Below are positions 1 through 64,000 of a stretch of DNA of 64,000 nucleotides, piece by piece. The translations under genes and the position numbers were made by a program. The stretch lies in IMG/VR virus record IMGVR_UViG_3300025030_000042; one strand, 5' to 3'. The notes under the pieces were generated by a model. That model was not told the DNA's origin. It did not search any database and saw nothing but the letters and a program-made list of their open reading frames with translations. The stretch comes from a virus. Lineage: Duplodnaviria; Caudoviricetes. The first letter of the stretch is position 1; each line of letters begins with the position of its first letter.

Positions 1-533
1 GAAACATCTGACTTTTTTTCTAAATTCCAGCCCCAACTACATGTTTTCAGGTCGATAATATGATACTTTTGATCTGACGTCTGAATAACAAGATCAATAA
101 ACCCTTTAAAAGATATCTTTCTATTTTTATATTCTATAATATGTTCATATAATTTATCTTCTATACCAACTACTTTAAAATCTCCAAAGTGCTTCTTTAT
201 TTCTGGAGAAATATATTTAATAATGTTCAAACCTTGAACTTTCATTTCCTCGATCAGTTTTTTGTTTTCAACAAGATGTTCTTTTGATAGAGTTTTAAGT
301 TCTTTTAAAAAAGCCTTTAAAAAGAAACTATTCCAATCTTCTATATTATTATCATTTTTTATTTGGTTTTCCGCGACCGAATGTATTGCGGTTCCGAAAG
401 CAGTATGAACATTTCCTTGAAATATTTTAAGTTTATCAATATGAATAAGTTTGTGTTTAAATGCACAAAAATACCAATCTTTAAGTTCACTATAAGATAT
501 ATGTTTTTTATTGTTAGTCTTTTGAACTTCCAC
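1..533 (-). CDS. PD-(D/E)XK (RecB/Cas4-like) exonuclease, 3'-truncated by window edge
   Basis: Not in ORF track; hand translation from GTG 533: HISYSELKDWYFC..TAFGTAIH..KGFIDLV..HIIDLKT, open to position 1. Confidence 0.8.
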   Translation of the reverse strand, partial: MEVQKTNNKKHISYSELKDWYFCAFKHKLIHIDKLKIFQGNVHTAFGTAIHSVAENQIKNDNNIEDWNSFFLKAFLKELKTLSKEHLVENKKLIEEMKVQGLNIIKYISPEIKKHFGDFKVVGIEDKLYEHIIEYKNRKISFKGFIDLVIQTSDQKYHIIDLKTCSWGWNLEKKSDV

Positions 534-990
534 TATTCACCGTTTTTACTTTCTTTTCTATATTTTGTCTGGCTATATCTTTTCTTGTAATAAGTTTCGG
601 CATTTTAAGCGTTTTATCTTTTGATTCGGTTTTTATTCTTTGTATTTGTTCTTCTGAATATGTTATATCTACAACAAGTTCTTCTGCTTTTGCTTCTTCG
701 CTTTTCTTACTTAAAGTTTTAACATATTCTTTTGCTGGGATTAGATTAAAGATCCACACCCCAAATCGTTTGCGTTCGCTTACATTTGAACAGACGCAAG
801 ATTTGGAAACATATTTAATAAAATATCCAGCATCTTTCAGAGCCCGAGCAACATCTGAAGTTGTTATAGTAATCTTTTTTTCTCTATCTCCGCGCAAAGG
901 TAATGAAAGAGAGATGGTCACCACTCTTCCATCTGGAGATATAACAAGATTTTTTAAGATATCTATTTCTCTTTCCTTCGGAGTTTTCAT
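514..990 (-). CDS. hypothetical protein
   Basis: 158 aa ORF, overlaps neighbours. Confidence 0.7.
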   Translation of the reverse strand: MKTPKEREIDILKNLVISPDGRVVTISLSLPLRGDREKKITITTSDVARALKDAGYFIKYVSKSCVCSNVSERKRFGVWIFNLIPAKEYVKTLSKKSEEAKAEELVVDITYSEEQIQRIKTESKDKTLKMPKLITRKDIARQNIEKKVKTVNSGSSKD

Positions 991-1679
991 TCCTCACCTC
1001 TAACTAAAGAATCAAGTTCTTGTAACTTCTTATATAATGCTGGACAAATAGTTCTAATATTTAGATAATCCGCTTCTAAATAATAACTTTCAAATCCAAT
1101 CGCAAAGTATTCTCTAATACTTGTAATACTATATGGAGAAATAAAGTAACTGTTTGTCAATATATTTAATCGATCATATCCAATGTCATATAGAAGAAAC
1201 TTATCAAAATTTACATCATAGTTGATGTTGTTAAATACGCTCAAGTCGTTTTCAATATCTAAACTTTTTAACTGGCGATATAACATATGTCTTTTTAGTA
1301 AAAACTCTTTTAATAGTTCTTTGTCGTCATAAATAAAGTTTTTATATTTCTCTTCTACCGCGTGAGATATTTCGTGAACGATATCATCGACAATATCATC
1401 TTCATTTTCTTGATCATTTGTTAAATAAATCGCACCATCCTTAAAAGATGCGTTTACTTTTTTTGTTTCAAGTTCTGGAAAATAACCAATAAAAATATCG
1501 TCAACATCTTCGGTATAATACCAAGGAATGGTTTTCTCCAACCTATTTTTAACACTTTCAATGTTTATATGATCTGGAATAGAGTCTTTTATATAAAGAT
1601 ATATATGATCAAATAATTTCCACTGTTTTTTAGAAGTATTTTCAATATATTCAAAAGTTTTATTATCCATCGTCTTCAC
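987..1679 (-). CDS. HExxH zinc metallopeptidase-like protein
   Basis: IVHEISH plus downstream REYFA motif. Confidence 0.6.
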   Translation of the reverse strand: MKTMDNKTFEYIENTSKKQWKLFDHIYLYIKDSIPDHINIESVKNRLEKTIPWYYTEDVDDIFIGYFPELETKKVNASFKDGAIYLTNDQENEDDIVDDIVHEISHAVEEKYKNFIYDDKELLKEFLLKRHMLYRQLKSLDIENDLSVFNNINYDVNFDKFLLYDIGYDRLNILTNSYFISPYSITSIREYFAIGFESYYLEADYLNIRTICPALYKKLQELDSLVRGEE

Positions 1680-1956
1680 TCTTAAGATTATCCATATCTT
1701 TTAATGCTTGTTGATATCCAGCAAAAAAGTTTTCTTCTGCCATTATCAGCAATAACTCCGGAAACTCTTTTGCGATAGTTTCTAAAATCATTTCTACTGT
1801 AACATTTCCATCTTCTGGTTCGACCTGTTCTCCAGTATATTCAACTAGAAACTTTTTAAGTGGTGAATCTTCCACAGAGACGACTTTATTTTTCTCTTCA
1901 TTTTCAAAATCTTTTTCTTTTACGATCTTATCTTGATTTAAGGTAGAAGTATCCAT
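1663..1956 (-). CDS. hypothetical acidic protein
   Basis: 97 aa, AGGAG RBS, downstream of strong promoter. Confidence 0.75.
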   Translation of the reverse strand: MDTSTLNQDKIVKEKDFENEEKNKVVSVEDSPLKKFLVEYTGEQVEPEDGNVTVEMILETIAKEFPELLLIMAEENFFAGYQQALKDMDNLKSEDDG

Positions 1957-1985
1957 TGAAGTCTCCTTTAGGTTTTGAATATTTT

Positions 1986-2014
1986 ATTCTACATATTTTT
2001 AGTTTCTTTGTCAA
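1986..2014 (-). promoter_or_regulatory. sigma70-type promoter
   Basis: TTGACA-17-TAGAAT with extended TG. Confidence 0.8.
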
Positions 2015-2362
2015 TGTCTTTTTTAAATCTTGAATATTTTTTTCTAGGATCGAATGTTTTTTACTTTGTATATTTCTTTTTTATTTACTTTTTGTTTTCG
2101 TGTTCGTTTACTTTCGATCTACATACATTCGATCTTTGATCGATCTAACCACCAGTAAAGATTAAACTCCTTAAAAATCGCCTTGTCAAGCATTATTTTT
2201 AAATATTTTATTACTTTTTGTAATCATTGAAAATTTTGTCTTCACTTTGAATGAGAAATCTGTGCCATTTTAGGTGACACATAATCCATTTTTTTGTTCA
2301 GTCTATTATTCAACTAGCTTTTCAATTATTGGTACATACTTATTTATATAGGAGAAAATATT

Positions 2363-3082
2363 ATGTTTTTTAAAGTAGTAAGTTTGCTCGTTTCTTCTTT
2401 CGTTTTACTTTCGTGTCATCCAAAAATAGAAATGTCAAATATTATAAATTATCAAAAATCTGTTTTACCATTTCAATCTTTCGTTAAAATATCAAGACTT
2501 GTAAAAGTTAAAATATGTATTGGAACCAAGTGTATTGAAAGAATAGGAAAATCTAATGGTTCAGGTTCCATTATAACAAAAAAAAGTCGCGCTGGTCAAT
2601 ATGTTTTAACTGCTGGACATATGTGTGAAAAGTCTGAAATTTCACTTTTTGAAGAAGTTTCTTCTAAAATAGTTATTAGGGATTTTGATGATAACGAACA
2701 CGAAGCAACAATAGTAAAAATTGATTCTGAAAATGATATTTGTTTGTTATTATCCAGTACTTTAAATAAACCATCGATTATGATATCTTCAAATCCTTTA
2801 GAATCTGGAGAAAGAATCTATAATGTGGCTGCCCCAGGTGGTGTGTTTTTTAAACAAGTGGTTCCAGTATTTGAAGGTATCTTCAGCGGAACTACTTATG
2901 ATAAAAAATACGATGTATATTCTATTTTTGGCGCGCCCGGTTCAAGTGGGTCTATGGTATTAAACTATCGCGGCTATTTGGTTGGTATTATTGTAGAAGG
3001 ATATCGCGGTATTAATGTTATGCGTGGTCCGAACTATGATATCATCAAAAAATTTCTTTTCAGTGTTTTAAAAAAGTGTTGA
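2363..3082 (+). CDS. trypsin-like serine protease with lipoprotein-like N-terminus
   Basis: VLTAGHMC, D-ICLL, PGSSGS catalytic triad motifs; LLSC lipobox-like. Confidence 0.85.
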   Translation: MFFKVVSLLVSSFVLLSCHPKIEMSNIINYQKSVLPFQSFVKISRLVKVKICIGTKCIERIGKSNGSGSIITKKSRAGQYVLTAGHMCEKSEISLFEEVSSKIVIRDFDDNEHEATIVKIDSENDICLLLSSTLNKPSIMISSNPLESGERIYNVAAPGGVFFKQVVPVFEGIFSGTTYDKKYDVYSIFGAPGSSGSMVLNYRGYLVGIIVEGYRGINVMRGPNYDIIKKFLFSVLKKC

Positions 3083-3112
3083 CAACTTAAAATTTTGCTA
3101 TAACATATATTT

Positions 3113-3550
3113 ATGTCTCTCCCCAGTTATTGGCGTTACAACGAACTTACAAGTAAACACGATATTGATTTAAAATATTTTTCTGTTTCCAAAAATCTTA
3201 AACTTCAAAATAAAATATCTGAAGAGTTTGAGGTTATGTTAAATCAGTTATCTTTAGAAGAAATCATCGCTTTAAAACTTGAACTTGGAAGTAAGGCGCT
3301 GGGCGGAAAACTTTTTGGTTTTTCATTTTGGAAAATATTAAATAGTCTTACAAAAGATGCTATTTTGAAATATGCTTTTTCTGCTTGCGTTAACAAGTTC
3401 GAAGCAATGACATTTATAGGATTAAATCATCAAGCATTTAAAAAATATATTTACAAGTATAAAATATTTCAATATTTCAGAGCACTTACGAAACATCAAG
3501 AGCGAATGAAAATTTCTCTTGACAAGATAAAAGAGACTGATCTAACATAG
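3113..3550 (+). CDS. putative Fis-like HTH DNA-binding protein
   Basis: C-terminal ILKYAFSACVNKFEAMTFIGLNHQAFKKYIYKY resembles Fis HTH pattern. Confidence 0.45.
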   Translation: MSLPSYWRYNELTSKHDIDLKYFSVSKNLKLQNKISEEFEVMLNQLSLEEIIALKLELGSKALGGKLFGFSFWKILNSLTKDAILKYAFSACVNKFEAMTFIGLNHQAFKKYIYKYKIFQYFRALTKHQERMKISLDKIKETDLT

Positions 3551-3581
3551 ACTTGTTCGCCATTACGAAAAGGAGATTAAA

Positions 3582-3845
3582 ATGGCACTAAATAATCAAA
3601 AAAGGGATTTTGATCCGGAGAAGTTGGTAGTATTTTTTGAAGGAAAGTTTATCGTTAACGAAAGAACTGAATGTATTGCGCGTGTTTATTCTTATGATGG
3701 AGGAGAAAAGAGGATTAAAATCCTTTCGGAGCAATCTCGGCGAGATGGAACAAAGAGGATACTAAAGCAATGTCCATCTTTTTCAAATCCAGAACATATT
3801 AGTCAATTAACGCAACTACTTACGGATTGTAGTAATTATCTATAA
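3582..3845 (+). CDS. hypothetical protein, possibly PC4-like ssDNA-binding fold
   Basis: AGGAG RBS; VYSYDGGEKRIKI pattern. Confidence 0.4.
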   Translation: MALNNQKRDFDPEKLVVFFEGKFIVNERTECIARVYSYDGGEKRIKILSEQSRRDGTKRILKQCPSFSNPEHISQLTQLLTDCSNYL

Positions 3846-3854
3846 GGAAATAAA

Positions 3855-4133
3855 ATGGCTTCAAAAGATTTAACCCAACAAGATCTTTATAAAAAAGAAT
3901 ATTATGAAACTTGCCCTGTAAGACAGGGTACACCTCTCAAAGTCTCTGATCTGGAAAGAGATCCAGAGTTTAAAGATACAATGAATAAATATTTTAATGC
4001 TGGATATACTATGGCAACACCAGAAAGCTTTGAAGCAAAGTTTCCAAACGCCAACTACGATCTAATGATTAAAGAAAAGGTTATTGCTTTAATGACACCA
4101 GAAAAAACTCTGGTGCGTGAAATATTCAGATGA
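3855..4133 (+). CDS. hypothetical protein
   Basis: 92 aa, AAGGA RBS. Confidence 0.7.
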   Translation: MASKDLTQQDLYKKEYYETCPVRQGTPLKVSDLERDPEFKDTMNKYFNAGYTMATPESFEAKFPNANYDLMIKEKVIALMTPEKTLVREIFR

Positions 4134-4206
4134 AAAAGAAGAATGCCCAGTATTTTTTTTCTGGGATGTGCTTGAAAATAGTTTACACTAAAAGGAGGAT
4201 AAGTAA

Positions 4207-4290
4207 ATGCTTTATGTGCTTGTAGCAGTCACTGGATTGGCAGTAGGTCTTCTACTTCCAGTAGCACTTCGCAAAATTCAAAATCTGTAA
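4207..4290 (+). CDS. 27 aa membrane peptide
   Basis: AGGAGG RBS; MLYVLVAVTGLAVGLLLPVALRKIQNL; below ORF-track cutoff. Confidence 0.65.
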   Translation: MLYVLVAVTGLAVGLLLPVALRKIQNL

Positions 4291-4324
4291 TGCTCCAAAT
4301 TGGTTACCCTATGGGTGGATTCTT

Positions 4325-4351
4325 CCGTGTAGGATGGGACACGGTTTTCTT
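4325..4351 (+). terminator. intrinsic terminator
   Basis: CCGTGT/ACACGG hairpin followed by TTTTCTT. Confidence 0.55.
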
Positions 4352-4366
4352 AAAAAAGAGTGATAT

Positions 4367-5068
4367 ATGATATATAAAAAACACTTTTTCTTAAATAGAA
4401 AAAAGCGCAAATATTCTTCTTGTTCAAAGTGCGATGGTCAAGAAGATGGTGACAATCTTGACCCAAGAATAGTAAGAAAAGTTACTCACCCACTATATCC
4501 ATTTTTTGATGATGAGGGTGATGAACAAGAATCAAGCGGCATTGAGGTAAACGATAATCATATATTATTTTATACTAATGTCAATAAATCTAGCGCATTG
4601 ATGTTAAACAAATCGATCCAGCAACTCAATAAAGAACTTTTAATTAATTCCATCATTCTCAATAATCCTGTAGCGCATATTTATCTTCATATCAATAGTG
4701 ATGGTGGAAATCTTTTTGATGGAATGAGTTGTGTTGATTATATTCGTAATTCAAAACTACAAATCCACAGTATTGTCGATGGTTCGGCAGCGTCAGCGGC
4801 AACAATGATGTCAGTCGTTGCTAAACACAGAGCAATCAATCGTCACGGATTTATGCTTATTCATCAGTTATCTGGTGGTATTATGGGATCGTTTGAAGAG
4901 TTAAAGGACGATTGGGAAAATGCCAAAATCTTAATGGATACAATGAGAGAAATATATAAAGAACATACGAAGATTCCAAAAAAGAAATTAGACGAGATTC
5001 TTCAAAGGGACATTTGGTTTGACGCGAAACAATGTTTAGCTTATGGATTAGTGGACGAAATATTATGA
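4367..5068 (+). CDS. clpP: ClpP-family serine protease
   Basis: LHINSDGG, GSAASAA, MLIHQL, DIWFDAKQCLAYGLVD motifs. Confidence 0.88.
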   Translation: MIYKKHFFLNRKKRKYSSCSKCDGQEDGDNLDPRIVRKVTHPLYPFFDDEGDEQESSGIEVNDNHILFYTNVNKSSALMLNKSIQQLNKELLINSIILNNPVAHIYLHINSDGGNLFDGMSCVDYIRNSKLQIHSIVDGSAASAATMMSVVAKHRAINRHGFMLIHQLSGGIMGSFEELKDDWENAKILMDTMREIYKEHTKIPKKKLDEILQRDIWFDAKQCLAYGLVDEIL

Positions 5069-5283
5069 TGATCGATCCATTCTTTACCAAATTTAGAGTT
5101 GGTCAACTCATCGATGCTTCAAAAGTTTCTGGCATAAAAGAAGATTATGGGATTATTTTTAATCTTACCGAAGAAAATATTAAAATGTATTTTGCTAAAA
5201 ATTGTGAAAATCATCGTTTAGAAATTTGGAACAAAGAAGGAGAACAGCATCTTATAAAAGATCTTAAAATTATTTTTAAATAA
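5065..5283 (+). CDS. small K(V/I)GDL-family protein
   Basis: FRVGQLI..YGIIF; start re-picked at ATG 5065. Confidence 0.65.
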   Translation: MMIDPFFTKFRVGQLIDASKVSGIKEDYGIIFNLTEENIKMYFAKNCENHRLEIWNKEGEQHLIKDLKIIFK

Positions 5284-5285
5284 CA

Positions 5286-5511
5286 ATGAAAAATCCTTTC
5301 AAAAATATAAAAGTCGGTCAGATTGTTGACGCATCATCATATAGTCTTATAGAAAATGACTATGGATGGGATCGTATATGATATTTCTGTCAATAGTATT
5401 AAACTTTATTTCTTAAAAAGCAGCAAGTTAGGAACCGGCAATGCACAACTAGAGGATTGGGATAGAGCCACCTTTTCGCATATTTTAAAAGATATCAAAA
5501 TCGTTAAATAG
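5286..5511 (+). pseudogene. frameshifted tandem paralog of 5065..5283
   Basis: 4-bp ATGG duplication at 5362-5369 breaks KVGQIV..DYG/IVYDIS..KLYF..DIKIVK. Confidence 0.7.
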
Positions 5512-6457
5512 AAACTTCTTCTTCCGAACCGATATCTTCGTCATCACTCCCAAAGTCAACACTGTCGCTTCCCAAATCATTTTTTTTATCTTCATATTCA
5601 TCGGTCGTAAGTTCCGGAACGCTTGTTTGAAGTTCATCTTCCCACTTATCAAAATATAGTTTAAGATTGGTTATAAGATAATCCGTAAATAACTCAATAT
5701 CTTCTTCATTTCCCAAAAGATGATATGAATCCATTATGTTTTTCTGGATTGTATTAAAAGTTTCCAACGCCATATTTCGTCCGGTTTCATCTTCTCCGGG
5801 AATAGAAAAACGATCAAGTTCTTCGTCTTCTTCAGATTTTTTATTTCCTTGTATTCCGCCGGTCGGATTTTCTATATCAATAAACTTGTTTTCATCTTCT
5901 TCGTCTGAACCGAACTCAACATCACCTTTAATATCATTATCAGATAAAGAAACATCTACATCTTCACTTAACGACATCTCATCTTCTTCATCTTCTAACG
6001 CCGGTTTTGTTCGTTCTCTTTGAATATCATTCATTACAGCATTGACGATATGTGCTTTAAACGATTTTCTTTGTTCTGGAGAAGTAGTTAAATCTTTGTA
6101 ATCATCTTCTAGTGCCGGAATGATTTTCTTTAGAAGATCTTCGAGAATATTGATTCCAGTAGATTGATGAGGAATACGATCTTCTTTGCTTTTTGCTTCC
6201 GTGATTCTTTTAAGAATGTTTTGAATGTTTTCGCGGAGTTTCATTTCTTCAATAAACTCTTTTCTATCAATCATTTTATAATCTTTTTGTTTACCAGATG
6301 AAAAAGCCATACCGCCTCCGGACATTCCTGATGATTCGTCGAGATCATCTTCACTTTCGACTTCTTTTATATCACAGCGCTCAAGACCTTTTCCATTTTT
6401 AGTTTTAACAATCGATTCTTGAATGATTTCTTCTATTTGTTTTTGTGTCAATGACAT
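5504..6457 (-). CDS. highly acidic hypothetical protein, possible internal virion protein
   Basis: 317 aa, D/E rich. Confidence 0.7.
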   Translation of the reverse strand: MSLTQKQIEEIIQESIVKTKNGKGLERCDIKEVESEDDLDESSGMSGGGMAFSSGKQKDYKMIDRKEFIEEMKLRENIQNILKRITEAKSKEDRIPHQSTGINILEDLLKKIIPALEDDYKDLTTSPEQRKSFKAHIVNAVMNDIQRERTKPALEDEEDEMSLSEDVDVSLSDNDIKGDVEFGSDEEDENKFIDIENPTGGIQGNKKSEEDEELDRFSIPGEDETGRNMALETFNTIQKNIMDSYHLLGNEEDIELFTDYLITNLKLYFDKWEDELQTSVPELTTDEYEDKKNDLGSDSVDFGSDDEDIGSEEEVSI

Positions 6458-6458
6458 T

Positions 6459-8303
6459 TTATATTCTTATTATTGCTCCTTCGTATATTGAACTCGTAGC
6501 TTGTTCATTAACAATATTCCAAGCGGTATTTTTCTCTTCTTCGGATAAATGTTCTGGCATATACTCTTTAAATAGTTTTTGATTGTCGGAAGCAATAATA
6601 TTTCTCAATTCTGTTCCGGAAATACCACTTGAAAACATCGGCGTGTTTATAATCTTTACTTTAACGCCCAACTTATTTTGATCCGACCATTCTTGTGCTT
6701 TGGAGAAGCGATCGTCTTGAGCATCTTTTTTGCCGAGACCAAACAAAATGGTGTCTCCAGGATTCATTGAAGACATAACATCATAAGCAGATTTAACCGG
6801 ACTTGAATCTTTTGAAATCATTACTTCGATCTTTGGATCGTTTTGCGTAAACATTTTCCAAAGATATATTGAAACTTTTTTGGTTATAACAACTCGTTTA
6901 TCAACGCTATGCCCCGTTCGTTCTTTCGGAGATACAAAAATATATACTTTTGTTACTTCTGGAATGTCCGCAAGATATTTGGCAACTTGATAGTGACCAG
7001 CGTGCGGAGGTTTGAACCCTCCAGGAACTACAGCTATCATATTTCCTGTATAAAGTTCATTAGAAGCGGTGTTTTGTTCAACTTTATTATACTCTACAAT
7101 AGGGGTATGATTTTTTTCTCTACCGAAGCGCTTCATTCCACAGATTTGATTCGCTGGAGCAAAGCAACCCGTCATTTTATATGCTTTATTTTTATACTCA
7201 AAAACGATGCCTTCCATAGAAGTATTTATGCGATTTAAGTCTTTTAGTTTCCGCATATTAGATAAAAGAAAGTTAATATTTTCTCTATTTCCACTGGATT
7301 TTATTTCTTCTATAGAGTCGTTTATGGTTTGACGATATTTCTTGACTGCCGAAATATGATCGTTGATTAAAACGCTATGATTTCCATTTAAAAGTTCTGT
7401 TGAAAAGTCAGTAACAATCTCTTCTAAAGGAAATAATGCTCCTTGAATAATAGAAATGGAGCGCTTTTTGATTTCTGTGATGCGTTCTTTAAGTTCTCGC
7501 GGTGAACCTTTGGGTAATACAAGTTTTTCATTACCTAAAATATTCTCAATAACGATATTTTGAATAACTTCAGATACCTCTGGAAGTCTTTTTTCTACAT
7601 ATGGTGCTATTTTTGACTTCAAATACTCTTCAATCGTATTGCTTTCGCTTGTTTTTGATGAAAATAGTAGTTTTTCAAGACTTATTTTGGCGTTTCTGAA
7701 AACAAGATCGTTTTCAAGAGGATTTAGATCTCTTACTTTATTGGAAAATATCGGAATATTGTTTTTTGTTGATTTTTTTTCCAATATTTCAAGAGTTTCG
7801 CCGATATCATAAGAAAGTTCAGCAACATTTAAAGTCAAAATCTCATTTGTCTCTGGAATATATTGTTTGTGACCGTTATTATGAATCATAATGCCGGATT
7901 TTTCGTATTCCAAAAGGTTTTTTGCGTTCGGTCCAAATAAATCGGCGTTATAAAAGACCGTTCCTTCTTGAAACATCTCTTTTTTTACATATTTTGGAAT
8001 ATGTGAGAGAGCTTCATTAAAAGATTTGAGACTTTCAATATAAATGTTCTTTACTTTGTTCCCGCCGGCAAAATCTCGCTCCAATAAGACACCAAGTGTC
8101 ATTCCGCCGGATCGAATATCACCAAGATTTCGCGCCAAAGTCGCTTGTTCATTTTTATATGATAATAAAGCGTTAAATCCGTCTATTTTTTCAACGACGG
8201 GAAGTTTTCCGGCGGATAACAAAGAAAATATTTTTTTAATATCGCGAAAGGTTAGTTCTCGATCATCGTAAATGTGATTTAAGTGACCCGATGCTCCAGC
8301 CAT
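6459..8303 (-). CDS. ligase-like (KxDG) domain fused to HIGH-motif cytidylyltransferase-like domain
   Basis: EKIDG, EGIVF..YK, then GGFKPPHAGH and ISGTELR; start re-picked at ATG 8303. Confidence 0.7.
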   Translation of the reverse strand: MAGASGHLNHIYDDRELTFRDIKKIFSLLSAGKLPVVEKIDGFNALLSYKNEQATLARNLGDIRSGGMTLGVLLERDFAGGNKVKNIYIESLKSFNEALSHIPKYVKKEMFQEGTVFYNADLFGPNAKNLLEYEKSGIMIHNNGHKQYIPETNEILTLNVAELSYDIGETLEILEKKSTKNNIPIFSNKVRDLNPLENDLVFRNAKISLEKLLFSSKTSESNTIEEYLKSKIAPYVEKRLPEVSEVIQNIVIENILGNEKLVLPKGSPRELKERITEIKKRSISIIQGALFPLEEIVTDFSTELLNGNHSVLINDHISAVKKYRQTINDSIEEIKSSGNRENINFLLSNMRKLKDLNRINTSMEGIVFEYKNKAYKMTGCFAPANQICGMKRFGREKNHTPIVEYNKVEQNTASNELYTGNMIAVVPGGFKPPHAGHYQVAKYLADIPEVTKVYIFVSPKERTGHSVDKRVVITKKVSIYLWKMFTQNDPKIEVMISKDSSPVKSAYDVMSSMNPGDTILFGLGKKDAQDDRFSKAQEWSDQNKLGVKVKIINTPMFSSGISGTELRNIIASDNQKLFKEYMPEHLSEEEKNTAWNIVNEQATSSIYEGAIIRI

Positions 8304-8304
8304 T

Positions 8305-8988
8305 TTATTCGTCCTTTTGAAATACCATATTTTTAACATATTGATTCATAAACTTTTCTTTTATTTCTGAATCATAATGATTTTCATTATATATTTCTTT
8401 ATATTTATATTTCTTCATAAAATGATATATTTCAACAAAACTAAAAAACTTATATGGAATCTTTTTTTCTAAAAAACCTTGTAACGAATAAAAAGATTGT
8501 TTTTCTAATGTTATTGGAACCCGTAATAATAAAATGTATTTTGGAGAAAACAAACAAAACTTTTCTATTATTTTATCATCATTCCAACAATATTGAATAG
8601 CAGAGTTAGAATGAATGATATCAAACTTTTGATTTAAATCAATGTTATTTATTGAAAAACGATATTCTACATTATCAATATTGCCCCTATTCTTAATATT
8701 TTCACATATTCGTTTATCTTCAATAATAATATATTTTTTAATATTTTCTTTTTCAAAAATACTTCCAAAAACATTTATAAAATGTTCACCATAACTACCA
8801 CCGTGATCTAAAATAGAAAGCGATTGTTTTTCTGATAAGAGAAGTTTCAAATATTGAATATAGATTTCATCGTGTTTAACGGACAATATTTGTCCAGAAG
8901 TATAAATGGGATATAAATAATCTGACGGTTGTCTTTCAACAATGTCTTTTATTTCGGACAATGTAAATCGTCCATCAAACATTTCCAT
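8305..8988 (-). CDS. class I SAM-dependent methyltransferase
   Basis: ILDHGGSYG motif I, FDIIHSNSAIQY. Confidence 0.75.
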   Translation of the reverse strand: MEMFDGRFTLSEIKDIVERQPSDYLYPIYTSGQILSVKHDEIYIQYLKLLLSEKQSLSILDHGGSYGEHFINVFGSIFEKENIKKYIIIEDKRICENIKNRGNIDNVEYRFSINNIDLNQKFDIIHSNSAIQYCWNDDKIIEKFCLFSPKYILLLRVPITLEKQSFYSLQGFLEKKIPYKFFSFVEIYHFMKKYKYKEIYNENHYDSEIKEKFMNQYVKNMVFQKDE

Positions 8989-9248
8989 TATCTCTTTGTT
9001 TGTTCTTCTAAAAGTTTGACTTGTTCTTCAAGAATGGATATTTTTTCCATAAGTTTTCTGCTATTTCGTCGGATTTCGTGAAGGTGTTGCTTTGCGATTG
9101 ATAAATCGTTTTGTTCACGAACCGTTCGTGGAGTTAAACGATTTAAAATCTCTGAAAGCGCTTGAACATAACTCGTTAAAGTAGGTGTTGGAGTTTCACC
9201 TTCGTTTAAAATAAACTGGCGAGTTATATCATTTAGATTAATCTTCAC
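8988..9248 (-). CDS. hypothetical coiled-coil protein
   Basis: 86 aa, abuts neighbours. Confidence 0.7.
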   Translation of the reverse strand: MKINLNDITRQFILNEGETPTPTLTSYVQALSEILNRLTPRTVREQNDLSIAKQHLHEIRRNSRKLMEKISILEEQVKLLEEQTKR

Positions 9249-9510
9249 TTTTCTTTAAACTCTTTCGTAAAGCAAATCCGCGAAGTTGTTTCTTTGGTTT
9301 TTCTTCTTCTATACGATCTTCCGATAAAACTTCATCTGTTTGTTTTTCAGATATCGCTTTTTCAACCATTTTTTCAAAATTTGGTTCTTTTTCGGTTCTT
9401 TCTTCGATATAAAGATCCAAATCATCTTTTTCGACATCCACTTTATTTAAAAGTGCTTTCTTTTCTTCTTTGATCTTATTTCGCAGTCTTTTTAGTCTTT
9501 TGCTGGGCAT
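9238..9510 (-). CDS. hypothetical charged protein
   Basis: 90 aa K/E rich. Confidence 0.65.
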   Translation of the reverse strand: MPSKRLKRLRNKIKEEKKALLNKVDVEKDDLDLYIEERTEKEPNFEKMVEKAISEKQTDEVLSEDRIEEEKPKKQLRGFALRKSLKKSED

Positions 9511-9511
9511 A

Positions 9512-9901
9512 TTAAATATTATCCTCTCTATTTCCTTTTATTGTTTTATCCAAAGCAACAATAAGATCGTCAACAAAACCTTGTTGCTTTTCGTTTGATA
9601 GTTGATCATATGTTTTCTGAAGTTGTTTAATAGCATCTTGTAAGAGTCCAATCGGAGCGTGTTCACCTTTAAATGCCAGTTTTGAAACTTCCACCAAAGG
9701 TCCAGTATGCCATATCGAAAGCGGTTTGGCAAGTTCTTTGTCAACAACGACAAGACTTTTCGGATCGAGTTTATCTGCTTCCGGTTCGTTATACGAAAGA
9801 CGAGTGTCTTCTTTCAATAAACCAAATTTCTTTAATAATGATTTTCTGACACCATCATTATGATTTTCAAAAAGTTTTGCGTATTCAATATCCCAAGACA
9901 T
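9512..9901 (-). CDS. hypothetical protein
   Basis: 129 aa; LLKKFGLLKE shared with next gene (LMKKFGILKE). Confidence 0.7.
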   Translation of the reverse strand: MSWDIEYAKLFENHNDGVRKSLLKKFGLLKEDTRLSYNEPEADKLDPKSLVVVDKELAKPLSIWHTGPLVEVSKLAFKGEHAPIGLLQDAIKQLQKTYDQLSNEKQQGFVDDLIVALDKTIKGNREDNI

Positions 9902-10615
9902 TTATTTTTTCTTTTCTTCTTTTGCTACCCACTTTTTTTCCGGAGATAATATTAACTTCTTAATCGGACCTTCTTTTTGTTTATTTTTTGTCCATTCCGG
10001 ATCGTCTTTGTGGATTTCTACGTGTTTTTCTTCAAGATTTTGTTCTTCGTCTAACTGCTCTTCTTCCTCGTCAAGTTGTTCGTCTTCTTCGAGTTCTTCG
10101 CTTTCTTTCAAAATCCCAAACTTCTTCATCAACGATTCATTCAAAGACTTGCGTCTACCTGAAAATATATCTGTAAAAGTTTCTTCAATGTGTTGTTCTT
10201 TTTTCTCTGACATTGTTGTATGTTGTCTCCTTTTTTTATAATCGTCTTCCCAATCTCTAAAAAGCATATTTCCTTTTTCGTATGCTTCTCGTTCCATTTC
10301 TCTTAAATGAGGATTTTTTTGAGCATATCCTTCTTCAGCGCTTGTTAGATTTTGAAAATTTCCTCTGGTATCTTGATTACTATGTAGGCACTCGTGGAAT
10401 AAACTGCGTATAATGTCTTTTGGGTGTCTATTCGTAATATAGAGAACGATTTTTTTATTTTCTGGATCATAATGTGCCGTTTTACCAAAAAAATCTTTTG
10501 AGTTTTTACAATCAGATTTTAAAACAACTTTTAGTCCTTCTGGAAGTTCTATATGTTGTTTTAAATACTTAATAGATTCTTTTATCTTTTGTATTAACTC
10601 ACTTTTATCTTCCAT
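9902..10615 (-). CDS. HExxH metallopeptidase-like protein with acidic tail
   Basis: SLFHECLH, EREAYEKG; E-rich C-terminus. Confidence 0.6.
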   Translation of the reverse strand: MEDKSELIQKIKESIKYLKQHIELPEGLKVVLKSDCKNSKDFFGKTAHYDPENKKIVLYITNRHPKDIIRSLFHECLHSNQDTRGNFQNLTSAEEGYAQKNPHLREMEREAYEKGNMLFRDWEDDYKKRRQHTTMSEKKEQHIEETFTDIFSGRRKSLNESLMKKFGILKESEELEEDEQLDEEEEQLDEEQNLEEKHVEIHKDDPEWTKNKQKEGPIKKLILSPEKKWVAKEEKKK

Positions 10616-10623
10616 TGGTTTTA

Positions 10624-11445
10624 TTACTTTTTACTTTTCTGTTTTTGATGCATTTTATCAACTTCTTCAAGAAGTGATTCCAGAGAAACGCCTTTTTCTA
10701 TCGTTGGCATTTCAAAACCCTCAGAAAGTTTCATTTCAAGACGGCTATCCACTTCTTTTACAAGTTTACCAACCGCAATCTTTAAAATATTCATCGGGTT
10801 CTTTAATAATGAAGAAAGTCTTACCGTTATAGTATCTTTGATTCCCAGAACTTCTTGTAAAAATCTAAATGTATCATTGGATTCAATATGAGAAACAATA
10901 TTTTTGATTTCTTCTGGAGTCTGTAAATCTTGTAACATTCTTTCATAAAAAAGCAATATTCTTGATTGTTTGTCAACATTTTGTCGTAGTTGTTTTGCCT
11001 GCTGTTCATCTTCTGGTTTGCTGATTTCTGGAGAACTTTTTTGTTGTATTGTTGGTTCTTTAACATCTATATCTGACGACGATTGATTGGCCAATTGATC
11101 AATATTCACTTTTTTTCTGGGAGTTGGTGGAACATCTGGTTGATTTGCTAGTTGATCAATATTCACATTGCGTCGTTGTTTTGATGCTGGTGTATGAGCA
11201 CCAGTTTTTGACAGATCTATTTCTCCGGCGACATTAGGAGAAGTTCCGGCACTTCTAACATTTTTTTTAACTATTGGTTTTGGCGGTTCCGGACTTTTTT
11301 TTGGTTGTTTTGGTTCAACCTTTTTTGGTTTTTTCTTTTTGGGTATCTCCATTTTATCGGTTCCATCTTCGTCCATTAAAGAACGATTTAGTTCTTCAAG
11401 AATAAGCTTTTTTAAGAAATCATGAGTTACTTTCATTAGAGACAA
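10624..11445 (-). CDS. low-complexity K/P-rich hypothetical protein
   Basis: 273 aa; internal repeat VNIDQLANQ x2. Confidence 0.7.
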   Translation of the reverse strand: MSLMKVTHDFLKKLILEELNRSLMDEDGTDKMEIPKKKKPKKVEPKQPKKSPEPPKPIVKKNVRSAGTSPNVAGEIDLSKTGAHTPASKQRRNVNIDQLANQPDVPPTPRKKVNIDQLANQSSSDIDVKEPTIQQKSSPEISKPEDEQQAKQLRQNVDKQSRILLFYERMLQDLQTPEEIKNIVSHIESNDTFRFLQEVLGIKDTITVRLSSLLKNPMNILKIAVGKLVKEVDSRLEMKLSEGFEMPTIEKGVSLESLLEEVDKMHQKQKSKK

Positions 11446-11554
11446 TCCTCCAATGATAAGTAGTTGTAAAGAATAAAATTAATATATTCATCTTTATTTC
11501 AATAATGTTTTATCATTTCTTCTAACTACTTGATATTACTGCGTTCTTTTTTTC

Positions 11555-11582
11555 TTGACAGCGGCGACAGTTCTGATAGACT
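11555..11582 (+). promoter_or_regulatory. sigma70-type promoter at strand switch
   Basis: TTGACA-16-TAGACT with extended TG. Confidence 0.7.
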
Positions 11583-11629
11583 GTTTTGTAGAGGTTGGAA
11601 AACGCATTCACCGAAGAAAGGAAAGTAAG

Positions 11630-11827
11630 ATGCGTTACAAAGTGGCAGATTGCGTATCGAGATTTGGAAATACAGAAAATATCGGCATCATTATTGACAT
11701 CGCTAGCGATCAACAGTATTATAAGGTCGCTTGGTTTACGAGTGATGGTCTTTCGGAGTTTGCTGAATATTGTGCCGATTATCAACTATGTGATACTCAA
11801 ACGAATGAAGAAATTTGGTTCGAGTAA
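11630..11827 (+). CDS. K(V/I)GDL-family small protein
   Basis: YKVADCV..IGIII..YKVAW; AAGGA RBS; start re-picked. Confidence 0.65.
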   Translation: MRYKVADCVSRFGNTENIGIIIDIASDQQYYKVAWFTSDGLSEFAEYCADYQLCDTQTNEEIWFE

Positions 11828-11866
11828 ATAAAGTTCAAATCATTAACATTGAAAAGGGGTTTGAAA

Positions 11867-12301
11867 ATGTTTCAAGTTCGCAATTTTCCACTATCGTCTG
11901 AAGATGTTTCACTTAATCCATATGAGGTAAGATGTATTCTCGCTGATCATTTTGAATACGCTCATTTTGATATCTGGGATGGATATGGATCTGCTACAGT
12001 GGGTGGTTGTCGCGTCGGCGATAGGGTTTATTATGCAGTTTCTTTTTGTTCTCCGGTTGACAATTTTGATCGGTCTATTGGTAGACAAGAAGCATATGAC
12101 AACATGATCGACGATCTTCGGACTTCAATGCGAAGTGTATTTCATTTCAATGAGAAGACAGAAAATCTAACTCCCGCTCAAGTTTTTCAGATTGTTTTGG
12201 AAACGCATCTCAAAAAAATGCGTCAAGTTCCAAGTTGGTGTGGTCGTCACCCACAAATTACGATTCGTAATCGTCGTAAGAATCGATCAATGTGGAAGTG
12301 A
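11867..12301 (+). CDS. hypothetical protein
   Basis: start re-picked after AAGGGG. Confidence 0.65.
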   Translation: MFQVRNFPLSSEDVSLNPYEVRCILADHFEYAHFDIWDGYGSATVGGCRVGDRVYYAVSFCSPVDNFDRSIGRQEAYDNMIDDLRTSMRSVFHFNEKTENLTPAQVFQIVLETHLKKMRQVPSWCGRHPQITIRNRRKNRSMWK

Positions 12302-12541
12302 TATATTTACTATAAAGGAGTTTTACAACAAATATTTTTGATTTACCAAAATCTATATTTCAAGTTGGCGATTTGATTACGCTTTCGGGAAACTACGGAA
12401 CGATCATAACTGGTCCTTTTTATGAAGGTGAATTTGCTCTTGAAAAATACATTTATTGGAAGTTGTCGATCATTTGGAACATACAATGTACGATTATGTA
12501 TGCCCGAGAAAACTCTTTGATTTTAGTAAAAAGAAAACAAA

Positions 12542-12850
12542 ATGATCTTTGAAACACTTGAAAACTTATCGAAATATCAAGTATTATCCGGAGTTTCTTT
12601 TGTTTTTGCCAAATTATGTAGTTTAGCGACAGTAGCAAATATCTTTGTTTCTATGGGTAACGCAAGTTTTCGCAACTATGCTTTATGGTCGTTAGCATTG
12701 ACAATCTTTTTCATTCTAATGTGTTTTGTTTTTATTGGAATCCATTTAGTAAAAGAAAGTTCGTCAAATAAAGAAAAACAAATAGAAGAACTTCTAAAAG
12801 ATCCAGAATGGAAACTACTTTTACAAAAGAAGTTGACTCAATGTCAATAG
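12542..12850 (+). CDS. membrane protein, 2 TM
   Basis: two hydrophobic stretches. Confidence 0.65.
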   Translation: MIFETLENLSKYQVLSGVSFVFAKLCSLATVANIFVSMGNASFRNYALWSLALTIFFILMCFVFIGIHLVKESSSNKEKQIEELLKDPEWKLLLQKKLTQCQ

Positions 12851-13068
12851 AAACATTAGAAAATGTATTAGTTCTCTTGGAAAATCGGTTAAAGCAACAG
12901 AGATTGGAACAACACTATTCGAGTGGAAATCCGAGTTGTATTACAAAAAATCACAATGGTCATTCTTTTGATACAGGAGTAACACGAGGTTTAAATGTTT
13001 CGGTTTGTATTGTCAGATCATTTATCAACGACACAAAGAAAAAGTTAGAAAGAAAACAAAATGTTTAA
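12841..13068 (+). CDS. hypothetical protein
   Basis: start re-picked at ATG 12841. Confidence 0.6.
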   Translation: MSIETLENVLVLLENRLKQQRLEQHYSSGNPSCITKNHNGHSFDTGVTRGLNVSVCIVRSFINDTKKKLERKQNV

Positions 13069-13254
13069 AGTAGGAAATCTGGTAAAACTGGTTGGTTTTT
13101 CTTGTGAAAAGAAAAAAACATTATTGGTACTTTTGTAAAAGTGCGAGGACCTCAATGTAAGGTGCTGTGGTTTTGGAATATTCCAGATTATTGTCATCGC
13201 GAAAGTTTGAATAAAACTTTTTGGTTTCATAAAGAACTCCAAAAGTTGCTTTAA
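13061..13254 (+). pseudogene. frameshifted K(V/I)GDL-family gene
   Basis: MFKVGNLVK.. breaks at A7 run 13112-13118; alternative frame continues NIIGTFVK..CKVLWF. Confidence 0.65.
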
Positions 13255-13359
13255 ACCCATAACCCTTTGATATCACAAAGAAAAAAAACTTCTTGACAAA
13301 ACGGCGACTCTGAAACAAACTTTATTTGTCGTTAACACTTTTTCGCAGGAGACTATGTA

Positions 13360-14490
13360 ATGGGAATCACGTTCAAGAGTTTGGGAAAATGTCTACCTCA
13401 TGTCGTTGACATCCGTAAACCAGTTTTGCTCCGTTCTAGACACGGACAAGGAAAGAGCACATTGGTTTACGATTTCGCAAACGAGATTAAAATGCCCGTT
13501 GTTGAAAGACGAGCATCGCAAATGACCGAAGGTGATCTTTTAGGACTACCAAAGATCGATGGTGATCGAACCGCCTGGCTTCCGCCGGATTGGCTTCGCC
13601 AAGCTTGTTTGGAACCGGTTGTCTTGTTCATCGACGAAATCGATCGCGCAACGATGGAAGTTCGTCAAGGATTTTTCGAGTTATGTGATTCTCGCAAGAT
13701 CGCCGGAAATCATCTCCATCCGGATACTTTGATTTTCGCCGCCGTCAACGGTGGAGAGAATACTGCTCAATATCAAGTTGGCGAAATGGATCCAGCAGAA
13801 CTCGATCGTTGGACGGTATTCGATCTTGAACCATCTGTAGAGGATTGGCTTTACTGGGCAAAGGATAATGTGGAACTAATCGTTTGGGATTTTATCAATC
13901 AAAATCACGTTCATTTGGAACACAACAGCGATTTTGAACCAAACAAGGTTTATCCTTCGCGTCGTTCGTGGCATCGTTTTTCCGATTGTATTAAGAAGGG
14001 TGATCTCATTAAACCTGGAAAAACTACTCCTGTTCTATACAATCTCGCGTGTTCTTTCGTTGGTTTGGAAGCGGCAACGCAGTTTGGCGATTTCGTGAAA
14101 AACTATAAACATCAGGTAACACCGGGAAACATTCTTGACGAAGGTAAATTTGATCTCGTAAAAGACTTTTCAATCAATGATCATACATCTTTGGTTGAAA
14201 AGATTGTTACCCAAAAGCATCTTCAAAAGAAGTTTACAAACAAGGTTTCCAAGAATGTTGTAGAATATTTTAACATGTTGCCGTCCGAAGTTGCGATGAA
14301 ATTCTGGACTTCGATCGGCATTGAAAACTCGGAAAATCTCGTAAAGATTCACAACAACATTCATATGCGACTCGTTAAGATGTTGAACGAAGAAGGCGTT
14401 ATTGAAAAACTCGAAAAGGGCGAGTTTACGAACGAAGAACAAAAGTCCGCGGAACCAAAAGAAACAACCACGACTTCCAAAGAGAAATAA
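13360..14490 (+). CDS. MoxR-like AAA+ ATPase
   Basis: RHGQGKS Walker A, LFIDEIDR Walker B, MDPAELDRW, PSRRSW. Confidence 0.88.
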   Translation: MGITFKSLGKCLPHVVDIRKPVLLRSRHGQGKSTLVYDFANEIKMPVVERRASQMTEGDLLGLPKIDGDRTAWLPPDWLRQACLEPVVLFIDEIDRATMEVRQGFFELCDSRKIAGNHLHPDTLIFAAVNGGENTAQYQVGEMDPAELDRWTVFDLEPSVEDWLYWAKDNVELIVWDFINQNHVHLEHNSDFEPNKVYPSRRSWHRFSDCIKKGDLIKPGKTTPVLYNLACSFVGLEAATQFGDFVKNYKHQVTPGNILDEGKFDLVKDFSINDHTSLVEKIVTQKHLQKKFTNKVSKNVVEYFNMLPSEVAMKFWTSIGIENSENLVKIHNNIHMRLVKMLNEEGVIEKLEKGEFTNEEQKSAEPKETTTTSKEK

Positions 14491-14521
14491 CTTTTAAAAA
14501 CTCTTAAAAAGAGATAATATA

Positions 14522-15775
14522 ATGTCTTCTTCTACTAATTCCGCCCAAGAAGCACCTCCAAAAGAAAGTCAAATGACGCGCTACATTGATCATTTCAATC
14601 TCAATGATCACACTGCACGACTTCTTTTGGAGGAACCCTTTTTCGCCGCCCTATCGCGACGAATTAATAAAGTGTCGACCAAAGGTATACCAACTGCCGG
14701 TGTTCGTATCAATCCCAATACTGCGCAGTTTGAATTATTTTATAATCCAGATTTTTTTTGTTATCTCACGAACAAGCAACGTTTGGCAGTTCTTAAACAC
14801 GAATATTATCATCTTATTTTTGAGCACGTCACTGGCCGAAAACCATCGGATAAAAATCTCCATAAGGTGTGGAATATTGCTACAGATCTTGCAATCAATT
14901 CATATCTTATGGATGAACTTCCAGACTTTTGTTGTTTTCCGGAACGAGGGATCTTCAAAGATCTCCCGAAAGAAAAAGCGGCTGAATGGTATTTCAATGT
15001 TTTGAAAAATCAAAAAGAGTTTATTGAAAAGCATTTTCCAGATTCTAAAATGTATGGTGCTGGAGCTGGTTCTGGAAAAGATCAACAGTTTGATAATCAT
15101 TCTGAATGGATCGAAAACGACGAAGCGTCTCGTGAAATCCGCGAGATTGCCAAAGAGAAACTTCGCGAGATCGCACGAAAATCTGCTCAAGAGGCGAACG
15201 AGGCGAACTCTTGGGGTTCTGTTCCGCAGTCTTGTCGCGACAACATTCTAAAGTGGTTGGCGGGCCGTGTGGACTGGAAAAAGGTGTTACGATATTTTAT
15301 CAAGATGTCACAAAAGGCGAATAAGTCATCGTCAATCAGAAAACTAAATAAAAGATATCCTTATATTCACGCCGGCAAAAAGTCGAATAGATGTGCTCGA
15401 TTGGCGATTTCAGTTGATCAATCTGGATCTGTTTCGGATGAGTTATTGTCAAAGTTCTTTTCAGAGTTAAACGGATTATCACATTTGGCAGAATTCGTTG
15501 TAATTCCTTTTGATACCGAAGTTGCTACCGATGCCGTTTTCGTTTGGAAAAAAGGAGAGAAACGAAAGGGTCAACGAGTTCGTTGCGGGGGAACCGATTT
15601 TGATGCTCCGACTCGTTATGTCAACGAAAGAAGTTTTGACGGTCATATTGTATTGACGGATCTTTGCGCTCCGAAACCGATTCCGTCAAAGTGCCAAAGA
15701 ATCTGGATGACCAGTCAAGAGCACGGAACGAACCCTTATTTTCAAACGAACGAGCGCATTGTGATTGTTGATTAA
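14522..15775 (+). CDS. HExxH metallopeptidase-like domain plus VWA domain protein (MoxR partner)
   Basis: LKHEYYH, WNIATDLAIN, DQSGS MIDAS-like, GGTDF. Confidence 0.82.
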   Translation: MSSSTNSAQEAPPKESQMTRYIDHFNLNDHTARLLLEEPFFAALSRRINKVSTKGIPTAGVRINPNTAQFELFYNPDFFCYLTNKQRLAVLKHEYYHLIFEHVTGRKPSDKNLHKVWNIATDLAINSYLMDELPDFCCFPERGIFKDLPKEKAAEWYFNVLKNQKEFIEKHFPDSKMYGAGAGSGKDQQFDNHSEWIENDEASREIREIAKEKLREIARKSAQEANEANSWGSVPQSCRDNILKWLAGRVDWKKVLRYFIKMSQKANKSSSIRKLNKRYPYIHAGKKSNRCARLAISVDQSGSVSDELLSKFFSELNGLSHLAEFVVIPFDTEVATDAVFVWKKGEKRKGQRVRCGGTDFDAPTRYVNERSFDGHIVLTDLCAPKPIPSKCQRIWMTSQEHGTNPYFQTNERIVIVD

Positions 15776-15785
15776 AGGAACTAAA

Positions 15786-15854
15786 ATGGAAATGTTTTGG
15801 GGTATTTTATTAATCCTTTTCGCTGTTTATTCGATCGCTTGGTGGAGTAAATAA
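15786..15854 (+). CDS. 22 aa membrane peptide
   Basis: AAGGA RBS; MEMFWGILLILFAVYSIAWWSK. Confidence 0.5.
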   Translation: MEMFWGILLILFAVYSIAWWSK

Positions 15855-15855
15855 A

Positions 15856-16023
15856 ATGTTATATTTATTTCTTTTTCTTTGTTTTCTTTGTATTGTCGGA
15901 TCAATTTTTCTATCCGTGCGAGGTTTTCAAGGAAAGTTATCAAATTTTAACGCTGGATTCGGATGGTTGCAAACCGCATATCTTTCGATGATTATTATCG
16001 TACGAATGCTGATGGGGTGGTGA
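15856..16023 (+). CDS. 55 aa membrane protein
   Basis: hand translation, two hydrophobic segments, fills gap. Confidence 0.5.
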   Translation: MLYLFLFLCFLCIVGSIFLSVRGFQGKLSNFNAGFGWLQTAYLSMIIIVRMLMGW

Positions 16024-16026
16024 ACT

Positions 16027-16296
16027 ATGCGACTCGTATTTAGTATTAATGTTGAAGAATATGATACCGAAAAAAAAATGATCAAAGATATTCGGGAAAT
16101 GCTTCATAGATTTTATTATGATGATTTGACCGAAGAAGACAAAGGACTTTTGGATACCGCTCAAGTTGCTTTGATTAGAGATGGAGACAGGGCAAGTCTG
16201 AATACGCTTTTACCGAAGTTACAGGGAAGGGCGGGAGAACATTATCAAGGAAGAAAGGCGTCGTTAGAAGAGATTTCTAAACTTGTGAGTGGTTAA
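16027..16296 (+). CDS. hypothetical protein
   Basis: 89 aa ORF. Confidence 0.65.
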   Translation: MRLVFSINVEEYDTEKKMIKDIREMLHRFYYDDLTEEDKGLLDTAQVALIRDGDRASLNTLLPKLQGRAGEHYQGRKASLEEISKLVSG

Positions 16297-16309
16297 AAGT
16301 AAAATGAAA

Positions 16310-16984
16310 TTATAAAGAATTTTTAATCTGTGAAATATGTTCGAGTGAAATATGACCGTGATCAAATTCCCAGTGATGATTTTTACAAAGTCCGATAAGA
16401 TTAGAAATATCATTTATTTCTGATATTAAAGTTTTTGGAGGAAATGAAGATATTGATTTTATATGACACGCATCAATGTGTAAAGTATAATCACATAAAG
16501 CACATTTTAACAAAAGATTATGTTTTTGGGCTATTTTCCGAGCGTGATATCTGACTCTAGAAAAGTGATTACAAGAAAACGATTTTGTTATTTTAATAGT
16601 TTCCAGCGTTAATGAGTTAGTAGGAATATGTTCTTTATCATAACAAGTTTTACAAAGATTAGTTTTTTTATCATTTAGTGGAATAGAACAAATATTACAA
16701 AAGTTAGTAAATGTTTTCACTCTTTTTGGATATTTTGTATTATTAAATATTGCAGAACATTTTTGAGAACAAAAGTTATTTGGAAACTTTTTTATTTCAC
16801 TACGAAGTTTTAAAAATGATTTATAACAGTTTAAACATTCTACTAAAATCTTACTTGAAGCATTTTCTTTTCTATAGAGTTTTGCACAATCGTTGGAACA
16901 AAAATGTTTTTTACTTCTCTCTATTCGACATTTTTGTCTTTGAAAGGATTTAGAACATCTATGACATTTTATTTGAATAAGCAT
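16310..16984 (-). CDS. HNH endonuclease with N-terminal zinc fingers (homing endonuclease-like)
   Basis: CxxC/FCSxxC repeats; CALCD..DACHI..NLIGLCKNHHWEFD; start re-picked. Confidence 0.8.
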   Translation of the reverse strand: MLIQIKCHRCSKSFQRQKCRIERSKKHFCSNDCAKLYRKENASSKILVECLNCYKSFLKLRSEIKKFPNNFCSQKCSAIFNNTKYPKRVKTFTNFCNICSIPLNDKKTNLCKTCYDKEHIPTNSLTLETIKITKSFSCNHFSRVRYHARKIAQKHNLLLKCALCDYTLHIDACHIKSISSFPPKTLISEINDISNLIGLCKNHHWEFDHGHISLEHISQIKNSL

Positions 16985-17053
16985 ACGTATTCTCCATTTA
17001 TTATAAGTAGTATTCTCATTGGGATTTGAAACAAATATAGAAGGTAGTATTAA

Positions 17054-17125
17054 GGGGCTCGGGCGGTTCAGTAATCGCGTCGGTCTTATAAACCGAGAAA
17101 CCGTGAGCGACACACGGGAGCCCTA
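17054..17125 (+). tRNA. atypical tRNA, anticodon UAU (Ile), no encoded CCA
   Basis: Cloverleaf GGGGCTC/GAGCCCT, GCG/CGC, TCGGT-CTTATAA-ACCGA, CCGTG-AGCGACA-CACGG, discriminator A. Confidence 0.7.
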
Positions 17126-17144
17126 TATAAAAGAGAAAATAAAA

Positions 17145-17585
17145 ATGACATCAACAACCGAAAAACTTTCGCTTCTGGAAAATCACATTCTCTCAAAATA
17201 TGGAATCAAAGTTGTTTATTCATATAAAGTTAAAACGGATACATATTATCCAGACAAAAAACTTATTGAAATCTGTCCTCGTCAAATAGCAAAACATAAA
17301 CTTTATTCTTTATTACACGAAGCGGGACACATTCTCATACAAACACCATACGCCAAATATGTTCGCAAGTTTCCTTTAAGTCACCAGACAACTTTATACG
17401 GAAAAGATTATCGAATAGATGTTTTACGAGAAGAATATTTTGCTTGGGACAAAGGGTTTGATTTATCAAAGGAGTTAAAACTTGATATCAATGAAGAAAA
17501 ATATTATAAGTATGCCCGAAAGTTTTTATGGGGGTATATTAAATGGTTAATGAATCCTGGTAAAAGATATCAATGGATTACCTAA
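17145..17585 (+). CDS. ImmA/IrrE-like HExxH metallopeptidase
   Basis: LLHEAGH..EEYFAW; start re-picked at ATG 17145. Confidence 0.6.
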   Translation: MTSTTEKLSLLENHILSKYGIKVVYSYKVKTDTYYPDKKLIEICPRQIAKHKLYSLLHEAGHILIQTPYAKYVRKFPLSHQTTLYGKDYRIDVLREEYFAWDKGFDLSKELKLDINEEKYYKYARKFLWGYIKWLMNPGKRYQWIT

Positions 17586-17782
17586 AAAAAATAAGAGTTG
17601 GAAGTCTGATTACTTGGAAAACCAACGATTTTATTAAAGATTACTTATTTAATACAGGAATTATTGTTTTAAAGACCGAAGGTTATTTTAAAGTTTATTG
17701 GTACAATAGAAAAATAAATAAATCGTATTTTTTACAACATTCATATGGAGCGATTTACAATATTATTGTTTTGTCATATTAA
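17573..17782 (+). CDS. K(V/I)GDL-family small protein
   Basis: RVGSLI..GIIV..FKVYW. Confidence 0.65.
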   Translation: MDYLKKIRVGSLITWKTNDFIKDYLFNTGIIVLKTEGYFKVYWYNRKINKSYFLQHSYGAIYNIIVLSY

Positions 17783-17822
17783 AAAGTATTTATTATGATG
17801 TCCGCAACGAAAGGAACTTGAA

Positions 17823-18197
17823 ATGATGTCTACTAACGACAAAGAACTTTCGAATGCCGAACTCGAAGCAATCCTTTCCAGTCTTAAAACCTTAAAGGAT
17901 CTTGAAAGATTTGATTTGTCCACAAACGACGAGATCAATCTAAAGTTACTGGATATTGAAAAAGAAATCGCTCTTTATCTAAAGAAGAACTTTTATTCTG
18001 ATCTCTACGTTGGAAAAGATAGTTTGGGGCTTGAACTTTATAATGTTCGTTTTGATCCAACTGTTCCAGGGAAGGGTTTTCGCGGCAGAGCAAAAGATAT
18101 TCGTAATACCACCATCGCTTATGTGTGGTATGATATGAAGTCCAAAGAAATCGTCCACACCCCAGAACAATACTCCTACAATAAACGAATGAACTAA
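17823..18197 (+). CDS. hypothetical protein
   Basis: AAGGA RBS, 124 aa. Confidence 0.7.
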   Translation: MMSTNDKELSNAELEAILSSLKTLKDLERFDLSTNDEINLKLLDIEKEIALYLKKNFYSDLYVGKDSLGLELYNVRFDPTVPGKGFRGRAKDIRNTTIAYVWYDMKSKEIVHTPEQYSYNKRMN

Positions 18198-18285
18198 TCT
18201 AAAATACTTTAAAGATTTTTAGATTTTACTTTAGGTATTATTTGTTATATACTATTGTTTTTTATTGTTGCCGCCGATAAACCTC

Positions 18286-18314
18286 TTGACAAAAAGCCGT
18301 TAAACTGTTATAAT
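18286..18314 (+). promoter_or_regulatory. consensus sigma70 promoter
   Basis: TTGACA-17-TATAAT. Confidence 0.85.
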
Positions 18315-18400
18315 GATTATATAATATACGATATAGATAATATGAAATGTTTTTGTAAATAAGAATCAACGCCTAAAAAGGAAAAAGAAAAAAGACAACT

Positions 18401-18583
18401 ATGGACACTACGGTAAGAGATTTAGAGAATAGAACGAAATATGTATTTATTATTCAATGGATTGACGATGAAGATCTTTTAAGAAAAGCAGTTAAATATA
18501 ATGAAAGAGATGCCAACAATCACCTTCAATCATTACTGGACGATGGATTTTCGGCGTGGATAACAAAAGAAAAAAAGAAATAA
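18401..18583 (+). CDS. hypothetical protein
   Basis: 60 aa downstream of promoter. Confidence 0.6.
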   Translation: MDTTVRDLENRTKYVFIIQWIDDEDLLRKAVKYNERDANNHLQSLLDDGFSAWITKEKKK

Positions 18584-18753
18584 AAGTTGGTGACTTGATC
18601 AAAGATACTTGGTATGATGATTCGTTGGGAATAGTATTAAAAGTTGATCAATACTCTTATAATGTATTTTGGATTAAAATGTCTATAGGATTAACAGAAA
18701 GACATTTTGAAAAAAATCTTCATTATGAATATGTCGAAAGGATTGAACAATGA
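18556..18753 (+). CDS. K(V/I)GDL-family small protein
   Basis: KVGDLI..LGIVL..YNVFW. Confidence 0.65.
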   Translation: MDNKRKKEIKVGDLIKDTWYDDSLGIVLKVDQYSYNVFWIKMSIGLTERHFEKNLHYEYVERIEQ

Positions 18754-18995
18754 CCATTCAAACCCAACAACGCGAAAATCAATATCTTGATATCATCAAG
18801 TCTACTGTTGAATCATATGAGTTTATCAAGACTTGCTTGAATGCCGAGTATAGTCCTATTCATCACTTCAATACGATTGAACTAACTTTGGTTTCTAATG
18901 TTCCTTCGTATACCATCCGCACCGAACTTCAAGAAAAGCTTTCCGATAAGTTTCCTCAACAACGATTTGCTTTTAAATTTATGGCGTCATCATAA
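18750..18995 (+). CDS. hypothetical protein
   Basis: ATGA overlap. Confidence 0.65.
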   Translation: MTIQTQQRENQYLDIIKSTVESYEFIKTCLNAEYSPIHHFNTIELTLVSNVPSYTIRTELQEKLSDKFPQQRFAFKFMASS

Positions 18996-19062
18996 AAGAA
19001 AATATTATGCGAGATCAAAAACTAATCAAAAAGATTAAAGACTTTTCAAAGGAATAGAATAA

Positions 19063-19254
19063 ATGTTCTTTATTTCTTCTAGTGCCCGAAAAATTCTTGA
19101 AGCGGTAACAATCGCGGTTGTTTCGGCATTAACTATTTCGGTCGGAAATAAACTGATCGAAAAAGCGTTTAAGGAAAAGAAAGAACAACCAGAAACCGCT
19201 TCAACCACTTCAACAAAAAAGAAGCGCCCACCACAAAAAGAAAATAATCAATAA
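19063..19254 (+). CDS. small membrane-anchored protein
   Basis: hydrophobic helix, basic tail. Confidence 0.6.
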   Translation: MFFISSSARKILEAVTIAVVSALTISVGNKLIEKAFKEKKEQPETASTTSTKKKRPPQKENNQ

Positions 19255-19255
19255 A

Positions 19256-19993
19256 ATGCGAATCTTAAAAACTCCATTTACATTTGATATCAAAAAACAT
19301 TTTTCTGAGGAACAACAAAAAGTATTTAACATTTTAACTTCCGTTCCTGGATGTTATATTGCTGGCGGAGCTGCTTTGGCAATGTATGATAATAATCCAG
19401 TGATATTGAAAGATTTTGATGTTTATTGTAATACGAAAACCATTCGTAGAATCGTTTATAATAAAATGTATGATGTATTTGGTTCGCCGTTAAACTATCC
19501 AACTTATCCGGGAAATGGAAGTTATCTTTATAATTATTTAACTTTTTCTACACTTACACAACTTATGTTAAATAAAAGTAAAAGTTTGAAAAGCCTGTTT
19601 CGTTCATTTGATTTTACAGTTTGTTGTTTTGCTACAGATGGTAAATATTACTACTTTACTCCGCAAGCAAAACGCGATCTCATCAAAAGAGAAATCGTTT
19701 GTAATGAAATTACCAGTAATGAATTAAAAACAATATCTCGCTTAAAGCGTTATAAATCAAAAGGATTTCGTTTAAATAATGAAAAGTTCTGGAATACTTT
19801 TAACAAAAAGAAAAGAACTTTTTCTTCTGGAGATATGATTAAATCTCTATCTTTATATCACGACAAACAAAGAATATTGGTTTTAGATAAAGACAAAAAA
19901 GTTTATAAATGTTTTAATATTTATAACAAAAAGATTTATTTTGTTATATCCGATGTTCTTGAATCAAACTACAAAATCGTTAAGACAAAATGA
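19256..19993 (+). CDS. tRNA nucleotidyltransferase/poly(A) polymerase head-domain-like protein
   Basis: YIAGGA..DFDVY, FDFTVC, RLKRYKSKGF. Confidence 0.7.
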   Translation: MRILKTPFTFDIKKHFSEEQQKVFNILTSVPGCYIAGGAALAMYDNNPVILKDFDVYCNTKTIRRIVYNKMYDVFGSPLNYPTYPGNGSYLYNYLTFSTLTQLMLNKSKSLKSLFRSFDFTVCCFATDGKYYYFTPQAKRDLIKREIVCNEITSNELKTISRLKRYKSKGFRLNNEKFWNTFNKKKRTFSSGDMIKSLSLYHDKQRILVLDKDKKVYKCFNIYNKKIYFVISDVLESNYKIVKTK

Positions 19994-20181
19994 AATACAA
20001 AATCGGCGATTTAATAGAAAATATTATTTGGGGAAGTATCGGATTTATTTATGATATAGAAAATAATAGATATTATCGTATGATTTGGTTTTATGATATT
20101 GATAATAAAAAAGGATATCATTGTGAAAGTTGTTCAATATCTTTAATAGATACCGATAGAACAGTATTATTGGAGAAATAA
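19990..20181 (+). CDS. K(V/I)GDL-family small protein
   Basis: YKIGDLI..IGFI..YRMIW. Confidence 0.65.
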   Translation: MKYKIGDLIENIIWGSIGFIYDIENNRYYRMIWFYDIDNKKGYHCESCSISLIDTDRTVLLEK

Positions 20182-20186
20182 ATAAA

Positions 20187-20591
20187 ATGTCATATTGTAG
20201 ATTTAGCGAAGGCGATGTATATATGTTTTATCATTGCGGAGGGTTTATTGAATGCTGTTCTTGTTCTCTTGCTCCGCTCGTAAACACCATATGGACAAAA
20301 GGACACAAAAAAGGTTCGTTGTTTGAAGAATGTGATCAATGTCAAGGTTCTGGATGTGAACACTGTTGGTGTAAACACTGTCAAGGTCAAGGGTGTAAAT
20401 CCTGTATGATGCACGGAAGTTTATCGTTTGAAACATTTGAAGAGGCGATTGAACACCTAAAAGAACATCAAAAAAATGGTGACGATTTTCCTTCAGATGT
20501 ATTTGATATGTTGGAAGAAGACATTAGGACCGAAGGTAGACCGAAAAAAGTAGTTTGTAATGACGACGAAGTTGATGAAGAAAATGAATAA
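20187..20591 (+). CDS. Cys-rich zinc-binding protein
   Basis: CxxCxGxG repeats (DnaJ-like). Confidence 0.65.
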   Translation: MSYCRFSEGDVYMFYHCGGFIECCSCSLAPLVNTIWTKGHKKGSLFEECDQCQGSGCEHCWCKHCQGQGCKSCMMHGSLSFETFEEAIEHLKEHQKNGDDFPSDVFDMLEEDIRTEGRPKKVVCNDDEVDEENE

Positions 20592-20874
20592 AGAAGATAA
20601 CGACCGATATCAAAATCAACCTTGGTATATCAAGTTATGGAGACGAAGATATTATCTTTTGATTCCATATTTTACTATTGTTTGTTATCTATATAATATT
20701 TTCATGGTGTCTAAAAACGAAGAACGATTATCTCTTAATAAATGCTGGAAAATCAATATTGGGTTAGCACAAATGAAAATGAAATGGTATTATGATTGGA
20801 ATGAAATGAAAGAGAAATTAGATAAAATAGATAAAATAAAAGATGGACAAAATAGGTTAAATAAAAATGTATAA
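20584..20874 (+). CDS. membrane-associated hypothetical protein
   Basis: start re-picked; one hydrophobic segment. Confidence 0.6.
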   Translation: MNKEDNDRYQNQPWYIKLWRRRYYLLIPYFTIVCYLYNIFMVSKNEERLSLNKCWKINIGLAQMKMKWYYDWNEMKEKLDKIDKIKDGQNRLNKNV

Positions 20875-22147
20875 TGCTATTATTGGAAAAATCAAGATCT
20901 ATCCTCACCCTAACGCAGATAGACTAAAAATGGGCGTTATTTGTAATACAACGGTTGTTGTTGGGTTAAATATTCAAGAAAATGATTTAATGATGTTATT
21001 TCCCAGTGATGGACAACTCTCTGAAACTTTTGCCATCTCCAACAATTTAATCAGTTATTCCGATCCGCAAACTGGTGAAAAAAAAGGTGGTTATTTCGCA
21101 AAAAATCGTCGCGTCCGCGCTCAAAAGCTACGAGGCGTTAGTAGTGATGGATTCGCCTGTGAACTTTCACTTTTAAAAAATGCTGGAGTATCTCAAAAAA
21201 CTATTGATTCTTTAAAAAAAGGGGATCAATTTAACGAGTTGGATGATATTTCTATATGTAATAAATATATTACGCCCGCAACAAAACAAGCGTTGGCCCA
21301 TAAGGCAAATCAAGTTAAAAAAACCAATAAAAGATTTCCGGAACACTATGAGACAAAACAGTTACGTTATGAAATCGATAAGATACCTAACTATTCAATA
21401 TTATACATAAATCTCAAAGTCCACGGAACTTCTGCCAGATATAGTTTTGTTCATGAAGAAATCGCCGTTAAACCTCCTTGGTTTAAACGCATCTTTGGCG
21501 CCAAACCAAAAACAAAACTTGAATATCGTCATCAAGTTGGCACTCGTCGAGTCATTCTTGATAACGAAAATGTTATGGATTTTCACGGAAATGTTCAATA
21601 TCGTTACGATTTTATGAAAGATATTTTTCATCTTCTAAAAAAAGGCGAACTTATCTATGGTGAAATCGCTGGATATCAATCTGAAAATGTTTCTATTATG
21701 CCATCGGTTTCAACTTCAACAATAAAAGATAAATCGTTTTCAAAAAAGTATGGTCCTACTATAACCTACAAATACGGCTGTCCTAACGGAACTCATAAGT
21801 TCTTTGTTTATAGAATAGCAATGATAAATGAAGATGGTTACATTATAGATTTACCTTGGTTACAAACAAAGAAAAGAGCAATGGAGTTAGGACTTCAGTG
21901 TGTTCCAGAGTTTGAAGGTCCATTTGTTTACGACGGCAACAAAGAAGAACTTTTAAATAAAGTATTACAATATGTAGACGGTCCGGATCCATTAGATGAA
22001 ACTCATATTAGAGAGGGTGTTGTGGTTCGCATTGAAAATGAAAACGGTGTATCGTTCTTAAAAGAAAAATCTTTTAACTTTAAAGTTTTGGAAGGAATTG
22101 CGAAAGATAATGCCGATTATATTGATTTAGAGGAACAGGAAGGGTAA
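20867..22147 (+). CDS. Rnl2-family RNA ligase with N-terminal tRNA-binding OB-like domain
   Basis: HPNADRL; KVHGTS motif I; IYGEI; EGVVVR; LKEKSFNF. Confidence 0.85.
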   Translation: MYNAIIGKIKIYPHPNADRLKMGVICNTTVVVGLNIQENDLMMLFPSDGQLSETFAISNNLISYSDPQTGEKKGGYFAKNRRVRAQKLRGVSSDGFACELSLLKNAGVSQKTIDSLKKGDQFNELDDISICNKYITPATKQALAHKANQVKKTNKRFPEHYETKQLRYEIDKIPNYSILYINLKVHGTSARYSFVHEEIAVKPPWFKRIFGAKPKTKLEYRHQVGTRRVILDNENVMDFHGNVQYRYDFMKDIFHLLKKGELIYGEIAGYQSENVSIMPSVSTSTIKDKSFSKKYGPTITYKYGCPNGTHKFFVYRIAMINEDGYIIDLPWLQTKKRAMELGLQCVPEFEGPFVYDGNKEELLNKVLQYVDGPDPLDETHIREGVVVRIENENGVSFLKEKSFNFKVLEGIAKDNADYIDLEEQEG

Positions 22148-22157
22148 ATTTTGCACA

Positions 22158-22439
22158 ATGAAAAATGAATCTTATTTAGAGAAGATTGATAAGATTGATT
22201 TTACAATTTTAAAGGTTGGAGATTTACTATTTGATTATTATGATTGCGTAGCGGATGGTCGTTGGTTATTTGTTGTAAATAAAACCGATACACATATAAC
22301 TTTTTTGTTTAACTTCAAACAAATATTTAAACCTTTTTTATTAAAATATTGGGATAATAAAGCAAATAAAAAAATAAACAATGGATATAGTAACAAATAT
22401 CGCAAATATTTTATCGTTACCAAATCGGTAACGAAATAA
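22158..22439 (+). CDS. K(V/I)GDL-family protein
   Basis: LKVGDLL. Confidence 0.6.
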   Translation: MKNESYLEKIDKIDFTILKVGDLLFDYYDCVADGRWLFVVNKTDTHITFLFNFKQIFKPFLLKYWDNKANKKINNGYSNKYRKYFIVTKSVTK

Positions 22440-22444
22440 CTTTT

Positions 22445-22678
22445 ATGAAACCGAAAAGAGGTTCTGATATATCGATACACTACATCGATCTTAAAATAGG
22501 AGATCTAATTTTATTCAAAAATGAACCAGAATATGTAGTATTAAAGAAAAACGAAAAAACAATAATAATGTTTGATATCAAAAGAACAAAAATATTTGAA
22601 TATAATTTATGCTATAAAAATGTTTTGGGCGCGTTACTTTATTGTGGATTATCAAAAAGATATATGAAAATATTATAA
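22445..22678 (+). CDS. K(V/I)GDL-family protein
   Basis: LKIGDLI. Confidence 0.6.
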   Translation: MKPKRGSDISIHYIDLKIGDLILFKNEPEYVVLKKNEKTIIMFDIKRTKIFEYNLCYKNVLGALLYCGLSKRYMKIL

Positions 22679-22915
22679 TATGTCTTCAATAGAAAATAAA
22701 ATATATATTAAAGATTTGAATGTTGGCGATTTGATATTGGATCCGATCGATGGAGCGATATTTGTGTTTGAAAAAAACGAAAGAAAAACTTTCGGTATAT
22801 TCTATAGAACAAAAACAATTTTTTTAAATATTATTTGAAAGTAGTTTATTATACCCGGGTAAAGTGTTATTCGGCCCTCACAACAACACAGAGAACTCAT
22901 AATCTAGGATATATA

Positions 22916-23083
22916 ATGAAACTTTTTGACAGAGATCTTTTTCAAACGAAGCAAACGATGAACCGTCTTGAGCGGATTGTTTTACTTATTTTTATTATGT
23001 CGATGACAAGCATTATTGGTGTTGGGGTATGGTTCGTGTGGAATCATTATTATTCCCCGATAATATTATGTTCGGCATTATAA
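22916..23083 (+). CDS. 55 aa membrane protein
   Basis: AGGA RBS, one TM helix; start re-picked. Confidence 0.55.
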   Translation: MKLFDRDLFQTKQTMNRLERIVLLIFIMSMTSIIGVGVWFVWNHYYSPIILCSAL

Positions 23084-23118
23084 TAAAATCATTTACTTCT
23101 TTTGTGTCCGACAACCTC

Positions 23119-23278
23119 ATTTTATGTGTCTGACAGTTGGCCATGGCAGCCAGTATATCACACGCGCCTTTTTGGCGCCGGCGTCCTTCGGCGTCTCCAC
23201 GGGCTGCACAGACGCCTTCCGGACGACGCTGGAGAACATTCATCAAGTCAGCTCTCCATCGCCGTCATACAATAAAAT
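23119..23278 (+). ncRNA. candidate structured ncRNA (multi-branch)
   Basis: GC-rich island in AT-rich DNA; closing stem plus four hairpins; G-U pairs favour plus strand. Confidence 0.5.
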
Positions 23279-23361
23279 ATCTCTCTCGATAACGCCAATA
23301 TCGATCAATAACATTGCGAATGTTATTGAAAAGAAAAAGCGTTATTATTATTAAAAAGATC

Positions 23362-23390
23362 TTGACAAACACTCAACAATATTATATACT
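23362..23390 (+). promoter_or_regulatory. sigma70-type promoter
   Basis: TTGACA-17-TATACT; 11-bp inverted repeat at 23305-23329 upstream. Confidence 0.8.
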
Positions 23391-23396
23391 TGTGTT

Positions 23397-23642
23397 ATGA
23401 ATGAATGCGAATATATCGAACGTATTATGTCGATGGTAAAAGTTGGCGACCTTGCAAGACACAAGCGTTGTTCAAATATCGTAATGGTTTATAAAATAAA
23501 AATGTTTAAACATTGGTGTGAATGTTTCGTTATTCCAAAAATGGTCAACACCGACGCGCCTCTTTATAAATATTCATCCTTTGTTGACGACTTTCATCGA
23601 ATACCTCATTATAAAACCATTTCAAAAGGCAATCAAAAATGA
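23397..23642 (+). CDS. K(V/I)GDL-family protein
   Basis: KVGDLA. Confidence 0.6.
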   Translation: MNECEYIERIMSMVKVGDLARHKRCSNIVMVYKIKMFKHWCECFVIPKMVNTDAPLYKYSSFVDDFHRIPHYKTISKGNQK

Positions 23643-23866
23643 ACATCGGCGATCTTCTGAAAATAAAAGAAGAAGACTATACTGTCGCCAAAACAACATA
23701 TTCGGTTATATATGCGAAAGATGGAAACCTTTTTTGGATATATCCACCGGTATATGATCGATATAATCAAGTATGGCGTGGTTTTTCTATTAAACGTATG
23801 GATCCAAAATATCGCGATCACTTTTGGTGGTCCATTCGAAAAGTTGCCGGACACAAAGAAAAATAA
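23639..23866 (+). CDS. K(V/I)GDL-family-like protein
   Basis: MNIGDLL; ATGA overlap. Confidence 0.6.
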   Translation: MNIGDLLKIKEEDYTVAKTTYSVIYAKDGNLFWIYPPVYDRYNQVWRGFSIKRMDPKYRDHFWWSIRKVAGHKEK

Positions 23867-23867
23867 A

Positions 23868-24122
23868 ATGAATCATTCAATATATAAATTAAAACTTCAT
23901 CATGATGATATTAATGTCGGCGATCTTGTTATTAGTTATGATGAAAATGAAAAAAATATTCGCATCATCATAAAAAAGAATAAAAAACAATTAAAATATT
24001 ATAGAATGCGCTCGACAAGTTTATTTTCCAAAGTTTATATGGAAACGATTCCTTTCGCACGCATCGGCCCAAACGATGTGTTTTATCGTGTATATCATAT
24101 ACCAGCGGGCAACATAAAATAA
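23868..24122 (+). CDS. K(V/I)GDL-family protein
   Basis: NVGDLV; start re-picked. Confidence 0.6.
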   Translation: MNHSIYKLKLHHDDINVGDLVISYDENEKNIRIIIKKNKKQLKYYRMRSTSLFSKVYMETIPFARIGPNDVFYRVYHIPAGNIK

Positions 24123-24123
24123 A

Positions 24124-24324
24124 ATGATTTCAAAACCAACAAAGCCAAAAGCCGGCGATCTCATAAAACATATATCTTGTTCCAATCATGTTATGGTTCA
24201 TGAGATAGATGAAAAAGGTTTTGTTTATGTATTTCCAGATTTAAAGTCAACTTTTTGGACAAATCATTCGTTCAATTCATTTTATGATTATCGTAATTGT
24301 AAAATAGTAGTTCGGACAACATAA
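24124..24324 (+). CDS. K(V/I)GDL-family protein
   Basis: KAGDLI. Confidence 0.6.
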   Translation: MISKPTKPKAGDLIKHISCSNHVMVHEIDEKGFVYVFPDLKSTFWTNHSFNSFYDYRNCKIVVRTT

Positions 24325-24341
24325 AAATAAAGGAGATATAA

Positions 24342-24803
24342 ATGAACAGCCCGTTTAAACCAACTACAAAGGAATATATTACAGACGATAGGTTATTTAA
24401 AATTAATGAAGATTATATAACAGACGACGAAGAGAGCCCAGACTACTATGGACCTAAAACATTACCCATCGGAAGAGTATCTCTAAAAGAAATTATGGAT
24501 GCTTATAAAGATATAGATCCAGGTTGTGTTTATATTGAGGCGGGTTATGACGAGGGTTGGAATAAAGGAGAAAAACTTTACATTAAAATCCCAAAAACAG
24601 ATGAGATGTTTGCTGAACGGATGAAGAAATACGAAATAGAAATGGTTAAATATAACGAATGGTTGACACAACAAGAATATTGGAAAACTCCGGAAGGCAA
24701 AACAGAAAAACAAAGAATCAAAGAAGAGAAAAAGAAACAAAAACTTCTCAAAGAAATGGAAAAAATTCAAATAAAGTTAAATATATTGAAGGATGCGGAA
24801 TGA
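24342..24803 (+). CDS. hypothetical protein
   Basis: AAGGAG RBS; last plus-strand gene before convergence. Confidence 0.75.
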   Translation: MNSPFKPTTKEYITDDRLFKINEDYITDDEESPDYYGPKTLPIGRVSLKEIMDAYKDIDPGCVYIEAGYDEGWNKGEKLYIKIPKTDEMFAERMKKYEIEMVKYNEWLTQQEYWKTPEGKTEKQRIKEEKKKQKLLKEMEKIQIKLNILKDAE

Positions 24804-24886
24804 TAACAAATCGATCGCGGTTATCATAAAGAAAAAGAATGTTATCGATGCGTGGACACAACCGATACAACAATCGATAAGTGCGG

Positions 24887-25030
24887 TAAGTGGTCGATTG
24901 GGTAATGGGAGATATAAGAGAAATAAAGATAATAATGAAAAGAGAGAAACGAGCAGTAAATGAGAAGGAAGGAACGGTAAGGTCGTGTGTGGACGATAAG
25001 TGGACGATTGGATAATGGAAAGATAAGAGA
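24887..25030. repeat. imperfect purine-rich direct repeat pair (~34 bp, period 110)
   Basis: TAAGTGGTCGATTGGGTAATGGGAGATATAAGAGA vs TAAGTGGACGATTGGATAATGGAAAGATAAGAGA. Confidence 0.6.
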
Positions 25031-25148
25031 TAATGAAGATCGGGTGTGGACGGACGTTCGCGAACCAAACGGTTGTATTTCCGAAATAAAATAAATAAAA
25101 CCTTAAATCTGGAAAAATGGTCCGGGCGTTACGAATGGATATGCGCAC

Positions 25149-25316
25149 CCACTAGTGGCTACCCGAGTAGCCGGCTAATATACTATCCGGCTTCTGGACT
25201 TGCCGGCAATTCGACAAGCCACGGAAGTTGCGAAAGCCTGGCGACTCCGTTAGCCACGGCAAACCCGATAGCCGCCTGGCTACCAGACTTGCCGTGGCTG
25301 CAGTGTTAGCCGGCTA
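25149..25316. repeat. dense palindrome/inverted-repeat cluster
   Basis: CCACTAGTGG, TAGCCGGCTA x2, TTGCCGGCAA, AGCCACGGCAA/TTGCCGTGGCT; 8 TAGCC/GGCTA pentamers. Confidence 0.7.
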
Positions 25317-25821
25317 CCATCGCCTTGCGCAGCTTGCCAAGTGCCCGATGCTTTGCATTGCCTACGTCAATCTGCGAGATTCCCAGCATATCCGCGATAT
25401 CCTTGTTACGCTCGCCATTCAAGATCCACGTGAGCAAGCATTGCTCGTACTCGCTGAGAGACTGCATCGCCCTGCGGAGCCTATCAGAGTCCACTGCCGA
25501 TGCTAGTGCCTCTTCTGGCGTATTGGACTCGTCTGCTACTGCTGCCGCTTGATCGTCGCCTGCCACGGTCCTACGATGGCTGGCGCCCCGCAGATGGTCC
25601 ATGGTCGTCTGATATGCGACCATACCGCACCATGTTCCGAGCGATGCGCCACGGCTCGGATCGTACTTGTCAAGGGTTCCCTCGGCGAGTCTGAGGTATG
25701 TTGCTTGCACGCAATCATCACGATCCTGCAGGCGATTGAACTTGGCAAGCTGCTTGCTTACCAGGCCACAGATCAAGCCGTGGTATTTGCTGGCGACGGT
25801 CTGGAGGTTGGCAGTTTCCAT
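25306..25821 (-). CDS. ECF-type sigma70-family RNA polymerase sigma factor
   Basis: Region 2 DDCVQATYLRL..YDPSRGASLGTW; region 4 LSEYEQ..NKDIADMLGIS..AKHRALGKLRK. Confidence 0.9.
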   Translation of the reverse strand: METANLQTVASKYHGLICGLVSKQLAKFNRLQDRDDCVQATYLRLAEGTLDKYDPSRGASLGTWCGMVAYQTTMDHLRGASHRRTVAGDDQAAAVADESNTPEEALASAVDSDRLRRAMQSLSEYEQCLLTWILNGERNKDIADMLGISQIDVGNAKHRALGKLRKAMVAG

Positions 25822-25856
25822 TGTCGATCCCTTTCGTTTCGTTAGCGTCTGTAGCT

Positions 25857-25885
25857 ACTATGAACGATAGAGAATCGGTTGTCAA
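25857..25885 (-). promoter_or_regulatory. host-type sigma70 promoter of sigma gene
   Basis: TTGACA-17-CATAGT. Confidence 0.6.
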
Positions 25886-25950
25886 GCGTCAAAAGAAAAG
25901 TTTTTTCTCTATAGGCGCCCCGCAGAGACGTTTTCTGGAGTCGGGTGTTC

Positions 25951-26244
25951 TTATCGGGACCCTCGAAAAAAACGGTTATTCGCTCGAAGCCTACCGTGCT
26001 GAGACCGCTCGTAATGCTCGAGTGCCTGCGCAAGCTCCGAGCCTACGCGCCGCTCGTAAACGTCCCTGGCGAGCCATAGGAACGCCTGGCGTACCTCGGG
26101 AGTCAGCACGATCCCCGTTGCCCGATGGCGCCATACCTCGTGGCGAACATCCGATCGGGCGCGCCGGGCGGCCCACAAGCCGAGACAGACGGCGAGGAAT
26201 CCAACGGCGAGGGAAAGCGCAACAATCATTTCGATGGGATTCAT
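25951..26244 (-). CDS. membrane-anchored early protein
   Basis: N-terminal TM, AAAGGA RBS, own promoter. Confidence 0.7.
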   Translation of the reverse strand: MNPIEMIVALSLAVGFLAVCLGLWAARRARSDVRHEVWRHRATGIVLTPEVRQAFLWLARDVYERRVGSELAQALEHYERSQHGRLRANNRFFRGSR

Positions 26245-26276
26245 TGTTTATCGTCCTTTGTTGGTTCGTTCGCGAA

Positions 26277-26304
26277 GTTATACGATCGCCGCTGGGATTT
26301 ATTT
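26277..26304 (-). promoter_or_regulatory. phage promoter motif copy 1
   Basis: AAATA-N12-GATCGTATAAC. Confidence 0.8.
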
Positions 26305-26336
26305 GCTGCCGGGCACAAGAAAAAAGAACATTAACG

Positions 26337-26549
26337 CTATCCGTTCGATAGCGTTAATCGCTTCGAATCAAGTACATCGCATGCTCTGAGGAACCTATCC
26401 CGGTCGAATCGCGGGTTATCCACTTGGAATAGATCGGCTACATTGCCGATAATGCGCCAGATTGCCTTATCAGCGTCGGATCCTTCGTTTTCCAATATCA
26501 GCTCATGACGAAACATATCCGCAAACTTCTGATAGTCCTTTTTTGTCAT
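26337..26549 (-). CDS. early protein, DNPRFDRDRF family (paralog A)
   Basis: MTKKDYQKF..DNPRFDRDRFLRAC; start re-picked. Confidence 0.75.
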   Translation of the reverse strand: MTKKDYQKFADMFRHELILENEGSDADKAIWRIIGNVADLFQVDNPRFDRDRFLRACDVLDSKRLTLSNG

Positions 26550-26576
26550 CGGGAAGCCTTTCGTTGGGTTCGAAGG

Positions 26577-26604
26577 GTTATACGATCGTGCTAAAGGTTT
26601 ATTT
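26577..26604 (-). promoter_or_regulatory. phage promoter motif copy 2
   Basis: AAATA-N12-GATCGTATAAC. Confidence 0.8.
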
Positions 26605-26643
26605 GCTGCCGGACACAAGAAAAAAGAACACTTGATTAAGATC

Positions 26644-26978
26644 TCCTTAGAGCTAGATAGAAATTATTCTTTCTGGATAACCACCGAAAGAACCGGCTTT
26701 CAATGATATTCACTACTTACGAAAAGTCAAGTAGTTTAATGAAGAAACTCCCTAAGCGATGATAGAATGGTACCAACGAAAGGGCTAGCCGAAACAACCG
26801 ACTTTCAATGATATCAAGTGGTTATCCAGAAAGAACAATTTTGATTGACTTTTCCTTAGGGCTAGATAGAACGGTACCGAATGCATGCCGCCCGTAAACA
26901 AGCTGTTTTCAATGATATTCAATACTTACGAAAAGTCAAGTAGTTTAATGAAGATCTGCCCTAAGCGATGATAGAATG
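26644..26978. repeat. nested non-coding direct and inverted repeats
   Basis: 72-bp DR 26698-26769/26907-26978 (67/72); 24-bp IR 26661-26684/26818-26841 (1 mismatch); TTTCAATGATAT x3. Confidence 0.9.
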
Positions 26979-26981
26979 ATA

Positions 26982-27188
26982 TCACCGGCAGGGCACCCAC
27001 GTGGGCACGTCCTTCGAGCATGCTTTCAAAAATCGATCACGATCGAACCTCGCGCTGTCGGCCTGAAACAGATCAGCAGTTTTGCTAATAATGCGCCAGA
27101 CCACTGCGCGTTCATTGTCACCATCGGCGGCCACTAGTAACTCATGCTGAAACATATGGATAAACCGCTGGTAATCTTTCTTTGTCAT
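26982..27188 (-). CDS. early protein, paralog B of 26337..26549
   Basis: MTKKDYQRF..DSARFDRDRFLKAC. Confidence 0.75.
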   Translation of the reverse strand: MTKKDYQRFIHMFQHELLVAADGDNERAVVWRIISKTADLFQADSARFDRDRFLKACSKDVPTWVPCR

Positions 27189-27216
27189 TAGGGAACCTTT
27201 CGTTGGCGTTCGAAAA

Positions 27217-27244
27217 GTTATACGATCAAGGACGATCGATATTT
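27217..27244 (-). promoter_or_regulatory. phage promoter motif copy 3
   Basis: AAATA-N12-GATCGTATAAC. Confidence 0.8.
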
Positions 27245-27515
27245 CATTTTATTTTTTGTTCAATGATCTCGCGCGGTTGTCACTTTCTTTTTGATATGGT
27301 GAATTTTGGCGATCGGGGTACTATTTACTGTAAAATAGCGGTCCAATCGCCCCCTAACCGCTCCATTTACCCCATTTTCAATCAAAAATTCCCATCCTAC
27401 CCCAAACAGCGGGTGGCTACCAAGGGTAGTCAAAGGTTTATATATTTTTTCTATCGTAACTGCCTTGTCCGTTCTTACCCTGTTTGTTACGCCCCTTTCA
27501 TATTTTTTCTTTATG

Positions 27516-27899
27516 TTAACGCCGAACAATGATCGCGCCTTTCGCTTCCATTATCGTCAACCATACGTTAAGCCCAATCGAATCCGTACTTTTCAAAGAT
27601 GTTAAATCTCCATTCCATCTATGACCTTGCGTCGTTCCCTCATGTCCGATGCAACCTTCGAACAACGATCGCACATTATCATCCGGCAAAGCAAGATCGA
27701 GATTCGGATCTTCCCAGATATTCTTTACTGGATCGTTCGATTCGGTTAGCATCTTTTCCTTATCAACTAAAACCGGCGCTTGGCTTTCTTCGAGTCTCAA
27801 GGGTCCGCGTGAATACGTTCCAAATGACGATCGTCCTTTCTCATAATATCCAGCCAAGCCCTTGATCACAACGATCGGTTTATCATTCTTGGTTGGCAT
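27516..27899 (-). CDS. early hypothetical protein
   Basis: start re-picked after promoter copy 4, GAAGGA RBS. Confidence 0.7.
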   Translation of the reverse strand: MPTKNDKPIVVIKGLAGYYEKGRSSFGTYSRGPLRLEESQAPVLVDKEKMLTESNDPVKNIWEDPNLDLALPDDNVRSLFEGCIGHEGTTQGHRWNGDLTSLKSTDSIGLNVWLTIMEAKGAIIVRR

Positions 27900-27929
27900 T
27901 GAAAGATCCTTCTGTTGATTGCTTGTGGA

Positions 27930-27957
27930 GTTATACGATCGTGGATGGGTTTTATTT
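27930..27957 (-). promoter_or_regulatory. phage promoter motif copy 4
   Basis: AAATA-N12-GATCGTATAAC. Confidence 0.8.
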
Positions 27958-27958
27958 T

Positions 27959-28351
27959 TCATTTCTCCGAAACAAAATAGGGTCGCAATTCCCCTCGAAT
28001 ATCCCAATAATGTCCACTATGTGTTGCCAGATCGCAAACCTCTTTCGGACCATAGTCGAGCTTTTCGTAATAGTCCTCGCGATCCCTATGGGTCGAAACA
28101 ATCTTACCATCAGGCATCGTATAACAGAACACAATTTTGCGCGCAATCATATCGCGCGTTGCTTGCTTCCAACCATCGCAATAAGAAAAAACCCATTGCG
28201 GGCACTTTGCTTTTTTCAAGGATTCGGTGATCTCGCATTCCTCCTTATTGATATCGCTGGAAAGCATACCATAAATTTGTGCTTTGCTGTAAAGATCGGC
28301 AAGTTGTCGAATCGCACGATTTTGATGATTGTATGCAGTCTGGAATTTCAT
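27959..28351 (-). CDS. early hypothetical protein
   Basis: AAAGGA RBS, own promoter. Confidence 0.75.
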   Translation of the reverse strand: MKFQTAYNHQNRAIRQLADLYSKAQIYGMLSSDINKEECEITESLKKAKCPQWVFSYCDGWKQATRDMIARKIVFCYTMPDGKIVSTHRDREDYYEKLDYGPKEVCDLATHSGHYWDIRGELRPYFVSEK

Positions 28352-28381
28352 TTGCCGATCCTTTGTTGGATGGTTCGATCG

Positions 28382-28409
28382 GTTATACGATCGGGAGCGG
28401 TTTTTATTT
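28382..28409 (-). promoter_or_regulatory. phage promoter motif copy 5
   Basis: AAATA-N12-GATCGTATAAC. Confidence 0.8.
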
Positions 28410-28462
28410 TTGTTATCGCTCCCGATATCGTTATCCTTTGTCGCGCGCGCCTGGCGGGGCCA

Positions 28463-28735
28463 TCATCGCCGGCGCGATCCTCGGCCAAATTGGCCAAATG
28501 TTACCATTGTGGATGGGATCGCGTTAGCGATGAACTTTGCCATATCGCCGTACCAGTTTTGTGCGCGCGCTAGGCGAGAATATGGCAGGTTTTCAAAATT
28601 TTGCTTGAGATATTCCAATTCATCGCCGTCCGCTTGTATCTCTGTGACCAAATTTTCCGTATTCATAACTCTCAAGGTTTCGCCCACGTGCCATTGTACC
28701 TCTTTTCCGGAATTCAATATAATATAAAGTGCCAT
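28463..28735 (-). CDS. early hypothetical protein
   Basis: AAAGGA RBS, own promoter. Confidence 0.7.
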   Translation of the reverse strand: MALYIILNSGKEVQWHVGETLRVMNTENLVTEIQADGDELEYLKQNFENLPYSRLARAQNWYGDMAKFIANAIPSTMVTFGQFGRGSRRR

Positions 28736-28756
28736 CGGATGTTCCTTTGTTGGAAA

Positions 28757-28784
28757 GTTATACGATCGCCACTGGAGAATATTT
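28757..28784 (-). promoter_or_regulatory. phage promoter motif copy 6
   Basis: AAATA-N12-GATCGTATAAC. Confidence 0.8.
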
Positions 28785-28787
28785 GTT

Positions 28788-28970
28788 TTAACTCATCGCA
28801 GAATAAGCGATATGATTCTGCAGTGTTAGATCGGCTTCTCGTTTTGCCTCACTTTTGGTTCCAGCGGTCCATACGCTAACAACACACCGTCCGTAATGAT
28901 ACCAGTCGCAAAGCCAACCGCTATCCTTCTTTACCATTTTTAGAGTATATTGTTTCCTTTTGTTTTCCAT
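28788..28970 (-). CDS. early hypothetical protein
   Basis: start re-picked MENKRKQY. Confidence 0.6.
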   Translation of the reverse strand: MENKRKQYTLKMVKKDSGWLCDWYHYGRCVVSVWTAGTKSEAKREADLTLQNHIAYSAMS

Positions 28971-28978
28971 TGTTTTTT

Positions 28979-29152
28979 TTACTTCGCCTCTGTCTCTGTT
29001 TCTGACACGTTGAATCCCGTTTGCGTCAAGATTGCCCACAACGTTTTGACGTGCACGCTTTCGACCTTGTTTGCGTCAAGTTCATTCAGCCAGTTTCGCA
29101 AAATCTTTTGAAATTCCTCTCCGGTCATTTGACTTACATGTTTCCAAGCCAT
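28979..29152 (-). CDS. 57 aa early protein (not in track)
   Basis: MAWKHVSQMTGEEFQKILRNWLNELDANKV..; AAGGA RBS after promoter copy 7. Confidence 0.65.
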   Translation of the reverse strand: MAWKHVSQMTGEEFQKILRNWLNELDANKVESVHVKTLWAILTQTGFNVSETETEAK

Positions 29153-29183
29153 TGGATTGATCCTTGTTCGTTTCGTTCATAAG

Positions 29184-29211
29184 GTTATACGATCGTCGGC
29201 AGGATTTATTT
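29184..29211 (-). promoter_or_regulatory. phage promoter motif copy 7
   Basis: AAATA-N12-GATCGTATAAC. Confidence 0.8.
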
Positions 29212-29471
29212 CAAGCCTTCTTTCTTTTTGTTACCGCCGGAATTCCGGCCGCCGGAGACTTTCCTTGCTGCTCTGCTTCCGAATCCAAATGATCCAGAGC
29301 AATATCAACCACTTCGTTCTTTACCTTCGTTGTCGTGTTGTGCAAAGCCTTTAGATTGTTCCAGAAAATCGTCATATTCTGGCGTGCCAAAGCCGATCGG
29401 GCTTGCACCAGCGACTTTTCGATGGTTTCGAGAAGTTCCACAAGCGCCGTCTTTTCGTTTAGGGTGAGCAT
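29211..29471 (-). CDS. early coiled-coil protein
   Basis: 86 aa, own promoter. Confidence 0.7.
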   Translation of the reverse strand: MLTLNEKTALVELLETIEKSLVQARSALARQNMTIFWNNLKALHNTTTKVKNEVVDIALDHLDSEAEQQGKSPAAGIPAVTKRKKA

Positions 29472-29503
29472 TGTTGTCTTCTTTCGTTTATGTGTTGTGG
29501 TGG

Positions 29504-29531
29504 GTTATACGATCAATGCTGGAATTTATTG
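29504..29531 (-). promoter_or_regulatory. phage promoter motif copy 8
   Basis: CAATA-N12-GATCGTATAAC. Confidence 0.75.
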
Positions 29532-29948
29532 CCGATAAATGAAGAACATTTCGCCGTCAAGTTCCGCTTCGTTTTCCTCGCCGTCATAACCTGAAATGAA
29601 ATGCCCTCTGCCATCGGCAGAAATCGCATCATTGACAAAGTGATCAAAATCCTTGATCAGCGCTCGGATCGTATCGTTGGCATCCTCGCACTTTTCCTTT
29701 TGAAACGATTGAATCATTTTCTCCGCTTCCAAGGGTAGATCCGTATGTGACAGAATGAAACCGGTATTGAATGCCCAAAAACTTTGCTCGATTTGTTCCC
29801 TGCAACGCGTATTGGCTTCGTCATTGGTCAACACAAGAAAGTTTTCCCGTTCGCCGGAAACTTCAAAGCAATCGCTATCATAATCGTTTCGTGAAACATC
29901 CTCAAGATCACAATCGAGAAACTTTGCGAGGGCTTTTGCTTTTGTCAT
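29526..29948 (-). CDS. very acidic early protein, possible DNA mimic/antirestriction
   Basis: about 32 D/E vs 14 K/R in 140 aa; GRGHFISGYDGEE. Confidence 0.6.
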   Translation of the reverse strand: MTKAKALAKFLDCDLEDVSRNDYDSDCFEVSGERENFLVLTNDEANTRCREQIEQSFWAFNTGFILSHTDLPLEAEKMIQSFQKEKCEDANDTIRALIKDFDHFVNDAISADGRGHFISGYDGEENEAELDGEMFFIYRQ

Positions 29949-29995
29949 TGGATTAAAACCTTTTGGGCGAATACTTGATATAGCTTGCGTGGCAT
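29945..29995 (-). pseudogene. 16-codon remnant duplicating the start of 31615..32007
   Basis: MPRKLYQVFAQKVLIQ*, stop overlaps next ATG. Confidence 0.7.
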
Positions 29996-30034
29996 TTGAA
30001 AAACCTTTGTTGTGGTGTTCGAAGGGTTATACGA

Positions 30035-30400
<366 letters not shown>

Positions 30401-30425
30401 TGTGCTTGTTCCTTTGCTGCGGTGT

Positions 30426-30941
30426 TCAATGAGTTATACGATCGTCGACATATTTTCTTTTGAAGAATCTTTCGAGTCCTACCTTAAAAAAGAAATTGTG
30501 ATCAATGTCATTTGCTTTATAGGTTTCGCGCATACAATTAAAAAGAACATGGCTTAACTCGTGAATAAATGTAATGTATAGTTTATATTCCGTGCCGTTG
30601 GAGATTTTGATCGTTCTTTCATATGGTATCGTAACTCCGTTACATTGTTCAACATTATCTGAACACAGCACTGAATCTGAATCAAAGAATGTTATCTGTG
30701 TTATCGGAAGTTCTTCGTTTGCCATACAATCGAGCGTGGCATCATTAAAAACATTTCTCCAGAAATCAAGCGTTTCTTTTGTCCACACTTCGATCATTGT
30801 CTGCTTTGGACCGTTGATATTCTCCAATTTAACGTTCGAACCGTAACTTGTTCTATAGATATGATACGGTTCGATCGGATCGATTATTTCACAGCCGACA
30901 CAACAAATAACCACAATCAAAATATTTTGTTTATTGACCAT
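30426..30941 (-). CDS. putative lipoprotein with HExxH motif
   Basis: VVICCVGC signal/lipobox; FIHELSH; start re-picked. Confidence 0.6.
   Translation of the reverse strand: MVNKQNILIVVICCVGCEIIDPIEPYHIYRTSYGSNVKLENINGPKQTMIEVWTKETLDFWRNVFNDATLDCMANEELPITQITFFDSDSVLCSDNVEQCNGVTIPYERTIKISNGTEYKLYITFIHELSHVLFNCMRETYKANDIDHNFFFKVGLERFFKRKYVDDRITH
30433..30460 (-). promoter_or_regulatory. phage promoter motif copy 10
   Basis: AAAGA-N12-GATCGTATAAC. Confidence 0.7.
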
Positions 30942-31320
30942 AGACATTACCCTTGAAAACATAAAGATCATAAGATCCAAAAGACTTTGATTTTTCCGAA
31001 AGTTTGTCTCCCAATTCCCCAAGTCCACGATCCCAGAACCCTGCGCCATGGCCATTGCGCGTCAACCAAAAATCGTGTCCAGCGTGGCTTTCATCGTATT
31101 CCTCATAATATTCCATAAGTTCGACTTTTGCATACTCTTGAAAATCTTCACATTCCTTGATCATTTTTTTTAGAATCTTTGAATCAATATCCTCAATTCC
31201 ATAGTTATCTTCTAGTGATGCTTCCATTTCGCCGTCTTCCGACCATTCGGTCGAAGACCATAAAGCACGCTCAAGATAGCCTGTCACAAAATCACTTAGA
31301 TTATCAAGATCGATCGTCAT
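30931..31320 (-). CDS. acidic early protein (GHDFWLTRNGHGAGFWD motif)
   Basis: about 30 D/E vs 12 K/R; own promoter. Confidence 0.75.
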   Translation of the reverse strand: MTIDLDNLSDFVTGYLERALWSSTEWSEDGEMEASLEDNYGIEDIDSKILKKMIKECEDFQEYAKVELMEYYEEYDESHAGHDFWLTRNGHGAGFWDRGLGELGDKLSEKSKSFGSYDLYVFKGNVYGQ

Positions 31321-31351
31321 TTTGTTTCTCGCTTGTTGGGTTGCTTGTGGA

Positions 31352-31379
31352 GTTATACGATCGAACCTGGAGATTATTC
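31352..31379 (-). promoter_or_regulatory. phage promoter motif copy 11
   Basis: GAATA-N12-GATCGTATAAC. Confidence 0.75.
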
Positions 31380-31568
31380 GCTAGAATCTTCGATAAATGA
31401 ATAATTTTTATACAATGAGCCATCTATATATTTTATCATAATATAACTAAGTTTATTTCTATTTTCTCCAAAAAGAATACCATATAAACTCAAGATCGAT
31501 TCTGGATTACCAACAACACTATTGCACGAAGAATCTTGTTCGTCATATGCCCATTGCAGTATTAACAT
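31374..31568 (-). CDS. hypothetical protein
   Basis: AAGGA RBS; AT-rich. Confidence 0.55.
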   Translation of the reverse strand: MLILQWAYDEQDSSCNSVVGNPESILSLYGILFGENRNKLSYIMIKYIDGSLYKNYSFIEDSSE

Positions 31569-31614
31569 TTTCTTTGTTTTCCTTACTTTTTTAGAAAAAC
31601 AAATTTAACTTTGT

Positions 31615-32007
31615 TTACTCGCTATCCGGAATTTCATTTGTCAGAACATCATAGAAAATCTCTTTAATGTAATCTTTGATATCGTTTCGATTCTTTCCGG
31701 AAACCTTCACATTAATCTGATTGTCTAGCGAAGCGGTAACGGTAACTCTGTGGTTTGTCCAATCATCATAAAAACCATTTTCGTTCATATGATGAAATGC
31801 GGTAAAAAACATAAGCTTTTCGCCAGTTGAATAATCAAGATCGATCGTTGTTCCAGAGTCAAATCCCGATCCGCTGGGCATACGATTCTTAACAAGTTCT
31901 TCGATCTTTGTGGTATGGTTATCAAACCATACGTCATTGTCGTGCTTTTCGCAGTTACGGCGCGCCTGAACTGTGCTGGCGAATACTTGATATAGCTTGC
32001 GTGGCAT
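31615..32007 (-). CDS. early hypothetical protein (PSGSGFD..FHHM motif)
   Basis: 130 aa, own promoter. Confidence 0.75.
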   Translation of the reverse strand: MPRKLYQVFASTVQARRNCEKHDNDVWFDNHTTKIEELVKNRMPSGSGFDSGTTIDLDYSTGEKLMFFTAFHHMNENGFYDDWTNHRVTVTASLDNQINVKVSGKNRNDIKDYIKEIFYDVLTNEIPDSE

Positions 32008-32037
32008 TTGAAAAACCTTTGTTGTGGTGTTCGAAGG

Positions 32038-32065
32038 GTTATACGATTCAGGCTTAGAAACATTT
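32038..32065 (-). promoter_or_regulatory. phage promoter motif copy 12 (variant)
   Basis: AAATG-N12-AATCGTATAAC; GATC lost. Confidence 0.7.
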
Positions 32066-32283
32066 TAGCAATCCGCTTTGATACTGGTCAATGCTGCTTC
32101 CATGAATGAAGTTGTTTGTTTCTTTTTCTTTAGAATGGCGCGCATTTGTGCTTCTCGACGCTTCAGCCAATCGATCCAATCGAGTGTACAACGAAGACAT
32201 AAGGCGCAAGTTTCGGTCCATTTGTGCCCCGTGGCGGGGTGGAAAGGACCGCGACAGATTAAACATTGCGTTGGGCAAGTCAT
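32065..32283 (-). CDS. small zinc-finger early protein
   Basis: CxxC..H..CxxC. Confidence 0.65.
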   Translation of the reverse strand: MTCPTQCLICRGPFHPATGHKWTETCALCLRCTLDWIDWLKRREAQMRAILKKKKQTTSFMEAALTSIKADC

Positions 32284-32300
32284 TTTATTGTCTCCGGAGA

Positions 32301-32328
32301 GTTATACGATCGTCAATCGGATTTATTT
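32301..32328 (-). promoter_or_regulatory. phage promoter motif copy 13
   Basis: AAATA-N12-GATCGTATAAC. Confidence 0.8.
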
Positions 32329-32771
32329 CTTTTTTGTTGTGCCCGTCGCAAACATCGGGAATCGCTCGCATATGGCAGGACCGATCCATTTTGATACTCT
32401 TTTGCTATACTATCAATCAAATTGGACGGCAGTGTTTTCGCAATGATAGTTGCCCAACGATTGATATCACGATCGGACAAGGGAGGTTGAATTGGCGCAA
32501 TGTCGCTTGCTTGCGATTCTAGGGACCTGTGCGCCTCGTGGGGGCGTCGGGAAACATTTTGTGATGCGTTATGTCCATTTTGCTTAAATCGCCTCTCACG
32601 AGAAAAAAACACTCTCTTTTTTATAATCCTTTCCGCACACCAAAAAGAAATCCATCCCACGACAAATCCAATGAAATATATGCTCGTTGTCCAAGATGGA
32701 GATCCCCAAGAAAATGCCCAACAAATCAAAAAAGCTGGCGATACGATCGAAAACAATCTTAAAAGTTTCAT
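32313..32771 (-). CDS. membrane protein (2 N-terminal TM)
   Basis: 152 aa ORF. Confidence 0.5.
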   Translation of the reverse strand: MKLLRLFSIVSPAFLICWAFSWGSPSWTTSIYFIGFVVGWISFWCAERIIKKRVFFSRERRFKQNGHNASQNVSRRPHEAHRSLESQASDIAPIQPPLSDRDINRWATIIAKTLPSNLIDSIAKEYQNGSVLPYASDSRCLRRAQQKRNKSD

Positions 32772-32794
32772 TAGTTTTCATTTGGTTTTGTTTT

Positions 32795-33004
32795 TCAAAA
32801 TTCCGGCATATCCGGTTTGATCATTCCCAAAAGCAACGCTTGTTCCGCTCCAATAACCTTGTGCTCGCCACACTCCGGACAATCGTAGCCTTCCGCGTCA
32901 GGTTCGGTTGTGTCACGAGTGAAATCTTGACAAACCGGACACCAGCCTTGATATGAATCAACGGCATCTTGATAGTCTTCGAAGGAAACGACGATGGTTT
33001 TCAT
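32795..33004 (-). CDS. acidic zinc-ribbon protein
   Basis: GWCPVC..EPDAEGYDCPECG. Confidence 0.75.
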   Translation of the reverse strand: MKTIVVSFEDYQDAVDSYQGWCPVCQDFTRDTTEPDAEGYDCPECGEHKVIGAEQALLLGMIKPDMPEF

Positions 33005-33005
33005 T

Positions 33006-33215
33006 TCACTTCTTCCATATTTTTATAGTTTCTTCAGTAGCGTCTTCAAGTGGACACCAATCAGGACAACTATCAATATCTTTAATCTCTTTTTTGTTCA
33101 TAGCAAAACAAATGTGGTATTTTGCTTCTTGATAAAAATGATGATCGGCGGTATATACTTCCTTTCTATTCCTACAATACATACAACTTGGTACAAGAAT
33201 CACCATTTGCTTCAT
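33006..33215 (-). CDS. Cys-rich hypothetical protein
   Basis: CxxC..C..CPDWCPL; start re-picked. Confidence 0.65.
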   Translation of the reverse strand: MKQMVILVPSCMYCRNRKEVYTADHHFYQEAKYHICFAMNKKEIKDIDSCPDWCPLEDATEETIKIWKK

Positions 33216-33430
33216 TGCCCCTGCTCCGCGCAACTTCCGGAGCAAACGGAACGAGGTTCGCCCATATCGCACTCGAAACGGTCATCATCATCATTGTTTT
33301 CGTCAAGTTCATCGATCATCTCGAATGTCTCTTGACGATTTCGAGAACGATTGTAAGCCACCTTGCTTTGATGGGCGAGATCCCACTTGTTTCGAATCGG
33401 ATGAAGATTCTTGTGTCGATTGATTTTCAT
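33212..33430 (-). CDS. early hypothetical protein
   Basis: follows promoter copy 14. Confidence 0.6.
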   Translation of the reverse strand: MKINRHKNLHPIRNKWDLAHQSKVAYNRSRNRQETFEMIDELDENNDDDDRFECDMGEPRSVCSGSCAEQGQ

Positions 33431-33483
33431 TGTCGTTCTTTCATTTGTTTCGTTAGTAATTCGTTAGTAAGTAGGTTCGTTAT

Positions 33484-33511
33484 GTTATACGATCGAAACT
33501 GAAGATTATTT
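33484..33511 (-). promoter_or_regulatory. phage promoter motif copy 14
   Basis: AAATA-N12-GATCGTATAAC. Confidence 0.8.
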
Positions 33512-33733
33512 CTTATATTTTCTTTCAATGCGCGCCATAATATTCAACGCTACATCTTCCGAAATCTCTCTATTGAAATGTTCCATAACTCCAGCAAATC
33601 GCACGGCATCGTCAATGATCCATCCTTCGTCAAAAAATCGTCCAAAATCGTCAGTAAACATACCTTCGCACTCAGGATCCAAAAGGGGCGGCAAACGGCG
33701 CCACACTTCTGTTATATATTCGTTTTTATTCAT
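33506..33733 (-). CDS. hypothetical protein
   Basis: 75 aa. Confidence 0.65.
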   Translation of the reverse strand: MNKNEYITEVWRRLPPLLDPECEGMFTDDFGRFFDEGWIIDDAVRFAGVMEHFNREISEDVALNIMARIERKYKK

Positions 33734-33737
33734 TTTT

Positions 33738-33947
33738 TCAAACCTTCTGCGTTTCGACTGCTTCAGCAGCCTTGATCAAAGCCATCGCAAGTTCACGGGC
33801 TTGTTCGGGTTTCAAAGATGCTGATTCGTGATTATTCAAAGACAATAGAACCAAATAATACGATTTTGAAGGCAATACGCACGCACAGTGATTTTCCGAC
33901 CACATAAAATCCATATGCTCTCCGCGCTTCAAATCCTTGATAATCAT
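33738..33947 (-). CDS. hypothetical protein
   Basis: LKPEQARELAMALIKAA helix motif. Confidence 0.65.
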   Translation of the reverse strand: MIIKDLKRGEHMDFMWSENHCACVLPSKSYYLVLLSLNNHESASLKPEQARELAMALIKAAEAVETQKV

Positions 33948-34110
33948 TGGTCATTTCCTTTGTCAGAGATTGTTACGAATATATTCCCTTAGATTCTTCA
34001 AGGATTGAGAAAGTTCGTGCATCCATTCAAGTGTGTTTTTTGTTTGCGACGGTGGTTTATTATCCATTTTGAATGCCTCTTTTCACATCTTTATCAATCC
34101 CTCAAGAATC

Positions 34111-34142
34111 GCACCGTCCGACCATCATCGATCGGACGGTGC
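34111..34142 (-). terminator. strong GC hairpin after 34153..34689
   Basis: 11-bp IR GCACCGTCCGA/TCGGACGGTGC; weak U tract. Confidence 0.55.
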
Positions 34143-34152
34143 CTTGTTGTCA

Positions 34153-34689
34153 TTACGCAACCTTCTTGTTCTTGCGTGATCCGCTTGCAGGCGGGGGTGT
34201 CAACACTTCGTTTGCCAGACGATCCAGAAACTCGTGACGATTTGCCTCGTTCGCTTCCTTGGCGCCTTCCTGGCGACCCGACACGCTGTAACAGTATCGC
34301 GTCAGAAGCTGTCCAAGATGCGTCAACGAATCTCCAAGGGTCTCGACACTACGATCCCATTCCGAATCGATCAACGCGCCGGCGTGCTGAACAAGGATCC
34401 GTTCGGCCTGTGCGCGATCCTCAACGGTCTTGCTCGTAACGCTCGGACCCACACCATAAGCGCGCTTTGGCTTTGCAACGGACTGACAAGCCTCAACCAA
34501 TCGCTCTGCATCTCGAAGTAGATCTACCTTCTCAAGATCGATCCCCTCACTCTCCGAAACCTGAATCAGATCTCGCATATTGAAGTTGGTGCCTTTGATA
34601 ACGTTCAGGGCAGACACCAACTTGCGAGCACGCTTCTCAACATCACTCAACGGTCCAGTCTTCGTTCCTGCAGTACGTCCACGTGGCAT
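34153..34689 (-). CDS. GC-rich early protein with AT-hook-like N-terminus
   Basis: MPRGRTAGTK; basic C-terminal tail. Confidence 0.7.
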   Translation of the reverse strand: MPRGRTAGTKTGPLSDVEKRARKLVSALNVIKGTNFNMRDLIQVSESEGIDLEKVDLLRDAERLVEACQSVAKPKRAYGVGPSVTSKTVEDRAQAERILVQHAGALIDSEWDRSVETLGDSLTHLGQLLTRYCYSVSGRQEGAKEANEANRHEFLDRLANEVLTPPPASGSRKNKKVA

Positions 34690-34801
34690 GTTACTCTACC
34701 TTTCTTGCGTCATTGACGCTTGTTGTTGCTCCGACATTGGAGCGGTTATCCCATCTCTTCTCTCGTTCCCGTTCCCGTTCGTCTTCGTCTTCTCACATTG
34801 T

Positions 34802-34829
34802 ATTATACGATCGAACCTTGTCAATATTT
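34802..34829 (-). promoter_or_regulatory. phage promoter motif copy 15
   Basis: AAATA-N12-GATCGTATAAT. Confidence 0.8.
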
Positions 34830-35096
34830 TTTTGTTCGTAACGACGGAAAAAGTTTTTTCGTGATCTCGCAATTGTCTTTACCAACGGTCCGAATCTTCA
34901 TCAAATAGCGCGCGTGCTCGAATGCTTCCTCGCGTGTGGAAAAAATTCCATAGACTTGACGCGGGGATAATCCGCCGACAGTCTGGATCATTAGACTGAT
35001 GAAGTTACTTTCGAAAGCAATATCATATAATTCACTATCTTTTGTGGGATAGGTTACGATCCAAAAGGTGAGCAGTAGATCTCTGGAGATTTTCAT
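34821..35096 (-). CDS. hypothetical protein
   Basis: 91 aa. Confidence 0.6.
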   Translation of the reverse strand: MKISRDLLLTFWIVTYPTKDSELYDIAFESNFISLMIQTVGGLSPRQVYGIFSTREEAFEHARYLMKIRTVGKDNCEITKKLFPSLRTKKY

Positions 35097-35101
35097 TGTT
35101 A

Positions 35102-35362
35102 TTATTCTTTTTCCGGAATCTTATATGTTGCTGGTTTGATTTCTTTTCTATGCCCACAACATTTACAAGTTTCAAATTCAGCAGGAGTATTTTCTTCTAG
35201 TTCAATATAATACTCGTCGCCATTTCCATTTGTTTGATCTACTTCGTTGAACCATACGCACAACTCCCGACAATACGGGCAACCCTCTTCATAATCATAA
35301 GCATCTTCTGTCCATTGATGACCATTTTTACAAAGAAGTTGTGTATATCCTTTGTATGACAT
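35102..35362 (-). CDS. zinc-ribbon protein
   Basis: CKNGH, CPYC, CKCCGH. Confidence 0.7.
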   Translation of the reverse strand: MSYKGYTQLLCKNGHQWTEDAYDYEEGCPYCRELCVWFNEVDQTNGNGDEYYIELEENTPAEFETCKCCGHRKEIKPATYKIPEKE

Positions 35363-35381
35363 TTTTTGTTATCTCTAGTGA

Positions 35382-35409
35382 GTTATACGATCCACATTGT
35401 TAAATATTT
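35382..35409 (-). promoter_or_regulatory. phage promoter motif copy 16
   Basis: AAATA-N12-GATCGTATAAC. Confidence 0.8.
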
Positions 35410-35410
35410 G

Positions 35411-35479
35411 TTCCTGGGAAAGGATTTGAACCTTTACTTGGGATGATCAGTCCTGCCTCTACCATTGGGCTACCCAGGA
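35411..35479 (-). tRNA. tRNA-like element with 3-bp anticodon stem (loop CUGAUCA)
   Basis: TCCTGGG/CCCAGGA, GCC-CAATGGTAGA-GGC, GGA-CTGATCA-TCC, AAAGG-TTCAAAT-CCTTT; ends A-CAA. Confidence 0.65.
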
Positions 35480-35513
35480 AAAAGTAAACCGGGGTAGTTA
35501 TTGTCTCTACCCC
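35480..35513 (-). terminator. intrinsic terminator
   Basis: GGGGTAG/CTACCCC hairpin then TTTACTTTT. Confidence 0.65.
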
Positions 35514-35529
35514 AGTCTGGTTTGTTATA

Positions 35530-35835
35530 TTACGCAAGATTGAATCCCTTCAGAGTTAGAAAGTAACTCGTCTCATCACGAGCACTCTGAACCACATATC
35601 CCAACTCGACATACCGCGCCAGGGTCGGGGCACTGAAAAGACTCTCGTCGAAGCCCTGCCCCGCCATCAAGTCACCGTTACGAATCAGCACGCGAAGTTT
35701 GCTGACACGATCCACCTTGATACCTGCCGGGCGACCACGCTTGCGCCTCGGAAACTCCACAACACCGCTCTGCTCGATGCTCTGCTCGACACTCTGTACC
35801 GGAACCACCCGAAGCTGAAGATTCATCGTGTCCAT
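35530..35835 (-). CDS. GC-rich early protein with AT-hook
   Basis: RRKRGRPAG; GGAG RBS. Confidence 0.7.
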   Translation of the reverse strand: MDTMNLQLRVVPVQSVEQSIEQSGVVEFPRRKRGRPAGIKVDRVSKLRVLIRNGDLMAGQGFDESLFSAPTLARYVELGYVVQSARDETSYFLTLKGFNLA

Positions 35836-35865
35836 TTGCTCCTGCCTTTCTTGTTTGTTCGCTCG

Positions 35866-35893
35866 ATTATACGATCGGACCTGAAGAATATTT
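35866..35893 (-). promoter_or_regulatory. phage promoter motif copy 17
   Basis: AAATA-N12-GATCGTATAAT. Confidence 0.8.
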
Positions 35894-35905
35894 TGTTTTC
35901 TTTCT

Positions 35906-36157
35906 TTAGTTCTCGCCCTTCTTTGGTGACATTGACACTTTTCTCATTTCAACCAAGTGTTTCGCTACCTTGACTGTTTCGACCATTTCATATACGAAGT
36001 TGAACTCTTCAATCAATCCCTTTTGTTTAATGATTTCCAAAATATTCCGAAGATCAACATACCGATAAAGATCGGTGGTTTCGCTACTATGAATGAGCAT
36101 AATTTTAACATTACAACCTTCGATCAATAGATCGAGATGCGATGATTCTTTTTCCAT
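35906..36157 (-). CDS. hypothetical protein
   Basis: 83 aa. Confidence 0.65.
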   Translation of the reverse strand: MEKESSHLDLLIEGCNVKIMLIHSSETTDLYRYVDLRNILEIIKQKGLIEEFNFVYEMVETVKVAKHLVEMRKVSMSPKKGEN

Positions 36158-36166
36158 TGCTCGCCT

Positions 36167-36385
36167 TCAACTTTCTTGTCGCAAATCATTCATCATACAT
36201 TTAGAAATGGATATCTGTAGTTGTTGACACGGGCGCATCAAAAAACTTTCGTCATACCATTTAATACAATCGTCTGAAAACCAATAAACTTCATATCTCC
36301 TTTCTTGATAAGAAACAACGATCCCTAGTGATTCGTCATCATAGATTCTGGAAATGAAATCACCGATGGCAAACTTTCGATTCAT
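36167..36385 (-). CDS. K(V/I)GDL-family protein
   Basis: FAIGDFI..LGIVV..YEVYWF. Confidence 0.7.
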   Translation of the reverse strand: MNRKFAIGDFISRIYDDESLGIVVSYQERRYEVYWFSDDCIKWYDESFLMRPCQQLQISISKCMMNDLRQES

Positions 36386-36386
36386 T

Positions 36387-36728
36387 TTACTTTCCTTCAT
36401 AAATCTTCTTTAATCTTTCAAATTCGGCAAGTTCCTGCTGCTTTTGTTGTTCAACTTGTTCTTTTTCTTTTGTAATCCTATCCTGAAACTCTTCGTCTGT
36501 TTCCAATCGTCGACCACAAACTTTTACAACAACCGATTCTTCACGATCATAAGCAGATTCATAACCTTTTTCAATATCAATACGAACCTCGTCTTCGTCG
36601 ATATTTTCTTTTGCCGCCCATTCTCTGAGAATAAGGCAAGTTTTTTCTATTGCTTTCAAAGTTTCGAAACCGCTTACACCAAAATAATAGGGATGATTTG
36701 GCATATAGATAGTTTTATGTTTTTTCAT
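36387..36728 (-). CDS. hypothetical protein, paralog of 39851..40186
   Basis: ETDEE..RLKKIYEGK; start re-picked. Confidence 0.7.
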   Translation of the reverse strand: MKKHKTIYMPNHPYYFGVSGFETLKAIEKTCLILREWAAKENIDEDEVRIDIEKGYESAYDREESVVVKVCGRRLETDEEFQDRITKEKEQVEQQKQQELAEFERLKKIYEGK

Positions 36729-36820
36729 CTGGAAAACACTCCTCTTAAGATCCATCCTAATACAAACGCCAACGCAAGAAATATCATTGATATCTTTATT
36801 GAATTTTGTTCGTCGTTCAT
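36725..36820 (-). CDS. 31 aa membrane peptide
   Basis: AGGAGG RBS after promoter copy 18; MNDEQNSIKISMIFLALAFVLGWILRGVFSR. Confidence 0.6.
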   Translation of the reverse strand: MNDEQNSIKISMIFLALAFVLGWILRGVFSR

Positions 36821-36846
36821 TTTGACACTTCCTCCTTCTACCACGG

Positions 36847-36874
36847 ATTATACGATCTATGTAGCAAAATTTTT
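36847..36874 (-). promoter_or_regulatory. phage promoter motif copy 18
   Basis: AAAAA-N12-GATCGTATAAT. Confidence 0.7.
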
Positions 36875-37071
36875 CAGAAAATCGTCAGCAACGGTCGCTT
36901 TAAAGCATTTTGTTCGGCGGAAAGCAACTTTTGTGCCAAACTTTTTTTCATATTTGTGATCCGGCTTACGAAAAAAAAATCGTCCGACGAGAAATATTTC
37001 CTTGACCGCAGAGGTAGAAACGCTATCCTATAATCGTATCATTCAGTAACCGTCGTCACCAAGGAGACACC

Positions 37072-37260
37072 ATGAAAGTCCGCGACCTGATCGAGACCCT
37101 CAAAACAATGAACCCCGAGAAACCCCTTCAATGTCGCCACGTTAAGTTTGCCCATTGCGGTTCAACCAAGATCGAATCGGTATTCCAGATTACAGTCGTT
37201 GACCGAAACGGGGAACTCTTGCTCTCCGATTCTGAAGATCTCACCGACGAGAATCAGTAG
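37072..37260 (+). CDS. small hypothetical protein (MKVRDLIETL)
   Basis: AAGGAG RBS; TTGACC-16-TATCCT upstream. Confidence 0.7.
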   Translation: MKVRDLIETLKTMNPEKPLQCRHVKFAHCGSTKIESVFQITVVDRNGELLLSDSEDLTDENQ

Positions 37261-37326
37261 CCCACCCCACAATCATCTCCCCCGCATTGTAAAAAATTCA
37301 CTCTGTTGGGGGAGATCTTTCCCGCA

Positions 37327-37354
37327 TTGACAAGTCCTTTCTCCATCGTATAAT
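37327..37354 (+). promoter_or_regulatory. consensus sigma70 promoter
   Basis: TTGACA-16-TATAAT, preceded by ATCG. Confidence 0.8.
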
Positions 37355-37397
37355 CCAATAGTAAATCACTTTTGGTAAAGAAAGAGAGGATGAAACG

Positions 37398-37730
37398 ATG
37401 GCAAAAGGATTCAAATGTAATGTGTGCGGGTCGATGACGGTCCACAACAAGGGATCACACCAGCAGTGTTCCACGTGTCGCACGGTATCGTGGAGTTGGG
37501 AACAGGGAGTTCGTGGTCTTGGTTCGGGTCGGGGGCATAAGTGCCCTTGGTGCACGCTTCCGACGCTTCATATTGTCAACACATATAGTTGTGGAGACGG
37601 AACGGAACTGGATATTTCGCGTTGTTCGACCTGTAACTACAGGTCGATCACCGATGCCAACTGGAATCAAAAGCCGGACGGAAAGGGGGTAGAAGATCGA
37701 ACGGAAATAGAAGAAAAACATCTCTCATAA
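37398..37730 (+). CDS. multi zinc-ribbon protein
   Basis: four CxxC pairs. Confidence 0.7.
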   Translation: MAKGFKCNVCGSMTVHNKGSHQQCSTCRTVSWSWEQGVRGLGSGRGHKCPWCTLPTLHIVNTYSCGDGTELDISRCSTCNYRSITDANWNQKPDGKGVEDRTEIEEKHLS

Positions 37731-37745
37731 TCTCCCGCCCATATA

Positions 37746-37940
37746 TCATTCAACAATATGCTCGATGTTACATTCGGTCAACATCGAGCATATTCTTTTT
37801 TTATCTTCTTTATCAATACAATAAGTTAGAATATCATAAATCTTTGATTTGAATTTGGGATAACCAAGATTTGTCATTGTTCGAATGGTTTCATTAGAGA
37901 CTTTCACAAGAACCAAAACAGTTTCTTTATTTTGTTTCAT
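37746..37940 (-). CDS. hypothetical protein
   Basis: 64 aa. Confidence 0.55.
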   Translation of the reverse strand: MKQNKETVLVLVKVSNETIRTMTNLGYPKFKSKIYDILTYCIDKEDKKRICSMLTECNIEHIVE

Positions 37941-38374
37941 TATCTTTTGGCTCGCTTTAAAATGTTTCCTTGATTATCCAAAGAAAAATCATACAGATCC
38001 CAATCTCGCGTTAGTTGTCTCGCAATCTCCAGAGGTAGCCAACAGATAACTTCTGTATTATCTGCCATAATCGCCCCACCACACTTGATCGAATAACTTC
38101 GTTGAGGATTCTTTACAATATTCGTTGAATAGATTTTTTGAAACATTTGATTAACCTTGTTTAGTTCTTTTTTTAAAATTTCATTCATCTCTTTTTCAAC
38201 ATTTTTATCATTAGCAATTTCATCTCTTTTATTAAGATTTGCTACAGACATTATCAAAAGTTTATCGTATTTAATCCTTAAAAAATTATTTATTGGATAA
38301 TATTCAAAAAGATTATAGTTAATAATTTCTATTATACCTTTGTTATTTTCAAAATAACAAGGATAATAACTCAT
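37940..38374 (-). CDS. hypothetical protein
   Basis: 144 aa. Confidence 0.65.
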   Translation of the reverse strand: MSYYPCYFENNKGIIEIINYNLFEYYPINNFLRIKYDKLLIMSVANLNKRDEIANDKNVEKEMNEILKKELNKVNQMFQKIYSTNIVKNPQRSYSIKCGGAIMADNTEVICWLPLEIARQLTRDWDLYDFSLDNQGNILKRAKR

Positions 38375-38985
38375 TTCAACACCAAATCGTAGTTTGTAAT
38401 CTTAACGATTTCCGACATTTGAGAAACATATTTAGCGATCAAATCCTGTCGATTCCTTTCGACCGCATCTTTCCAAGCAACATTCAATCGAAGCATTGCG
38501 ACTTCGGCATTCACAAAAAACTCAATCATATCAACAACAACACTGATCGTTGCCGTATTCATCGAATGATGCGAACGCTCAAAAATGAATCGATGCTTTC
38601 GTTCGTTTTCAACGATCAATGTTGTGGTTACCGGAGAATCGGATCCGGTTTTATTTTTTGTTGTATCCGATTGAATATTTGCGTGGGCATCAAAAGAAAC
38701 AAACTTGATTCCATTCAATGAAATATATTTCTCTTTGAAAAAGTTGCTCATCGATCCATAAAGAGCATCAACAATACCCTTTCCAGAACCTTCGATAAGA
38801 TGAGAAACATTTGAACGACCGGAAACTTTCAACTCGTATTCCACGCAAGAAACATTCTCTTTGAGACTTTCTTTCAAAATAAGAGAATCGATTTCAACTT
38901 TTGACCACCAACTACCAAGAACCTTTTTGATCATAATCGTTAGTTCTTGTCGTTCAATATCTTGAGCAGTTGGTTTGTTTTTCAT
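38371..38985 (-). CDS. stand-alone LeuA (isopropylmalate synthase) regulatory-domain-like protein
   Basis: IEGSGKGIVDALY..GSDSPVTTTLIVE..SMNTATISVVVDMIE resembles the GxGNGPVDA..GxDA..SxDIxxAS pattern. Confidence 0.55.
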   Translation of the reverse strand: MKNKPTAQDIERQELTIMIKKVLGSWWSKVEIDSLILKESLKENVSCVEYELKVSGRSNVSHLIEGSGKGIVDALYGSMSNFFKEKYISLNGIKFVSFDAHANIQSDTTKNKTGSDSPVTTTLIVENERKHRFIFERSHHSMNTATISVVVDMIEFFVNAEVAMLRLNVAWKDAVERNRQDLIAKYVSQMSEIVKITNYDLVLK

Positions 38986-39032
38986 TGTTGAAATTTCCTA
39001 TGTTATTTGTTTTAAATAGGATTCATTTCTCT

Positions 39033-39422
39033 TTATGGATTAAAGTCTTTGCTCCATCTTTCGTTAACATAAGTTTTGAAAATATTTCTTTCTGTTTCCG
39101 AAATCAAATCGTTGTAAATACTATTATACACATTCTCATATTCTTGAGGAAAAACTTCTTTTAAATCACACGATTTGTTTTGACCAAACAATTTTTCATA
39201 TTGTATAAAGATTTTTTTAGTTATATCAAAAAATTTAGAATGAACCGCAATAATAGTGTCTTGCCAACGATTTATTTTTGATTGAGCAATATATGTATAC
39301 ATAAACATATAAAACGCAAACTTTTCATTGTTATTGGTTTGATACTGATCACATTTATTCAACCAATACTTAGCATTGTAAAGAGTTTCGATCTTTTTTA
39401 GTTCATTTAAATCAAAAGACAT
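39033..39422 (-). CDS. hypothetical protein
   Basis: 129 aa. Confidence 0.65.
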   Translation of the reverse strand: MSFDLNELKKIETLYNAKYWLNKCDQYQTNNNEKFAFYMFMYTYIAQSKINRWQDTIIAVHSKFFDITKKIFIQYEKLFGQNKSCDLKEVFPQEYENVYNSIYNDLISETERNIFKTYVNERWSKDFNP

Positions 39423-39537
39423 TTTAATATCCTTTTGCTACTTCAACCAATAAACAACAATAACCATCATAAAGAACCAAGAGACGAACATCACCTTGAA
39501 AAAGATTTTTTCGTTACGGGTCAACATCTTAACCTCC

Positions 39538-39780
39538 TTACCAGGCTTTCAAAGTCCCACATTCTGGACAACCATAGATAGTTCTATACCCCTTTAATAC
39601 TTCGATTGACTCAAAAGGCTTCTTATCTACAAATATATACTTATATTTCGCCAATACTTTTACTTGTCCCTTCTCCGGTCCTTTCTTATATAACACAGCG
39701 GGTTCGATTAGTGTTACACTTTCTACTGGATCATCGTCATATCCGCAGGCTTCACATTTCATTTCCAAAACCCTTTCCAC
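39538..39780 (-). CDS. zinc-ribbon protein
   Basis: CEACG..GCPECG. Confidence 0.65.
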   Translation of the reverse strand: MERVLEMKCEACGYDDDPVESVTLIEPAVLYKKGPEKGQVKVLAKYKYIFVDKKPFESIEVLKGYRTIYGCPECGTLKAW

Positions 39781-39850
39781 AAACAGTATATAACAAAAAG
39801 AGCAGTAATCGTTGGTAAAATAACATCAGGATACAATAGGCGTCTAAACT

Positions 39851-40186
39851 TCATCTCTTTTTCCCTTCATAAATCTTCTTTAGTTTCAAATACCCCTCAT
39901 ATCGTTGTTGCTCGAGAAACTTTAGCTCCTCTTCATATTTACCAAGTCTTTGTTGGGTTTCTTCGTCTGTTTCTGTTCGCCATGCATGAACTTCTATGAC
40001 AATATCTCCCTTATAGTTTGAATGGATATCAATATCGACATCTTCTTCCTTCATATTATTTTCTTTTGCCCAATTTTCAATAACTTGGCAACTGTCTTTC
40101 ATTGCGTCCAGAGTAGAAAAATTAGTCGCATCAAACTCCCTGGGCATTCTCATAAATTTGTTTCTCTTTACTGACTTTTTCATCAC
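39851..40186 (-). CDS. hypothetical protein, paralog of 36387..36728
   Basis: ETDEE..LKKIYEGK. Confidence 0.7.
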   Translation of the reverse strand: MMKKSVKRNKFMRMPREFDATNFSTLDAMKDSCQVIENWAKENNMKEEDVDIDIHSNYKGDIVIEVHAWRTETDEETQQRLGKYEEELKFLEQQRYEGYLKLKKIYEGKKR

Positions 40187-40407
40187 GGCACCTTTCCCAT
40201 CAATCCAAGCCGTCTAACGAGAACCTGTTTCCACTTGGGAAGTGAACGCCAACTATCCCAACGCTCAGCATTACCAGTTCTCAATCGAGTGTGGGATATG
40301 ATTAAATCTTGAAGAGCCACTTGTTCGTCCTCTTGCTCGGTGTTATTTTGATAGACTGAACCGAGAGATACAATGCCCAGACTTTTCAAATACTCTCTTG
40401 CCGTCAT
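40183..40407 (-). CDS. hypothetical protein
   Basis: ATGA overlaps. Confidence 0.65.
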   Translation of the reverse strand: MTAREYLKSLGIVSLGSVYQNNTEQEDEQVALQDLIISHTRLRTGNAERWDSWRSLPKWKQVLVRRLGLMGKVP

Positions 40408-40703
40408 TTCAACACACTTTCTTCTCGAACTTCTACTTCTTCTACAGAATATTCTGTTTCTGAAGTTCCAGAATCATCATATTTATTTATACAAGCACGA
40501 ATTTCGGGTGTAGGTAATCGAGCGGAAAGTTTGTTGAGAAAATCTTTACTCCTTTGTTGATTTTCTCGCTTCATTGAAGCAGCCTCTTCGGTTGCGAGTA
40601 GGGCGTGTTCTTCTGCTAACTTCTCATCAAAGTAAAACGCCACATTATATTTGCCCATATATTCATAATCATAATAGTGTCCTACAACGATGTAGATCTT
40701 CAT
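40404..40703 (-). CDS. hypothetical protein
   Basis: 99 aa. Confidence 0.7.
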   Translation of the reverse strand: MKIYIVVGHYYDYEYMGKYNVAFYFDEKLAEEHALLATEEAASMKRENQQRSKDFLNKLSARLPTPEIRACINKYDDSGTSETEYSVEEVEVREESVLK

Positions 40704-40704
40704 T

Positions 40705-40926
40705 TTATTTCTCTGTCTTGTTTGGTTCGATAAGAAAAACTAAACTTTGAATGTGTTTAGTATTTTCTTTAGTCTGTTCAATATTAAATATAGGACAGGC
40801 ACCATGATAGTGACCATAAATATATGTATTTCCAAGTTGTGCTGATAGTAGAGCAATTAAATCAACCGCTTCTTTATTTGAAAGAACAAATACAGTTTCT
40901 TCGCAGTTTTCAAATGTTCGGGCCAT
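40705..40926 (-). CDS. hypothetical protein
   Basis: 73 aa. Confidence 0.65.
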   Translation of the reverse strand: MARTFENCEETVFVLSNKEAVDLIALLSAQLGNTYIYGHYHGACPIFNIEQTKENTKHIQSLVFLIEPNKTEK

Positions 40927-41063
40927 TTTATTTCACCAACCTATAAAAGAATGTTGCTGGAACAGTGAGTGGCCAGATAACCCAAAGTAAATACCATATA
41001 ACGATCGCAATGATACTTTTCGTTTACAACCGGATCAAGATCGAAAATAAAAATATTCACTTT

Positions 41064-41273
41064 TTACTTCTTGCTCGTCAAATGATAACAAGAACAATAT
41101 TGACATTGATAAATATACAACTTCGCTCCACTTCGCTTGTATGCTCGCGAAACAAGATCCTTGGCGTTCTTGCGCGATTCATATTTCTTTTTTGCTAAGC
41201 AGCCTTTCAAAAGACGATAATCAAGGTTAGAGACATTCAGAGTTTTGATGGTCTCCGGCTTTGCTCGGAACAT
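41064..41273 (-). CDS. basic zinc-binding protein
   Basis: C..KKKYESRKNA..YQCQYCSCYHLT; start re-picked. Confidence 0.65.
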   Translation of the reverse strand: MFRAKPETIKTLNVSNLDYRLLKGCLAKKKYESRKNAKDLVSRAYKRSGAKLYIYQCQYCSCYHLTSKK

Positions 41274-41311
41274 TATATGCCTCGCTTTCCTCTGTTGTTT
41301 GTATACCACCA

Positions 41312-41339
41312 ATATAGCAGAGCGGTTGTGGGCGTCAAG
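41312..41339 (-). promoter_or_regulatory. sigma70-type promoter
   Basis: TTGACG-16-TATATT with extended TG. Confidence 0.65.
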
Positions 41340-41385
41340 AGAAAATGGTTTATTGCTAACCCCTTGATATCACAGGAGTTTAATA

Positions 41386-41706
41386 TTACGAAAGCAAAAC
41401 GGCTTTTTGACCATTCATCATTTTGGTATGTTCGGTGATTTTGTTCATAATGATTGCAAACTCATCGACTTGTTTTTCCGTCATTGCTTTGCTGATCAAA
41501 TGAGAGTTTCTGCCGACAAGTTCAAGGATTTCGGTCGATAGAATGCGAATATCGCCTTTTTTTCGTGAGAGATCTTTTTCTCTATATCGAAATAGTTGGT
41601 CCGTTTTTTCTTTCAATAGAGATAAGAAGTTGGAGACGAGGGTTTGTTCGACTGATTGAAGTTGATCGGTTAGGAAGTCGAGATCGAATTTGAGATCGGT
41701 TGACAT
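41386..41706 (-). CDS. hypothetical helical protein
   Basis: 106 aa. Confidence 0.7.
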   Translation of the reverse strand: MSTDLKFDLDFLTDQLQSVEQTLVSNFLSLLKEKTDQLFRYREKDLSRKKGDIRILSTEILELVGRNSHLISKAMTEKQVDEFAIIMNKITEHTKMMNGQKAVLLS

Positions 41707-41707
41707 T

Positions 41708-42100
41708 TTATTTCCTTTTGCATTCTAAACACAACGTCCTCAACCATCCACCCGTTTTTCTCATTTCGCCTTTTTCACTTCCGCAAATCTCACAAGTAAT
41801 CGCACTTTTTCGTTCTGCTTCTGCAATAAGATCGCTCATCTCCTTGGTTTCGATGGTCATATAGAACCTTAAAAATCCGAATTTTTCTTTCGCCTGAACG
41901 GCACGATAATCGCCACGCTTTTCTTCGGGCATCCTTAAAATACATTCTTCAAGTTTTGCCGACAAATCATATACCAGATCATTCCAACCGTCATCGAACG
42001 AAAACCCCCAACAAATCAAAGTCTTTGATAAAGATTCATCTTTGTCTCTATAAAGATTTGGAAAGTCGTTAAAAAGTTTTTCTGTGTTTTCTTTATTCAT
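41708..42100 (-). CDS. conserved phage protein (KEKFGxLRFY motif) with zinc ribbon
   Basis: GW..LV..QAKEKFGFLRFY..CEICG..CLEC. Confidence 0.75.
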   Translation of the reverse strand: MNKENTEKLFNDFPNLYRDKDESLSKTLICWGFSFDDGWNDLVYDLSAKLEECILRMPEEKRGDYRAVQAKEKFGFLRFYMTIETKEMSDLIAEAERKSAITCEICGSEKGEMRKTGGWLRTLCLECKRK

Positions 42101-42223
42101 TTGTGTAACCACCCTTTTACTGTTTGTCGAATATGTGGTCCTTCTCCGCACGCACACTTATCAAAACCTACCAAAGCAGAAATAACAACAATGAGAACGA
42201 TTCCAAGAATAAGTCGAATCATT

Positions 42224-42628
42224 TTATTCCTCCACCTTTTCAAAATACTTTTCGGTCATCCAGAAGTTATACGGTCTGCTTAACTTTTCATAACATTTAT
42301 CAAGTTGTGAATAAAATGTTTGATTGTCGGGTATCACCGAGTATATAAAACTATTTTTTCGGAAATCAACAGCAGTAATATTTCCAGTATTTCCTTTTAT
42401 CAAAAAATGATAACATCCGCTCCATCCATCTTCTTTTTTTGGAATATCTTCTATAAAAACTACTTTATCACCTTCTTTGAATTTTGTCATAGAAAACAAG
42501 CCATCAAGATATTGTTTGATTCGTTCCAAAGAATGTTTATATTTTTCACAACCGAGTTCTTTTACCAATGTCTTTTGAATGTGTTCGAAATCATTTAAAT
42601 ATTGTTTATATCCTTCTTCCCAACTCAT
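42224..42628 (-). CDS. hypothetical protein containing KEGDKV beta-barrel-like segment
   Basis: 134 aa. Confidence 0.65.
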   Translation of the reverse strand: MSWEEGYKQYLNDFEHIQKTLVKELGCEKYKHSLERIKQYLDGLFSMTKFKEGDKVVFIEDIPKKEDGWSGCYHFLIKGNTGNITAVDFRKNSFIYSVIPDNQTFYSQLDKCYEKLSRPYNFWMTEKYFEKVEE

Positions 42629-42909
42629 CTTTTTCTCCTTCCAATGATTTCATACGGTGGAACCCACTCGCCATATTCATTCTTTATTTCATTACAATCA
42701 ATTTTCACCATCAAATGATTATAATCTGGGGACCAAACAAAAAAGAAGCATAATGTTTTTGATCCTCTTGTATCGATAAGAAAGAATGATTCTCTTTGAA
42801 TATAATTTTTTATGTAGCCGCGATCAAATTTTGGTGTCGTTGTATCTTCGCAGGCGACACCAAATAGAATCAATATAACCAAAATAAATCTTTTGACTAC
42901 CAACAACAA
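42625..42909 (-). CDS. putative lipoprotein
   Basis: LFGVAC lipobox. Confidence 0.6.
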   Translation of the reverse strand: MLLVVKRFILVILILFGVACEDTTTPKFDRGYIKNYIQRESFFLIDTRGSKTLCFFFVWSPDYNHLMVKIDCNEIKNEYGEWVPPYEIIGRRKR

Positions 42910-42933
42910 CTACAACTTAAAACTCCTTGTTTA

Positions 42934-43209
42934 TTAAAATAGTTTTTCTAATCGCCCCCATATTTCACAGTTGTTATATTTTTTATTCATTCTAATATTG
43001 ACACCAGATTTTCCTTTTAAAGTAAATACCTTTTCAAAATCAAACGATTTTGTTTTGTTATTCCAATCGCATTTGGCGAGTAGAGAGAATGTGGAAATGT
43101 AAGTATTATAGATTTTAATATTTACATACTGTTCTTGTTCCGCCAACAAAATGGCGTCACGAATAAAAAGGAGTGATATCAATACAAGAATTGTAAAAAA
43201 GATTTTCAT
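42934..43209 (-). CDS. secreted/membrane protein
   Basis: N-terminal signal peptide. Confidence 0.6.
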   Translation of the reverse strand: MKIFFTILVLISLLFIRDAILLAEQEQYVNIKIYNTYISTFSLLAKCDWNNKTKSFDFEKVFTLKGKSGVNIRMNKKYNNCEIWGRLEKLF

Positions 43210-43218
43210 TGTGATAAT

Positions 43219-44037
43219 CTATCCATTAGTTAACTCTTTCTTCAAGTTTCCATATAGTTCTTCAAATGTATTTTCACTAGTTCCGCTTTGTTGACCATCG
43301 TTGAGTTCTATAACTATCCAGGCGCCTGTTTCTGTCATCGCAACATCAATAGCATAGAATGATATTTGATTACCAATGCGTGGAATAATATTAGTTTTTA
43401 GAAACTCCCTTTGTCCTTGATCAGTATTGAATGCTTGTAAACCAGCTTTTTCTTCTACTTCTTCTAGGTGACTAGACCAGTAATAACCTCCAGATAGTAT
43501 TTTTTGATTGTAAATAAAGTATCTGTATTCTTGAGTTATTGGTAAACCGTGAAGAGAAATGCAGTATGTATTAAGAGGAATAAATCGGCGAATATAAATG
43601 TTTTGCCGGCCAATTAAACTATCATCAAGAAGTCTACAATATACATCCATCATTTCTTTTCGGTTTGATGCGAACATATGTGTATCCCAGAGATGTTTGT
43701 GTGAATTGGTCGCACCCTTCAACACGACAGGAAATACATCATCTGGAACCTTATAGGGTTCATTCCAAGTTTCCGGTGTGAAATCTTTAATATCTTCATA
43801 CCATCTCATTACATCGGCCACATAGAGATGTTGATGATAATTGTTGATTAGTTTTGAACAGGAATGCTCGAGATCTTGCTCTAGTTCTGAATAGAATGGC
43901 AGAACAGAATAGCGACCGATTACTAAACTATTATTTGGAATATTATTTCTGTGTTGAGAAACAGGAAAGTATTTAGCGGCGATATCTATTTCTTCACTGC
44001 CAGGTTGAATATGTCTGTAGAGAATAATGGGTTTCAT
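43219..44037 (-). CDS. ATP-grasp domain protein
   Basis: EYRYFI..GGYYW; FYAIDVA..WIVIELNDGQQSG. Confidence 0.8.
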   Translation of the reverse strand: MKPIILYRHIQPGSEEIDIAAKYFPVSQHRNNIPNNSLVIGRYSVLPFYSELEQDLEHSCSKLINNYHQHLYVADVMRWYEDIKDFTPETWNEPYKVPDDVFPVVLKGATNSHKHLWDTHMFASNRKEMMDVYCRLLDDSLIGRQNIYIRRFIPLNTYCISLHGLPITQEYRYFIYNQKILSGGYYWSSHLEEVEEKAGLQAFNTDQGQREFLKTNIIPRIGNQISFYAIDVAMTETGAWIVIELNDGQQSGTSENTFEELYGNLKKELTNG

Positions 44038-44225
44038 TTATTTAACTTTATTAGAGATACTCTGAAATGTGAACCAATCTTTTTCTGATATTTTTTTGGA
44101 TTTATCCAACAAACACTAACAATTCTATCGTCTGTTTTACTTTCAGAAATTACAATACCAATTCCCAAATTCACAGAACCAGCACTGTGCGTTCTTACCA
44201 AATCGCCTGGTTTAAACATTGTCAT
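44034..44225 (-). CDS. K(V/I)GDL-family protein
   Basis: FKPGDLV..GIGIVI..VCW. Confidence 0.65.
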   Translation of the reverse strand: MTMFKPGDLVRTHSAGSVNLGIGIVISESKTDDRIVSVCWINPKKYQKKIGSHFRVSLIKLNK

Positions 44226-44535
44226 CTTCCAATATCTCTAAACAAATCTTACGAATGATTACACTTTCATCTGTTTTTTCCATTTTCTCTATTTGTCTTT
44301 TAACATCTTCGTTTAAATGATTTGTTAATCCATATAAAACACCTTCTCTTACGACCGCATCTTTATGATTCAATAATGGAATCAACGCCTTTCTTACTAC
44401 GTCCGAATCTTTAATGTGACCAGCGTATTCAGCGGCAAATGTTAGTTCGTGACTTGGTAAATCAATAGATTCGATAATCTCCAACAATATTGCTGGATTT
44501 TCTTTTGAAAGTTTTTCTAAAAGTTGTCTACTCAT
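44212..44535 (-). CDS. HEAT-repeat protein
   Basis: LIPLLNHKDAVVREGVLYGL. Confidence 0.7.
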   Translation of the reverse strand: MSRQLLEKLSKENPAILLEIIESIDLPSHELTFAAEYAGHIKDSDVVRKALIPLLNHKDAVVREGVLYGLTNHLNEDVKRQIEKMEKTDESVIIRKICLEILEDDNV

Positions 44536-44800
44536 TATTCTTTTTCTCTTGTTCCGCCACTACAATCTCAATTTCTTGAATCAGACGATTTTGATTATCG
44601 CGCATTGCCCTCGCATAACCTCGATAACCACGCGAAATGAATAGGAAAAGCAACGCAAATAAATACCCAAGCGTCGCCATCATTGGCGTCAACTTCCCGA
44701 ACATTCCAAGTAACGCGCCGGATACAAATACTGCCGAAAACACATAAAACACATTACTCCAAAAATCAAACTTTTTAAATGACCTATTTAGGTTATCCAT
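44528..44800 (-). CDS. membrane protein (2 TM)
   Basis: two hydrophobic helices. Confidence 0.65.
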   Translation of the reverse strand: MDNLNRSFKKFDFWSNVFYVFSAVFVSGALLGMFGKLTPMMATLGYLFALLFLFISRGYRGYARAMRDNQNRLIQEIEIVVAEQEKKNNE

Positions 44801-44811
44801 TTTATTATCGT

Positions 44812-45099
44812 TTACCTTTTCTGTTTTCTGGTATTCAAAGTTCTTGTATAAAAATCATCATTCATCGCTAAAAGTGCCGTTGAATATCCCATTTTAAAAG
44901 AATCTTTAACCATATCTTGAATTTCTGAAGAAGTCAAAGATGCTACCTTATCACACTTCTCGTTCATTTTTTTTGAAACAGAAGAAAAACTTTTAATAAA
45001 CTCTTCTTCCGTAATTCTTCTTTGCCAATTCTTGCCGGCATTGAAAAGAATCATTCCTAGAAAAAAACAAACGATTCCAACAATAACAAACAACATCAT
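44812..45099 (-). CDS. membrane-anchored protein
   Basis: N-terminal TM. Confidence 0.65.
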   Translation of the reverse strand: MMLFVIVGIVCFFLGMILFNAGKNWQRRITEEEFIKSFSSVSKKMNEKCDKVASLTSSEIQDMVKDSFKMGYSTALLAMNDDFYTRTLNTRKQKR

Positions 45100-45590
45100 A
45101 ACACTCTCTCTTTTTTACAATCTCGGCAATAAACAAACGGGTGATTATCCGCATAGTTCGTATAAATATTATTTCTAAAACATTGACAATATGAATCGTC
45201 GCTATTTTTTCTTTCTTCAAATTCAAGTTCAGCTAAAATGATTTTATCGGTTTTGCCATCAATGTGAGAAACAAAAACTGGAATATTAGAAACAAAACTT
45301 TTATTTATGTCCGACCCCCTAAAATCAAGATCAAAATAATAATATTTTCCATCAAAGGCAATATAAATTCGATCGAAATCTTGTAATGTCGTGGAACCTG
45401 GAAGAACCATTTGTTTCTTTTCAACCTTATGTACAAGCAAGGGGTTTGTTCCCATGCGAAATATCAAAGGTATTTTTTGAGAACCATAGTGTTGAATAAG
45501 TTTATCCACATATTCTGGATTTAGAAAAATCGTATTTCCTTCATCGATTTTAAGCGGCGGCATACTACAAAACTCCATATTTATTTTCAA
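45096..45590 (-). CDS. hypothetical protein
   Basis: 164 aa, C-terminal CxC..CxxC. Confidence 0.6.
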   Translation of the reverse strand: MKINMEFCSMPPLKIDEGNTIFLNPEYVDKLIQHYGSQKIPLIFRMGTNPLLVHKVEKKQMVLPGSTTLQDFDRIYIAFDGKYYYFDLDFRGSDINKSFVSNIPVFVSHIDGKTDKIILAELEFEERKNSDDSYCQCFRNNIYTNYADNHPFVYCRDCKKERVL

Positions 45591-46119
45591 TAAATTTATT
45601 TATGTTGTCCGCATCTTCTTTTGTGACTACAACAAAGTCTAATACTTTTTTCGCCCGATCGTCAAGAACTTTTTTCTCCTGTAACATCAAGGAGATACGC
45701 TTCGGTGTGCCTCGGGCGATATGCCGGCGCTTCAATTCCTCGATGTCGGCATCACAATAAACGCAAATGATACTTCTATTAAAATCTTTTGCAATCAGAT
45801 AAAGTCTTTTAATAGAATTAATATCAGAGATCATAACCGATTTTTTCGGCTCAATAAAAGAATCAAACAAAATACCATAAAAGTTTCCATTATAACTATT
45901 ATCATTGATGATTTTATTTGCAATCTTTAACGAATGCCATCGTTTCTTAGAAATGAAATAATAATCAAACTCAGATTCATTATCTCTTTTTTGTCGAGTG
46001 GTATAAGAAATAATATTATAATATTTATATTGCTCTACGAAATATTTTTTCCAAGTGGTTTTGCCCGCGCCGGTGGCACCAAAAAGAACAATAATTGGGG
46101 TTGTTATTTTATTTAACAT
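45565..46119 (-). CDS. guanylate kinase-like protein
   Basis: GATGAGKTT P-loop, ISYTTRQKRDNE, GNFYG. Confidence 0.8.
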   Translation of the reverse strand: MLNKITTPIIVLFGATGAGKTTWKKYFVEQYKYYNIISYTTRQKRDNESEFDYYFISKKRWHSLKIANKIINDNSYNGNFYGILFDSFIEPKKSVMISDINSIKRLYLIAKDFNRSIICVYCDADIEELKRRHIARGTPKRISLMLQEKKVLDDRAKKVLDFVVVTKEDADNINKFIENKYGVL

Positions 46120-46330
46120 TATAATAACTTTTTAAGATACTCACTCCGCTCTCGATTAAAACCTTTAATATTAATAGCTTCTTTTCCGTCTTTGATGTGC
46201 AGAGGAGATTTAATCCAAAAGATCCTACAAGGATCGTTACGATTTTCGGCACGCAAAATCAAACCCAATCCATTTTTATAAAATCTACTACAATATTCAA
46301 CCAAATCTCCAACTTAATATCGTTTTTCAT
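46119..46330 (-). pseudogene. frameshifted K(V/I)GDL-family gene
   Basis: ATGAAAAACGATATTAAGTTGGAGAT lacks one A for MKNDIKVGDLVEY. Confidence 0.65.
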
Positions 46331-46566
46331 TTGATTTTCTTTAGACTATCAATAGATAATATTGATATTTTATAAAATCCGTTATAATATATTGTTTCCG
46401 GTTTCTTTATCCAATATATAAGATAAAATGAAATATCTCGTATTTTTGACAATTTATTATCTTTTTTTATAACCAATCCCAAACCTTTAGTAACAATATC
46501 AGAATCATTTACATTTTCAAAACAATTCCATCTCACCAAATCGCCAACTTTAATATCACTAGGCAT
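46327..46566 (-). CDS. K(V/I)GDL-family protein
   Basis: DIKVGDLV..GLGLVI..YLIYWI. Confidence 0.7.
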   Translation of the reverse strand: MPSDIKVGDLVRWNCFENVNDSDIVTKGLGLVIKKDNKLSKIRDISFYLIYWIKKPETIYYNGFYKISILSIDSLKKIK

Positions 46567-46819
46567 TGATTTTTATCAAATAATCAATGGGGTGAATGTT
46601 AATCTTTTTATTGTAAAATCTGGGAATCTTTATCCAATAAATAAGGTAATAAAACGTAAGATATCTTTGTGAAATAATATCTTCTTTTCTCAATATCAAC
46701 CCCAAACCAATTGGTGGAGCACTAAAATCTAAAGGATATGAGTTATATCCAACCAAATCGCCTGGATAAAGTTCGGGGGACATACCAAGCATTGTAGCAC
46801 GGCAGTCCCCCGATGTCAA
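46559..46819 (-). CDS. K(V/I)GDL-family protein
   Basis: YPGDLV..GLGLIL..YLIYWI. Confidence 0.65.
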   Translation of the reverse strand: MTSGDCRATMLGMSPELYPGDLVGYNSYPLDFSAPPIGLGLILRKEDIISQRYLTFYYLIYWIKIPRFYNKKINIHPIDYLIKINA

Positions 46820-46845
46820 GTAGGATCACCCCCTATTTTCGGTTA

Positions 46846-47286
46846 TCATTCCACCTTTATAGTGGTAACCGGAATCTTTTTTAGTTCTTCTTTTTTGATG
46901 GTCACAATAAGAACGCCAGCATCATAAGAAGCGGAAATATTTTCTGAAATAGATCCTTGAGGAATTTTCCAAGATTCCTTTCGAGACGTAAGGAACTTTG
47001 AGGCTTTATTTTCTTTTTTAACTTCATAAAAAATCGTTAGCAGTTCTCCATCCAAAGAAATGTTGAAATCTTCTTTTTTAAGTCCCGGCGCCACAACTTC
47101 AATAATTATTTGATTGTCAGTTTCATCACAAAAAGATTGATTTTTGTTTGTATTCAAAATCTTTAAAAGTTCTTCTGTTGCTGGGCCGGGTTTATCGAGA
47201 TTCATATCCCACGGTTTAGCCGGCGGGCACGGGCAGTCCGAATATCCAAACCCCAATAAATCATTTTTTGACATTGTTAAAAACAT
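46846..47286 (-). CDS. Hsp20/alpha-crystallin small heat-shock protein
   Basis: EVVAPGLKKEDFNI..ISASYDAGVLIVTI. Confidence 0.88.
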   Translation of the reverse strand: MFLTMSKNDLLGFGYSDCPCPPAKPWDMNLDKPGPATEELLKILNTNKNQSFCDETDNQIIIEVVAPGLKKEDFNISLDGELLTIFYEVKKENKASKFLTSRKESWKIPQGSISENISASYDAGVLIVTIKKEELKKIPVTTIKVE

Positions 47287-47361
47287 TTCCTTTCCTCCTT
47301 TGTATATTTGCCGAATTTTGTCAACATCACAAAAGAGAACATAAACACAATATTTTTCTTA

Positions 47362-47670
47362 TCAACCCTTCAAAAGCATTTTTTCTTTTATTTTTTTATT
47401 ACCATTTAACTTTTTGCTTACTTCTTCCGGAGATCCGGCAACAACAATCGTTCCAGACTTCATTATTACTTTTGTAAATCTTGTATGTTCGTTCAATCCT
47501 TCTGGAAGCAATCCCATTTTCAAATGATTTACCATCGTTTCATCTAAAGATAACTTGACAACATCATTATTATTTATCCAAACTTCCTTTATTGTATATG
47601 GCTTTTTTGTTTTATCCGTTTGCGTAAACTTTTCTCCGGTCATAATAACTTCATAAAACTTTATCATCAA
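47362..47670 (-). CDS. hypothetical protein
   Basis: 102 aa; VAGSPEEVSKKL. Confidence 0.7.
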   Translation of the reverse strand: MMIKFYEVIMTGEKFTQTDKTKKPYTIKEVWINNNDVVKLSLDETMVNHLKMGLLPEGLNEHTRFTKVIMKSGTIVVAGSPEEVSKKLNGNKKIKEKMLLKG

Positions 47671-47891
47671 ATAAGTTTTCCTTCCTTATTCAACGCATAT
47701 GTTTCTTTTTTTCTTACCTTCCAAGTCTTTCCTTTATACAGCACCTTGGCACAGTTTATCTCTTCATATCCAAGATACAAGGCCACAATAGGTTCGGTCG
47801 TCCTAAAAAAAGAATTATAATCAAAAAGAGTAACCGAAGCTGGAATATATACAAGTTCTCCGAACTCTATTTCACTCTTGTTTTGTGTCAT
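47667..47891 (-). CDS. K(V/I)GDL-like small protein
   Basis: FGELVYIP; start re-picked. Confidence 0.6.
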   Translation of the reverse strand: MTQNKSEIEFGELVYIPASVTLFDYNSFFRTTEPIVALYLGYEEINCAKVLYKGKTWKVRKKETYALNKEGKLI

Positions 47892-48156
47892 TTGCTCCTT
47901 GTTTATGTTCGTCATATGATTGTAACACATCATAACAATCTTCAAGTGAAATGTCAACTTCAGTTAAAATTTGACGAATCCATTGAATATATGACATAAT
48001 GCTTTTTGGATTCTTGTTAGTAAGAAGCCAGGCGTTTATTTCATTTAATGAAAATGTTATATCGTTTTTTCTTATTGTGTCCGAAAGAGCCTTTGATAAT
48101 TTTGGATATATCTCATCTTCTTTCGTACGCAATGGTATTTTATAGATATTGCTCAT
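47872..48156 (-). CDS. hypothetical protein
   Basis: start re-picked. Confidence 0.6.
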   Translation of the reverse strand: MSNIYKIPLRTKEDEIYPKLSKALSDTIRKNDITFSLNEINAWLLTNKNPKSIMSYIQWIRQILTEVDISLEDCYDVLQSYDEHKQGANDTKQE

Positions 48157-48566
48157 AGTGACACCGGATCTGCGCCGGAAGCCCAAAAACATTTATTGTT
48201 TTTTTCATCCGTAATCATAAGAACTTCAATAAATGTTTCATTATTTTTATTCTTTTTAATATTACATTGATAAAACTCAAGATTTCCATAACGTGATTTT
48301 GTTCGTTTTTTTGTAGATTGAACAAAATCTACTTGGTTTAAAAACTCAATACATTGTTCGGTTATTTGTTTTTCTGTTGTTCCACCTTGTAACAAAGCGT
48401 CAACATCAACCTCCAAGTCTTCAAGATATCCGCATACCACCCACCTTTTAAATCCATAACTTGGAATATTCCACCAGTTTGATTGGTGATAGCGACCCAA
48501 ACGCAAATCATTTATTTCATCCGATTCTACAAATTCTGTAATAGGACGCAATTTACATTTAATCAT
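48153..48566 (-). CDS. hypothetical protein
   Basis: start re-picked. Confidence 0.65.
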   Translation of the reverse strand: MIKCKLRPITEFVESDEINDLRLGRYHQSNWWNIPSYGFKRWVVCGYLEDLEVDVDALLQGGTTEKQITEQCIEFLNQVDFVQSTKKRTKSRYGNLEFYQCNIKKNKNNETFIEVLMITDEKNNKCFWASGADPVSL

Positions 48567-48579
48567 TTTTTTCTCATTG

Positions 48580-48912
48580 TTAGAGGAATGCTTTGAAAAT
48601 AGCAACAATAACTGTAGAACCAATAACTCCCGCAATCGTCCAAAGTATTTTTTGTTTTGTCATAAGAACGGCATTTTGTATTGAGAGAGTGTTGATGTTG
48701 ACGTCAAGACCTTCAAACTTTTTATCAATCTTTTCAAATCTAATATCAATCTTGTCGGTTAAATGATCTATTTTTTGGTGTGTTTTTTCTATGCTATCTT
48801 CAAGTCTTTCTATTCGATAAGTAAATAATGTATGTTCTTCTGTTTGACTGTTTATTGATTCTTCTTTTGGAAACAGAAGTTCTGGCGCTAAATCGCGATT
48901 ATTGTTGCTCAT
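48580..48912 (-). CDS. coiled-coil protein with C-terminal TM
   Basis: heptad pattern then WTIAGVIGSTVIVAIF. Confidence 0.7.
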   Translation of the reverse strand: MSNNNRDLAPELLFPKEESINSQTEEHTLFTYRIERLEDSIEKTHQKIDHLTDKIDIRFEKIDKKFEGLDVNINTLSIQNAVLMTKQKILWTIAGVIGSTVIVAIFKAFL

Positions 48913-48983
48913 TCATCCCGCCCTCATAGAAGTAAAAAGTCTCCTCTATCAAATAAATAGTTTCTATGTATAAGAGTTTATAT

Positions 48984-50546
48984 TTATTCTTCAATAACCG
49001 CTGATTTCGTCATAATCAAAGTTGTCGCAACCGAAACCGCATTTTGAAGAGAACAACGTACAACCTTCATTGGATCGAGAATACCAGCAGAAATCATATC
49101 CGTCATTTTTTCATCGGAAATATTATAACCAATATAAAAACCTCTACTTCTTTCAATCTTGTTTATAATGACTTCTGGAGATACCCCAGCATTTTGCAAC
49201 ATCAACTTCAATGGCTTATATACCGCTTCTTTTAATACCTGCCCACCAAATCTTTCAGATTCAGAAAGATATTTAACCTTGCTTCTTTTTGATGCCCGAA
49301 TTAAAGATACTCCACCGCCCGGAAGTATACCTTCTTGTTGTGCCGAGCGAACTGCTTCCAAAGCATCATCAATACGATGTTTTTTTTCGATCATTTCCAC
49401 TTCGGTATTACCGCCAACACGAATAATACCAACACCACTTGCCAATCTTGTAATTCGTTCTTGAATGCGTTCACACTCTTTAAGATCTTCGGTCTGTTCA
49501 ATCTCTTTCTTTAATGTTTCAATCCGTTCATCGATTTTTTGCTCATCCCCTTTACCACCTACAATCGTTGTAAATCCTTTAACAATCTCAACAGATTTGG
49601 CAGAACCGAAATGAGCAAGTTTAATACCTTTTGGATTCAATCCTTCTTCTGCTGATACAAAAGCCGCGCCGGTTGAAATACAGAGATCGCGCATAATGTT
49701 GCGTCGTTCCTCGCCATACCGAGGCGCACGAACGGCAGTAACAAACATTGTGCCACGTTTGGCGTTAGCGATAAGGGCTGCCAGTGCTTGCCCATAGACA
49801 TCTTCTGCCACAATTAACAACGGTCGCTTTTCTCGGGCGGCAAACTCCAAAACAGGATAAATCATTTCAACAAACTCAATCTTTTGATCACAAACAAAAA
49901 TCATTGGATCATTATATTTGACCATCAAGTTTCGTTCATCAGTAATAAATACTGGGGATATAAATCCAGAATCAAATCTAAAACCATCAATAATGTGAAG
50001 TTCTGTTTTGTGGCTTCCGCCCTCTTCTACAAGAATTGCTCCATCTTTGCCGACCTTTTCAATAGCGGTTGCTATCATATTGCCTATTTCTTGATCTCCG
50101 TTGGCAGAAATGGTGGCAATATTGATAATATCTTTTTTATTACGAATCGGAATGGATTTATCTTTGAGATATTCTACGATTGCTTCGGTTGTTTTTTCTA
50201 TTCCCCGTTTGATTTCGATTGAAGCAAATCCCGAAGCGATATACTTTTGTGCTTGTTCAAGAATGGCGCCGACCAATACACAAGAAGTTGTTGTGCCGTC
50301 GCCAGACATCTTTTCGGTTTGACGGCACGCTTGTTTAATGATTTGTGCTCCGACATTTTCGATCGGATCTTCAAGACTGATATGAGATGCGACCGTAACA
50401 CCATCTTTGGTGGCGATAGGGTTCAATCCTTTGCGGTGAATGATTACATTTTGTCCACGAGGACCTAATGTTTGCGATACAACAGAAACAACTTTTTGAA
50501 TACCAGATAAGATCTCTTTTTGTTTATTGTCGTAGATTTTAATCAT
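48984..50546 (-). CDS. groEL: group I chaperonin GroEL
   Basis: TLGPRG, TKDGVTVA, GDGTTT, ERLA-like RITRLASGV, GGGV. Confidence 0.95.
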   Translation of the reverse strand: MIKIYDNKQKEILSGIQKVVSVVSQTLGPRGQNVIIHRKGLNPIATKDGVTVASHISLEDPIENVGAQIIKQACRQTEKMSGDGTTTSCVLVGAILEQAQKYIASGFASIEIKRGIEKTTEAIVEYLKDKSIPIRNKKDIINIATISANGDQEIGNMIATAIEKVGKDGAILVEEGGSHKTELHIIDGFRFDSGFISPVFITDERNLMVKYNDPMIFVCDQKIEFVEMIYPVLEFAAREKRPLLIVAEDVYGQALAALIANAKRGTMFVTAVRAPRYGEERRNIMRDLCISTGAAFVSAEEGLNPKGIKLAHFGSAKSVEIVKGFTTIVGGKGDEQKIDERIETLKKEIEQTEDLKECERIQERITRLASGVGIIRVGGNTEVEMIEKKHRIDDALEAVRSAQQEGILPGGGVSLIRASKRSKVKYLSESERFGGQVLKEAVYKPLKLMLQNAGVSPEVIINKIERSRGFYIGYNISDEKMTDMISAGILDPMKVVRCSLQNAVSVATTLIMTKSAVIEE

Positions 50547-50742
50547 TGTGCGTTAAAACCCCCTCTGGAAAATAATATCTAACATACGGAATATCATTAT
50601 TGCCTTTTACCATCAAGCCTTGTGAATCAATATTGCGAGATTTACAAAATATTTCTATAAAATCTATTACTTCGGACATTCTAACAGTATCCATCCCGCT
50701 TGCATTAAATTCAATATAGTTTTCAGTTATTTTAATAAACAT
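50539..50742 (-). CDS. hypothetical protein
   Basis: 67 aa. Confidence 0.6.
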   Translation of the reverse strand: MFIKITENYIEFNASGMDTVRMSEVIDFIEIFCKSRNIDSQGLMVKGNNDIPYVRYYFPEGVLTHND

Positions 50743-50926
50743 CGTATACTTTATACAAATATTTTGGTTTTATATAATCTATTACACCACTGCCGATCCA
50801 ATATATTTCCGCAATTATACAAGAATCCCTACGAACATTTCTTCTATAAAATCGTAAAACTAATCCCATTTTATAGCAAGAAAGATTATAATAGACCAAA
50901 TCTCCAACTTTAAATGAATGTTTCAT
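50732..50926 (-). CDS. K(V/I)GDL-family protein
   Basis: FKVGDLV..MGLVL..IYW. Confidence 0.65.
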   Translation of the reverse strand: MKHSFKVGDLVYYNLSCYKMGLVLRFYRRNVRRDSCIIAEIYWIGSGVIDYIKPKYLYKVYDVY

Positions 50927-51113
50927 ATTTTCTTAAATCTATTCCTAAATTCCAATCAATCTCTATTTCATCCACTACATTTTTAATCCAAAAAACCCTA
51001 TAAAACCAATCCGGATAATTTATCAATTTTTAATATAACTCCAGGATTCTTTTTTTATCCGAATACCAATAAACCAAATCACCGATCTTAAACTTTGTTT
51101 TTTCTATTTTCAT
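50910..51113 (-). pseudogene. K(V/I)GDL-family gene with two compensating indels
   Basis: FKIGDLVY / NPGVILKID (shifted frame) / YPDWFYRVFW. Confidence 0.6.
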
Positions 51114-51127
51114 CAATACTTATCTTT

Positions 51128-51346
51128 ATGAACACCGAACAAAAACTTCAATATAATAAAGAATCATCAAAAAAATATGGTTGGACTCCAGAGTGGTTGA
51201 GTGAATATGGTTTTACCGTTTCTCTTATCAAGAGCATCGAAGACTTTCAGCAAGAACAAAGTCTACCTATTGACGGTCTTGTCGGTCCCAACACATATAG
51301 ACGATTATACACACATAAACAGTTTTGTCAAGCGCCAAGTTTTTAA
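51128..51346 (+). CDS. stand-alone peptidoglycan-binding domain (truncated copy of amidase N-terminus)
   Basis: FQ..DGLVGPNT; near-identical to first 60 aa of 51965..52840. Confidence 0.7.
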   Translation: MNTEQKLQYNKESSKKYGWTPEWLSEYGFTVSLIKSIEDFQQEQSLPIDGLVGPNTYRRLYTHKQFCQAPSF

Positions 51347-51876
51347 AGAATAAGTTTATTTCCTTTACAAATATTTTCTCTTGAATCCAATGGTCGTAAA
51401 TTTTGTAATGACCAACATTTTTGAAACTCTTCTTCATCTAAAGATATAAAATTAAAAAATGATTGTGGAATAATATGATCTATGTTCCAAAATTTTTTAT
51501 CATCAGAAGATTTTGAATTTCCGTAATTTTCCCAAGACATCCAATCTTCAAATTGTGATTCAAGATGTTCTTTTAGTTGCTCAATAGTGTAAGGAAGATA
51601 TTTCATTATTGAAGAATTTTTTCCACTACATCTTTTTCTCAAATAATCTCTAATTGCACAAGAAATAACATTCCTTAAACGAAAATTTGGATCGTTTTTT
51701 CGTTTTTCATAAAATCTTTTTTTAACCAATTTTCTTTTTTCAGATCTATAATATTCATTACAACATTTTTTACAGTGTGTTCGCTTACCATCTTTTCTAT
51801 GACTATCTTTTGTAAATTCCTCTAAAAACTTTCTTTCTTTACATTTAGAACATCGTTTAGTTTCCATAAATAGCAT
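51343..51876 (-). CDS. HNH-family endonuclease
   Basis: CSKC..CKKC; MSWENYG..WNIDHIIP..NLRPL..EN..K. Confidence 0.8.
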   Translation of the reverse strand: MLFMETKRCSKCKERKFLEEFTKDSHRKDGKRTHCKKCCNEYYRSEKRKLVKKRFYEKRKNDPNFRLRNVISCAIRDYLRKRCSGKNSSIMKYLPYTIEQLKEHLESQFEDWMSWENYGNSKSSDDKKFWNIDHIIPQSFFNFISLDEEEFQKCWSLQNLRPLDSRENICKGNKLIL

Positions 51877-51964
51877 CCCCCCTTGAAATAAATAGGATGC
51901 TATTTTGTTTTATTATAATATAAAAATAAAACCTATTTAATTATATACTAGGAGACTTATATCA

Positions 51965-52840
51965 ATGACCATCGAACAAAAAATTCAATATAACAAAGAA
52001 TCATCCAAAAAATATGGGTGGTCCCCAGAATGGTTAAACGAAATAGGATTTACTCTTTCGCTTATAAAATCAATAGAAAATTTTCAAAATCAAAATTTTC
52101 TTTCTGTTGATGGTTTAGTTGGACCAAACACATATAGAAAACTATATACCAACCACCAAACAACTGAATTAAAAATAAATCAAACAATTATTGTCAATAA
52201 TAAAAATATTCCTATTACTTGGAATAAAGTAATCAATTTGCAAGATGTTGGTTCTTTATTGTTGCCGAAATCTTGTTATAAGAAATCGTGGACAAAACGA
52301 AAAGTATCGCAATTTGTTATTCATTGGGACAGCACTTTCAGTTCTCATCATTGTTATAACATTCTCAAGAAAAGAGGCTTATCGGTTCATTTTGAAATAG
52401 ATAACGATGGAACAATATACCAGTTTGTTGATACCAATCATATTTGTTGGCACGCTCCGGATAGTAACTATGTTTCCGTTGGCGTTGAAATGTCAAATGC
52501 GGTTTATCCGTTAAAATATCAAGACTGGTATGACAAAAACGGATTTGGAAAGCGACCGATATTGACTGGTGTTAAATGTCATAAAACTATTTATCCGCCC
52601 TTTCTTGGGTTCTATCCAATCCAGATTGAAGCATTGAAAGCACTACTAAAAACGGTTTGCTCTCATTATAGCATACCACTTCAAGTTCCATTGGATCCGA
52701 GCGGCAACCTAATAAATACAGTATATCCTCCAGCAGAACAACTTCAATGGTCCGGCATTCTTGCTCATTATCACCTTTCTTATAAAAAATGGGATGTTGC
52801 GGGATTGGATTTAAAACAAGTCGTTTCGGAAATTAAATAA
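51965..52840 (+). CDS. N-acetylmuramoyl-L-alanine amidase with PG-binding domain (endolysin)
   Basis: VIHWD, SVHFEI..GTIYQ, WHA..SVGVE, AH..KWD. Confidence 0.88.
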   Translation: MTIEQKIQYNKESSKKYGWSPEWLNEIGFTLSLIKSIENFQNQNFLSVDGLVGPNTYRKLYTNHQTTELKINQTIIVNNKNIPITWNKVINLQDVGSLLLPKSCYKKSWTKRKVSQFVIHWDSTFSSHHCYNILKKRGLSVHFEIDNDGTIYQFVDTNHICWHAPDSNYVSVGVEMSNAVYPLKYQDWYDKNGFGKRPILTGVKCHKTIYPPFLGFYPIQIEALKALLKTVCSHYSIPLQVPLDPSGNLINTVYPPAEQLQWSGILAHYHLSYKKWDVAGLDLKQVVSEIK

Positions 52841-52842
52841 AT

Positions 52843-53040
52843 TCATTTATTTAACTTTATAGCGGCACATATATTAACTCTATACTTCTCCAATATCTTG
52901 CGAGAAAGACAGGTTTCTTTTGATGCTGGAACAACAACTCTGATCCAATAATCACCTTTGTTAGAAATTTTCACGACAATGCCGATATTGCCGGCATATG
53001 ATTTGATGAGATCACCTATCTTAATATCATCTTTATTCAT
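52843..53040 (-). CDS. K(V/I)GDL-family protein
   Basis: IKIGDLI..IGIVVKI. Confidence 0.7.
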   Translation of the reverse strand: MNKDDIKIGDLIKSYAGNIGIVVKISNKGDYWIRVVVPASKETCLSRKILEKYRVNICAAIKLNK

Positions 53041-53242
53041 TTAACTTAATGAGTCTTTTTTCAAAATCGAATGTTTTCTCAAAAACATTGTAACTGCTAT
53101 CATTACCCTTAACAACAACAATATAATGATACTTTGTCATATCAAGTTCTGGAACGATTTTTATTATTATTCCAATACTTCCGGCGATTGTATTTCTTAT
53201 GAGATCGCCAACTTTAATAATGGATTTCGGCATTTTGATCAT
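53033..53242 (-). CDS. K(V/I)GDL-family protein
   Basis: IKVGDLI..IGIIIKI. Confidence 0.7.
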   Translation of the reverse strand: MIKMPKSIIKVGDLIRNTIAGSIGIIIKIVPELDMTKYHYIVVVKGNDSSYNVFEKTFDFEKRLIKLNE

Positions 53243-53393
53243 CCATCAAATATTCATCCCAATCGTAATAACAAGTTTTGCTTTCAAGTGGATGATTCGA
53301 AACATATTTTTTTAAAGAATCCAATGTCGAAAATGGTCCGATAATATATCGACCTTCGTGATGTTCTACCAAAACCAGAATCCATATTTTCAT
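53214..53393 (-). CDS. 59 aa hypothetical protein (not in track)
   Basis: MKIWILVLVEHHEGRYIIGPFSTL..; ATGA overlap. Confidence 0.55.
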   Translation of the reverse strand: MKIWILVLVEHHEGRYIIGPFSTLDSLKKYVSNHPLESKTCYYDWDEYLMDDQNAEIHY

Positions 53394-53848
53394 TGTTTAC
53401 TCTTTTGTTCCAAATACTTCTTATACTCAGCGCATGTTCTGCGGTTATGACCTTTTTCGCAACAAAACTGGCAAATATAAGTTCTTCCACTCTTCTTTTT
53501 AATATTTTGTTTTTGTTTACTTTTGCCGCCGGTGCGAACCTTTCGTTCCGTTCGCAAATGTTGATTAATTTTGGTCTTGACCGAATCGGATGTGGACGAA
53601 TATTCAATCAACGGATAAGGAAAACTGTTCAACCACTTATCCCACTCTTCTTCGGACTTGAAAGTTTTGCTCCAGATAACAAAATAGTTTTCTGATTTTG
53701 TATGTTTACCATCACCAGAGTTTCTCCAACCTTCCATATATAATTTGAGTTTATTTCCATTCTTTAAATCAATATTTTCGGTTTGAACACGATAAAGATA
53801 TTCTTCAACATTACCCGTTCTTATTCTCCAAGCGCTGGCCTCAATCAT
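53390..53848 (-). CDS. hypothetical protein with C-terminal zinc knuckle
   Basis: CQFCCEKGHNRRTC. Confidence 0.7.
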   Translation of the reverse strand: MIEASAWRIRTGNVEEYLYRVQTENIDLKNGNKLKLYMEGWRNSGDGKHTKSENYFVIWSKTFKSEEEWDKWLNSFPYPLIEYSSTSDSVKTKINQHLRTERKVRTGGKSKQKQNIKKKSGRTYICQFCCEKGHNRRTCAEYKKYLEQKSKQ

Positions 53849-54089
53849 TTGATTCTCCCATTTTAATTAAAATAATATTCAGAAGACTGTTGCTCGCAAA
53901 ATAATCAAATATATTATAATGTTTTGTTTTTATTTTGGGAAAAACATAATAATGATTTACTGGAATTGAATTCCCAACTCCTTTTTCTATTTTATATATA
54001 AACTTTATTCCATTTTCAAAATCTATATCTTTTATTTGAATCAAATCCCCTATTTTAAAATAATAACTATTCGATGATATTTTTTTCAT
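53841..54089 (-). CDS. K(V/I)GDL-family protein
   Basis: FKIGDLI; start re-picked. Confidence 0.6.
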   Translation of the reverse strand: MKKISSNSYYFKIGDLIQIKDIDFENGIKFIYKIEKGVGNSIPVNHYYVFPKIKTKHYNIFDYFASNSLLNIILIKMGESND

Positions 54090-54429
54090 ATTGTCTCGCC
54101 CAAGCAACCGCATCATTCCAAGTGTTAGGTCTGTTTGAACTTACACCCATTATTTCATATAAAACACCAAGACGATTGATGGACATTTGTTGCCAGTTGC
54201 TCAACATTATTTCGTCACCAAGCGATACTTTATCAACTTCTTCTTCGGATAGATTTTGATACTTTTTTTGAATCCCGGATTCGATCGACCAAGAAACTTT
54301 CTCCAACATTGCTATTGACGCATAAAGAATGTTGTTGGTAACTTTTACAATACGATAGTATCCCAGAAATTTTTGAAGAATGGCGTAGACAAAAGCCCCG
54401 CCGGCAAACCATAGAAAAGAAGTGAGCAT
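54067..54429 (-). CDS. membrane-anchored protein
   Basis: AGGAG RBS, N-terminal TM. Confidence 0.7.
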   Translation of the reverse strand: MLTSFLWFAGGAFVYAILQKFLGYYRIVKVTNNILYASIAMLEKVSWSIESGIQKKYQNLSEEEVDKVSLGDEIMLSNWQQMSINRLGVLYEIMGVSSNRPNTWNDAVAWARQYEKNIIE

Positions 54430-54470
54430 AAATATCTCCTGTCAAGAAAAAGTTGCTTACCTATGATCTG

Positions 54471-54498
54471 ATTGTAACACACGAAGAGCACGTGTCAA
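54471..54498 (-). promoter_or_regulatory. sigma70-type promoter
   Basis: TTGACA-16-TACAAT. Confidence 0.7.
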
Positions 54499-54522
54499 GA
54501 AAATATTTTATAAAGATTTCAA

Positions 54523-55146
54523 CTACTTGTGGGCAACAGACTGTATAACTTCACGATATATGGAAGAAGCATCGTTGTTTAATATATCGCGAAACTTTCT
54601 TCTAACATAGGAACGAAATGGAAACATAAAGTAATAATCAGTTCTACAAAACTTATCAACATATTTCTCAATATCGATCAAATCTTCTTCTATTCCACCG
54701 ACAAAATGAACAAAATATATTGACATCTTAAAAGCTCTATATTCTAAATATGCTCTACCTAAACTTGGAATTGGCGCCAGACACAAAAGAAACAAAAGAA
54801 ACCACAAATTCCATATTGCCAATATTGAAAATATAGCCAATATTTGTGGAAATAAATAAACAAACTGAAATATTATTGGATATCTTTTTTGATCAGATAT
54901 GTGAATATATTCGTGTGCTATTAGGGTACAAGTTGTTAGATTGTTTGTTCCATTTAAAATGGAATCATAAACAGAACTTGAAAAATATATCTTTTTACCA
55001 ATCGTGGTTGTATAAGAGTTTAAAAATCCCCTGTTGAAAAACAAAAGAACCGAAAGTAACTTCATCAGTTTGCTTTCGGTTCGATCGATTATTTGAAAAT
55101 CTGGATGTTTTTGTTTAATAAACTGGATTAAAGAATCGGATAGCAA
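54523..55146 (-). CDS. membrane-associated HExxH metallopeptidase-like protein
   Basis: TTTIG..IAHEYIH..EYRA. Confidence 0.65.
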   Translation of the reverse strand: MLSDSLIQFIKQKHPDFQIIDRTESKLMKLLSVLLFFNRGFLNSYTTTIGKKIYFSSSVYDSILNGTNNLTTCTLIAHEYIHISDQKRYPIIFQFVYLFPQILAIFSILAIWNLWFLLFLLCLAPIPSLGRAYLEYRAFKMSIYFVHFVGGIEEDLIDIEKYVDKFCRTDYYFMFPFRSYVRRKFRDILNNDASSIYREVIQSVAHK

Positions 55147-55155
55147 ATTAAAGTT

Positions 55156-55911
55156 TTACTTTTTAGATTGCTTTTTCTTTGATTCCGAAAGAAGTCGTTC
55201 GGCAACTCGCTTGGCAATCATATTGATCGCTTCGTTTACTTTTGTGGATTTCTTCCACTTTTGGCTCGCTTTGCCTTTATATGGATTCTTGGCTGATTCG
55301 TCGATTTCTTCGCCTTCACCAAGTTCAACAACTTCTTCAACGTATTCCGGTTTATCTTCCTCTTCTTCCTCGCCGCCTTCCATACCCTCTTCACCGCCTT
55401 CTGCGGGCGGTAACGGGGGCATCTCGTCGCCATCTGGCTCACCTGACGGCGCCATTTCTGCGCCCATATCGCCTTCAGCGGCAGGCGCCACACCAGCACC
55501 AGAAACATTTACGGAAACGCCAGAAACTTGCTGAATCGCATCGGCAATAGCGGAAACGAGATCGGCAACCATTGCTTCTTTTTCTGGATCGGGCTCGGCG
55601 TCGGGCATTTCTTCTGGCATTTCATCGCCCATGGGAGGCATTTCATCATCCGATCCCATATCCATTTCGGTCAGTTCTTCTTGTTCTTCAACTGCGGTCT
55701 CTTCTTCCATCTTTACTTCTTTGCCACCACCAAAGGTTTCATTCATCAACCCACCAATAGGTTGAATATTGGCAAGCTTCATGAAACGACGAATCGTCGC
55801 TTCATTTAGAAGTTCTTCTTTCTTGGTGTTTAGAACAAGCTTTTTAACCACTTTTGTCTTCGTTCCAGATCCAACCTTTTGAGAGGTTTTCTTGCTATTG
55901 TTATTACCCAT
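55156..55911 (-). CDS. acidic low-complexity protein, possible prohead core/internal protein
   Basis: LNEATIRRFMKLA; E/M/P-rich middle. Confidence 0.7.
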   Translation of the reverse strand: MGNNNSKKTSQKVGSGTKTKVVKKLVLNTKKEELLNEATIRRFMKLANIQPIGGLMNETFGGGKEVKMEEETAVEEQEELTEMDMGSDDEMPPMGDEMPEEMPDAEPDPEKEAMVADLVSAIADAIQQVSGVSVNVSGAGVAPAAEGDMGAEMAPSGEPDGDEMPPLPPAEGGEEGMEGGEEEEEDKPEYVEEVVELGEGEEIDESAKNPYKGKASQKWKKSTKVNEAINMIAKRVAERLLSESKKKQSKK

Positions 55912-55970
55912 ATTTAAGAGTCTCCTTGAATAAATATATCTATCTCCTTCTTTAAATAGTTTGTTATTTT

Positions 55971-56624
55971 TTAAAAATCATCATCTTCTGGATTATTTTC
56001 AACAGATAATAGTTCTTCGTCTAATATATCAAAAATATTTTCTATTTCATCCGCAGAAAGCAAAGCAAACTTCTTTTTCATCATATTGCCTCGCTTTTTC
56101 ATTCTTCTTTCAACATTTTGTTGTTGTTTTGAAAGCAATAACTTGGTAGAGTTTTGCGTTCTTTCGCATTCTACTTCTCTCAAAAAATTCATAACTCTTT
56201 CATCATTTTCCAAATACTTATCAACAAAATCTTTGAAAAAGTCTTTTATTTTTATTCCATCGTGATTGAGTTTAATAAAAAGTTCCGCTCTTTTTTTGTC
56301 GGACTCTTTATAAAAATAACTTTTTTTTAATATATCCTTTACCGATCTAAAATCTTCTTGACCGTAATTGACTTCTCCTTCTTCTTTTAAAAGTTTATTT
56401 TCTAAAGAACGATTACTTTTTATTATTCTTCTTTCTTCTAAAACTGTTTTTTTTTCTTCTTCTGTAAGATTGTCCCAACCTTTTTCTATAAGTTCATCAT
56501 AAACTGGATAATCTAATAAAATCTTTTCTTTCTTTTCCGGCGGGGCCTCAAACTTTTTTACCCACCACGGTTGATTTTTATAATCAATCGATCCGGAAAT
56601 GGTGTTATTTTTCTTCTCTTCCAT
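55971..56624 (-). CDS. hypothetical protein
   Basis: 217 aa. Confidence 0.7.
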   Translation of the reverse strand: MEEKKNNTISGSIDYKNQPWWVKKFEAPPEKKEKILLDYPVYDELIEKGWDNLTEEEKKTVLEERRIIKSNRSLENKLLKEEGEVNYGQEDFRSVKDILKKSYFYKESDKKRAELFIKLNHDGIKIKDFFKDFVDKYLENDERVMNFLREVECERTQNSTKLLLSKQQQNVERRMKKRGNMMKKKFALLSADEIENIFDILDEELLSVENNPEDDDF

Positions 56625-57652
56625 TATGCTTTTTCTAATATATGTGGACGACTTTCTTTTTGTCCCATTGCGGTTCGTTTCATAAAATCCGCCTTATGTT
56701 GAAGTTCTTTTATATTGAATGCCCCCGAATAAGATAATCCAGAACGAACACCACGACAAATATCTTCAATCACATCTTCAACACATCCTTTATAATCAAC
56801 ATAGGTTGAAATCCCCTCATCCGAAGAAAACTCACCTTTATATGATATTTGTGCGGTTTTAGATCCCATACCAGAATATACTTTACACAAACGATTATTG
56901 TGGGCTAGAATATCTCCGGGACATTGATCTGTGCCGGCGAGCATTGACCCAAGCATTACAAAAGATCCGCCCGCTCCCAAAGCTTTGACGACATCTCCAC
57001 TATTTTTACATCCACCATCAGCAATAATCGGAACGCCATATTGTTTTGAAATAGAACAGCAATCTACTATTGATTGAAATGTTGGTAAACCATGACCAGT
57101 TTGAACAGAAGTGCTACAGATTGAACCTGGAGATACTCCCACACGAATACTATTCGCACCGGCTTGACACAAACCTTCAAAAGCATCCTCTGTAGCAACA
57201 TTGCCGACCATCAAATGGAAGCGATCATTAAATCTATTTTTGATTTCAAATATTGCTTGTTCCATCAATATAGAATCGCCGTGGGCAACATCTAAACAAA
57301 TAATATCAACATTATATTGTTCCAACACCTCTATTCTTTTTAGATAATCTCCAGTTACTCCAACAGCAAAAGCAGTTAAAACATTGTGTTCATTCAGTTT
57401 TTTTATAATATCAACTTGTCTTTCTAATGTCATATAACGATGAACAATACCCAATCCACCGACGCGAGACATTGCGAGTGCCATTTCAATTTCACAAATC
57501 GTGCTCATTGGACTGGCGATAATAGGAATAGAAAGATTGATGTTTCTTCCAAGATTTGAAGACAAATCAACATCTTTTCTACTTTTGACCATACTGTATT
57601 GTGGAACCAAAAGAACATCGTCATAACATAAGGCAGTTTTTATTTCATTCAT
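56624..57652 (-). CDS. GMP reductase/IMP dehydrogenase family enzyme (GMP reductase favoured)
   Basis: DDVLLVP, DVAHG, GSIC, IADGG, GMGS; no CBS domain, short flap without RY. Confidence 0.85.
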   Translation of the reverse strand: MNEIKTALCYDDVLLVPQYSMVKSRKDVDLSSNLGRNINLSIPIIASPMSTICEIEMALAMSRVGGLGIVHRYMTLERQVDIIKKLNEHNVLTAFAVGVTGDYLKRIEVLEQYNVDIICLDVAHGDSILMEQAIFEIKNRFNDRFHLMVGNVATEDAFEGLCQAGANSIRVGVSPGSICSTSVQTGHGLPTFQSIVDCCSISKQYGVPIIADGGCKNSGDVVKALGAGGSFVMLGSMLAGTDQCPGDILAHNNRLCKVYSGMGSKTAQISYKGEFSSDEGISTYVDYKGCVEDVIEDICRGVRSGLSYSGAFNIKELQHKADFMKRTAMGQKESRPHILEKA

Positions 57653-57655
57653 ATT

Positions 57656-58147
57656 TTATCTATCCAAAATTTCAAAATAAGGGGAATCATTGATACAAAG
57701 ATTTCGACATCCGCTATCAAAAACAACCACCATTGAAGGAAATGGAGCAGAGTTTTTGCTATCGCCAAACTTCAATCGACCTTTGACAAAATATATTTTA
57801 TATGCTTTCATACAATATTGATGAAAAGACTTCGTATCTGTTCTTGCCGGCAAAAGCATTACTACTTTAGTATTCGGTTTAAGACTCTCCAAATATCCCT
57901 TCTCAACCCATCGCTTAAGATCTTTTCCGTAAGGCGGGTTATTATATATAACATTATTACTCCAATCTTGTTTTAGCCCATCATCTTCAACGGTGTAAAA
58001 CTTTGAACATTTGGCATTTTCTTTTGTTGACGCCGGATCCAAAGTAAATGGACCGAACATAGTATTTAGTTTGTTATAAAAACCTTGTGGTGTAGCCCAT
58101 TCGTTATCTTTGGAGGAAAATAAAACTTCTTGTGTTTTTTTGTTCAT
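57656..58147 (-). CDS. phage DNA N6-adenine methyltransferase (T1/HP1 Dam-type)
   Basis: EWATP, LDPAS, DGLKQDW, NPPY, LLPARTDT, GRLKF. Confidence 0.88.
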   Translation of the reverse strand: MNKKTQEVLFSSKDNEWATPQGFYNKLNTMFGPFTLDPASTKENAKCSKFYTVEDDGLKQDWSNNVIYNNPPYGKDLKRWVEKGYLESLKPNTKVVMLLPARTDTKSFHQYCMKAYKIYFVKGRLKFGDSKNSAPFPSMVVVFDSGCRNLCINDSPYFEILDR

Positions 58148-58148
58148 T

Positions 58149-58706
58149 TTATTTTTCCAAATTTAATAAATCTATATCAGATTCTACTTCATTACCCCAA
58201 ACATCCCAACCATCTGATTTATTACGAGCAAATAACTCAATGCGAGGTAAATCACCACACAAATCTATAATTCTTTTTTTAACTTCTTCTGGTTTTTTAC
58301 TATGAGATTCTATAGGGGTATCAACAATAGAATGAACTCCACAATTTATCCTTTTTGGTTTTCCTTTCGTAGCGATCAAACAAAGTTCAGCGTTTGCTCT
58401 TGTCCATCTTCCCATACCCCAAAACCAACTTGGTGCTTTTTTATTTCTTTTTACCCAAGTAAATCCAACAGTTTTATATTCAAATCCCCATTGAGAAATA
58501 ACTGACCAACATTCATTCAACTTTGGCATTGTTACCCATAAAAATAAAATACTATCATCTGTTGAAATGTCTTTTACTGGAAGATTACAAATCCAGTTAT
58601 TGGATTGTGTGTTATATTTACAACCAGCACCTCTATTTCCCGATAATGCTTTATCTTTATATTCCCACGGAGGATCGGCATATATAATATTATATTTTTT
58701 ATTCAT
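58149..58706 (-). CDS. MT-A70 family adenine methyltransferase
   Basis: YNIIYADPPW, LFLWVT, WGFEY, HSKKP, RIELFAR; start re-picked. Confidence 0.9.
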   Translation of the reverse strand: MNKKYNIIYADPPWEYKDKALSGNRGAGCKYNTQSNNWICNLPVKDISTDDSILFLWVTMPKLNECWSVISQWGFEYKTVGFTWVKRNKKAPSWFWGMGRWTRANAELCLIATKGKPKRINCGVHSIVDTPIESHSKKPEEVKKRIIDLCGDLPRIELFARNKSDGWDVWGNEVESDIDLLNLEK

Positions 58707-58707
58707 T

Positions 58708-59199
58708 TTAATCTCCCGTTGTCCCGAACCCGCCTCTCGTGGCTCTATTTGATTCTTGAAGTTCTTCCAACGGCATTTCGCAAATATCAGGTTGTAACAA
58801 TGGTCGCAAAATAAGTTGGGCAATACGAGAATGTTTTTTTAATGTAATGGCATTCAAATAATAAGAATCTTCTGATAATACATTTAGTAATGGAATCTTG
58901 ATTTCGTCGGCGGGGCCGCAAAAATCAAAATCCAAAACGCCTACGCCATTTACCTGAACAAGTCCGGGATTTTTTATTGGCGTGCTCGATCTCAAACACA
59001 ACTCATACCAATATCCCATCGGCGGTTTTACGACAATGCCGGTTCTTGCCAATACTACTTGCCTTGGTGGAATAAAAGTATCTTCCAACAAATATAGATC
59101 ACAACCAGACGATTGCGGAGTCCCATAAGTCGGAATGATTGCGTCTGGATGGATTCTTGTAAAATATGATTTGGCACGACCTTTATTTGTGTTTGTCAT
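58708..59199 (-). CDS. dut: trimeric dUTPase
   Basis: SGCDL, RSS, GVLDFDFCG, RIAQL, RGGFGTTG; start re-picked. Confidence 0.88.
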   Translation of the reverse strand: MTNTNKGRAKSYFTRIHPDAIIPTYGTPQSSGCDLYLLEDTFIPPRQVVLARTGIVVKPPMGYWYELCLRSSTPIKNPGLVQVNGVGVLDFDFCGPADEIKIPLLNVLSEDSYYLNAITLKKHSRIAQLILRPLLQPDICEMPLEELQESNRATRGGFGTTGD

Positions 59200-59203
59200 T
59201 ATA

Positions 59204-59512
59204 TCACCACCACTCTTCATTATCTTTTTCTTCAACCCATTCTGCTCCATCGTATTCACGAATTTTATAGGGTCCCGAAACGCTTTCCACCTCTAAATTC
59301 CCCAATCCCAACAAACAAACATAATTTTTATTATATTTCTCTTGTATTTCCTTAACCATTTGTAAAACAACTGAGTGATTTTCTGTTAAAATCTCTCCTT
59401 TTTCAACAAGTTCAATAATCGGTTCATATTCCGCCATAAACTTCCCAACGCCTTCATTATTCCAAGACGACCATCCCGCGCCATATCCTCTTGATATTAA
59501 TACTTTTTTCAT
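59204..59512 (-). CDS. conserved phage protein (GYGAGWSSWN motif)
   Basis: motif plus EYDGAE. Confidence 0.7.
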   Translation of the reverse strand: MKKVLISRGYGAGWSSWNNEGVGKFMAEYEPIIELVEKGEILTENHSVVLQMVKEIQEKYNKNYVCLLGLGNLEVESVSGPYKIREYDGAEWVEEKDNEEWW

Positions 59513-59513
59513 T

Positions 59514-59792
59514 TCAACCACCTGTTCCAGAAGGAAAAAATTTACAGTGTCTACATTCCGAACAAAAACAAGGATTTTCGGGTTTACATTGTTCCAACAA
59601 ATCTAAATCTATAACCTCTTTTTCAAATGCCTTTTTATAATATTCAAAATCACTTTTGAGTTCTTCCAAAAATTCCCCACCAATACCCACAGAATCTTCT
59701 GTCCACGATTCTATCTTACCTTCTTCATCATAATAAACTTCTCGGATAGAATAAAAACCATCTATTTTTGTTATTCTATAGTTCCAAGTCAT
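59514..59792 (-). CDS. conserved phage protein (WNYR..EVYY motif)
   Basis: start re-picked. Confidence 0.65.
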   Translation of the reverse strand: MTWNYRITKIDGFYSIREVYYDEEGKIESWTEDSVGIGGEFLEELKSDFEYYKKAFEKEVIDLDLLEQCKPENPCFCSECRHCKFFPSGTGG

Positions 59793-59805
59793 TTTGAATC
59801 TCCTG

Positions 59806-60003
59806 TTATGTATAGGGTTCGGATTCAAACCTATAGACACCACCATCATACTCAACATAAACTAAATAACATTTATTTTCAGATTGATTAATAAACTCAA
59901 GAGCTTCTTCTTTTTCATAGAAATGTTGAGAATATAAATCGTTGTCATTTAACTCTATAACGAAGTATTGATTTTTTAAAAATCCATCTCCAATAAAAGG
60001 CAT
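59806..60003 (-). CDS. hypothetical protein
   Basis: 65 aa. Confidence 0.6.
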   Translation of the reverse strand: MPFIGDGFLKNQYFVIELNDNDLYSQHFYEKEEALEFINQSENKCYLVYVEYDGGVYRFESEPYT

Positions 60004-60004
60004 C

Positions 60005-60247
60005 TTATTCCCCTATCTTAATCTTACATTTTTCAGTATTGAAAAAGATTCTTCTTTTATCTACACCACCGAAATCGCACAAACATCTCGTAACGCCCAA
60101 ATATTCGTCTCTTCCGTGCCACCAAGCATTATTCGTTTTCTCAACAGCAGAGCACAAATCATAGCAACATTCATCCATTTTGTCAAATGGATCTCCTCCA
60201 CAAGACGCAAAAAAGATCGCCGATACAATAAAAAACAATCTTTTCAT
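60005..60247 (-). CDS. Cys-rich lipoprotein
   Basis: FFASC lipobox. Confidence 0.65.
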   Translation of the reverse strand: MKRLFFIVSAIFFASCGGDPFDKMDECCYDLCSAVEKTNNAWWHGRDEYLGVTRCLCDFGGVDKRRIFFNTEKCKIKIGE

Positions 60248-60532
60248 CTATTTTTCATTCTCTTCGCATTTCATATAATACCCATTTAATATTGCGTCTT
60301 TGATTTTTCGATCGTTTTCCTTTCGTTCATATTTTTCAATAATACGATCCAAATACCATTTCGCTTTTTTAAGATCTTTTAAAGGTTCTTCTTTGAAAGG
60401 ATGTCTGGAAACATATTTTATAATGTTTCCGGTCGCAAAATCCATATTCCAGGACTCAATGAAATCTATTACTTCTATTCCTTGATTATAATGGGAGGGA
60501 TGATTTACTTGTTCTTTTTTGTTTTCATTCAC
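60248..60532 (-). CDS. DUF3310-type phage protein
   Basis: VNHPSHY..GNIIKY.SR..DLKKAKWYL. Confidence 0.85.
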   Translation of the reverse strand: MNENKKEQVNHPSHYNQGIEVIDFIESWNMDFATGNIIKYVSRHPFKEEPLKDLKKAKWYLDRIIEKYERKENDRKIKDAILNGYYMKCEENEK

Positions 60533-60765
60533 ATTAGCACCTTTTCTACTTGATCTAAATCGCTTTTCCAGATTTTCGGAAACCCTTTATATTGTGGCCA
60601 GTAACATACGATTTTTATTGTTCCGTTGACCGATTCATACATTTCATATACAACACCAACTCCAAAAAATCCATGCCACATTTCCGCTTCTCTATCAATA
60701 AACTTTACAAGATTTCCTATCTTTATCTGCTCAACAATCTTGATCTTTTTTCTTTCCTGTGTCAT
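60529..60765 (-). CDS. K(V/I)GDL-family protein
   Basis: IKIGNLV..VGVV..CYW. Confidence 0.65.
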   Translation of the reverse strand: MTQERKKIKIVEQIKIGNLVKFIDREAEMWHGFFGVGVVYEMYESVNGTIKIVCYWPQYKGFPKIWKSDLDQVEKVLM

Positions 60766-61213
60766 TCAAACTCTTTTGCGTCTGCTGATATTTTACAACA
60801 CTAACTCCTCTCTTAAATAGAATCTCAAGACCGGTTGTGTCTCTATATTCTATTTCATAAATGACAGTTTTAATGGTTGTAGCATTTATGATGGCACGAG
60901 CACATATCTTACAAGGACTATGAGTTAAATACATTTTCTTTTCTCGGACATCATCATACGGCATTTTAATCAAACTGTTTATTTCACTATGAATCGTTCC
61001 TTCTTCGCCAGGAAGTAAAGAATCTGGTTCATTTAGTTCACTGCCACTTTCTATTCCATTATATCCAAGACTTAAAACACAATGATTGTCAGAAGTTACA
61101 ATAACACTACCAACCTTCGTTCGTGGACTATGAGATCGCTGGGCAATAATAAAAGCAAGATTCATCCAGATTGAATCCCAAGTGGGGCGATTATCTATTT
61201 TGTTGTCGGACAT
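60731..61213 (-). CDS. dCMP deaminase
   Basis: LGYNG, HSE, PCKIC zinc motifs. Confidence 0.88.
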   Translation of the reverse strand: MSDNKIDNRPTWDSIWMNLAFIIAQRSHSPRTKVGSVIVTSDNHCVLSLGYNGIESGSELNEPDSLLPGEEGTIHSEINSLIKMPYDDVREKKMYLTHSPCKICARAIINATTIKTVIYEIEYRDTTGLEILFKRGVSVVKYQQTQKSLNDTGKKKDQDC

Positions 61214-61431
61214 TCAACCACCCATTTTACCAACTCAATGAAATCTTTTGGAAACCCAACATTTTCAATATTATGAAGAAATATCATATTATTTTCTATT
61301 CTACTTATTTTTCCAAGATGTCCATCAATTCCTTTTAGTTCTTTTGGAAGTTGATAATCTTTTGGTATTCTTACGAACGCCCAATCGTTTATCTTCGGTA
61401 TTCTTGATATTTCTTTCGTCATTTCTGGCAA
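61195..61431 (-). CDS. small hypothetical protein
   Basis: 78 aa. Confidence 0.6.
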   Translation of the reverse strand: MPEMTKEISRIPKINDWAFVRIPKDYQLPKELKGIDGHLGKISRIENNMIFLHNIENVGFPKDFIELVKWVVECPTTK

Positions 61432-61619
61432 ACTTTTTTAATAAAATCCAAATTATCAACAATCTTAAATGGTTCATAATGTATTTCGGAAATATCTGCC
61501 CAATATATTCTATATGATTTTCCCTTAGCAGATAAAATCACACCAAACGCCTCTTTTTGAACATTATGAATATCATACTTCATTCTTATCAAATCACCTT
61601 GTTTATATTTCGGCGGCAT
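61419..61619 (-). CDS. K(V/I)GDL-family protein
   Basis: YKQGDLI..FGVIL..YRIYW; start re-picked. Confidence 0.65.
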   Translation of the reverse strand: MPPKYKQGDLIRMKYDIHNVQKEAFGVILSAKGKSYRIYWADISEIHYEPFKIVDNLDFIKKVCQK

Positions 61620-62619
61620 TGTAAGACCATTTGATTTCTTTTGTTGTATTCGTATTTTTTTGAACGGCATCAATAAAAATATTCTTAAACTCTTCTTCAT
61701 TGGAACATTCATAAAGTTCATTATTCATATTGAAAAGTTTCCATACTCCGACTTCTTTAAGAATGTCCATTTTATTGACGATTAAATGTGTTGCTCCGTT
61801 GATTTGAATGGCGCGAATGAGGGAAGGTAGATCCAAATAGTTACAGAATCTTTTTCTTCCTGTCGTTGCTCCGATTTCTTTTCCAACTACCTGTAATCGC
61901 TCAAGATTTGAATCATTCGTATTCTGGAATCCTATTTTGTTTCCCACATATGTATCATATGATTTACACACACCTACGATATTTCTAATCCATTGGTGCG
62001 GAATACCACTCAACAACGCTCCAGCGGCAGTGGTATGAGAACTTGTAACATAAGGATACTCTCCGATCGAAATATCAAGAAATGTTCCCTGTGCTCCCTC
62101 CATAAGAATCGTTTTTGATTTTCCATCGTGTATTTCATCATAAAAATCAACAAGATACGACTGAAGTTCTGGAACATCTTTTGCTTGTAATCCAATGCGA
62201 GCATATTTATCGCGATATGCCGGACCAATACCTTGTTTTGTTGTGCCGATCTTTGAATCTCGTTCGTCTTCCAAAATATTATCAAATGTAACAATGTGTG
62301 TGTTTCTTGAGATTTTCACCAAATCGTGAATGTTTTTGATGCCGGCATCATATAAAGAAGACATTTCTTCAAAAAACTTTACTGGATTTAAAACACATTC
62401 GGGACCGATAATGGATTTAATACCAAAGAATATTCCTGCCGGTAAATGGTGAAGAATGACTTTTTCGTCATTATGATACAGCGATCCACCTGAATTACCA
62501 CCGCCACTAAAACGTATTGAATGTGTATAATCTCCGTTTTTCAATAGATTGTAGCAAATTTTTTTCTTTCCGCAATCTCCCCATTTTAAATCTATAAGAA
62601 TATCAACGACTTGCGTCAT
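61603..62619 (-). CDS. purA: short adenylosuccinate synthetase-like protein with altered catalytic motifs
   Basis: WGDCGKKK, IGTTKQGIGPAY, EGAQG..YPYVTSS, GATTGRKR, NKMD. Confidence 0.85.
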   Translation of the reverse strand: MTQVVDILIDLKWGDCGKKKICYNLLKNGDYTHSIRFSGGGNSGGSLYHNDEKVILHHLPAGIFFGIKSIIGPECVLNPVKFFEEMSSLYDAGIKNIHDLVKISRNTHIVTFDNILEDERDSKIGTTKQGIGPAYRDKYARIGLQAKDVPELQSYLVDFYDEIHDGKSKTILMEGAQGTFLDISIGEYPYVTSSHTTAAGALLSGIPHQWIRNIVGVCKSYDTYVGNKIGFQNTNDSNLERLQVVGKEIGATTGRKRFCNYLDLPSLIRAIQINGATHLIVNKMDILKEVGVWKLFNMNNELYECSNEEEFKNIFIDAVQKNTNTTKEIKWSYNAAEI

Positions 62620-62960
62620 CTTAACACCTTTAGTTGCCAAATCTCTTTTGATAGTTCTTCATAATCTTCAAATTGCCCGAATAGTTTATCATCAAACATA
62701 AAACAAAAAATATCATATACTTCTTTATAAAAATCATCAAATGATTTGAACCTTTCAAAAGCCTCCAAAATAAGTTCTGCTTCTGGAAAGTATTCATCAG
62801 GCGCGCCCAAAGAAAACAACGCCATTGGATCGTGATGAGCAATAATGTCTGCGATCATTTTTGTTGTGATGATCATTTCATTTTCCCTTGGTTGTGGATA
62901 AAATGTGTTTTCCTTGGCACAAGGCCAAATATGAGTTGTATAAGGATTTTTATCATCCAT
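62616..62960 (-). CDS. hypothetical protein (DEYxPE motif)
   Basis: DPMALF..GAPDEYFPEA. Confidence 0.65.
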   Translation of the reverse strand: MDDKNPYTTHIWPCAKENTFYPQPRENEMIITTKMIADIIAHHDPMALFSLGAPDEYFPEAELILEAFERFKSFDDFYKEVYDIFCFMFDDKLFGQFEDYEELSKEIWQLKVLR

Positions 62961-63324
62961 TTTCGTTTTCTGTTTCTATTTTGGTCAACCTCGTATCTTC
63001 TTCTATCGATTCAATCCCTCGTTTGGTCCAAAAAACAATACTATATTTACCAAAAACGCCTTGATAATAAACTTATCTTTTTTAGAATGACACCATGCTC
63101 TTCCTTAGAAGTCCCCACGGAACTTTTTTAACTAAATCACCGACATTTAAATCTGGAATAGAACCCGTATGGGTATATGTATATGGAAGATTAAATACTC
63201 CTGCGGTATTGTTGCCGGTTATAGTTATAGTTCTAAACTCACTATTGTCGCCGGTAAGAAAATCCGATTGTATGTCTTCCAAGGCTTTTTTTAAAGAACA
63301 GGGTGCAATATCTTTCTTTTTCAT
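62957..63324 (-). pseudogene. ORF 63082..63324 running into a frame-broken K(V/I)GDL domain
   Basis: LNVGDLVKK / EEHGVILKK (shifted frame) / GKYSIVFW. Confidence 0.5.
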
Positions 63325-63330
63325 TTTATG

Positions 63331-64000
63331 TTATCCCAACAGTTTCCAAGTTCTTTTGATGGCGCCTCTCGTCGAAAAACTCCATTGAGGGCTCCAATCC
63401 GGCTTTATCATATATGGACGATTAACATATATTGTATCCTTATTTATATCAATCCCCCAACATCTTATTGATGTCTGTTTGGAGTTGCTATCAATAAGAT
63501 CGACAACATAATAATCTTTTCCTTTACCGGTTTTCTTTTGTATTACATTTCGTGGGATTGCCCACACACAATCGCAAAGTTCCGGATCATACTCGCTTAT
63601 CGGCGGTATACACATTTCTTCCAGTCTTCTCAACAACTTCTCTGACATTACCATATCGAACGGAAAAATGCCAGACAAAGTTGTGGCGTGCTCGATTTTT
63701 TGTTCCTCGGAGAAGTCCGGTTGACCACGATATTCCTCAATGTTTTCAAGGAGTTGTTTTTCGGTTTTAGGACGATTAAAAACAATAGAGCACCACATAT
63801 GTTTTGTATGCTCAAAACGATTGTCCATAATGGACTTTAATGATTCGGACTTCACAAGAACATCAAGAGATTTTTTGTTTAGTTTTTGATAGGAGATATT
63901 TTCATTAAACAGAAGTTCTTCAATGGTGTTGAATGGGCGATTGTTGATGATTTGTTCCATTGCTTTGTCACCCAAGCCTTTAAGTGATGTGAAAGGCTGG
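63331..64000 (-). CDS. dnaE: DNA polymerase III alpha subunit, C-terminal part (5' beyond window)
   Basis: SLKGLGDKA..RPFNTIEE HhH, then OB-fold KKTGKGKDYYVVDLID. Confidence 0.85.
   Translation of the reverse strand, partial: QPFTSLKGLGDKAMEQIINNRPFNTIEELLFNENISYQKLNKKSLDVLVKSESLKSIMDNRFEHTKHMWCSIVFNRPKTEKQLLENIEEYRGQPDFSEEQKIEHATTLSGIFPFDMVMSEKLLRRLEEMCIPPISEYDPELCDCVWAIPRNVIQKKTGKGKDYYVVDLIDSNSKQTSIRCWGIDINKDTIYVNRPYMIKPDWSPQWSFSTRGAIKRTWKLLG

Follow-up and report, generated by a model that had tools for sequence, protein, structure and literature searches.

The closest described systems supply isoleucine tRNAs for AUA codons in two ways. T4-like phages carry a lysidine-type tRNA-Ile(CAU) (PMC1524935), and a TilS-independent tRNA-Ile(UAU) is known from Mycoplasma mobile and from other bacteria that lack TilS (PMC3575796). 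The UAU anticodon is poorly charged by the IleRS of E. coli (PMC3575796), and the E. coli isoleucine identity set (Nureki et al. 1994, cited in PMC3575796) comprises anticodon loop positions 34-38, A73 and the pairs C4-G69, U12-A23 and C29-G41. The T loops of tRNAs have been described as UUCRA combined with G18, and those of riboswitches as YGNRA, with G at loop position 2 and an intercalator that is almost invariably adenosine (bioRxiv 10.1101/2022.12.26.521914). An A54-A58 pair occurs in eukaryotic initiator tRNA (PMC7912444). In the literature that we searched, the coverage of which is incomplete, we found no published description of a class of tRNAs that combines A18 with G55.

Here we present a locus that touches on each of these themes. 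Within the window, by which we mean the whole 64-kb stretch of DNA that was analysed, positions 17054-17125 are a genuine phage-encoded tRNA gene of an unusual type. The source phage is uncultivated and AT-rich and comes from groundwater. The parts of the gene and its immediate neighbours are as follows.

17054-17125, plus strand: tRNA-Ile(UAU) gene of 72 nt, CCA not encoded, tRNA positions 1-73 without position 47
17054-17060, plus strand: 5' strand of the acceptor stem, GGGGCTC, paired with GAGCCCT at 17118-17124, G1-U72 being a wobble (from sequence, fold and RF00005)
17061-17062, plus strand: G8 G9, with G8 replacing the usual U8 (from sequence)
17063-17078, plus strand: D arm with stem GCGG/TCGC and loop TTCAGTAA (from the covariance model alignment and the MFE fold)
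17080-17096, plus strand: anticodon arm TCGGT-CTTATAA-ACCGA, with TAT at 17087-17089 and with U33, A37 and A38 (from sequence)
17097-17100, plus strand: variable region GAAA, with A48 facing U15 (from sequence)
17101-17117, plus strand: T arm with stem CCGTG/CACGG, G53-C61 kept, and loop AGCGACA (from sequence and RF00005)
17125, plus strand: discriminator A73, followed by TAT and hence not by CCA (from sequence)
16310-16984, minus strand: HNH endonuclease gene, the divergent neighbour (Pfam HNH_2, E = 5.8e-9)
17145-17585, plus strand: downstream ORF, HExxH metalloprotease-like, starting 19 nt past the tRNA gene (phrog_87 metallo-protease, E = 6.7e-6)

The cloverleaf itself is regular. Its stems comprise 7, 4, 5 and 5 bp, the anticodon and T loops have 7 nt each, U33 and a purine at position 37 are in place, G26 separates the D stem from the anticodon stem, and 15 of the 21 pairs are G-C in a genome of only 32% GC. 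Conversely, the gene departs from the near-universal core of tRNAs (U8, A14, G18, G19, T54, Psi55, C56, A58 and G53-C61). The RF00005 covariance model alignment reads the D loop as U14 U15 C16 A18 G19 U20 A20a A21, and the T loop is A54 G55 C56 G57 A58 C59 A60; the gene has G8, U14, A18, A54 and G55 where U8, A14, G18, U54 and U55 are the rule. Four contacts are changed as a result: 18/55 is A/G, 54/58 is A/A, 15/48 is U/A and 8/14 is G/U. Because the alignment puts AG at positions 18-19, G19-C56 and G53-C61 are kept. A58, U33, A37, R57 and A21 are present as well. An initial annotation of this DNA had described a cloverleaf with a C-U-UAU-A-A anticodon loop, A73, G8, no GG in the D loop, an AGCGACA T loop and no CCA, a description that proved exact when 17054-17125 was read again.

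Is such a cloverleaf more than an accident of sequence? A structure-only scan, which makes no use of conserved nucleotides and admits D loops of 7-11 nt and variable regions of 4-5 nt, finds 17054-17125 to be the sole cloverleaf with all 21 pairs formed on either strand of the window. None was found in 150 windows shuffled in blocks of 200 nt, which held 0.14 sites per window with at most one mismatch and 1.74 with at most two. As its MFE structure, the 73-nt RNA adopts the cloverleaf (-29.8 kcal/mol, z = -3.09, 1 of 200 shuffles being as stable), and this fold is retained on folding the entire intergenic region, where no larger structure emerges (z = -0.89). The opposite strand is less stable (-25.9 kcal/mol), and a tRNA on the minus strand was rejected on account of this worse fold and of arms that are not those of a tRNA. 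One might object that perfect cloverleaves are expected occasionally when very many windows are scanned, or that the locus acts at the level of DNA, as a site of protein binding or recombination, instead of encoding an RNA. We consider this highly improbable in view of the empty shuffled windows, the better fold of the plus strand, the 15 G-C pairs against a background of 32% GC, the additional canonical features (U33, A37, G53-C61, C56, R57, A58 and A21) and a covariance model E value of 1.4e-6; moreover, neither flanking repeats suggestive of a mobile cassette nor an integrase was found nearby. An attP site or a tRNA 3' fragment was also considered and rejected, since the cloverleaf is of full length and lacks a neighbouring integrase.

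The initial annotation anticipated that standard scanners may miss the gene, which is true in a narrow sense. With default settings, ARAGORN leaves 17054-17125 uncalled, its sole call in the window being a tRNA-like gene at 35410-35479, and at 99% of the threshold (-ps99) it reports a tRNA-Ile(tat) at 17054-17125; at a 95% threshold it makes 4 calls in 100 shuffled windows. Rfam searches with standard filters missed the gene on the 64 kb, and also on a 401-nt segment at E <= 10. Once the filters were relaxed, RF00005 scored 35.3 bits on an 81-nt segment, as against a gathering score of 29, and aligned over model positions 1-71 of 71 without a non-standard pair. As 35.3 bits exceed the gathering score, the curated criterion places the gene within the tRNA family, and only filters on primary sequence cause it to be lost. 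Its score is nevertheless low, given that typical phage tRNAs reach 50-73 bits and an odd tail of them 32-40. A covariance model search revealed no paralogue elsewhere in the window.

Isoleucine tRNAs with a UAU anticodon are common in viral contigs. An IMG/VR search with the 17-nt anticodon arm of the gene matched nine contigs, and in five of these the 17-mer is the anticodon arm of six tRNA-Ile(tat) genes called by ARAGORN. The identity of the arm implies that a viral isoleucine tRNA with UAU is ordinary. The T loops of the six genes are canonical, except for ATCGTTA (A54...U58) in contig L018, and G1-U72 together with A73 is common to our gene and the tRNA-Ile(tat) genes of L017, L018 and L022. 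The genes of L022, L023, L024 and L025 share with ours the identical 17-nt anticodon arm, A73 and a class I cloverleaf of 72-76 nt, but their D loops have the canonical GG, their T loops are TTCRA and default scanners report them, whereas our gene has G8, U14, U15, A18, A54 and G55. Those of L017 (2116-2212) and L018 (4517-4608) likewise have UAU, G1-U72 and A73, and the latter resembles our gene further in its A54 T loop; they are, however, 92-97 nt long owing to a long variable arm with a GAU loop, in contrast to the 4-nt variable region seen here. Beyond viruses, tRNA-Ile2(UAU) of M. mobile has an unmodified-type UAU and reads AUA without lysidine, but an adapted IleRS is needed there, and the published examples have a canonical core (PMC3575796). 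The tRNA-Ile(CAU) of T4-like phages is comparable as a phage-borne supply for AUA decoding, yet it has CAU and needs the TilS of the host (PMC1524935). At 17087-17089, the anticodon is TAT and not the CAU that marks a TilS substrate.

Codon usage supplies the demand for such a tRNA. Across 58 long ORFs in the AT-rich part of the window, ATA makes up 267 of 955 isoleucine codons (28%) or 22.9 per 1000 codons, in agreement with the initial statement that ATA is frequent in the genes of this phage; the further suggestion made there, that GC-rich genes may indicate a GC-rich host, is one on which our reading does not depend. The phage GroEL contains six ATA codons, which lie opposite I, I, I, L, I and V of a solved chaperonin; since these are Ile, Leu or Val sites, ATA means isoleucine in the phage, and a reassignment of AUA to methionine is rejected. 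Judging from its anticodon loop, the gene most likely reads the isoleucine codon AUA. Whether the RNA has the features of an isoleucine acceptor is less clear-cut. From the E. coli identity set, A35, U36, A37, A38 and A73 are present in the gene, but the pairs C4-G69, U12-A23 and C29-G41 are absent, their places being taken by G4-C69, G12-C23 and G29-C41. Because the viral tRNA-Ile(tat) genes also have G29-C41, the E. coli set may not fit the host. The gene is devoid of the GAU-bearing extra arm, which makes charging the weakest of the steps proposed below. No IleRS gene was seen within the 64-kb window.

How unusual is the rewired elbow? It comprises A18 before G19 (TTC-AG-TAA) and G55-C56-R57 (A-G-C-G-A-C-A), and this combination turns out to be shared. 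A consensus D arm bearing A18, AGCTCARYYAGTAGAGC, matched at least 120 IMG/VR contigs. Among the matches listed, G55 is present in 54 of the 60 distinct well-paired viral tRNAs with such an arm, together with T loops such as TGCAA, GGCAG, TGCGA and AGCAA and with 19 different anticodons, TAT among them. The contigs among the matches listed also hold 535 distinct ARAGORN tRNAs that were not selected by the D-arm pattern but are neighbours in the same pattern-chosen contigs. Here, the D loop and position 55 combine as AG with G55 in 51 cases, AG with U55 in 7, GG with G55 in 8, GG with U55 in 441 and GG with C55 in 17, which amounts to A18 in 51 of 59 unselected G55 tRNAs and U55 in 441 of 466 GG tRNAs. 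A18 and G55 covary strongly across viral tRNAs. The two kinds of viral tRNA have an encoded CCA at a similar rate (49/97 with G55 versus 261/467 with U55).

Eleven of the G55 viral tRNAs have T loops that start with AGC, and hence have A54; nine of them clearly have A18, including two tRNA-Ile(TAT) with AGCAA. AGCRA T loops are found in at least 7 other viral tRNAs, and a viral tRNA-Ala with an AGCGA T loop has the D loop CATTCAGGAG, in which positions 18-19 are ambiguous. One tRNA-Lys(CTT) with A18 and AGCAA has a canonical counterpart in mycobacteriophage Whirlwind, a tRNA-Lys(CTT) to which it is 81% identical; the D and T stems of the two are the same, and the differences fall at just these loop positions. 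When four A18/G55 viral tRNAs were compared with cultured phages by BLAST, only relatives with a canonical elbow, or nothing, were recovered. The A18 arm is also rare in the bacterial genomes searched: none of 401 from Bacillota has it and 1 of 151 from Bacteroidota does, the single match being a G55 tRNA, and the GG version of the D arm was found in 99 of 101 genomes, in several copies each.

The altered states of the remaining core positions recur elsewhere as well. Among 480 viral tRNAs, U8 is combined with A14 in 419, and G8 is never combined with A14 but occurs with G14 in 8 and with U14 in 4. U15-A48 is present in 4 of the 480, compared with 122 for the usual A-U and 118 for G-C, and in our gene it retains the complementarity of the Levitt pair. 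All five changes (U8, A14, G18, U54 and U55) occur together in no other single tRNA examined. The gene therefore shares with the viral A18/G55-elbow tRNAs the A18-G19 D loop and the N54-G55-C56-R57-N58 T loop, but most of those keep U8, A14, R15 and U54 and often form whole arrays, whereas ours is single and has extra core changes, and the other tRNA-like genes of the phage have canonical elbows. It is a variant of both viral tRNA-Ile(UAU) and the A18/G55 elbow class, set apart by four stacked core variants. The initial annotation had suggested that a TilS-independent AUA decoder with a rewired D/T-loop core would be novel. An Ile(UAU) tRNA with an atypical D/T-loop core is indeed what we find, but its novelty was overstated: TilS-independent tRNA-Ile(UAU) already exists in bacteria (PMC3575796) and six viral genes have the same 17-mer, and the rewired elbow is not private either, given the covariation of A18 with G55 across viral tRNAs and the recurrence of the A54-G55-C56-R57-A58 loop, including in tRNA-Ile(TAT).

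We favour the notion, with a probability of roughly 60%, that the locus encodes a working phage tRNA-Ile(UAU) whose CCA is not encoded and whose non-standard core is compensated. In this scenario, the tRNA would be transcribed together with the surrounding plus-strand genes, excised by RNase P and a 3' nuclease, and provided with CCA by the CCA-adding enzyme of the host. It would then be charged with isoleucine, presumably by an IleRS, and be used by the ribosome to decode AUA without lysidine and thus without TilS. We envision that the L-shape is most likely held by a compensated tertiary core in which G19-C56 and G53-C61 are retained. A18-G55 would stand in place of G18-Psi55, in the manner of riboswitch T loops, with the adenosine intercalated beside the G at loop position 2; A54-A58 would stand in place of T54-A58, as in eukaryotic initiator tRNA; U15-A48 would take the place of G15-C48; and G8 with U14 that of U8-A14. 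Alternatively, U14-A21 and U15-A20a may extend the D stem. The MFE fold has this alternative D arm, with the two pairs lengthening the stem to 6 bp and a CAGU loop left over, and with the stem so extended the 8/14 and 15/48 contacts would not form. The likeness to the purine-purine pair of initiator tRNA-Met (PMC7912444) and to YGNRA riboswitch T loops, with their G at position 2 and intercalating adenosine (bioRxiv 10.1101/2022.12.26.521914), is a structural analogy only, drawn from different molecules.

The surroundings of the gene lend themselves to a different interpretation. It sits in a 160-nt gap between the HNH gene and the HExxH ORF, near genes for a MoxR-type ATPase, a DUF2201 protein, a Gad2-like nucleotidyltransferase and an RNA ligase. 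PDB sequence searches with three neighbouring proteins gave no match. Conceivably, the locus is a recently acquired or inactivated tRNA gene, a pseudogene or relic that may have been brought in with the HNH gene, which is of a mobile type and adjoins it. This would account for its low model score and its failure to pass primary-sequence filters, and for its being a GC-rich island within AT-rich DNA, one of very few in the window outside a block at 25-37 kb. In a scan around the gene, promoter-like matches did not exceed chance expectation and no terminator signal came up; of sigma-70-like pairs, the nearest, TTGAAA-16-TATTAA (found by eye), would place the start inside the acceptor stem. The gene is also an orphan, no homologue having emerged from the following searches, and the phage itself lacks a close relative among the phage records and in IMG/VR. 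Neither megablast nor blastn returned anything relevant when the locus was compared with 50,697 phage records. A tblastn search with the downstream ORF gave a sole match of 30% identity in the uncultured huge phage LR756502, the whole record of which has no homologue of the tRNA gene in a model search. Related loci were sought in IMG/VR with the downstream ORF and the DUF2201 protein, and no relatives were found; compared with 5.8 billion proteins, the downstream ORF matched only itself. Likewise, an exact 44-mer, the 17-mer of the T arm and loop-anchored degenerate patterns, the last searched in viral, metagenome (241 M records) and genome (185 k species) collections, matched only the phage itself and chance sequences that form no cloverleaf.

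Several observations nonetheless render a relic improbable. About 8 of some 18 conserved unpaired positions are off consensus, and none of the 42 stem positions is unpaired; a count of 0 broken pairs out of 21 beside about 8 changed loop positions would be very unlikely under neutral decay. Had a canonical tRNA simply drifted to this state, many changes would be expected at the 42 paired positions too. Unbroken stems that stay GC-rich in AT-rich DNA despite so many loop changes imply either a fold under selection or a very recent arrival, and we infer from the pattern that the fold has been selected as opposed to decaying neutrally. Every changed tertiary position, moreover, recurs and covaries in other viral tRNAs. 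Finally, all contigs and runs examined, including assemblies from several studies and years, carry the locus with 100% identity, and reads and contigs of four DNA runs contain no sequence variants. The identity of all copies means that the population offers no covariation of its own.

Might a fold that is kept by selection serve a purpose other than decoding? The phage has three other tRNA-like genes, located as follows.

35410-35479: tRNA-like gene with the isoleucine anticodon GAU, a short anticodon stem and no encoded CCA (RF00005 43.4 bits; called by ARAGORN with default settings)
L032 4603-4676 and 4680-4764: two tRNA-like genes upstream of recA

In these three genes the elbow is canonical, the oddities lying in the anticodon arm or the variable arm; each is aberrant in a different way, which leaves room for non-translational roles, and the phage may keep tRNA-shaped RNAs for non-decoding purposes. 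The RNA from 17054-17125 could accordingly be a tRNA-shaped molecule selected for a job other than decoding: a decoy for, or competitor of, some host enzyme or defence nuclease with specificity for the anticodon loops of tRNA-Ile, a sponge for IleRS or for a modification enzyme, or an RNase P/Z processing signal serving to release or stabilise the mRNA of the metalloprotease-like gene 19 nt downstream. As would suit a mimic, the changes affect five near-universal nucleotides of the core but leave stems and anticodon loop intact. All four tRNA-like genes are odd, and the one at 35410-35479, with its shortened stem, has an isoleucine anticodon as well. The gene directly precedes an ORF that has no separate promoter, and the RNA ligase and Gad2-like counter-defence genes lie within 4 kb. 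A precedent exists in the non-proteinogenic tRNA-Gly of S. aureus, which is charged but used off the ribosome (PMC4574755). These tRNAs lack G18/G19 and U55/C56 and are aminoacylated all the same; they have, however, lost G19-C56, bind EF-Tu weakly and serve cell-wall synthesis (PMC4574755), whereas the phage gene keeps G19-C56 and has a covarying swap at 18/55. The A18/G55 elbow with AGCRA is, in addition, used by whole viral arrays with many anticodons and with CCA at a normal rate, as would be expected of ordinary decoding tRNAs. The anticodon arm is the same as that of normal viral tRNA-Ile(UAU), the demand for AUA decoding in the phage is high, and none of the genes beside it was recognised as a partner nuclease, toxin or synthetase. 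We therefore regard a non-decoding role as rather unlikely, albeit less so than a relic.

A working tRNA-Ile(UAU) with a compensated core thus remains the reading that we prefer. A more far-reaching version, which we regard as unlikely, sees in the gene an extreme case of a virus-enriched class of working tRNAs built on the A18-G55 elbow, one that adds A54-A58, U15-A48 and G8/U14, evades readers of T-Psi-C and G18, and decodes AUA with neither TilS nor a canonical elbow. An elbow with A54 and G55 cannot carry m5U54 or Psi55 and would consequently escape recognition by any host enzyme or defence nuclease that reads the T-Psi-C/G18 corner. The A18-G55 class, to which this gene adds a case, may as a whole reflect an escape from enzymes that recognise the T-Psi-C corner.

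A corollary of the way in which the gene came to light is that phage tRNAs are under-called by default tRNA finders and by filtered Infernal searches, and that analyses of codon supply, including that for AUA, can for this reason be incomplete. If the gene does not decode, it would represent a selected tRNA mimic, the target of which would be worth finding. If it does work, four tertiary contacts have been altered together while a usable L-shape has been retained, and the gene would then indicate the extent to which the 'universal' tRNA core is rewritable in a bacterial system.

The exchange of G18/U55 for A18/G55 at the elbow, as found in the tRNA-Ile(UAU) gene of the window, defines a large class of viral tRNAs. 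Among the matches listed for the A18 D arm are at least 120 IMG/VR contigs (L036-L155), and in the tRNAs of these loci positions 18 and 55 strongly covary. The altered elbow is used by entire viral tRNA arrays with many anticodons, and it comes with T loops of the types TGCAA, TGCGA, GGCAG, GGCGG and AGCAA. We have not found a published description of this class in the literature searched, the coverage of which was incomplete. Examples are the following:

L048:72-145, A18/G55 viral tRNA
L114:6666-6739, A18/G55 viral tRNA
L076:4035-4110, A18/G55 viral tRNA
L148:9485-9558, A18/G55 viral tRNA

Among the 552 bacterial genomes sampled, the A18/G55 class is rare. The 151 Bacteroidota genomes yielded a single A18-arm match (L157; genome G513, contig 1, 1078022-1078094), a tRNA called as Val(aac), whose T loop (TGCGAGT) has G55 and which may be of prophage origin.

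Two IMG/VR contigs that share the 17-nt anticodon arm of the UAU gene (L017 and L018) encode tRNA-Ile(tat) genes of 92-97 nt, in which GAU occurs within the loop of the extra arm; one of them lies in a phage tRNA array:

L017:2116-2212, viral tRNA-Ile(tat) with a long extra arm
L018:4517-4608, viral tRNA-Ile(tat) with a long extra arm
L018:976-4608, phage array of 14 tRNAs (IMG/VR 3300029305_007047)

This array holds further compensated elbow variants within one phage: the T loop reads ATCGTnn in four of the 14 tRNAs, a swapped 54-58 pair (A54...U58), and in three tRNAs the D loop has GA and the T loop is TTTGA, so that A19-U56 replaces G19-C56. The identical 17-mer anticodon arm also occurs as an isolated hairpin, devoid of the remaining tRNA, in two contigs of one sample (L017:1987-2057 and L020:500-580). 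This hairpin could be a fragment or, alternatively, a stand-alone mimic of the anticodon arm.

Several protein genes lie in the window:

6459-8339, minus strand, protein of 626 aa combining a ligase-like KxDG motif with a cytidylyltransferase-like C-terminus, upstream of the Gad2-like ORF
19256-19993, plus strand, 245-aa Gad2-like ORF
20867-22147, RNA ligase, following the Gad2-like ORF

Precomputed matches of the 245-aa ORF to Pfam PF26128 (Gad2) and to a phrog nucleotidyltransferase suggest a possible anti-Gabija counter-defence gene. The strongest GC-rich island of the AT-rich non-coding DNA (23124-23267; up to 73% GC in 60 nt) shows no sequence relationship to the tRNA element, and no Rfam family matches it at the gathering threshold. 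Besides the HNH gene adjoining the tRNA, this phage has mobile elements in core genes at window-equivalent ~64-81 kb (L026/L030): the DNA polymerase III alpha region contains an intein, and the ribonucleotide reductase large subunit a LAGLIDADG domain.

The phage carries other tRNA-like genes:

35410-35479, minus strand, second tRNA-like gene of the window, Ile anticodon GAU (RF00005, 43.4 bits)
L032:4603-4764, two adjacent tRNA-like genes upstream of recA, ~17.5 kb past the window end

Both L032 genes have canonical elbows; one, a tRNA-Asn(gtt), has a long variable arm, and the other has an odd anticodon loop to which ARAGORN could assign no anticodon. The GAU gene spans only 70 nt; its anticodon stem is shortened and position 37 is a C, but it keeps canonical acceptor, D and T arms. 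Jointly, the GAU and UAU genes would serve all three Ile codons.

Follow-up and report, generated by a model that had tools for sequence, protein, structure and literature searches.

In a 64,000-nucleotide stretch (hereafter the window) of the ~211-kb genome of an uncultured groundwater phage lies a compositional island of small genes, with a GC content of 0.439 compared with 0.333 in the rest of the window and with two sharp edges (Table 1). In 500-nt windows, GC is 0.436 ± 0.058 within the island and 0.334 ± 0.042 beyond it (Mann-Whitney p = 8e-12). At the left edge, GC rises from 0.337 (24,001-25,000) to 0.534 (25,001-26,000) in 1-kb windows and from 0.34 (24,700-24,999) to 0.56-0.62 (25,150-26,200) in 300-nt windows, bearing out the jump at ~25.1 kb reported in an earlier note on this DNA; at the right edge, it falls from 0.507 (37,450-37,749) to 0.323 (37,750-38,049). 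The span given in that note, 25,150 to 36,900, is thus correct on the left and too short on the right, where GC-rich DNA reaches 37.75 kb. The terminator at the right edge was read off the sequence and is absent from the list produced by the terminator scan, but the drop in GC at this point agrees with it. All three codon positions (GC1, GC2, and GC3) and the intergenic DNA have elevated GC, and the interior is a mosaic in which two stretches, 30.4-31.7 kb and 35.9-36.85 kb, resemble the backbone (GC 0.31-0.37) and GC3 ranges from 0.22 to 0.66 gene by gene.

Gene content of the island

The island contains 31 minus-strand genes, two divergent plus-strand genes, and one tRNA-Ile(GAT); the median product length is 89 aa, and a Shine-Dalgarno 4-mer precedes 26 of the 33 genes. 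This map, together with the 18 promoters described below, agrees with the earlier portrayal of the block as almost entirely small minus-strand genes, most of them having a promoter of their own and a strong ribosome-binding site, and the gene that had been named as a sigma factor proves to be one, specifically of the ECF type (Pfam Sigma70_r2 and r4_2; TIGR02937 at 73.5 bits, with a cutoff of 42.9). It constitutes an orphan clade whose next relative among 1.84 billion representatives appears at E = 1e-14, and no relatives beyond this lineage were found for the sigma factor or for a 178-aa GC-rich gene. The island holds no recognizable anti-sigma factor, and assigning that role to the 97-aa transmembrane protein is only a guess.

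The variable cargo is without Pfam, NCBIfam, or PHROG function. Bacillus phages with records of ~157-159 kb account for most homologues of the phrog_15770 protein, two of which lie at most 4 kb from the record start. The phrog_1915 family is widespread (343 phage records) and is also encoded in the terminal repeats of Caulobacter phages C1 and C2. The putative lipoprotein has an Atlas match (lipoprotein/BSP peptidase, score 0.92/0.86) that serves as a lead only. Nearly all of the cargo genes are ORFans, and, judging from their architecture, they most likely encode host-takeover, exclusion, or counter-defense proteins. The zinc-ribbon-like gene on the plus strand is a candidate immediate-early gene.

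Table 1. Features of the island and its edges (positions refer to the 64-kb window)
Feature	Coordinates	Strand	Remarks
Compositional island	25100..37760	.	~12.6 kb
GC-rich hairpin element	25140..25300	-	Nearly invariant; directly downstream of sigma gene; left edge
ECF-type (group 4) sigma factor, 171 aa	25306..25821	-	GC 0.57, GC3 0.65; last gene of minus-strand array
Sigma70-like promoter TTGACA-17-CATAGT	25857..25885	-	Directly upstream of sigma gene; kept in 4/4 lineages
97-aa protein, N-terminal transmembrane helix	25951..26244	-	Just upstream of sigma; 68-75% identical in relatives L010 and L011
18 private promoters AAAT-N13-GATCGTATAA(C/T)	26277..36874	-	From alignment and consensus
GATCGTATAA(C/T) box starts 1-9 (lower coordinate)	26277, 26577, 27217, 27930, 28382, 28757, 29184, 29504, 30026	-	
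GATCGTATAA(C/T) box starts 10-18 (lower coordinate)	30433, 31352, 32038, 32301, 33484, 34802, 35382, 35866, 36847	-	
Intrinsic terminator, 12-bp stem and T-run	26330..26358	-	After 70-aa gene; promoter P26277 directly next
70-aa helical protein	26337..26549	-	Paralogue of 26982-27188; behind two sigma70-like promoters and private P26577
ORF-free control region, two ~209-bp repeats	26632..26994	.	In relatives, conserved better than coding DNA
TTGACT-16-TATCAT promoters	26912-26939, 26703-26730	-	One per ~209-bp repeat
TGATAGAAT element	Within 26632..26994	+	One per ~209-bp repeat; back-to-back with TTGACT-16-TATCAT promoter
68-aa three-helix protein	26982..27188	-	Kept in all relatives
89-aa protein	27260..27529	-	55-78% aa identity in relatives
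Variable cargo, 26 small ORFan genes	27516..36820	-	From gene map
Cargo genes 1-7	27516-27899, 27959-28351, 28463-28735, 28979-29152, 29211-29471, 29526-29948, 30035-30400	-	
Cargo genes 8-14	30426-30941, 30931-31320, 31374-31568, 31615-32007, 32065-32283, 32313-32771, 32795-33004	-	
Cargo genes 15-20	33006-33215, 33212-33430, 33506-33733, 33738-33947, 34153-34689, 34821-35096	-	
Cargo genes 21-26	35102-35362, 35530-35835, 35906-36157, 36167-36385, 36387-36728, 36725-36820	-	
140-aa protein, phrog_15770	29526..29948	-	Cargo gene
70-nt exact repeat, copy 1	29966..30035	-	Covers promoter -10, leader, first 10 codons
171-aa putative lipoprotein	30426..30941	-	Lipobox VGC and HELSH metallopeptidase-like motif
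129-aa protein, phrog_1915	30931..31320	-	Cargo gene
70-nt exact repeat, copy 2	31978..32047	-	Start of gene 31615-32007
tRNA-Ile, anticodon GAT	35410..35479	-	Within island
SH3-like minigene, backbone-type	36167..36385	-	GC 0.35, backbone-like, yet downstream of private P36847
62-aa gene divergent from array	37072..37260	+	GC3 0.62; weaker sigma70-like promoter TTGACC-16-TATCCT
Perfect sigma70 consensus promoter TTGACA-16-TATAAT	37327..37354	+	
110-aa protein, four CxxC pairs, zinc-ribbon-like	37398..37730	+	Candidate immediate-early gene
Hairpin and T-run terminator	37745..37800	.	Shared with converging backbone genes; right island edge

Private promoters and their conservation in relatives

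A scan of the window for GATCGTATAAC with one mismatch allowed returned 21 matches (1.1 expected), 18 of which are the promoter copies, every one of them on the minus strand between 26,277 and 36,857, the other three being stray single-mismatch matches; the confinement of the motif to the island refers to the 64-kb window of the ~211-kb genome. The looser bipartite form AAW-N17-CGTATAA matches 16 of the 18 copies (0.75 expected), and AAAT stands at a fixed N13 from the GATCG box in 13. Promoters occur at a density of about one per 1.8 genes, and downstream of most of them come a CGAAC/CA-rich leader, AAAGGA, and, ~25-35 nt away, an ATG. Recognition of the -10 element by sigma70 needs T(-7), the position at which 14 of the private promoters have C and four have T. 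Their -35 box is AAAT(A), not AAC, which is the usual ECF -35 core. From their geometry and CGT box (AAAT-N16-CGTATA), the private promoters are nevertheless of the ECF type as read from sequence: a CGT box at -10 is an ECF hallmark (PMC9723704), and the SigW promoter has the form TGAAACTTT...CGTATA (PMC8769915).

Within the block, canonical sigma70-like promoters precede only the sigma gene, a single 70-aa gene, and the pair of genes on the plus strand. Over the whole window, TTGACA-N16-18-TAnnnT is enriched (15 versus 3.9 ± 2.0) and Bacteroidota-type promoters are not, which suggests that the main sigma factor of the host reads a signal unlike that of the private class.

Across four lineages, the sigma factor is 78-80% identical at the amino acid level and retains its sigma70-like promoter, the next promoter upstream is always a private one, and the private motif is unchanged while coding DNA is 71-77% identical. 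Promoters and sigma show no co-variation across relatives because both are conserved. Divergence jumps at the left edge, the flank being 90-93% identical compared with 71-77% for the island. In L010 and L011, which come from one sample, the flank is 99-100% identical and sigma DNA is 56-86% identical in 100-nt windows, such that co-occurring relatives combine a near-identical flank with diverged island alleles and different cargo (left junction only). No homologue of the relatives' upstream cassettes was found in this island. The GC content of four-fold sites in the sigma gene is 0.61-0.72 in the four lineages, which differ at 43-57% of those sites, and this sustained GC4 despite near-saturated divergence makes selection on composition possible. 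The 70-nt exact repeat, which coincides with contig breaks in two assemblies, marks a recombination or duplication at the level of cassettes, and the island is fast-varying.

Candidate regulation of the island and alternative readings

The phage ECF-type sigma factor probably reads the 18 private promoters, as suggested by adjacency, promoter shape, and co-conservation. The reading to which we lean is that of a transcriptionally insulated accessory island run by this sigma factor as a delayed-early wave, for which we infer the sigma-promoter link, the timing, and the cargo function. The host polymerase, carrying its primary sigma factor, would read the few canonical promoters (TTGACA-17-CATAGT at the sigma gene, the two TTGACT-16-TATCAT promoters upstream, and TTGACA-16-TATAAT at the divergent zinc-ribbon gene), and the 171-aa phage sigma would be made and would direct the host core polymerase to the 18 AAAT-N16-CGTATAA(C/T) promoters, each with a short CA-rich leader and a strong ribosome-binding site, turning on ~30 small genes. 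The private promoter upstream of the sigma operon would provide positive feedback, and cargo would be swapped cassette by cassette among related phages at the conserved promoter/leader sequences. If the phage sigma is the reader, transcripts should start 6-9 nt downstream of CGTATAAC. Since the private promoters are not of the host sigma70 type, most of the block would be switched on only once the phage sigma has been produced, and the module looks delayed-early rather than the very first to be expressed.

A phage ECF-type sigma with a host sigma70 promoter on its own gene is also present in phiEco32/SU10 (Kuravirus), whose gp36 reads tAATGTATAtA and takes the host core polymerase to a private class with GTATA just upstream of the start site, as is predicted here (PMC4281155). 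The approximately six promoters of phiEco32, however, serve middle and late genes, virion genes among them, whereas the 18 described here all lie in one hypervariable island of tiny accessory genes (64-kb window), their -35 element is AAAT(A), and the sigma factor is without detectable close kinship to any sampled sigma. Bacterial ECF regulons, such as that of Bacillus subtilis SigW (TGAAAC-N16-CGTATA), share the two-domain sigma, the N16 spacing, and the CGTATA -10 and likewise have a cognate-type promoter ahead of the sigma operon, but here the -35 is without the AAC core, a recognizable anti-sigma is missing from the island, and the genes of the putative regulon are phage ORFans instead of envelope-stress genes. 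T4-like hyperplastic regions and PeSL cassettes likewise place variable small ORFs between conserved blocks, and a short conserved regulatory sequence before each PeSL ORF is the recombination point at which unrelated genes are swapped (PMC4122927; PMC2839356). In contrast to PeSLs, which consist of terminator stem-loops and host-type early promoters, the repeated unit here is an ECF-type promoter with its leader, there is only one clear terminator-promoter composite (26,358-26,277), and the island stands apart in composition.

Considerably less probable is that the 18 promoters are read by an infection-induced host ECF sigma, or by sigma70 with a phage activator on the AAATA box (~-32), the phage sigma serving other genes. 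MotA and AsiA redirect host sigma70 at T4 middle promoters, and the AAATA box is placed as a MotA box would be, but searches of the island turned up neither a MotA-like nor an AsiA-like protein. The -10 part overlaps TATAA(C/T), four of the 18 copies end in T, and the same ATCGTATAAT -10 recurs in the consensus promoter on the plus strand (37,327); the C at -7 in the other 14 nevertheless fits sigma70 poorly. A host ECF sigma would be in keeping with the use of the CGT -10 class by bacterial ECF sigmas (PMC9723704), whereas the confinement of the motif to the island that carries the sigma gene (64-kb window) and the private promoter before the sigma operon in 4/4 lineages, an autoregulation pattern, argue for the phage sigma.

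We consider improbable the interpretation of the earlier note, namely, an immediate-early, SPO1-like module in a terminal redundancy, with GC-rich coding tuned to a GC-rich host before phage tRNAs accumulate. The promoters of the SPO1 module are host-sigma promoters, whereas most of those in the island are of the private ECF-type class, which speaks against first-expressed timing. The SPO1 module also lies in the terminal redundancy, and a terminal repeat is not indicated here: assemblies are circularly permuted around the block, with the contig breaks inside it explained by the 70-nt exact repeat and a tandem repeat, and contig word-depth (weak data) is without doubling. As to host tuning, the sigma gene maintains its high four-fold-site GC in diverged lineages and island genes behind sigma70-like promoters are among its GC3-richest (0.51-0.65), but GC3 is 0.20-0.37 in backbone genes that follow canonical promoters, a single private class covers 0.22-0.66, the shift extends to all codon positions and intergenic DNA, and a phage tRNA lies within the island itself. 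Putative early backbone genes being AT-rich, tuning of first-expressed genes is not supported as a general rule. What stands is the architectural likeness: the SPO1 module, too, spans ~12 kb and packs small genes (~26), thought to be takeover functions, into numerous short operons whose promoters and ribosome-binding sites are strong (PMC6873191). As a point of difference, the SPO1 genes are made early and from promoters typical of highly expressed genes (PMC6873191). Two cargo genes also have homologues that sit in the terminal repeats or close to the record starts of other phages. None of the island proteins showed homology to those of the SPO1 module.

Slightly less credible still is recent acquisition of the island as foreign DNA from a GC-richer phage or bacterium or from a mobile element, which would make its GC an unameliorated relic. 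The sharp edges, the rise in GC1, GC2, GC3, and intergenic GC, and the jump in divergence at the left edge are as such an origin would have them. However, no integrase, recombinase, or homing nuclease and no bacterial or phage donor was found, in line with the lack of outside relatives of the sigma and the 178-aa gene; the island avoids CATG, TGCA, AATT, GGCC, GTAC, ACGT, and AGCT as the backbone does, and four lineages retain both the GC step and a high GC4 even though their synonymous divergence is near saturation.

The island is real and not an assembly chimera of two organisms, a possibility that the earlier note had raised, for which only the GC step itself speaks and which is negligible given that the sigma/low-GC junction recurs in at least eight assemblies from different samples at 99.8-100% identity, that contigs assembled in four additional runs, from four studies, span the left or right junction without differences, and that diverged relatives share the left junction.

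A GC-rich island between two backbone arrays

The island (25,100 to 37,760) is a GC-richer stretch of small genes located where a plus-strand array of the remaining window, termed the backbone, which reaches 24.8 kb, converges with a minus-strand array running from 64 to 37.75 kb. GC windows bear out the jump at about 25.1 kb described in an earlier note on this DNA, with the window background of 0.33 rising to 0.50 to 0.62 at 25.0 to 25.15 kb, and GC falls off again, likewise sharply, at 37.75 kb. Mean GC over 25,100 to 37,760 is 0.439, and in 500-nt windows, GC is 0.436 ± 0.058 in the block versus 0.334 ± 0.042 outside it (p = 8e-12). Every codon position is shifted (GC1/2/3 of 0.518/0.377/0.450 in the island versus 0.444/0.314/0.269 in the backbone), and the intergenic DNA of the island is likewise GC-raised (0.416). 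This composition is a gene-by-gene mosaic, in which GC3 ranges from 0.22 to 0.66 and which contains a backbone-like stretch at 35.9 to 36.85 kb. Because backbone-type genes stand behind one of the island's own promoters (P36847, named for its box start coordinate), the regulon and the GC-rich DNA are not exactly coincident.

The gene map of the island shows 31 small genes on the minus strand, two divergent ones on the plus strand, and a tRNA-Ile(GAT). The architecture is SPO1-like, as the earlier note held: the 33 protein genes have a median length of 89 aa, the promoters number 18+5, and a Shine-Dalgarno 4-mer is present in 26 of the 33 (versus 12/37 in the backbone, a figure based on unrefined starts, with small genes excluded, from which no excess is claimed).

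The island is not an artefact. Its left junction is present in 9 loci from different samples, including contigs of 131 to 211 kb, at 99.8 to 100% identity to the window, and contigs of four further runs from four studies bridge the left or right edge with zero differences; with spanning contigs at both edges, the block is no misassembly. Contigs that encode the sigma protein described below are present in 38 blocks of the collection searched. Contig breaks within the island coincide with a 70-nt exact promoter/leader repeat and with a (GAGAGT)n tandem repeat, the latter being the likely site of the one 42-bp indel that separates the window from a nearly identical assembly (L002). Higher-depth contigs of other runs contain two joints, from 22378 to 37797 and from 24758 to 31569, with only 21 to 22 matching letters per side; both sites are AT-rich SH3-like minigene sequence, and the joints probably represent paralogy or other phages, not deletion of the island.

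The parallel with the terminal redundancy of SPO1 that had been drawn for this block is without support: the assemblies are circularly permuted, and no doubling of contig word-depth is seen in the block (contigs, as opposed to raw reads, being a weak measure), such that nothing indicates a fixed terminal repeat.

An ECF-type sigma factor and its candidate promoters

At the end of the minus-strand array is a gene for a 171-aa sigma factor with only the sigma2 and sigma4 domains, as in ECF (group 4) sigma factors of ~170 to 200 aa. Pfam places Sigma70_r2 at residues 12 to 81 and r4/r4_2 at residues 113 to 166, and the match to TIGR02937 (sigma70-ECF) scores 73.5 bits against a cutoff of 42.9. 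The protein is an orphan: beyond three relatives (L010, L011, and L012, short contigs from one metagenome bin with sigma alleles 78 to 80% identical to that of the window), its best match among 1.84 billion representatives has an E value of 1e-14, and the nearest distant sigma (P0125) is located among small ORFans. Searches against INPHARED phages yielded no match, either to sigma by tblastn or to the island and flank at the nucleotide level. Upstream of sigma is encoded a conserved membrane-anchored protein of 83 to 97 aa, in which domain searches detected no anti-sigma domain.

In the window, the sequence GATCGTATAA(C/T) occurs in 18 copies, each of them on the minus strand within 26,277 to 36,857; a one-mismatch scan of the window returns 21 matches versus 1.1 expected by chance, 3 of which are stray hits. 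Alignment of the sites reveals a bipartite unit consisting of AAAT(A), 13 nt, and GATCGTATAAC, and 3' of the box are a CGAAC/CA-rich leader, AAAGGA, and an ATG ~25 to 35 nt downstream. In its AAAT-N16-CGTATA form, the unit combines the geometry of ECF-sigma promoters with a CGT box at -10, described as an ECF hallmark (PMC9723704); the SigW promoter, for example, is TGAAACTTT...CGTATA (PMC8769915). The 18 sites have a CGTATAA -10 at N16 spacing, and their -35 is AAAT(A), not AAC. Scans of IMG/VR with the promoter-plus-leader pattern, the RNA ligase, and sigma recovered one chance hit and zero relatives; for metagenomes, the pattern AAAT-N13-GATCGTATAAY is too loose, and single chance matches occur among the matches listed. 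Each private promoter, as we call these copies, includes GATC just upstream of the -10, and since two DNA methyltransferase genes are encoded elsewhere in the window, the activity of these promoters could conceivably be sensitive to methylation.

The window is enriched in canonical TTGACA-N16-18-TAnnnT promoters (15 versus 3.9 ± 2.0), which are correctly oriented in the backbone, and therefore, the main sigma factor of the host reads a signal other than the 18 private promoters; Bacteroidota-type promoters are not enriched in the window. Within the island, sigma70-like promoters serve only sigma, a 70-aa gene, and the two plus-strand genes; the other promoters are of the private class. The first-expressed status that had been proposed for the block thus applies to this handful of genes and not to the rest. 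Nor is there support, as a general rule, for the proposal that the GC content of first-expressed genes is tuned to the host, given GC3 values of 0.20 to 0.37 in the backbone genes that canonical promoters precede. In the ORF-free direct repeats, the minus-strand promoter is TTGACT-16-TATCAT and the plus-strand promoter is TGATAGAAT with an extended -10; the latter would produce antisense RNA to gene 26982-27188. These repeats are more conserved in relatives than are the adjoining genes.

From promoter form and gene arrangement, we infer that the phage sigma reads the private promoters. The host holoenzyme would transcribe the sigma operon together with a few immediate-early genes, the phage sigma would then activate the 18 private promoters, one of which feeds the sigma operon itself, and ~30 small proteins would be made as a delayed-early wave. 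As expected of autoregulation, the first promoter met on going upstream from the sigma operon is a private one, in the window as well as in L010, L011, and L012. It is also possible that the private promoters are read by an ECF sigma of the host or through MotA-like appropriation of sigma70, whose required T(-7) is replaced by C in 14 of the 18 copies. If the phage sigma does read them, sigma-dependent starts are expected 6 to 9 nt 3' of CGTATAAC; among the public runs listed, no RNA runs carry window DNA.

Features of the window, with positions in nucleotides unless marked otherwise
Feature	Position	Strand	Remarks
Purine-rich (+ strand) non-coding stretch	24804-25100		two copies of GATAAGTGG(A/T)CGATTGG(A/G)TAATGG...ATAAGAGA
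GC-rich ~160-nt element	25140-25300	-	directly 3' of sigma stop codon
Sigma gene	25306-25821	-	171 aa, ECF type
Sigma70-like promoter	directly before sigma	-	TTGACA-17-CATAGT
Two ~209-bp direct repeats	26632-26994		no ORFs; back-to-back sigma70-like promoters in each
Two sigma70-like promoters	26.63-26.99 kb		ORF-free repeat region; the minus-strand promoter of each repeat
(GAGAGT)n tandem repeat	30069-30164		encodes (ES)n run in gene 30035-30400
Sigma70-like promoter	34.8 kb		overlaps private promoter
Sigma70-like promoters	before the two plus-strand genes	+	one is perfect consensus
SH3-like minigene, backbone type	36167-36385	-	downstream of P36847
Paralogue (36% aa) of backbone gene 39860-40171	36387-36728	-	downstream of P36847
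GroEL-like chaperonin	48984-50546	-	phrog_5725, E = 3e-136
Two adjacent DNA methyltransferase genes	57656-58823	-	phrog_111 and phrog_359
PurZ/PurA-like adenylosuccinate-synthetase homologue	61603-62640	-	phrog_1211, E = 1.5e-54

Conserved signals, diverged alleles, and cargo

The sigma70-like promoter before sigma is kept in 4/4 lineages, and the private motif is unchanged across the four, whereas coding DNA is only 71 to 77% identical. The low-GC flank of the relatives is 90 to 93% identical to the window, and between L010 and L011, the flank is 99 to 100% identical while sigma DNA is only 56 to 86% identical in 100-nt windows. Among the island proteins of the window, no homologues of the further-upstream L010 and L011 genes were found, and a shared flank next to non-homologous upstream genes thus points to diverged alleles and different cargo, at least on the left side. 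Relatives of the RNA ligase (50 to 59% identity) were considered as a test of island presence or absence and dropped, as they are not syntenic.

The GC-rich element 3' of sigma is nearly invariant among lineages that differ by 25% in their sigma coding DNA, and its predicted fold comprises a long hairpin (17+4 bp) and further stems (consensus of -74 kcal/mol); covariation is absent because there is almost no variation. Candidate identities for this element are terminator complex, small RNA, and recombination or packaging signal. The adjoining purine-rich stretch is 90 to 93% conserved in relatives, and one assembly has its contig end within it, at 24,951.

Almost all cargo proteins are ORFans in searches of Pfam, NCBIfam, and PHROGs, and an Rfam search matched only the tRNA. 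The cargo includes five small proteins of the CxxC (zinc-ribbon-like) kind, a lipoprotein that has an HELSH motif, and a basic protein with a GRP motif; one 101-aa cargo protein is AT-hook-like. Another cargo protein belongs to phrog_1915, a family present in 343 phage records and found in Caulobacter phages within the terminal repeats, and the single-sequence structure model of this protein (pLDDT of 53) is too poor for structure search; homologues of a phrog_15770 protein are mostly from Bacillus phage records, two of them lying <4 kb from the record start. An AlphaFold model of a conserved 68-aa protein (pLDDT of 81, three helices) has no PDB match with an E value of <1. A role of the cargo in takeover, exclusion, or counter-defence is plausible.

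Possible upkeep of the composition and comparison with known systems

Sigma is under purifying selection (78 to 80% amino acid identity versus 43 to 57% differences at four-fold sites), and its GC at four-fold sites is 0.61 to 0.72 in each lineage. The data suggest that some process maintains the composition, be it selection, exchange in a gene pool of higher GC, or GC-biased repair at a recombination hot spot, and the maintained synonymous-site GC leaves some form of selection on composition open. A recent foreign insert fits poorly, as the four-fold GC and the avoidance of CATG, TGCA, AATT, GGCC, GTAC, ACGT, and AGCT, strong in the backbone and common to the island, argue against it.

A few cultured phages are known to encode sigma factors that have private promoters. 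The scheme proposed here resembles that of phiEco32 and SU10, whose ECF-type sigma has its own sigma70 promoter and reads tAATGTATAtA (PMC4281155); in the window, a conserved sigma70-like promoter and a private class are both present. Like the SPO1 host-takeover module (PMC6873191), the island is densely filled with small genes that have strong promoters and RBS of their own, but immediate transcription from host-type early promoters is not shared. As in the hyperplastic regions of T4-like phages, where promoter cassettes are shuffled (PMC4122927), a regulatory repeat stands beside non-homologous ORFs, the motif being conserved while the L010 and L011 cargo differs. PeSLs join a terminator stem-loop to a host-type early promoter, whereas the island promoter is of the ECF type, and a terminator-promoter composite occurs only at 26,358 to 26,277.

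The system is real and tidy, a variation on the known strategy by which a phage brings its own sigma, and what sets it apart is the co-location of the sigma/promoter system with a hypervariable island of distinct composition. The whole circuit is legible in sequence, from host promoter to phage sigma to 18 private promoters to cargo. If the pairing is true, it provides a compact, portable sigma/promoter pair orthogonal to sigma70 and of possible use as a tool, singles out, in a huge phage that is uncultured, ~30 genes as candidates for takeover or counter-defence, and offers a test case for composition staying decoupled from the remaining viral genome. A further-reaching reading, which we regard as rather doubtful, treats the island as an orthogonal rack of expression cassettes, in which a private sigma and its promoter/leader unit allow fast-changing takeover or counter-defence genes to be inserted, exchanged, and expressed together independently of backbone regulation. 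In this reading, the raised GC is not a relic but is actively maintained, through selection on early translation or through GC-biased repair at a recombination hot spot. A composition maintained in this way would be the signature of a viral locus whose hypervariability is driven by recombination. A GC island with small genes is not necessarily a first-expressed region or a terminal repeat.

Elsewhere in the window, the adenylosuccinate-synthetase homologue, if a true PurZ, raises the possibility that the phage uses 2-aminoadenine instead of adenine, and the best phage relatives of the chaperonin, at ~41% identity, are from Flavobacterium and Vibrio phages.

Follow-up and report, generated by a model that had tools for sequence, protein, structure and literature searches.

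The phage locus described here is most likely a two-step transcriptional switch of a kind known in other phages, equipped with a new sigma factor and a new recognition sequence. Host sigma70 would prime the synthesis of a phage-encoded sigma factor of the ECF type, and this phage sigma probably reads an array of 18 promoters in the adjoining block of small genes. The gene and its fold class, the two promoter classes, their conservation and their linkage are all seen in the sequence itself. The window (the whole stretch of DNA analysed, 64,000 nucleotides) is part of the genome, of ~211 kb, of an uncultured groundwater phage. Groundwater and soil metagenomes contain 24 contigs that encode exactly this sigma protein; the longest has 211,467 bp, and one record has 210,922 bp. 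The sequencing runs that carry the phage DNA are groundwater and soil DNA runs. Genes in the window include those for GroEL, an RNA ligase, an adenylosuccinate-synthetase-like and a GMP-reductase/IMPDH-like protein, an amidase, a dUTPase and two adenine methyltransferases. The GC content of the window is ~30-35%, with the exception of ~25.0-35 kb, where it is 44-53%. Comparison of positions 24000-38000 with 50,697 phage records by megablast gave no match, nor did a tblastn comparison of the polymerase-like open reading frame at 63331-63975 with phages, made to check T4-relatedness.

The sigma factor is encoded by the following elements:

25306-25821, minus strand: ECF-type sigma gene (171 aa, ATG start), recognised by TIGR02937, Pfam and predicted fold; sigma2 at about residues 6-83, disordered linker at 84-101, sigma4 at 102-170
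25828-25834, minus strand: ribosome-binding site AAAGGGA, 6 nt before the ATG, read from the sequence

The preliminary description had called this gene an ECF sigma, and the open reading frame indeed encodes a two-domain ECF-type sigma factor. TIGR02937 (sigma70-ECF) covers the protein over its full length (E 1.4e-20, 73.5 bits against a cutoff of 42.9), PF04542 (Sigma70_r2) matches residues 12-81 (E 2e-8), and PF08281 (Sigma70_r4_2, the helix-turn-helix of region 4.2) matches residues 113-164 (E 6.9e-7). The AlphaFold model (pLDDT 86.7) consists of a three-helix sigma2 domain, a floppy linker of 18 residues and a four-helix sigma4 domain whose helices span residues 102-170. Region 1.1 and the sigma3 domain are absent, with only the low-confidence linker at 84-101 between the two domains, as expected of group 4. 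Fold comparison with the PDB gives ECF sigmas in all of its 23 best matches (SigH, SigL, AlgU, sigmaE, SigW, CnrH and SigK), the best over the full length being SigH, SigL, AlgU, sigmaE and SigW; by sequence, the best PDB match is SigL (E 5e-4).

Within this class the protein stands apart. In a set of 1.84 billion representative proteins, no E-value below 1e-30 is reached outside its own cluster, the next match having an E of 2.8e-12 at 32% identity; identity to any protein of this set is at most ~32-38%, and the best cellular relative reaches 32%. No characterised ECF group could be assigned, every NCBIfam subfamily match lying far below its cutoff. A tblastn search of 50,697 phage records gave no match at E <= 1e-3, a search of IMG/VR for loci related to the phage sigma found nothing, and the nearest distant relatives (P0005 and P0007) sit on short, cellular-looking contigs. 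The phage sigma is an orphan branch, and its specificity can therefore not be transferred from any characterised ECF group, which counts against the proposed cascade. Three relatives have sigmas that are 78-80% identical in amino acids and lie on short contigs of one assembly with about 49% GC (L007, L008 and L009); each of the contigs has 2-4 copies of the bipartite array motif, and the sigma4 recognition helix is invariant across the window and all three. The three versions of the sigma cassette, ~20% apart at the protein level, all come from one bin of this assembly (GCA_030688525.1) that is labelled 'bacterium', a sign of several related phages in that sample or of a phage population binned wrongly.

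The sigma gene, placed by the preliminary description at the end of the regulon, is the final minus-strand gene of the block and convergent with plus-strand genes; its GC content is 57% (GC3 65%). No recognisable anti-sigma partner accompanies it: the downstream side has no gene, only a structured non-coding region, and the membrane protein of 97 aa encoded upstream shows no anti-sigma domain in Pfam or PHROGs. A predicted complex of the phage sigma with the soluble part of this protein scored 0.00, in a run without controls.

The second component of the locus is the array, with its associated features:

26277-36874, minus strand: array of 18 promoters, AAATA-N12-GATCGTATAAY(-N4-CGAAC), defined by pattern counts and alignment; motif starts at 26277, 26577, 27217, 27930, 28382, 28757, 29184, 29504, 30026, 30433, 31352, 32038, 32301, 33484, 34802, 35382, 35866 and 36847
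25951-26304, minus strand: last array promoter (AAATA box to GATCGTATAAC, 26277-26304) with its gene for a protein of 97 aa with an N-terminal membrane helix (25951-26244)
34797-34829, minus strand: array promoter overlapping TTGACA-16-TACAAT (11/12), before a gene for a protein of 178 aa (34153-34689)
35410-35479, minus strand: tRNA-Ile (GAU), found by ARAGORN and Rfam RF00005 (43.4 bits); the AAATA box of the promoter at 35382 begins directly at its 3' end
37327-37354, plus strand: promoter with both hexamers perfect, TTGACA-16-TATAAT, at the block's far edge and pointing away from it, with the -10 region ATCGTATAAT as in the array promoters

The count of 18 promoters with a repeated motif was borne out: GATCGTATAAY is present in 17 exact copies and one variant, AATCGTATAAC; every copy lies on the minus strand, within 26277-36857. 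With one mismatch allowed, the motif has 23 matches against 3.05 expected, and AAAT-N16-CGTA is found 14 times on the minus strand of the block against 0.4 in shuffles. Alignment of the 18 copies yields AAATA-N12-GATCGTATAAC-N4-CGAAC with zero variation in spacing, the AAATA-type box lying exactly 12 nt upstream in each. Downstream of each copy follows the ATG of a small open reading frame, at a distance of 17-32 nt (more in a few cases), usually with an AAAGG-type ribosome-binding site. The motif is restricted to the island beside the sigma gene, near-matches elsewhere in the window being without the AAATA box, and a scan of IMG/VR for AAATA-N12-GATCGTATAAY returned 59 single matches at chance level and no further array. 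These 18 island-confined copies form a private class of promoters, distinct from the host consensus and positioned upstream of phage genes. At 34802, where a host-type site overlaps the motif, both sigmas could possibly read the promoter of the 178-aa gene.

The geometry of the array is that of an ECF promoter. In B. subtilis, it is a CGTA -10 element that makes a promoter selective for sigmaW. ECF promoters in general combine a -10 element of the CGT type and a spacer of 14-17 bp with tight adherence to their consensus (PMC5758882), and the iron-starvation (IS) box of PvdS reads TAAAT-N16-CGT (PMC2235872). Measured against a cognate promoter with AAC at -35, CGT at -10 and a spacer of 14-17, the array fits in its CGT and its spacer; its -35 element is AAAT, as for PvdS, and not AAC. 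The lack of the AAC that is typical of many ECF promoters counts against the proposed cascade.

The sigma gene has a promoter of another type:

25857-25885, minus strand: host sigma70-type promoter of the sigma gene; -35 TTGACA at 25885-25880, spacer of 17 nt, -10 CATAGT at 25862-25857
25886-25905, minus strand: A/T-rich tract, AAAAACTTTTCTTTT..., just upstream of the -35, with AAA-ACTTTT invariant in 4/4 aligned loci

This promoter, TTGACA-17-CATAGT, takes the place of the repeated motif, as had been claimed, and is kept in the three relatives. It matches the sigma70 consensus at 10/12 positions and lies 35 nt upstream of the ATG. In the 13-kb region, 35 sites score at least 9/12 against 24.8 +/- 4.6 in shuffles; the match alone is therefore at chance level, and the case for the promoter rests on conservation. 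The hexamers of the four loci are:

window: -35 TTGACA, -10 CATAGT
L007: -35 TTGACA, -10 CATAGT
L008: -35 TTGACT, -10 CATCAT
L009: -35 TTGACA, -10 CATACT

The form shared by the relatives is TTGAC[A/T]-N16/17-CAT[A/C]NT, in which TTGAC, A-11 and T-7 are invariant, and substitutions in the -10 element are confined, among the four loci, to -9 and -8, its two least critical positions. Invariant columns in the alignment make up 9/12 of the hexamers against 23/75 of the flanks (Fisher p = 0.005). The promoter is retained even though the gene upstream differs, encoding the 97-aa membrane protein in L007 as in the window, but a 65-aa protein in L008 and L009. The A/T-rich tract at 25886-25905 is possibly an UP element. 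Many consensus or near-consensus TTGACA-N16-18-TATAAT promoters, several with TGn, are found in intergenic positions elsewhere in the window, and the abundance of these promoters in the same phage makes it evident that the host polymerase reads this class. The conserved TTGAC-N17-CATnnT thus places the sigma gene under what appears to be a host-sigma promoter; it resembles the host housekeeping type, and its pattern of conservation, as would be expected of a working sigma70 promoter, supports this view. Seven invariant bases around the -10, CGTTCAT, count against the cascade, as they could signify something besides a sigma70 -10. Two other candidates were rejected. As an ECF promoter, the region has its CGT just 11-13 nt from A-rich/AAC elements, and the AAC is not conserved in the relatives; an overlapping site, TTGACG-17-TATCGT (25892-25864), is likewise not conserved among them.

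The preliminary description had made the sigma gene the exception in its block. This stands in so far as the gene has its own host-type promoter, but other sigma70-like sites exist in the block, namely the overlap at 34802 and two repeats with TTGACT-16-TATCAT. The latter lie in a non-coding gap of ~400 nt (26620-26990, minus strand) that contains two copies of a ~190-nt repeat, each with TTGACT-16-TATCAT (10/12) and with no open reading frame behind it; the same elements are present in L007 and L009, and they may be small RNA genes under host-type promoters.

Taken together, promoter type, conservation and ECF geometry support the cascade originally proposed, in which host sigma70 would produce the phage sigma and the phage sigma would read the 18 promoters. 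Host RNA polymerase with its housekeeping sigma70-type factor would start at TTGACA-17-CATAGT and yield the mRNA of the phage ECF sigma. The sigma would then bind host core polymerase, recognition of the AAAT(A) box (about -34/-30) falling to its sigma4 domain and that of the CGTA core of GATCGTATAAY to its sigma2 domain. The 18 near-identical promoters would thereby fire and bring about the transcription of one tRNA and of about 27 small genes, most of them orphans. It is by linkage only that we infer the assignment of this sigma to this motif: its gene is the last of the island and has the same foreign composition as the island (GC3 is 65% in the sigma gene, 66% in its neighbour and 23-30% in core genes), and sigma and motif are co-inherited. 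Which form of the polymerase acts at each promoter is likewise inferred from sequence, as are timing and feedback.

Most ECF sigmas autoregulate. Here the promoter directly upstream of the sigma gene is TTGACA-17-CATAGT and not of the array type, so that positive autoregulation from a promoter of the sigma's own class was not found; in this, as in having no recognisable anti-sigma, the phage sigma departs from most ECF sigmas, a point against the cascade. The last array unit, consisting of the 26277 promoter and the 97-aa gene, lies directly upstream of the sigma promoter, and its homologues occupy the same place in L007 and L009. No convincing terminator was found between the 26277 promoter and the sigma gene, which indicates that the sigma is probably also made by read-through from this promoter, raising its own synthesis in a positive feedback. 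The cascade is then probably not strictly one-way, and an indirect autoregulation of the sigma via 26277 is possible; the positive feedback usual in cellular ECF systems would be reached here by different wiring.

Other readings of the two promoter classes have to be weighed. The TATAAY of the array occupies the place of a sigma70 -10 element, 17 nt from the AAATA box, and at 37327 a perfect sigma70 promoter combines this -10 region with a TTGACA equally far upstream. Such features favour an appropriation like that of T4, the alternative named in the preliminary description, in which sigma70 reads TATAAY, a MotA-like activator (with or without an AsiA-like remodeller) acts on the AAATA box, and the ECF sigma serves another purpose; the about 27 orphan proteins of the island could conceal an activator. 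The middle promoters of T4, however, join an excellent sigma70 -10 (TAtaaT) to a MotA box, (a/t)(a/t)(a/t)TGCTTtA, at 12 +/- 1 bp, and tolerate loose boxes (PMC2988021). Although the array shares with MotA/AsiA control a phage element at the -35 position upstream of a TATAAx hexamer (PMC2988021), its box is AAATA and not TGCTT, its sigma70 -10 is poor, its spacing is rigid, and it is accompanied by a dedicated sigma gene. At -7, one of the two bases most critical to sigma70, 15 of the 18 copies have C, with flips between C and T among orthologous copies in the relatives, and the five extra invariant bases upstream of the hexamer, GATCG, are unexplained by sigma70 contacts. Both the excellent -10 and the MotA box are missing, and tblastn of T4 AsiA and MotA against the window, a search of low sensitivity, gave noise only and no relative. 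Pfam and PHROGs searches with about 20 island proteins likewise revealed no regulator, anti-sigma, MotA or AsiA family, and the array-linked sigma gene would be left with no regulon. The T4-like alternative consequently appears unlikely. A further proposal is that sigma70 alone reads the array, as unusual early promoters with an A-rich box and a near-consensus -10, the target of the phage sigma lying elsewhere. With its small genes, the island does resemble a classic block for early functions or host takeover, TATAAT is present in three array promoters, and one promoter overlaps TTGACA. Nevertheless, the phage has two sharply distinct promoter classes, the canonical one being abundant outside the island; as sigma70 promoters the array copies are poor, with nAAATA at the -35 position (2/6), no TTGACA, no TGn and, mostly, no T-7, and a near-invariance over 28 nt is atypical of sigma70 promoters. 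We give this proposal only a slender chance.

The remaining alternatives concern the origin of the reading factor and the status of the sigma promoter. A host ECF sigma, for example one for envelope stress that is induced by infection, might read the array, with the phage sigma as a reinforcing mimic or acting on host genes; the motif does match the generic cellular ECF pattern AAAx-N16-CGTA, and phage homologues of sigma that act on host programmes are known (PMC9429907). A phage sigma that shares no more than ~32-38% identity with any of the 1.84 billion representative proteins is not a recent host copy, and the co-inheritance of sigma and motif in the relatives also speaks against this reading, which is very improbable. 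It has equally to be asked whether TTGACA-17-CATAGT is a working start at all, or whether the sigma is made by read-through from the array only, some other factor or basal transcription firing the array first. The site is at chance level on its own, has no clear terminator upstream, and belongs to a sigma type in which autoregulation is the rule; yet its hexamers are conserved over their flanks, the substitutions at -9/-8 are the tolerable ones, the element follows the gene, and a purely autoregulated sigma could not get started. This version, too, is thus judged highly doubtful, and a host-primed phage sigma that reads the array is the explanation preferred here.

The switch in this preferred form has several precedents, from each of which it differs. 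T4-like jumbo phages encode sigma factors, according to comparative work (PMC7824862). In phiEco32 (gp36) and Salmonella phage 7-11 (gp47), similarly, sigma70 early promoters are followed by a phage sigma that redirects host core polymerase to a private promoter class (PMC12276001, PMC8948821); phage 7-11 has sigma70-dependent early promoters, and its gp47 class is bipartite with a 16-bp spacer, GTAAtg-16-aCTA (PMC8948821, PMC12276001). Those sigmas have no detectable sequence relation to the one described here, whose consensus is AAAT-N16-CGTATAAY; instead of middle/late or structural genes, its proposed regulon comprises the small orphan genes of one island, and no gp79-like cofactor was identified. 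In SPO1, host-sigma-dependent early transcription likewise yields a phage sigma, gp28, which switches the polymerase to the next class (PMC13401047). There, gp28 drives middle genes including the next sigma, gp33/34, whereas here an ECF-type sigma would serve one compact island. Cellular ECF factors of group 4, such as sigmaW and PvdS, share the sigma2-linker-sigma4 fold, the A-rich -35, the 16-nt spacer, the CGT(A) and the close adherence to a consensus. The present factor is instead a phage-borne orphan lineage (<=32-38% identity), its -35 has no AAC, its -10 is extended to an invariant 11-mer, and there is neither an array-type autoregulatory promoter directly upstream nor a recognisable anti-sigma partner. 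The array also resembles the PeSL cassettes in hyperplastic regions of T4-type phages, where many small orphan genes have a repeated promoter, some with a stem-loop before it, and where the gene content between repeats varies among relatives (PMC2839356, PMC4122927). PeSL promoters are, however, sigma70 early promoters, whereas the repeats here are of the ECF type and have an upstream stem-loop at some copies only. A 12-bp stem-loop with a T-run is found directly before the AAATA box of two array promoters, at 26330-26358 (minus strand) and upstream of 26577, and the terminator-then-promoter order at these two is the likeness to PeSL cassettes in T4-type phages.

The island that houses the array is GC-rich, extends over 11.5 kb and comprises about 27 small, mostly orphan genes and one tRNA. 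Its composition follows a gradient (25306-36900): GC is 57-62% in the sigma and 97-aa genes (GC3 about 65%), 40-49% in the middle and ~35% in some distal genes; six core genes outside the island have a GC of 34-42% and a GC3 of 0.23-0.41. This gradient suggests a foreign origin, with mosaic structure or amelioration. GATC is enriched in the island (25000-37300; 121 against 45.5 expected), as is CGATCG (29 against 2.1 expected); 13 of the 29 CGATCG copies lie in array promoters, and many of the others read CGATCGT within genes, where they could be decayed promoter copies or recombination scars. Two adjacent genes at 57656-58823 (minus strand) encode adenine methyltransferases, PF05869 Dam (E 2e-30) and MT-A70 (E 1e-27), and are relevant because every array promoter has GATC at -17 to -14. 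Behind the array promoters at 30026-30036 and 32038-32048, the 5' leaders are identical and the genes begin with the same codons (MPRKLYQ...); the 30026 copy seems to head a truncated duplicate, evidence, as it appears, of cassette duplication. The island protein of 121 aa encoded at 30035-30400 (minus strand) has a long (SE)n repeat, derived from a GAGAGT tandem repeat.

The intergenic side of the sigma gene is marked by one further feature:

25060-25305, minus strand: structured, conserved non-coding region 3' of the sigma gene, with a 22-bp hairpin at ~25253-25299 right after the stop codon

This region folds with a minimum free energy of -101.5 kcal/mol (z = -4.9 against shuffles). Both L007 and L009 conserve it, and it has no match in Rfam. 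It lies between convergent transcription units, and the hairpin has an insertion of 17 nt in L007 and L009. A terminator, an RNase III site or a stabiliser would be guesses as to its role. The adjoining positions 24830-25060, between the convergent genes, are a non-coding tract that is purine-rich on the plus strand and has repeated GTGGACG-like units; the tract is conserved in L007 and L009, where the TGTATCGGT unit is expanded in tandem.

A broader scenario can be put forward tentatively and as speculation. The GC-rich island might be a horizontally acquired, self-contained orthogonal module, with its own ECF sigma, one 28-nt promoter per cassette and a single host-type 'ignition' promoter, that replaces MotA/AsiA middle-mode control in a huge phage. 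As with PeSLs, its promoters might also serve as sites of recombination by which cassettes are shuffled, and the GATC in the promoters, together with the two methyltransferases, may make firing sensitive to DNA methylation or to the state of replication.

The principle by which a host sigma leads to a phage sigma and this in turn to private promoters has long been established. What is new is an orphan sigma of the ECF type, a sharply defined new recognition sequence, and a regulon in the form of an island of foreign composition with about 27 small orphan genes. Phage sigma cascades would thereby come to include an ECF-type factor from an uncultured lineage of huge phages, one whose regulon consists of small orphan genes and not of late genes. 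The locus is a compact natural pair, a 171-aa ECF sigma and a 28-nt promoter in 18 natural variants, along with one presumed host-type ignition promoter, and sigma/promoter pairs of this kind are useful as orthogonal expression parts. For the biology of the phage, the array groups about 27 uncharacterised genes into what would be a single co-regulated set, a smaller field in which to look for functions in host takeover.
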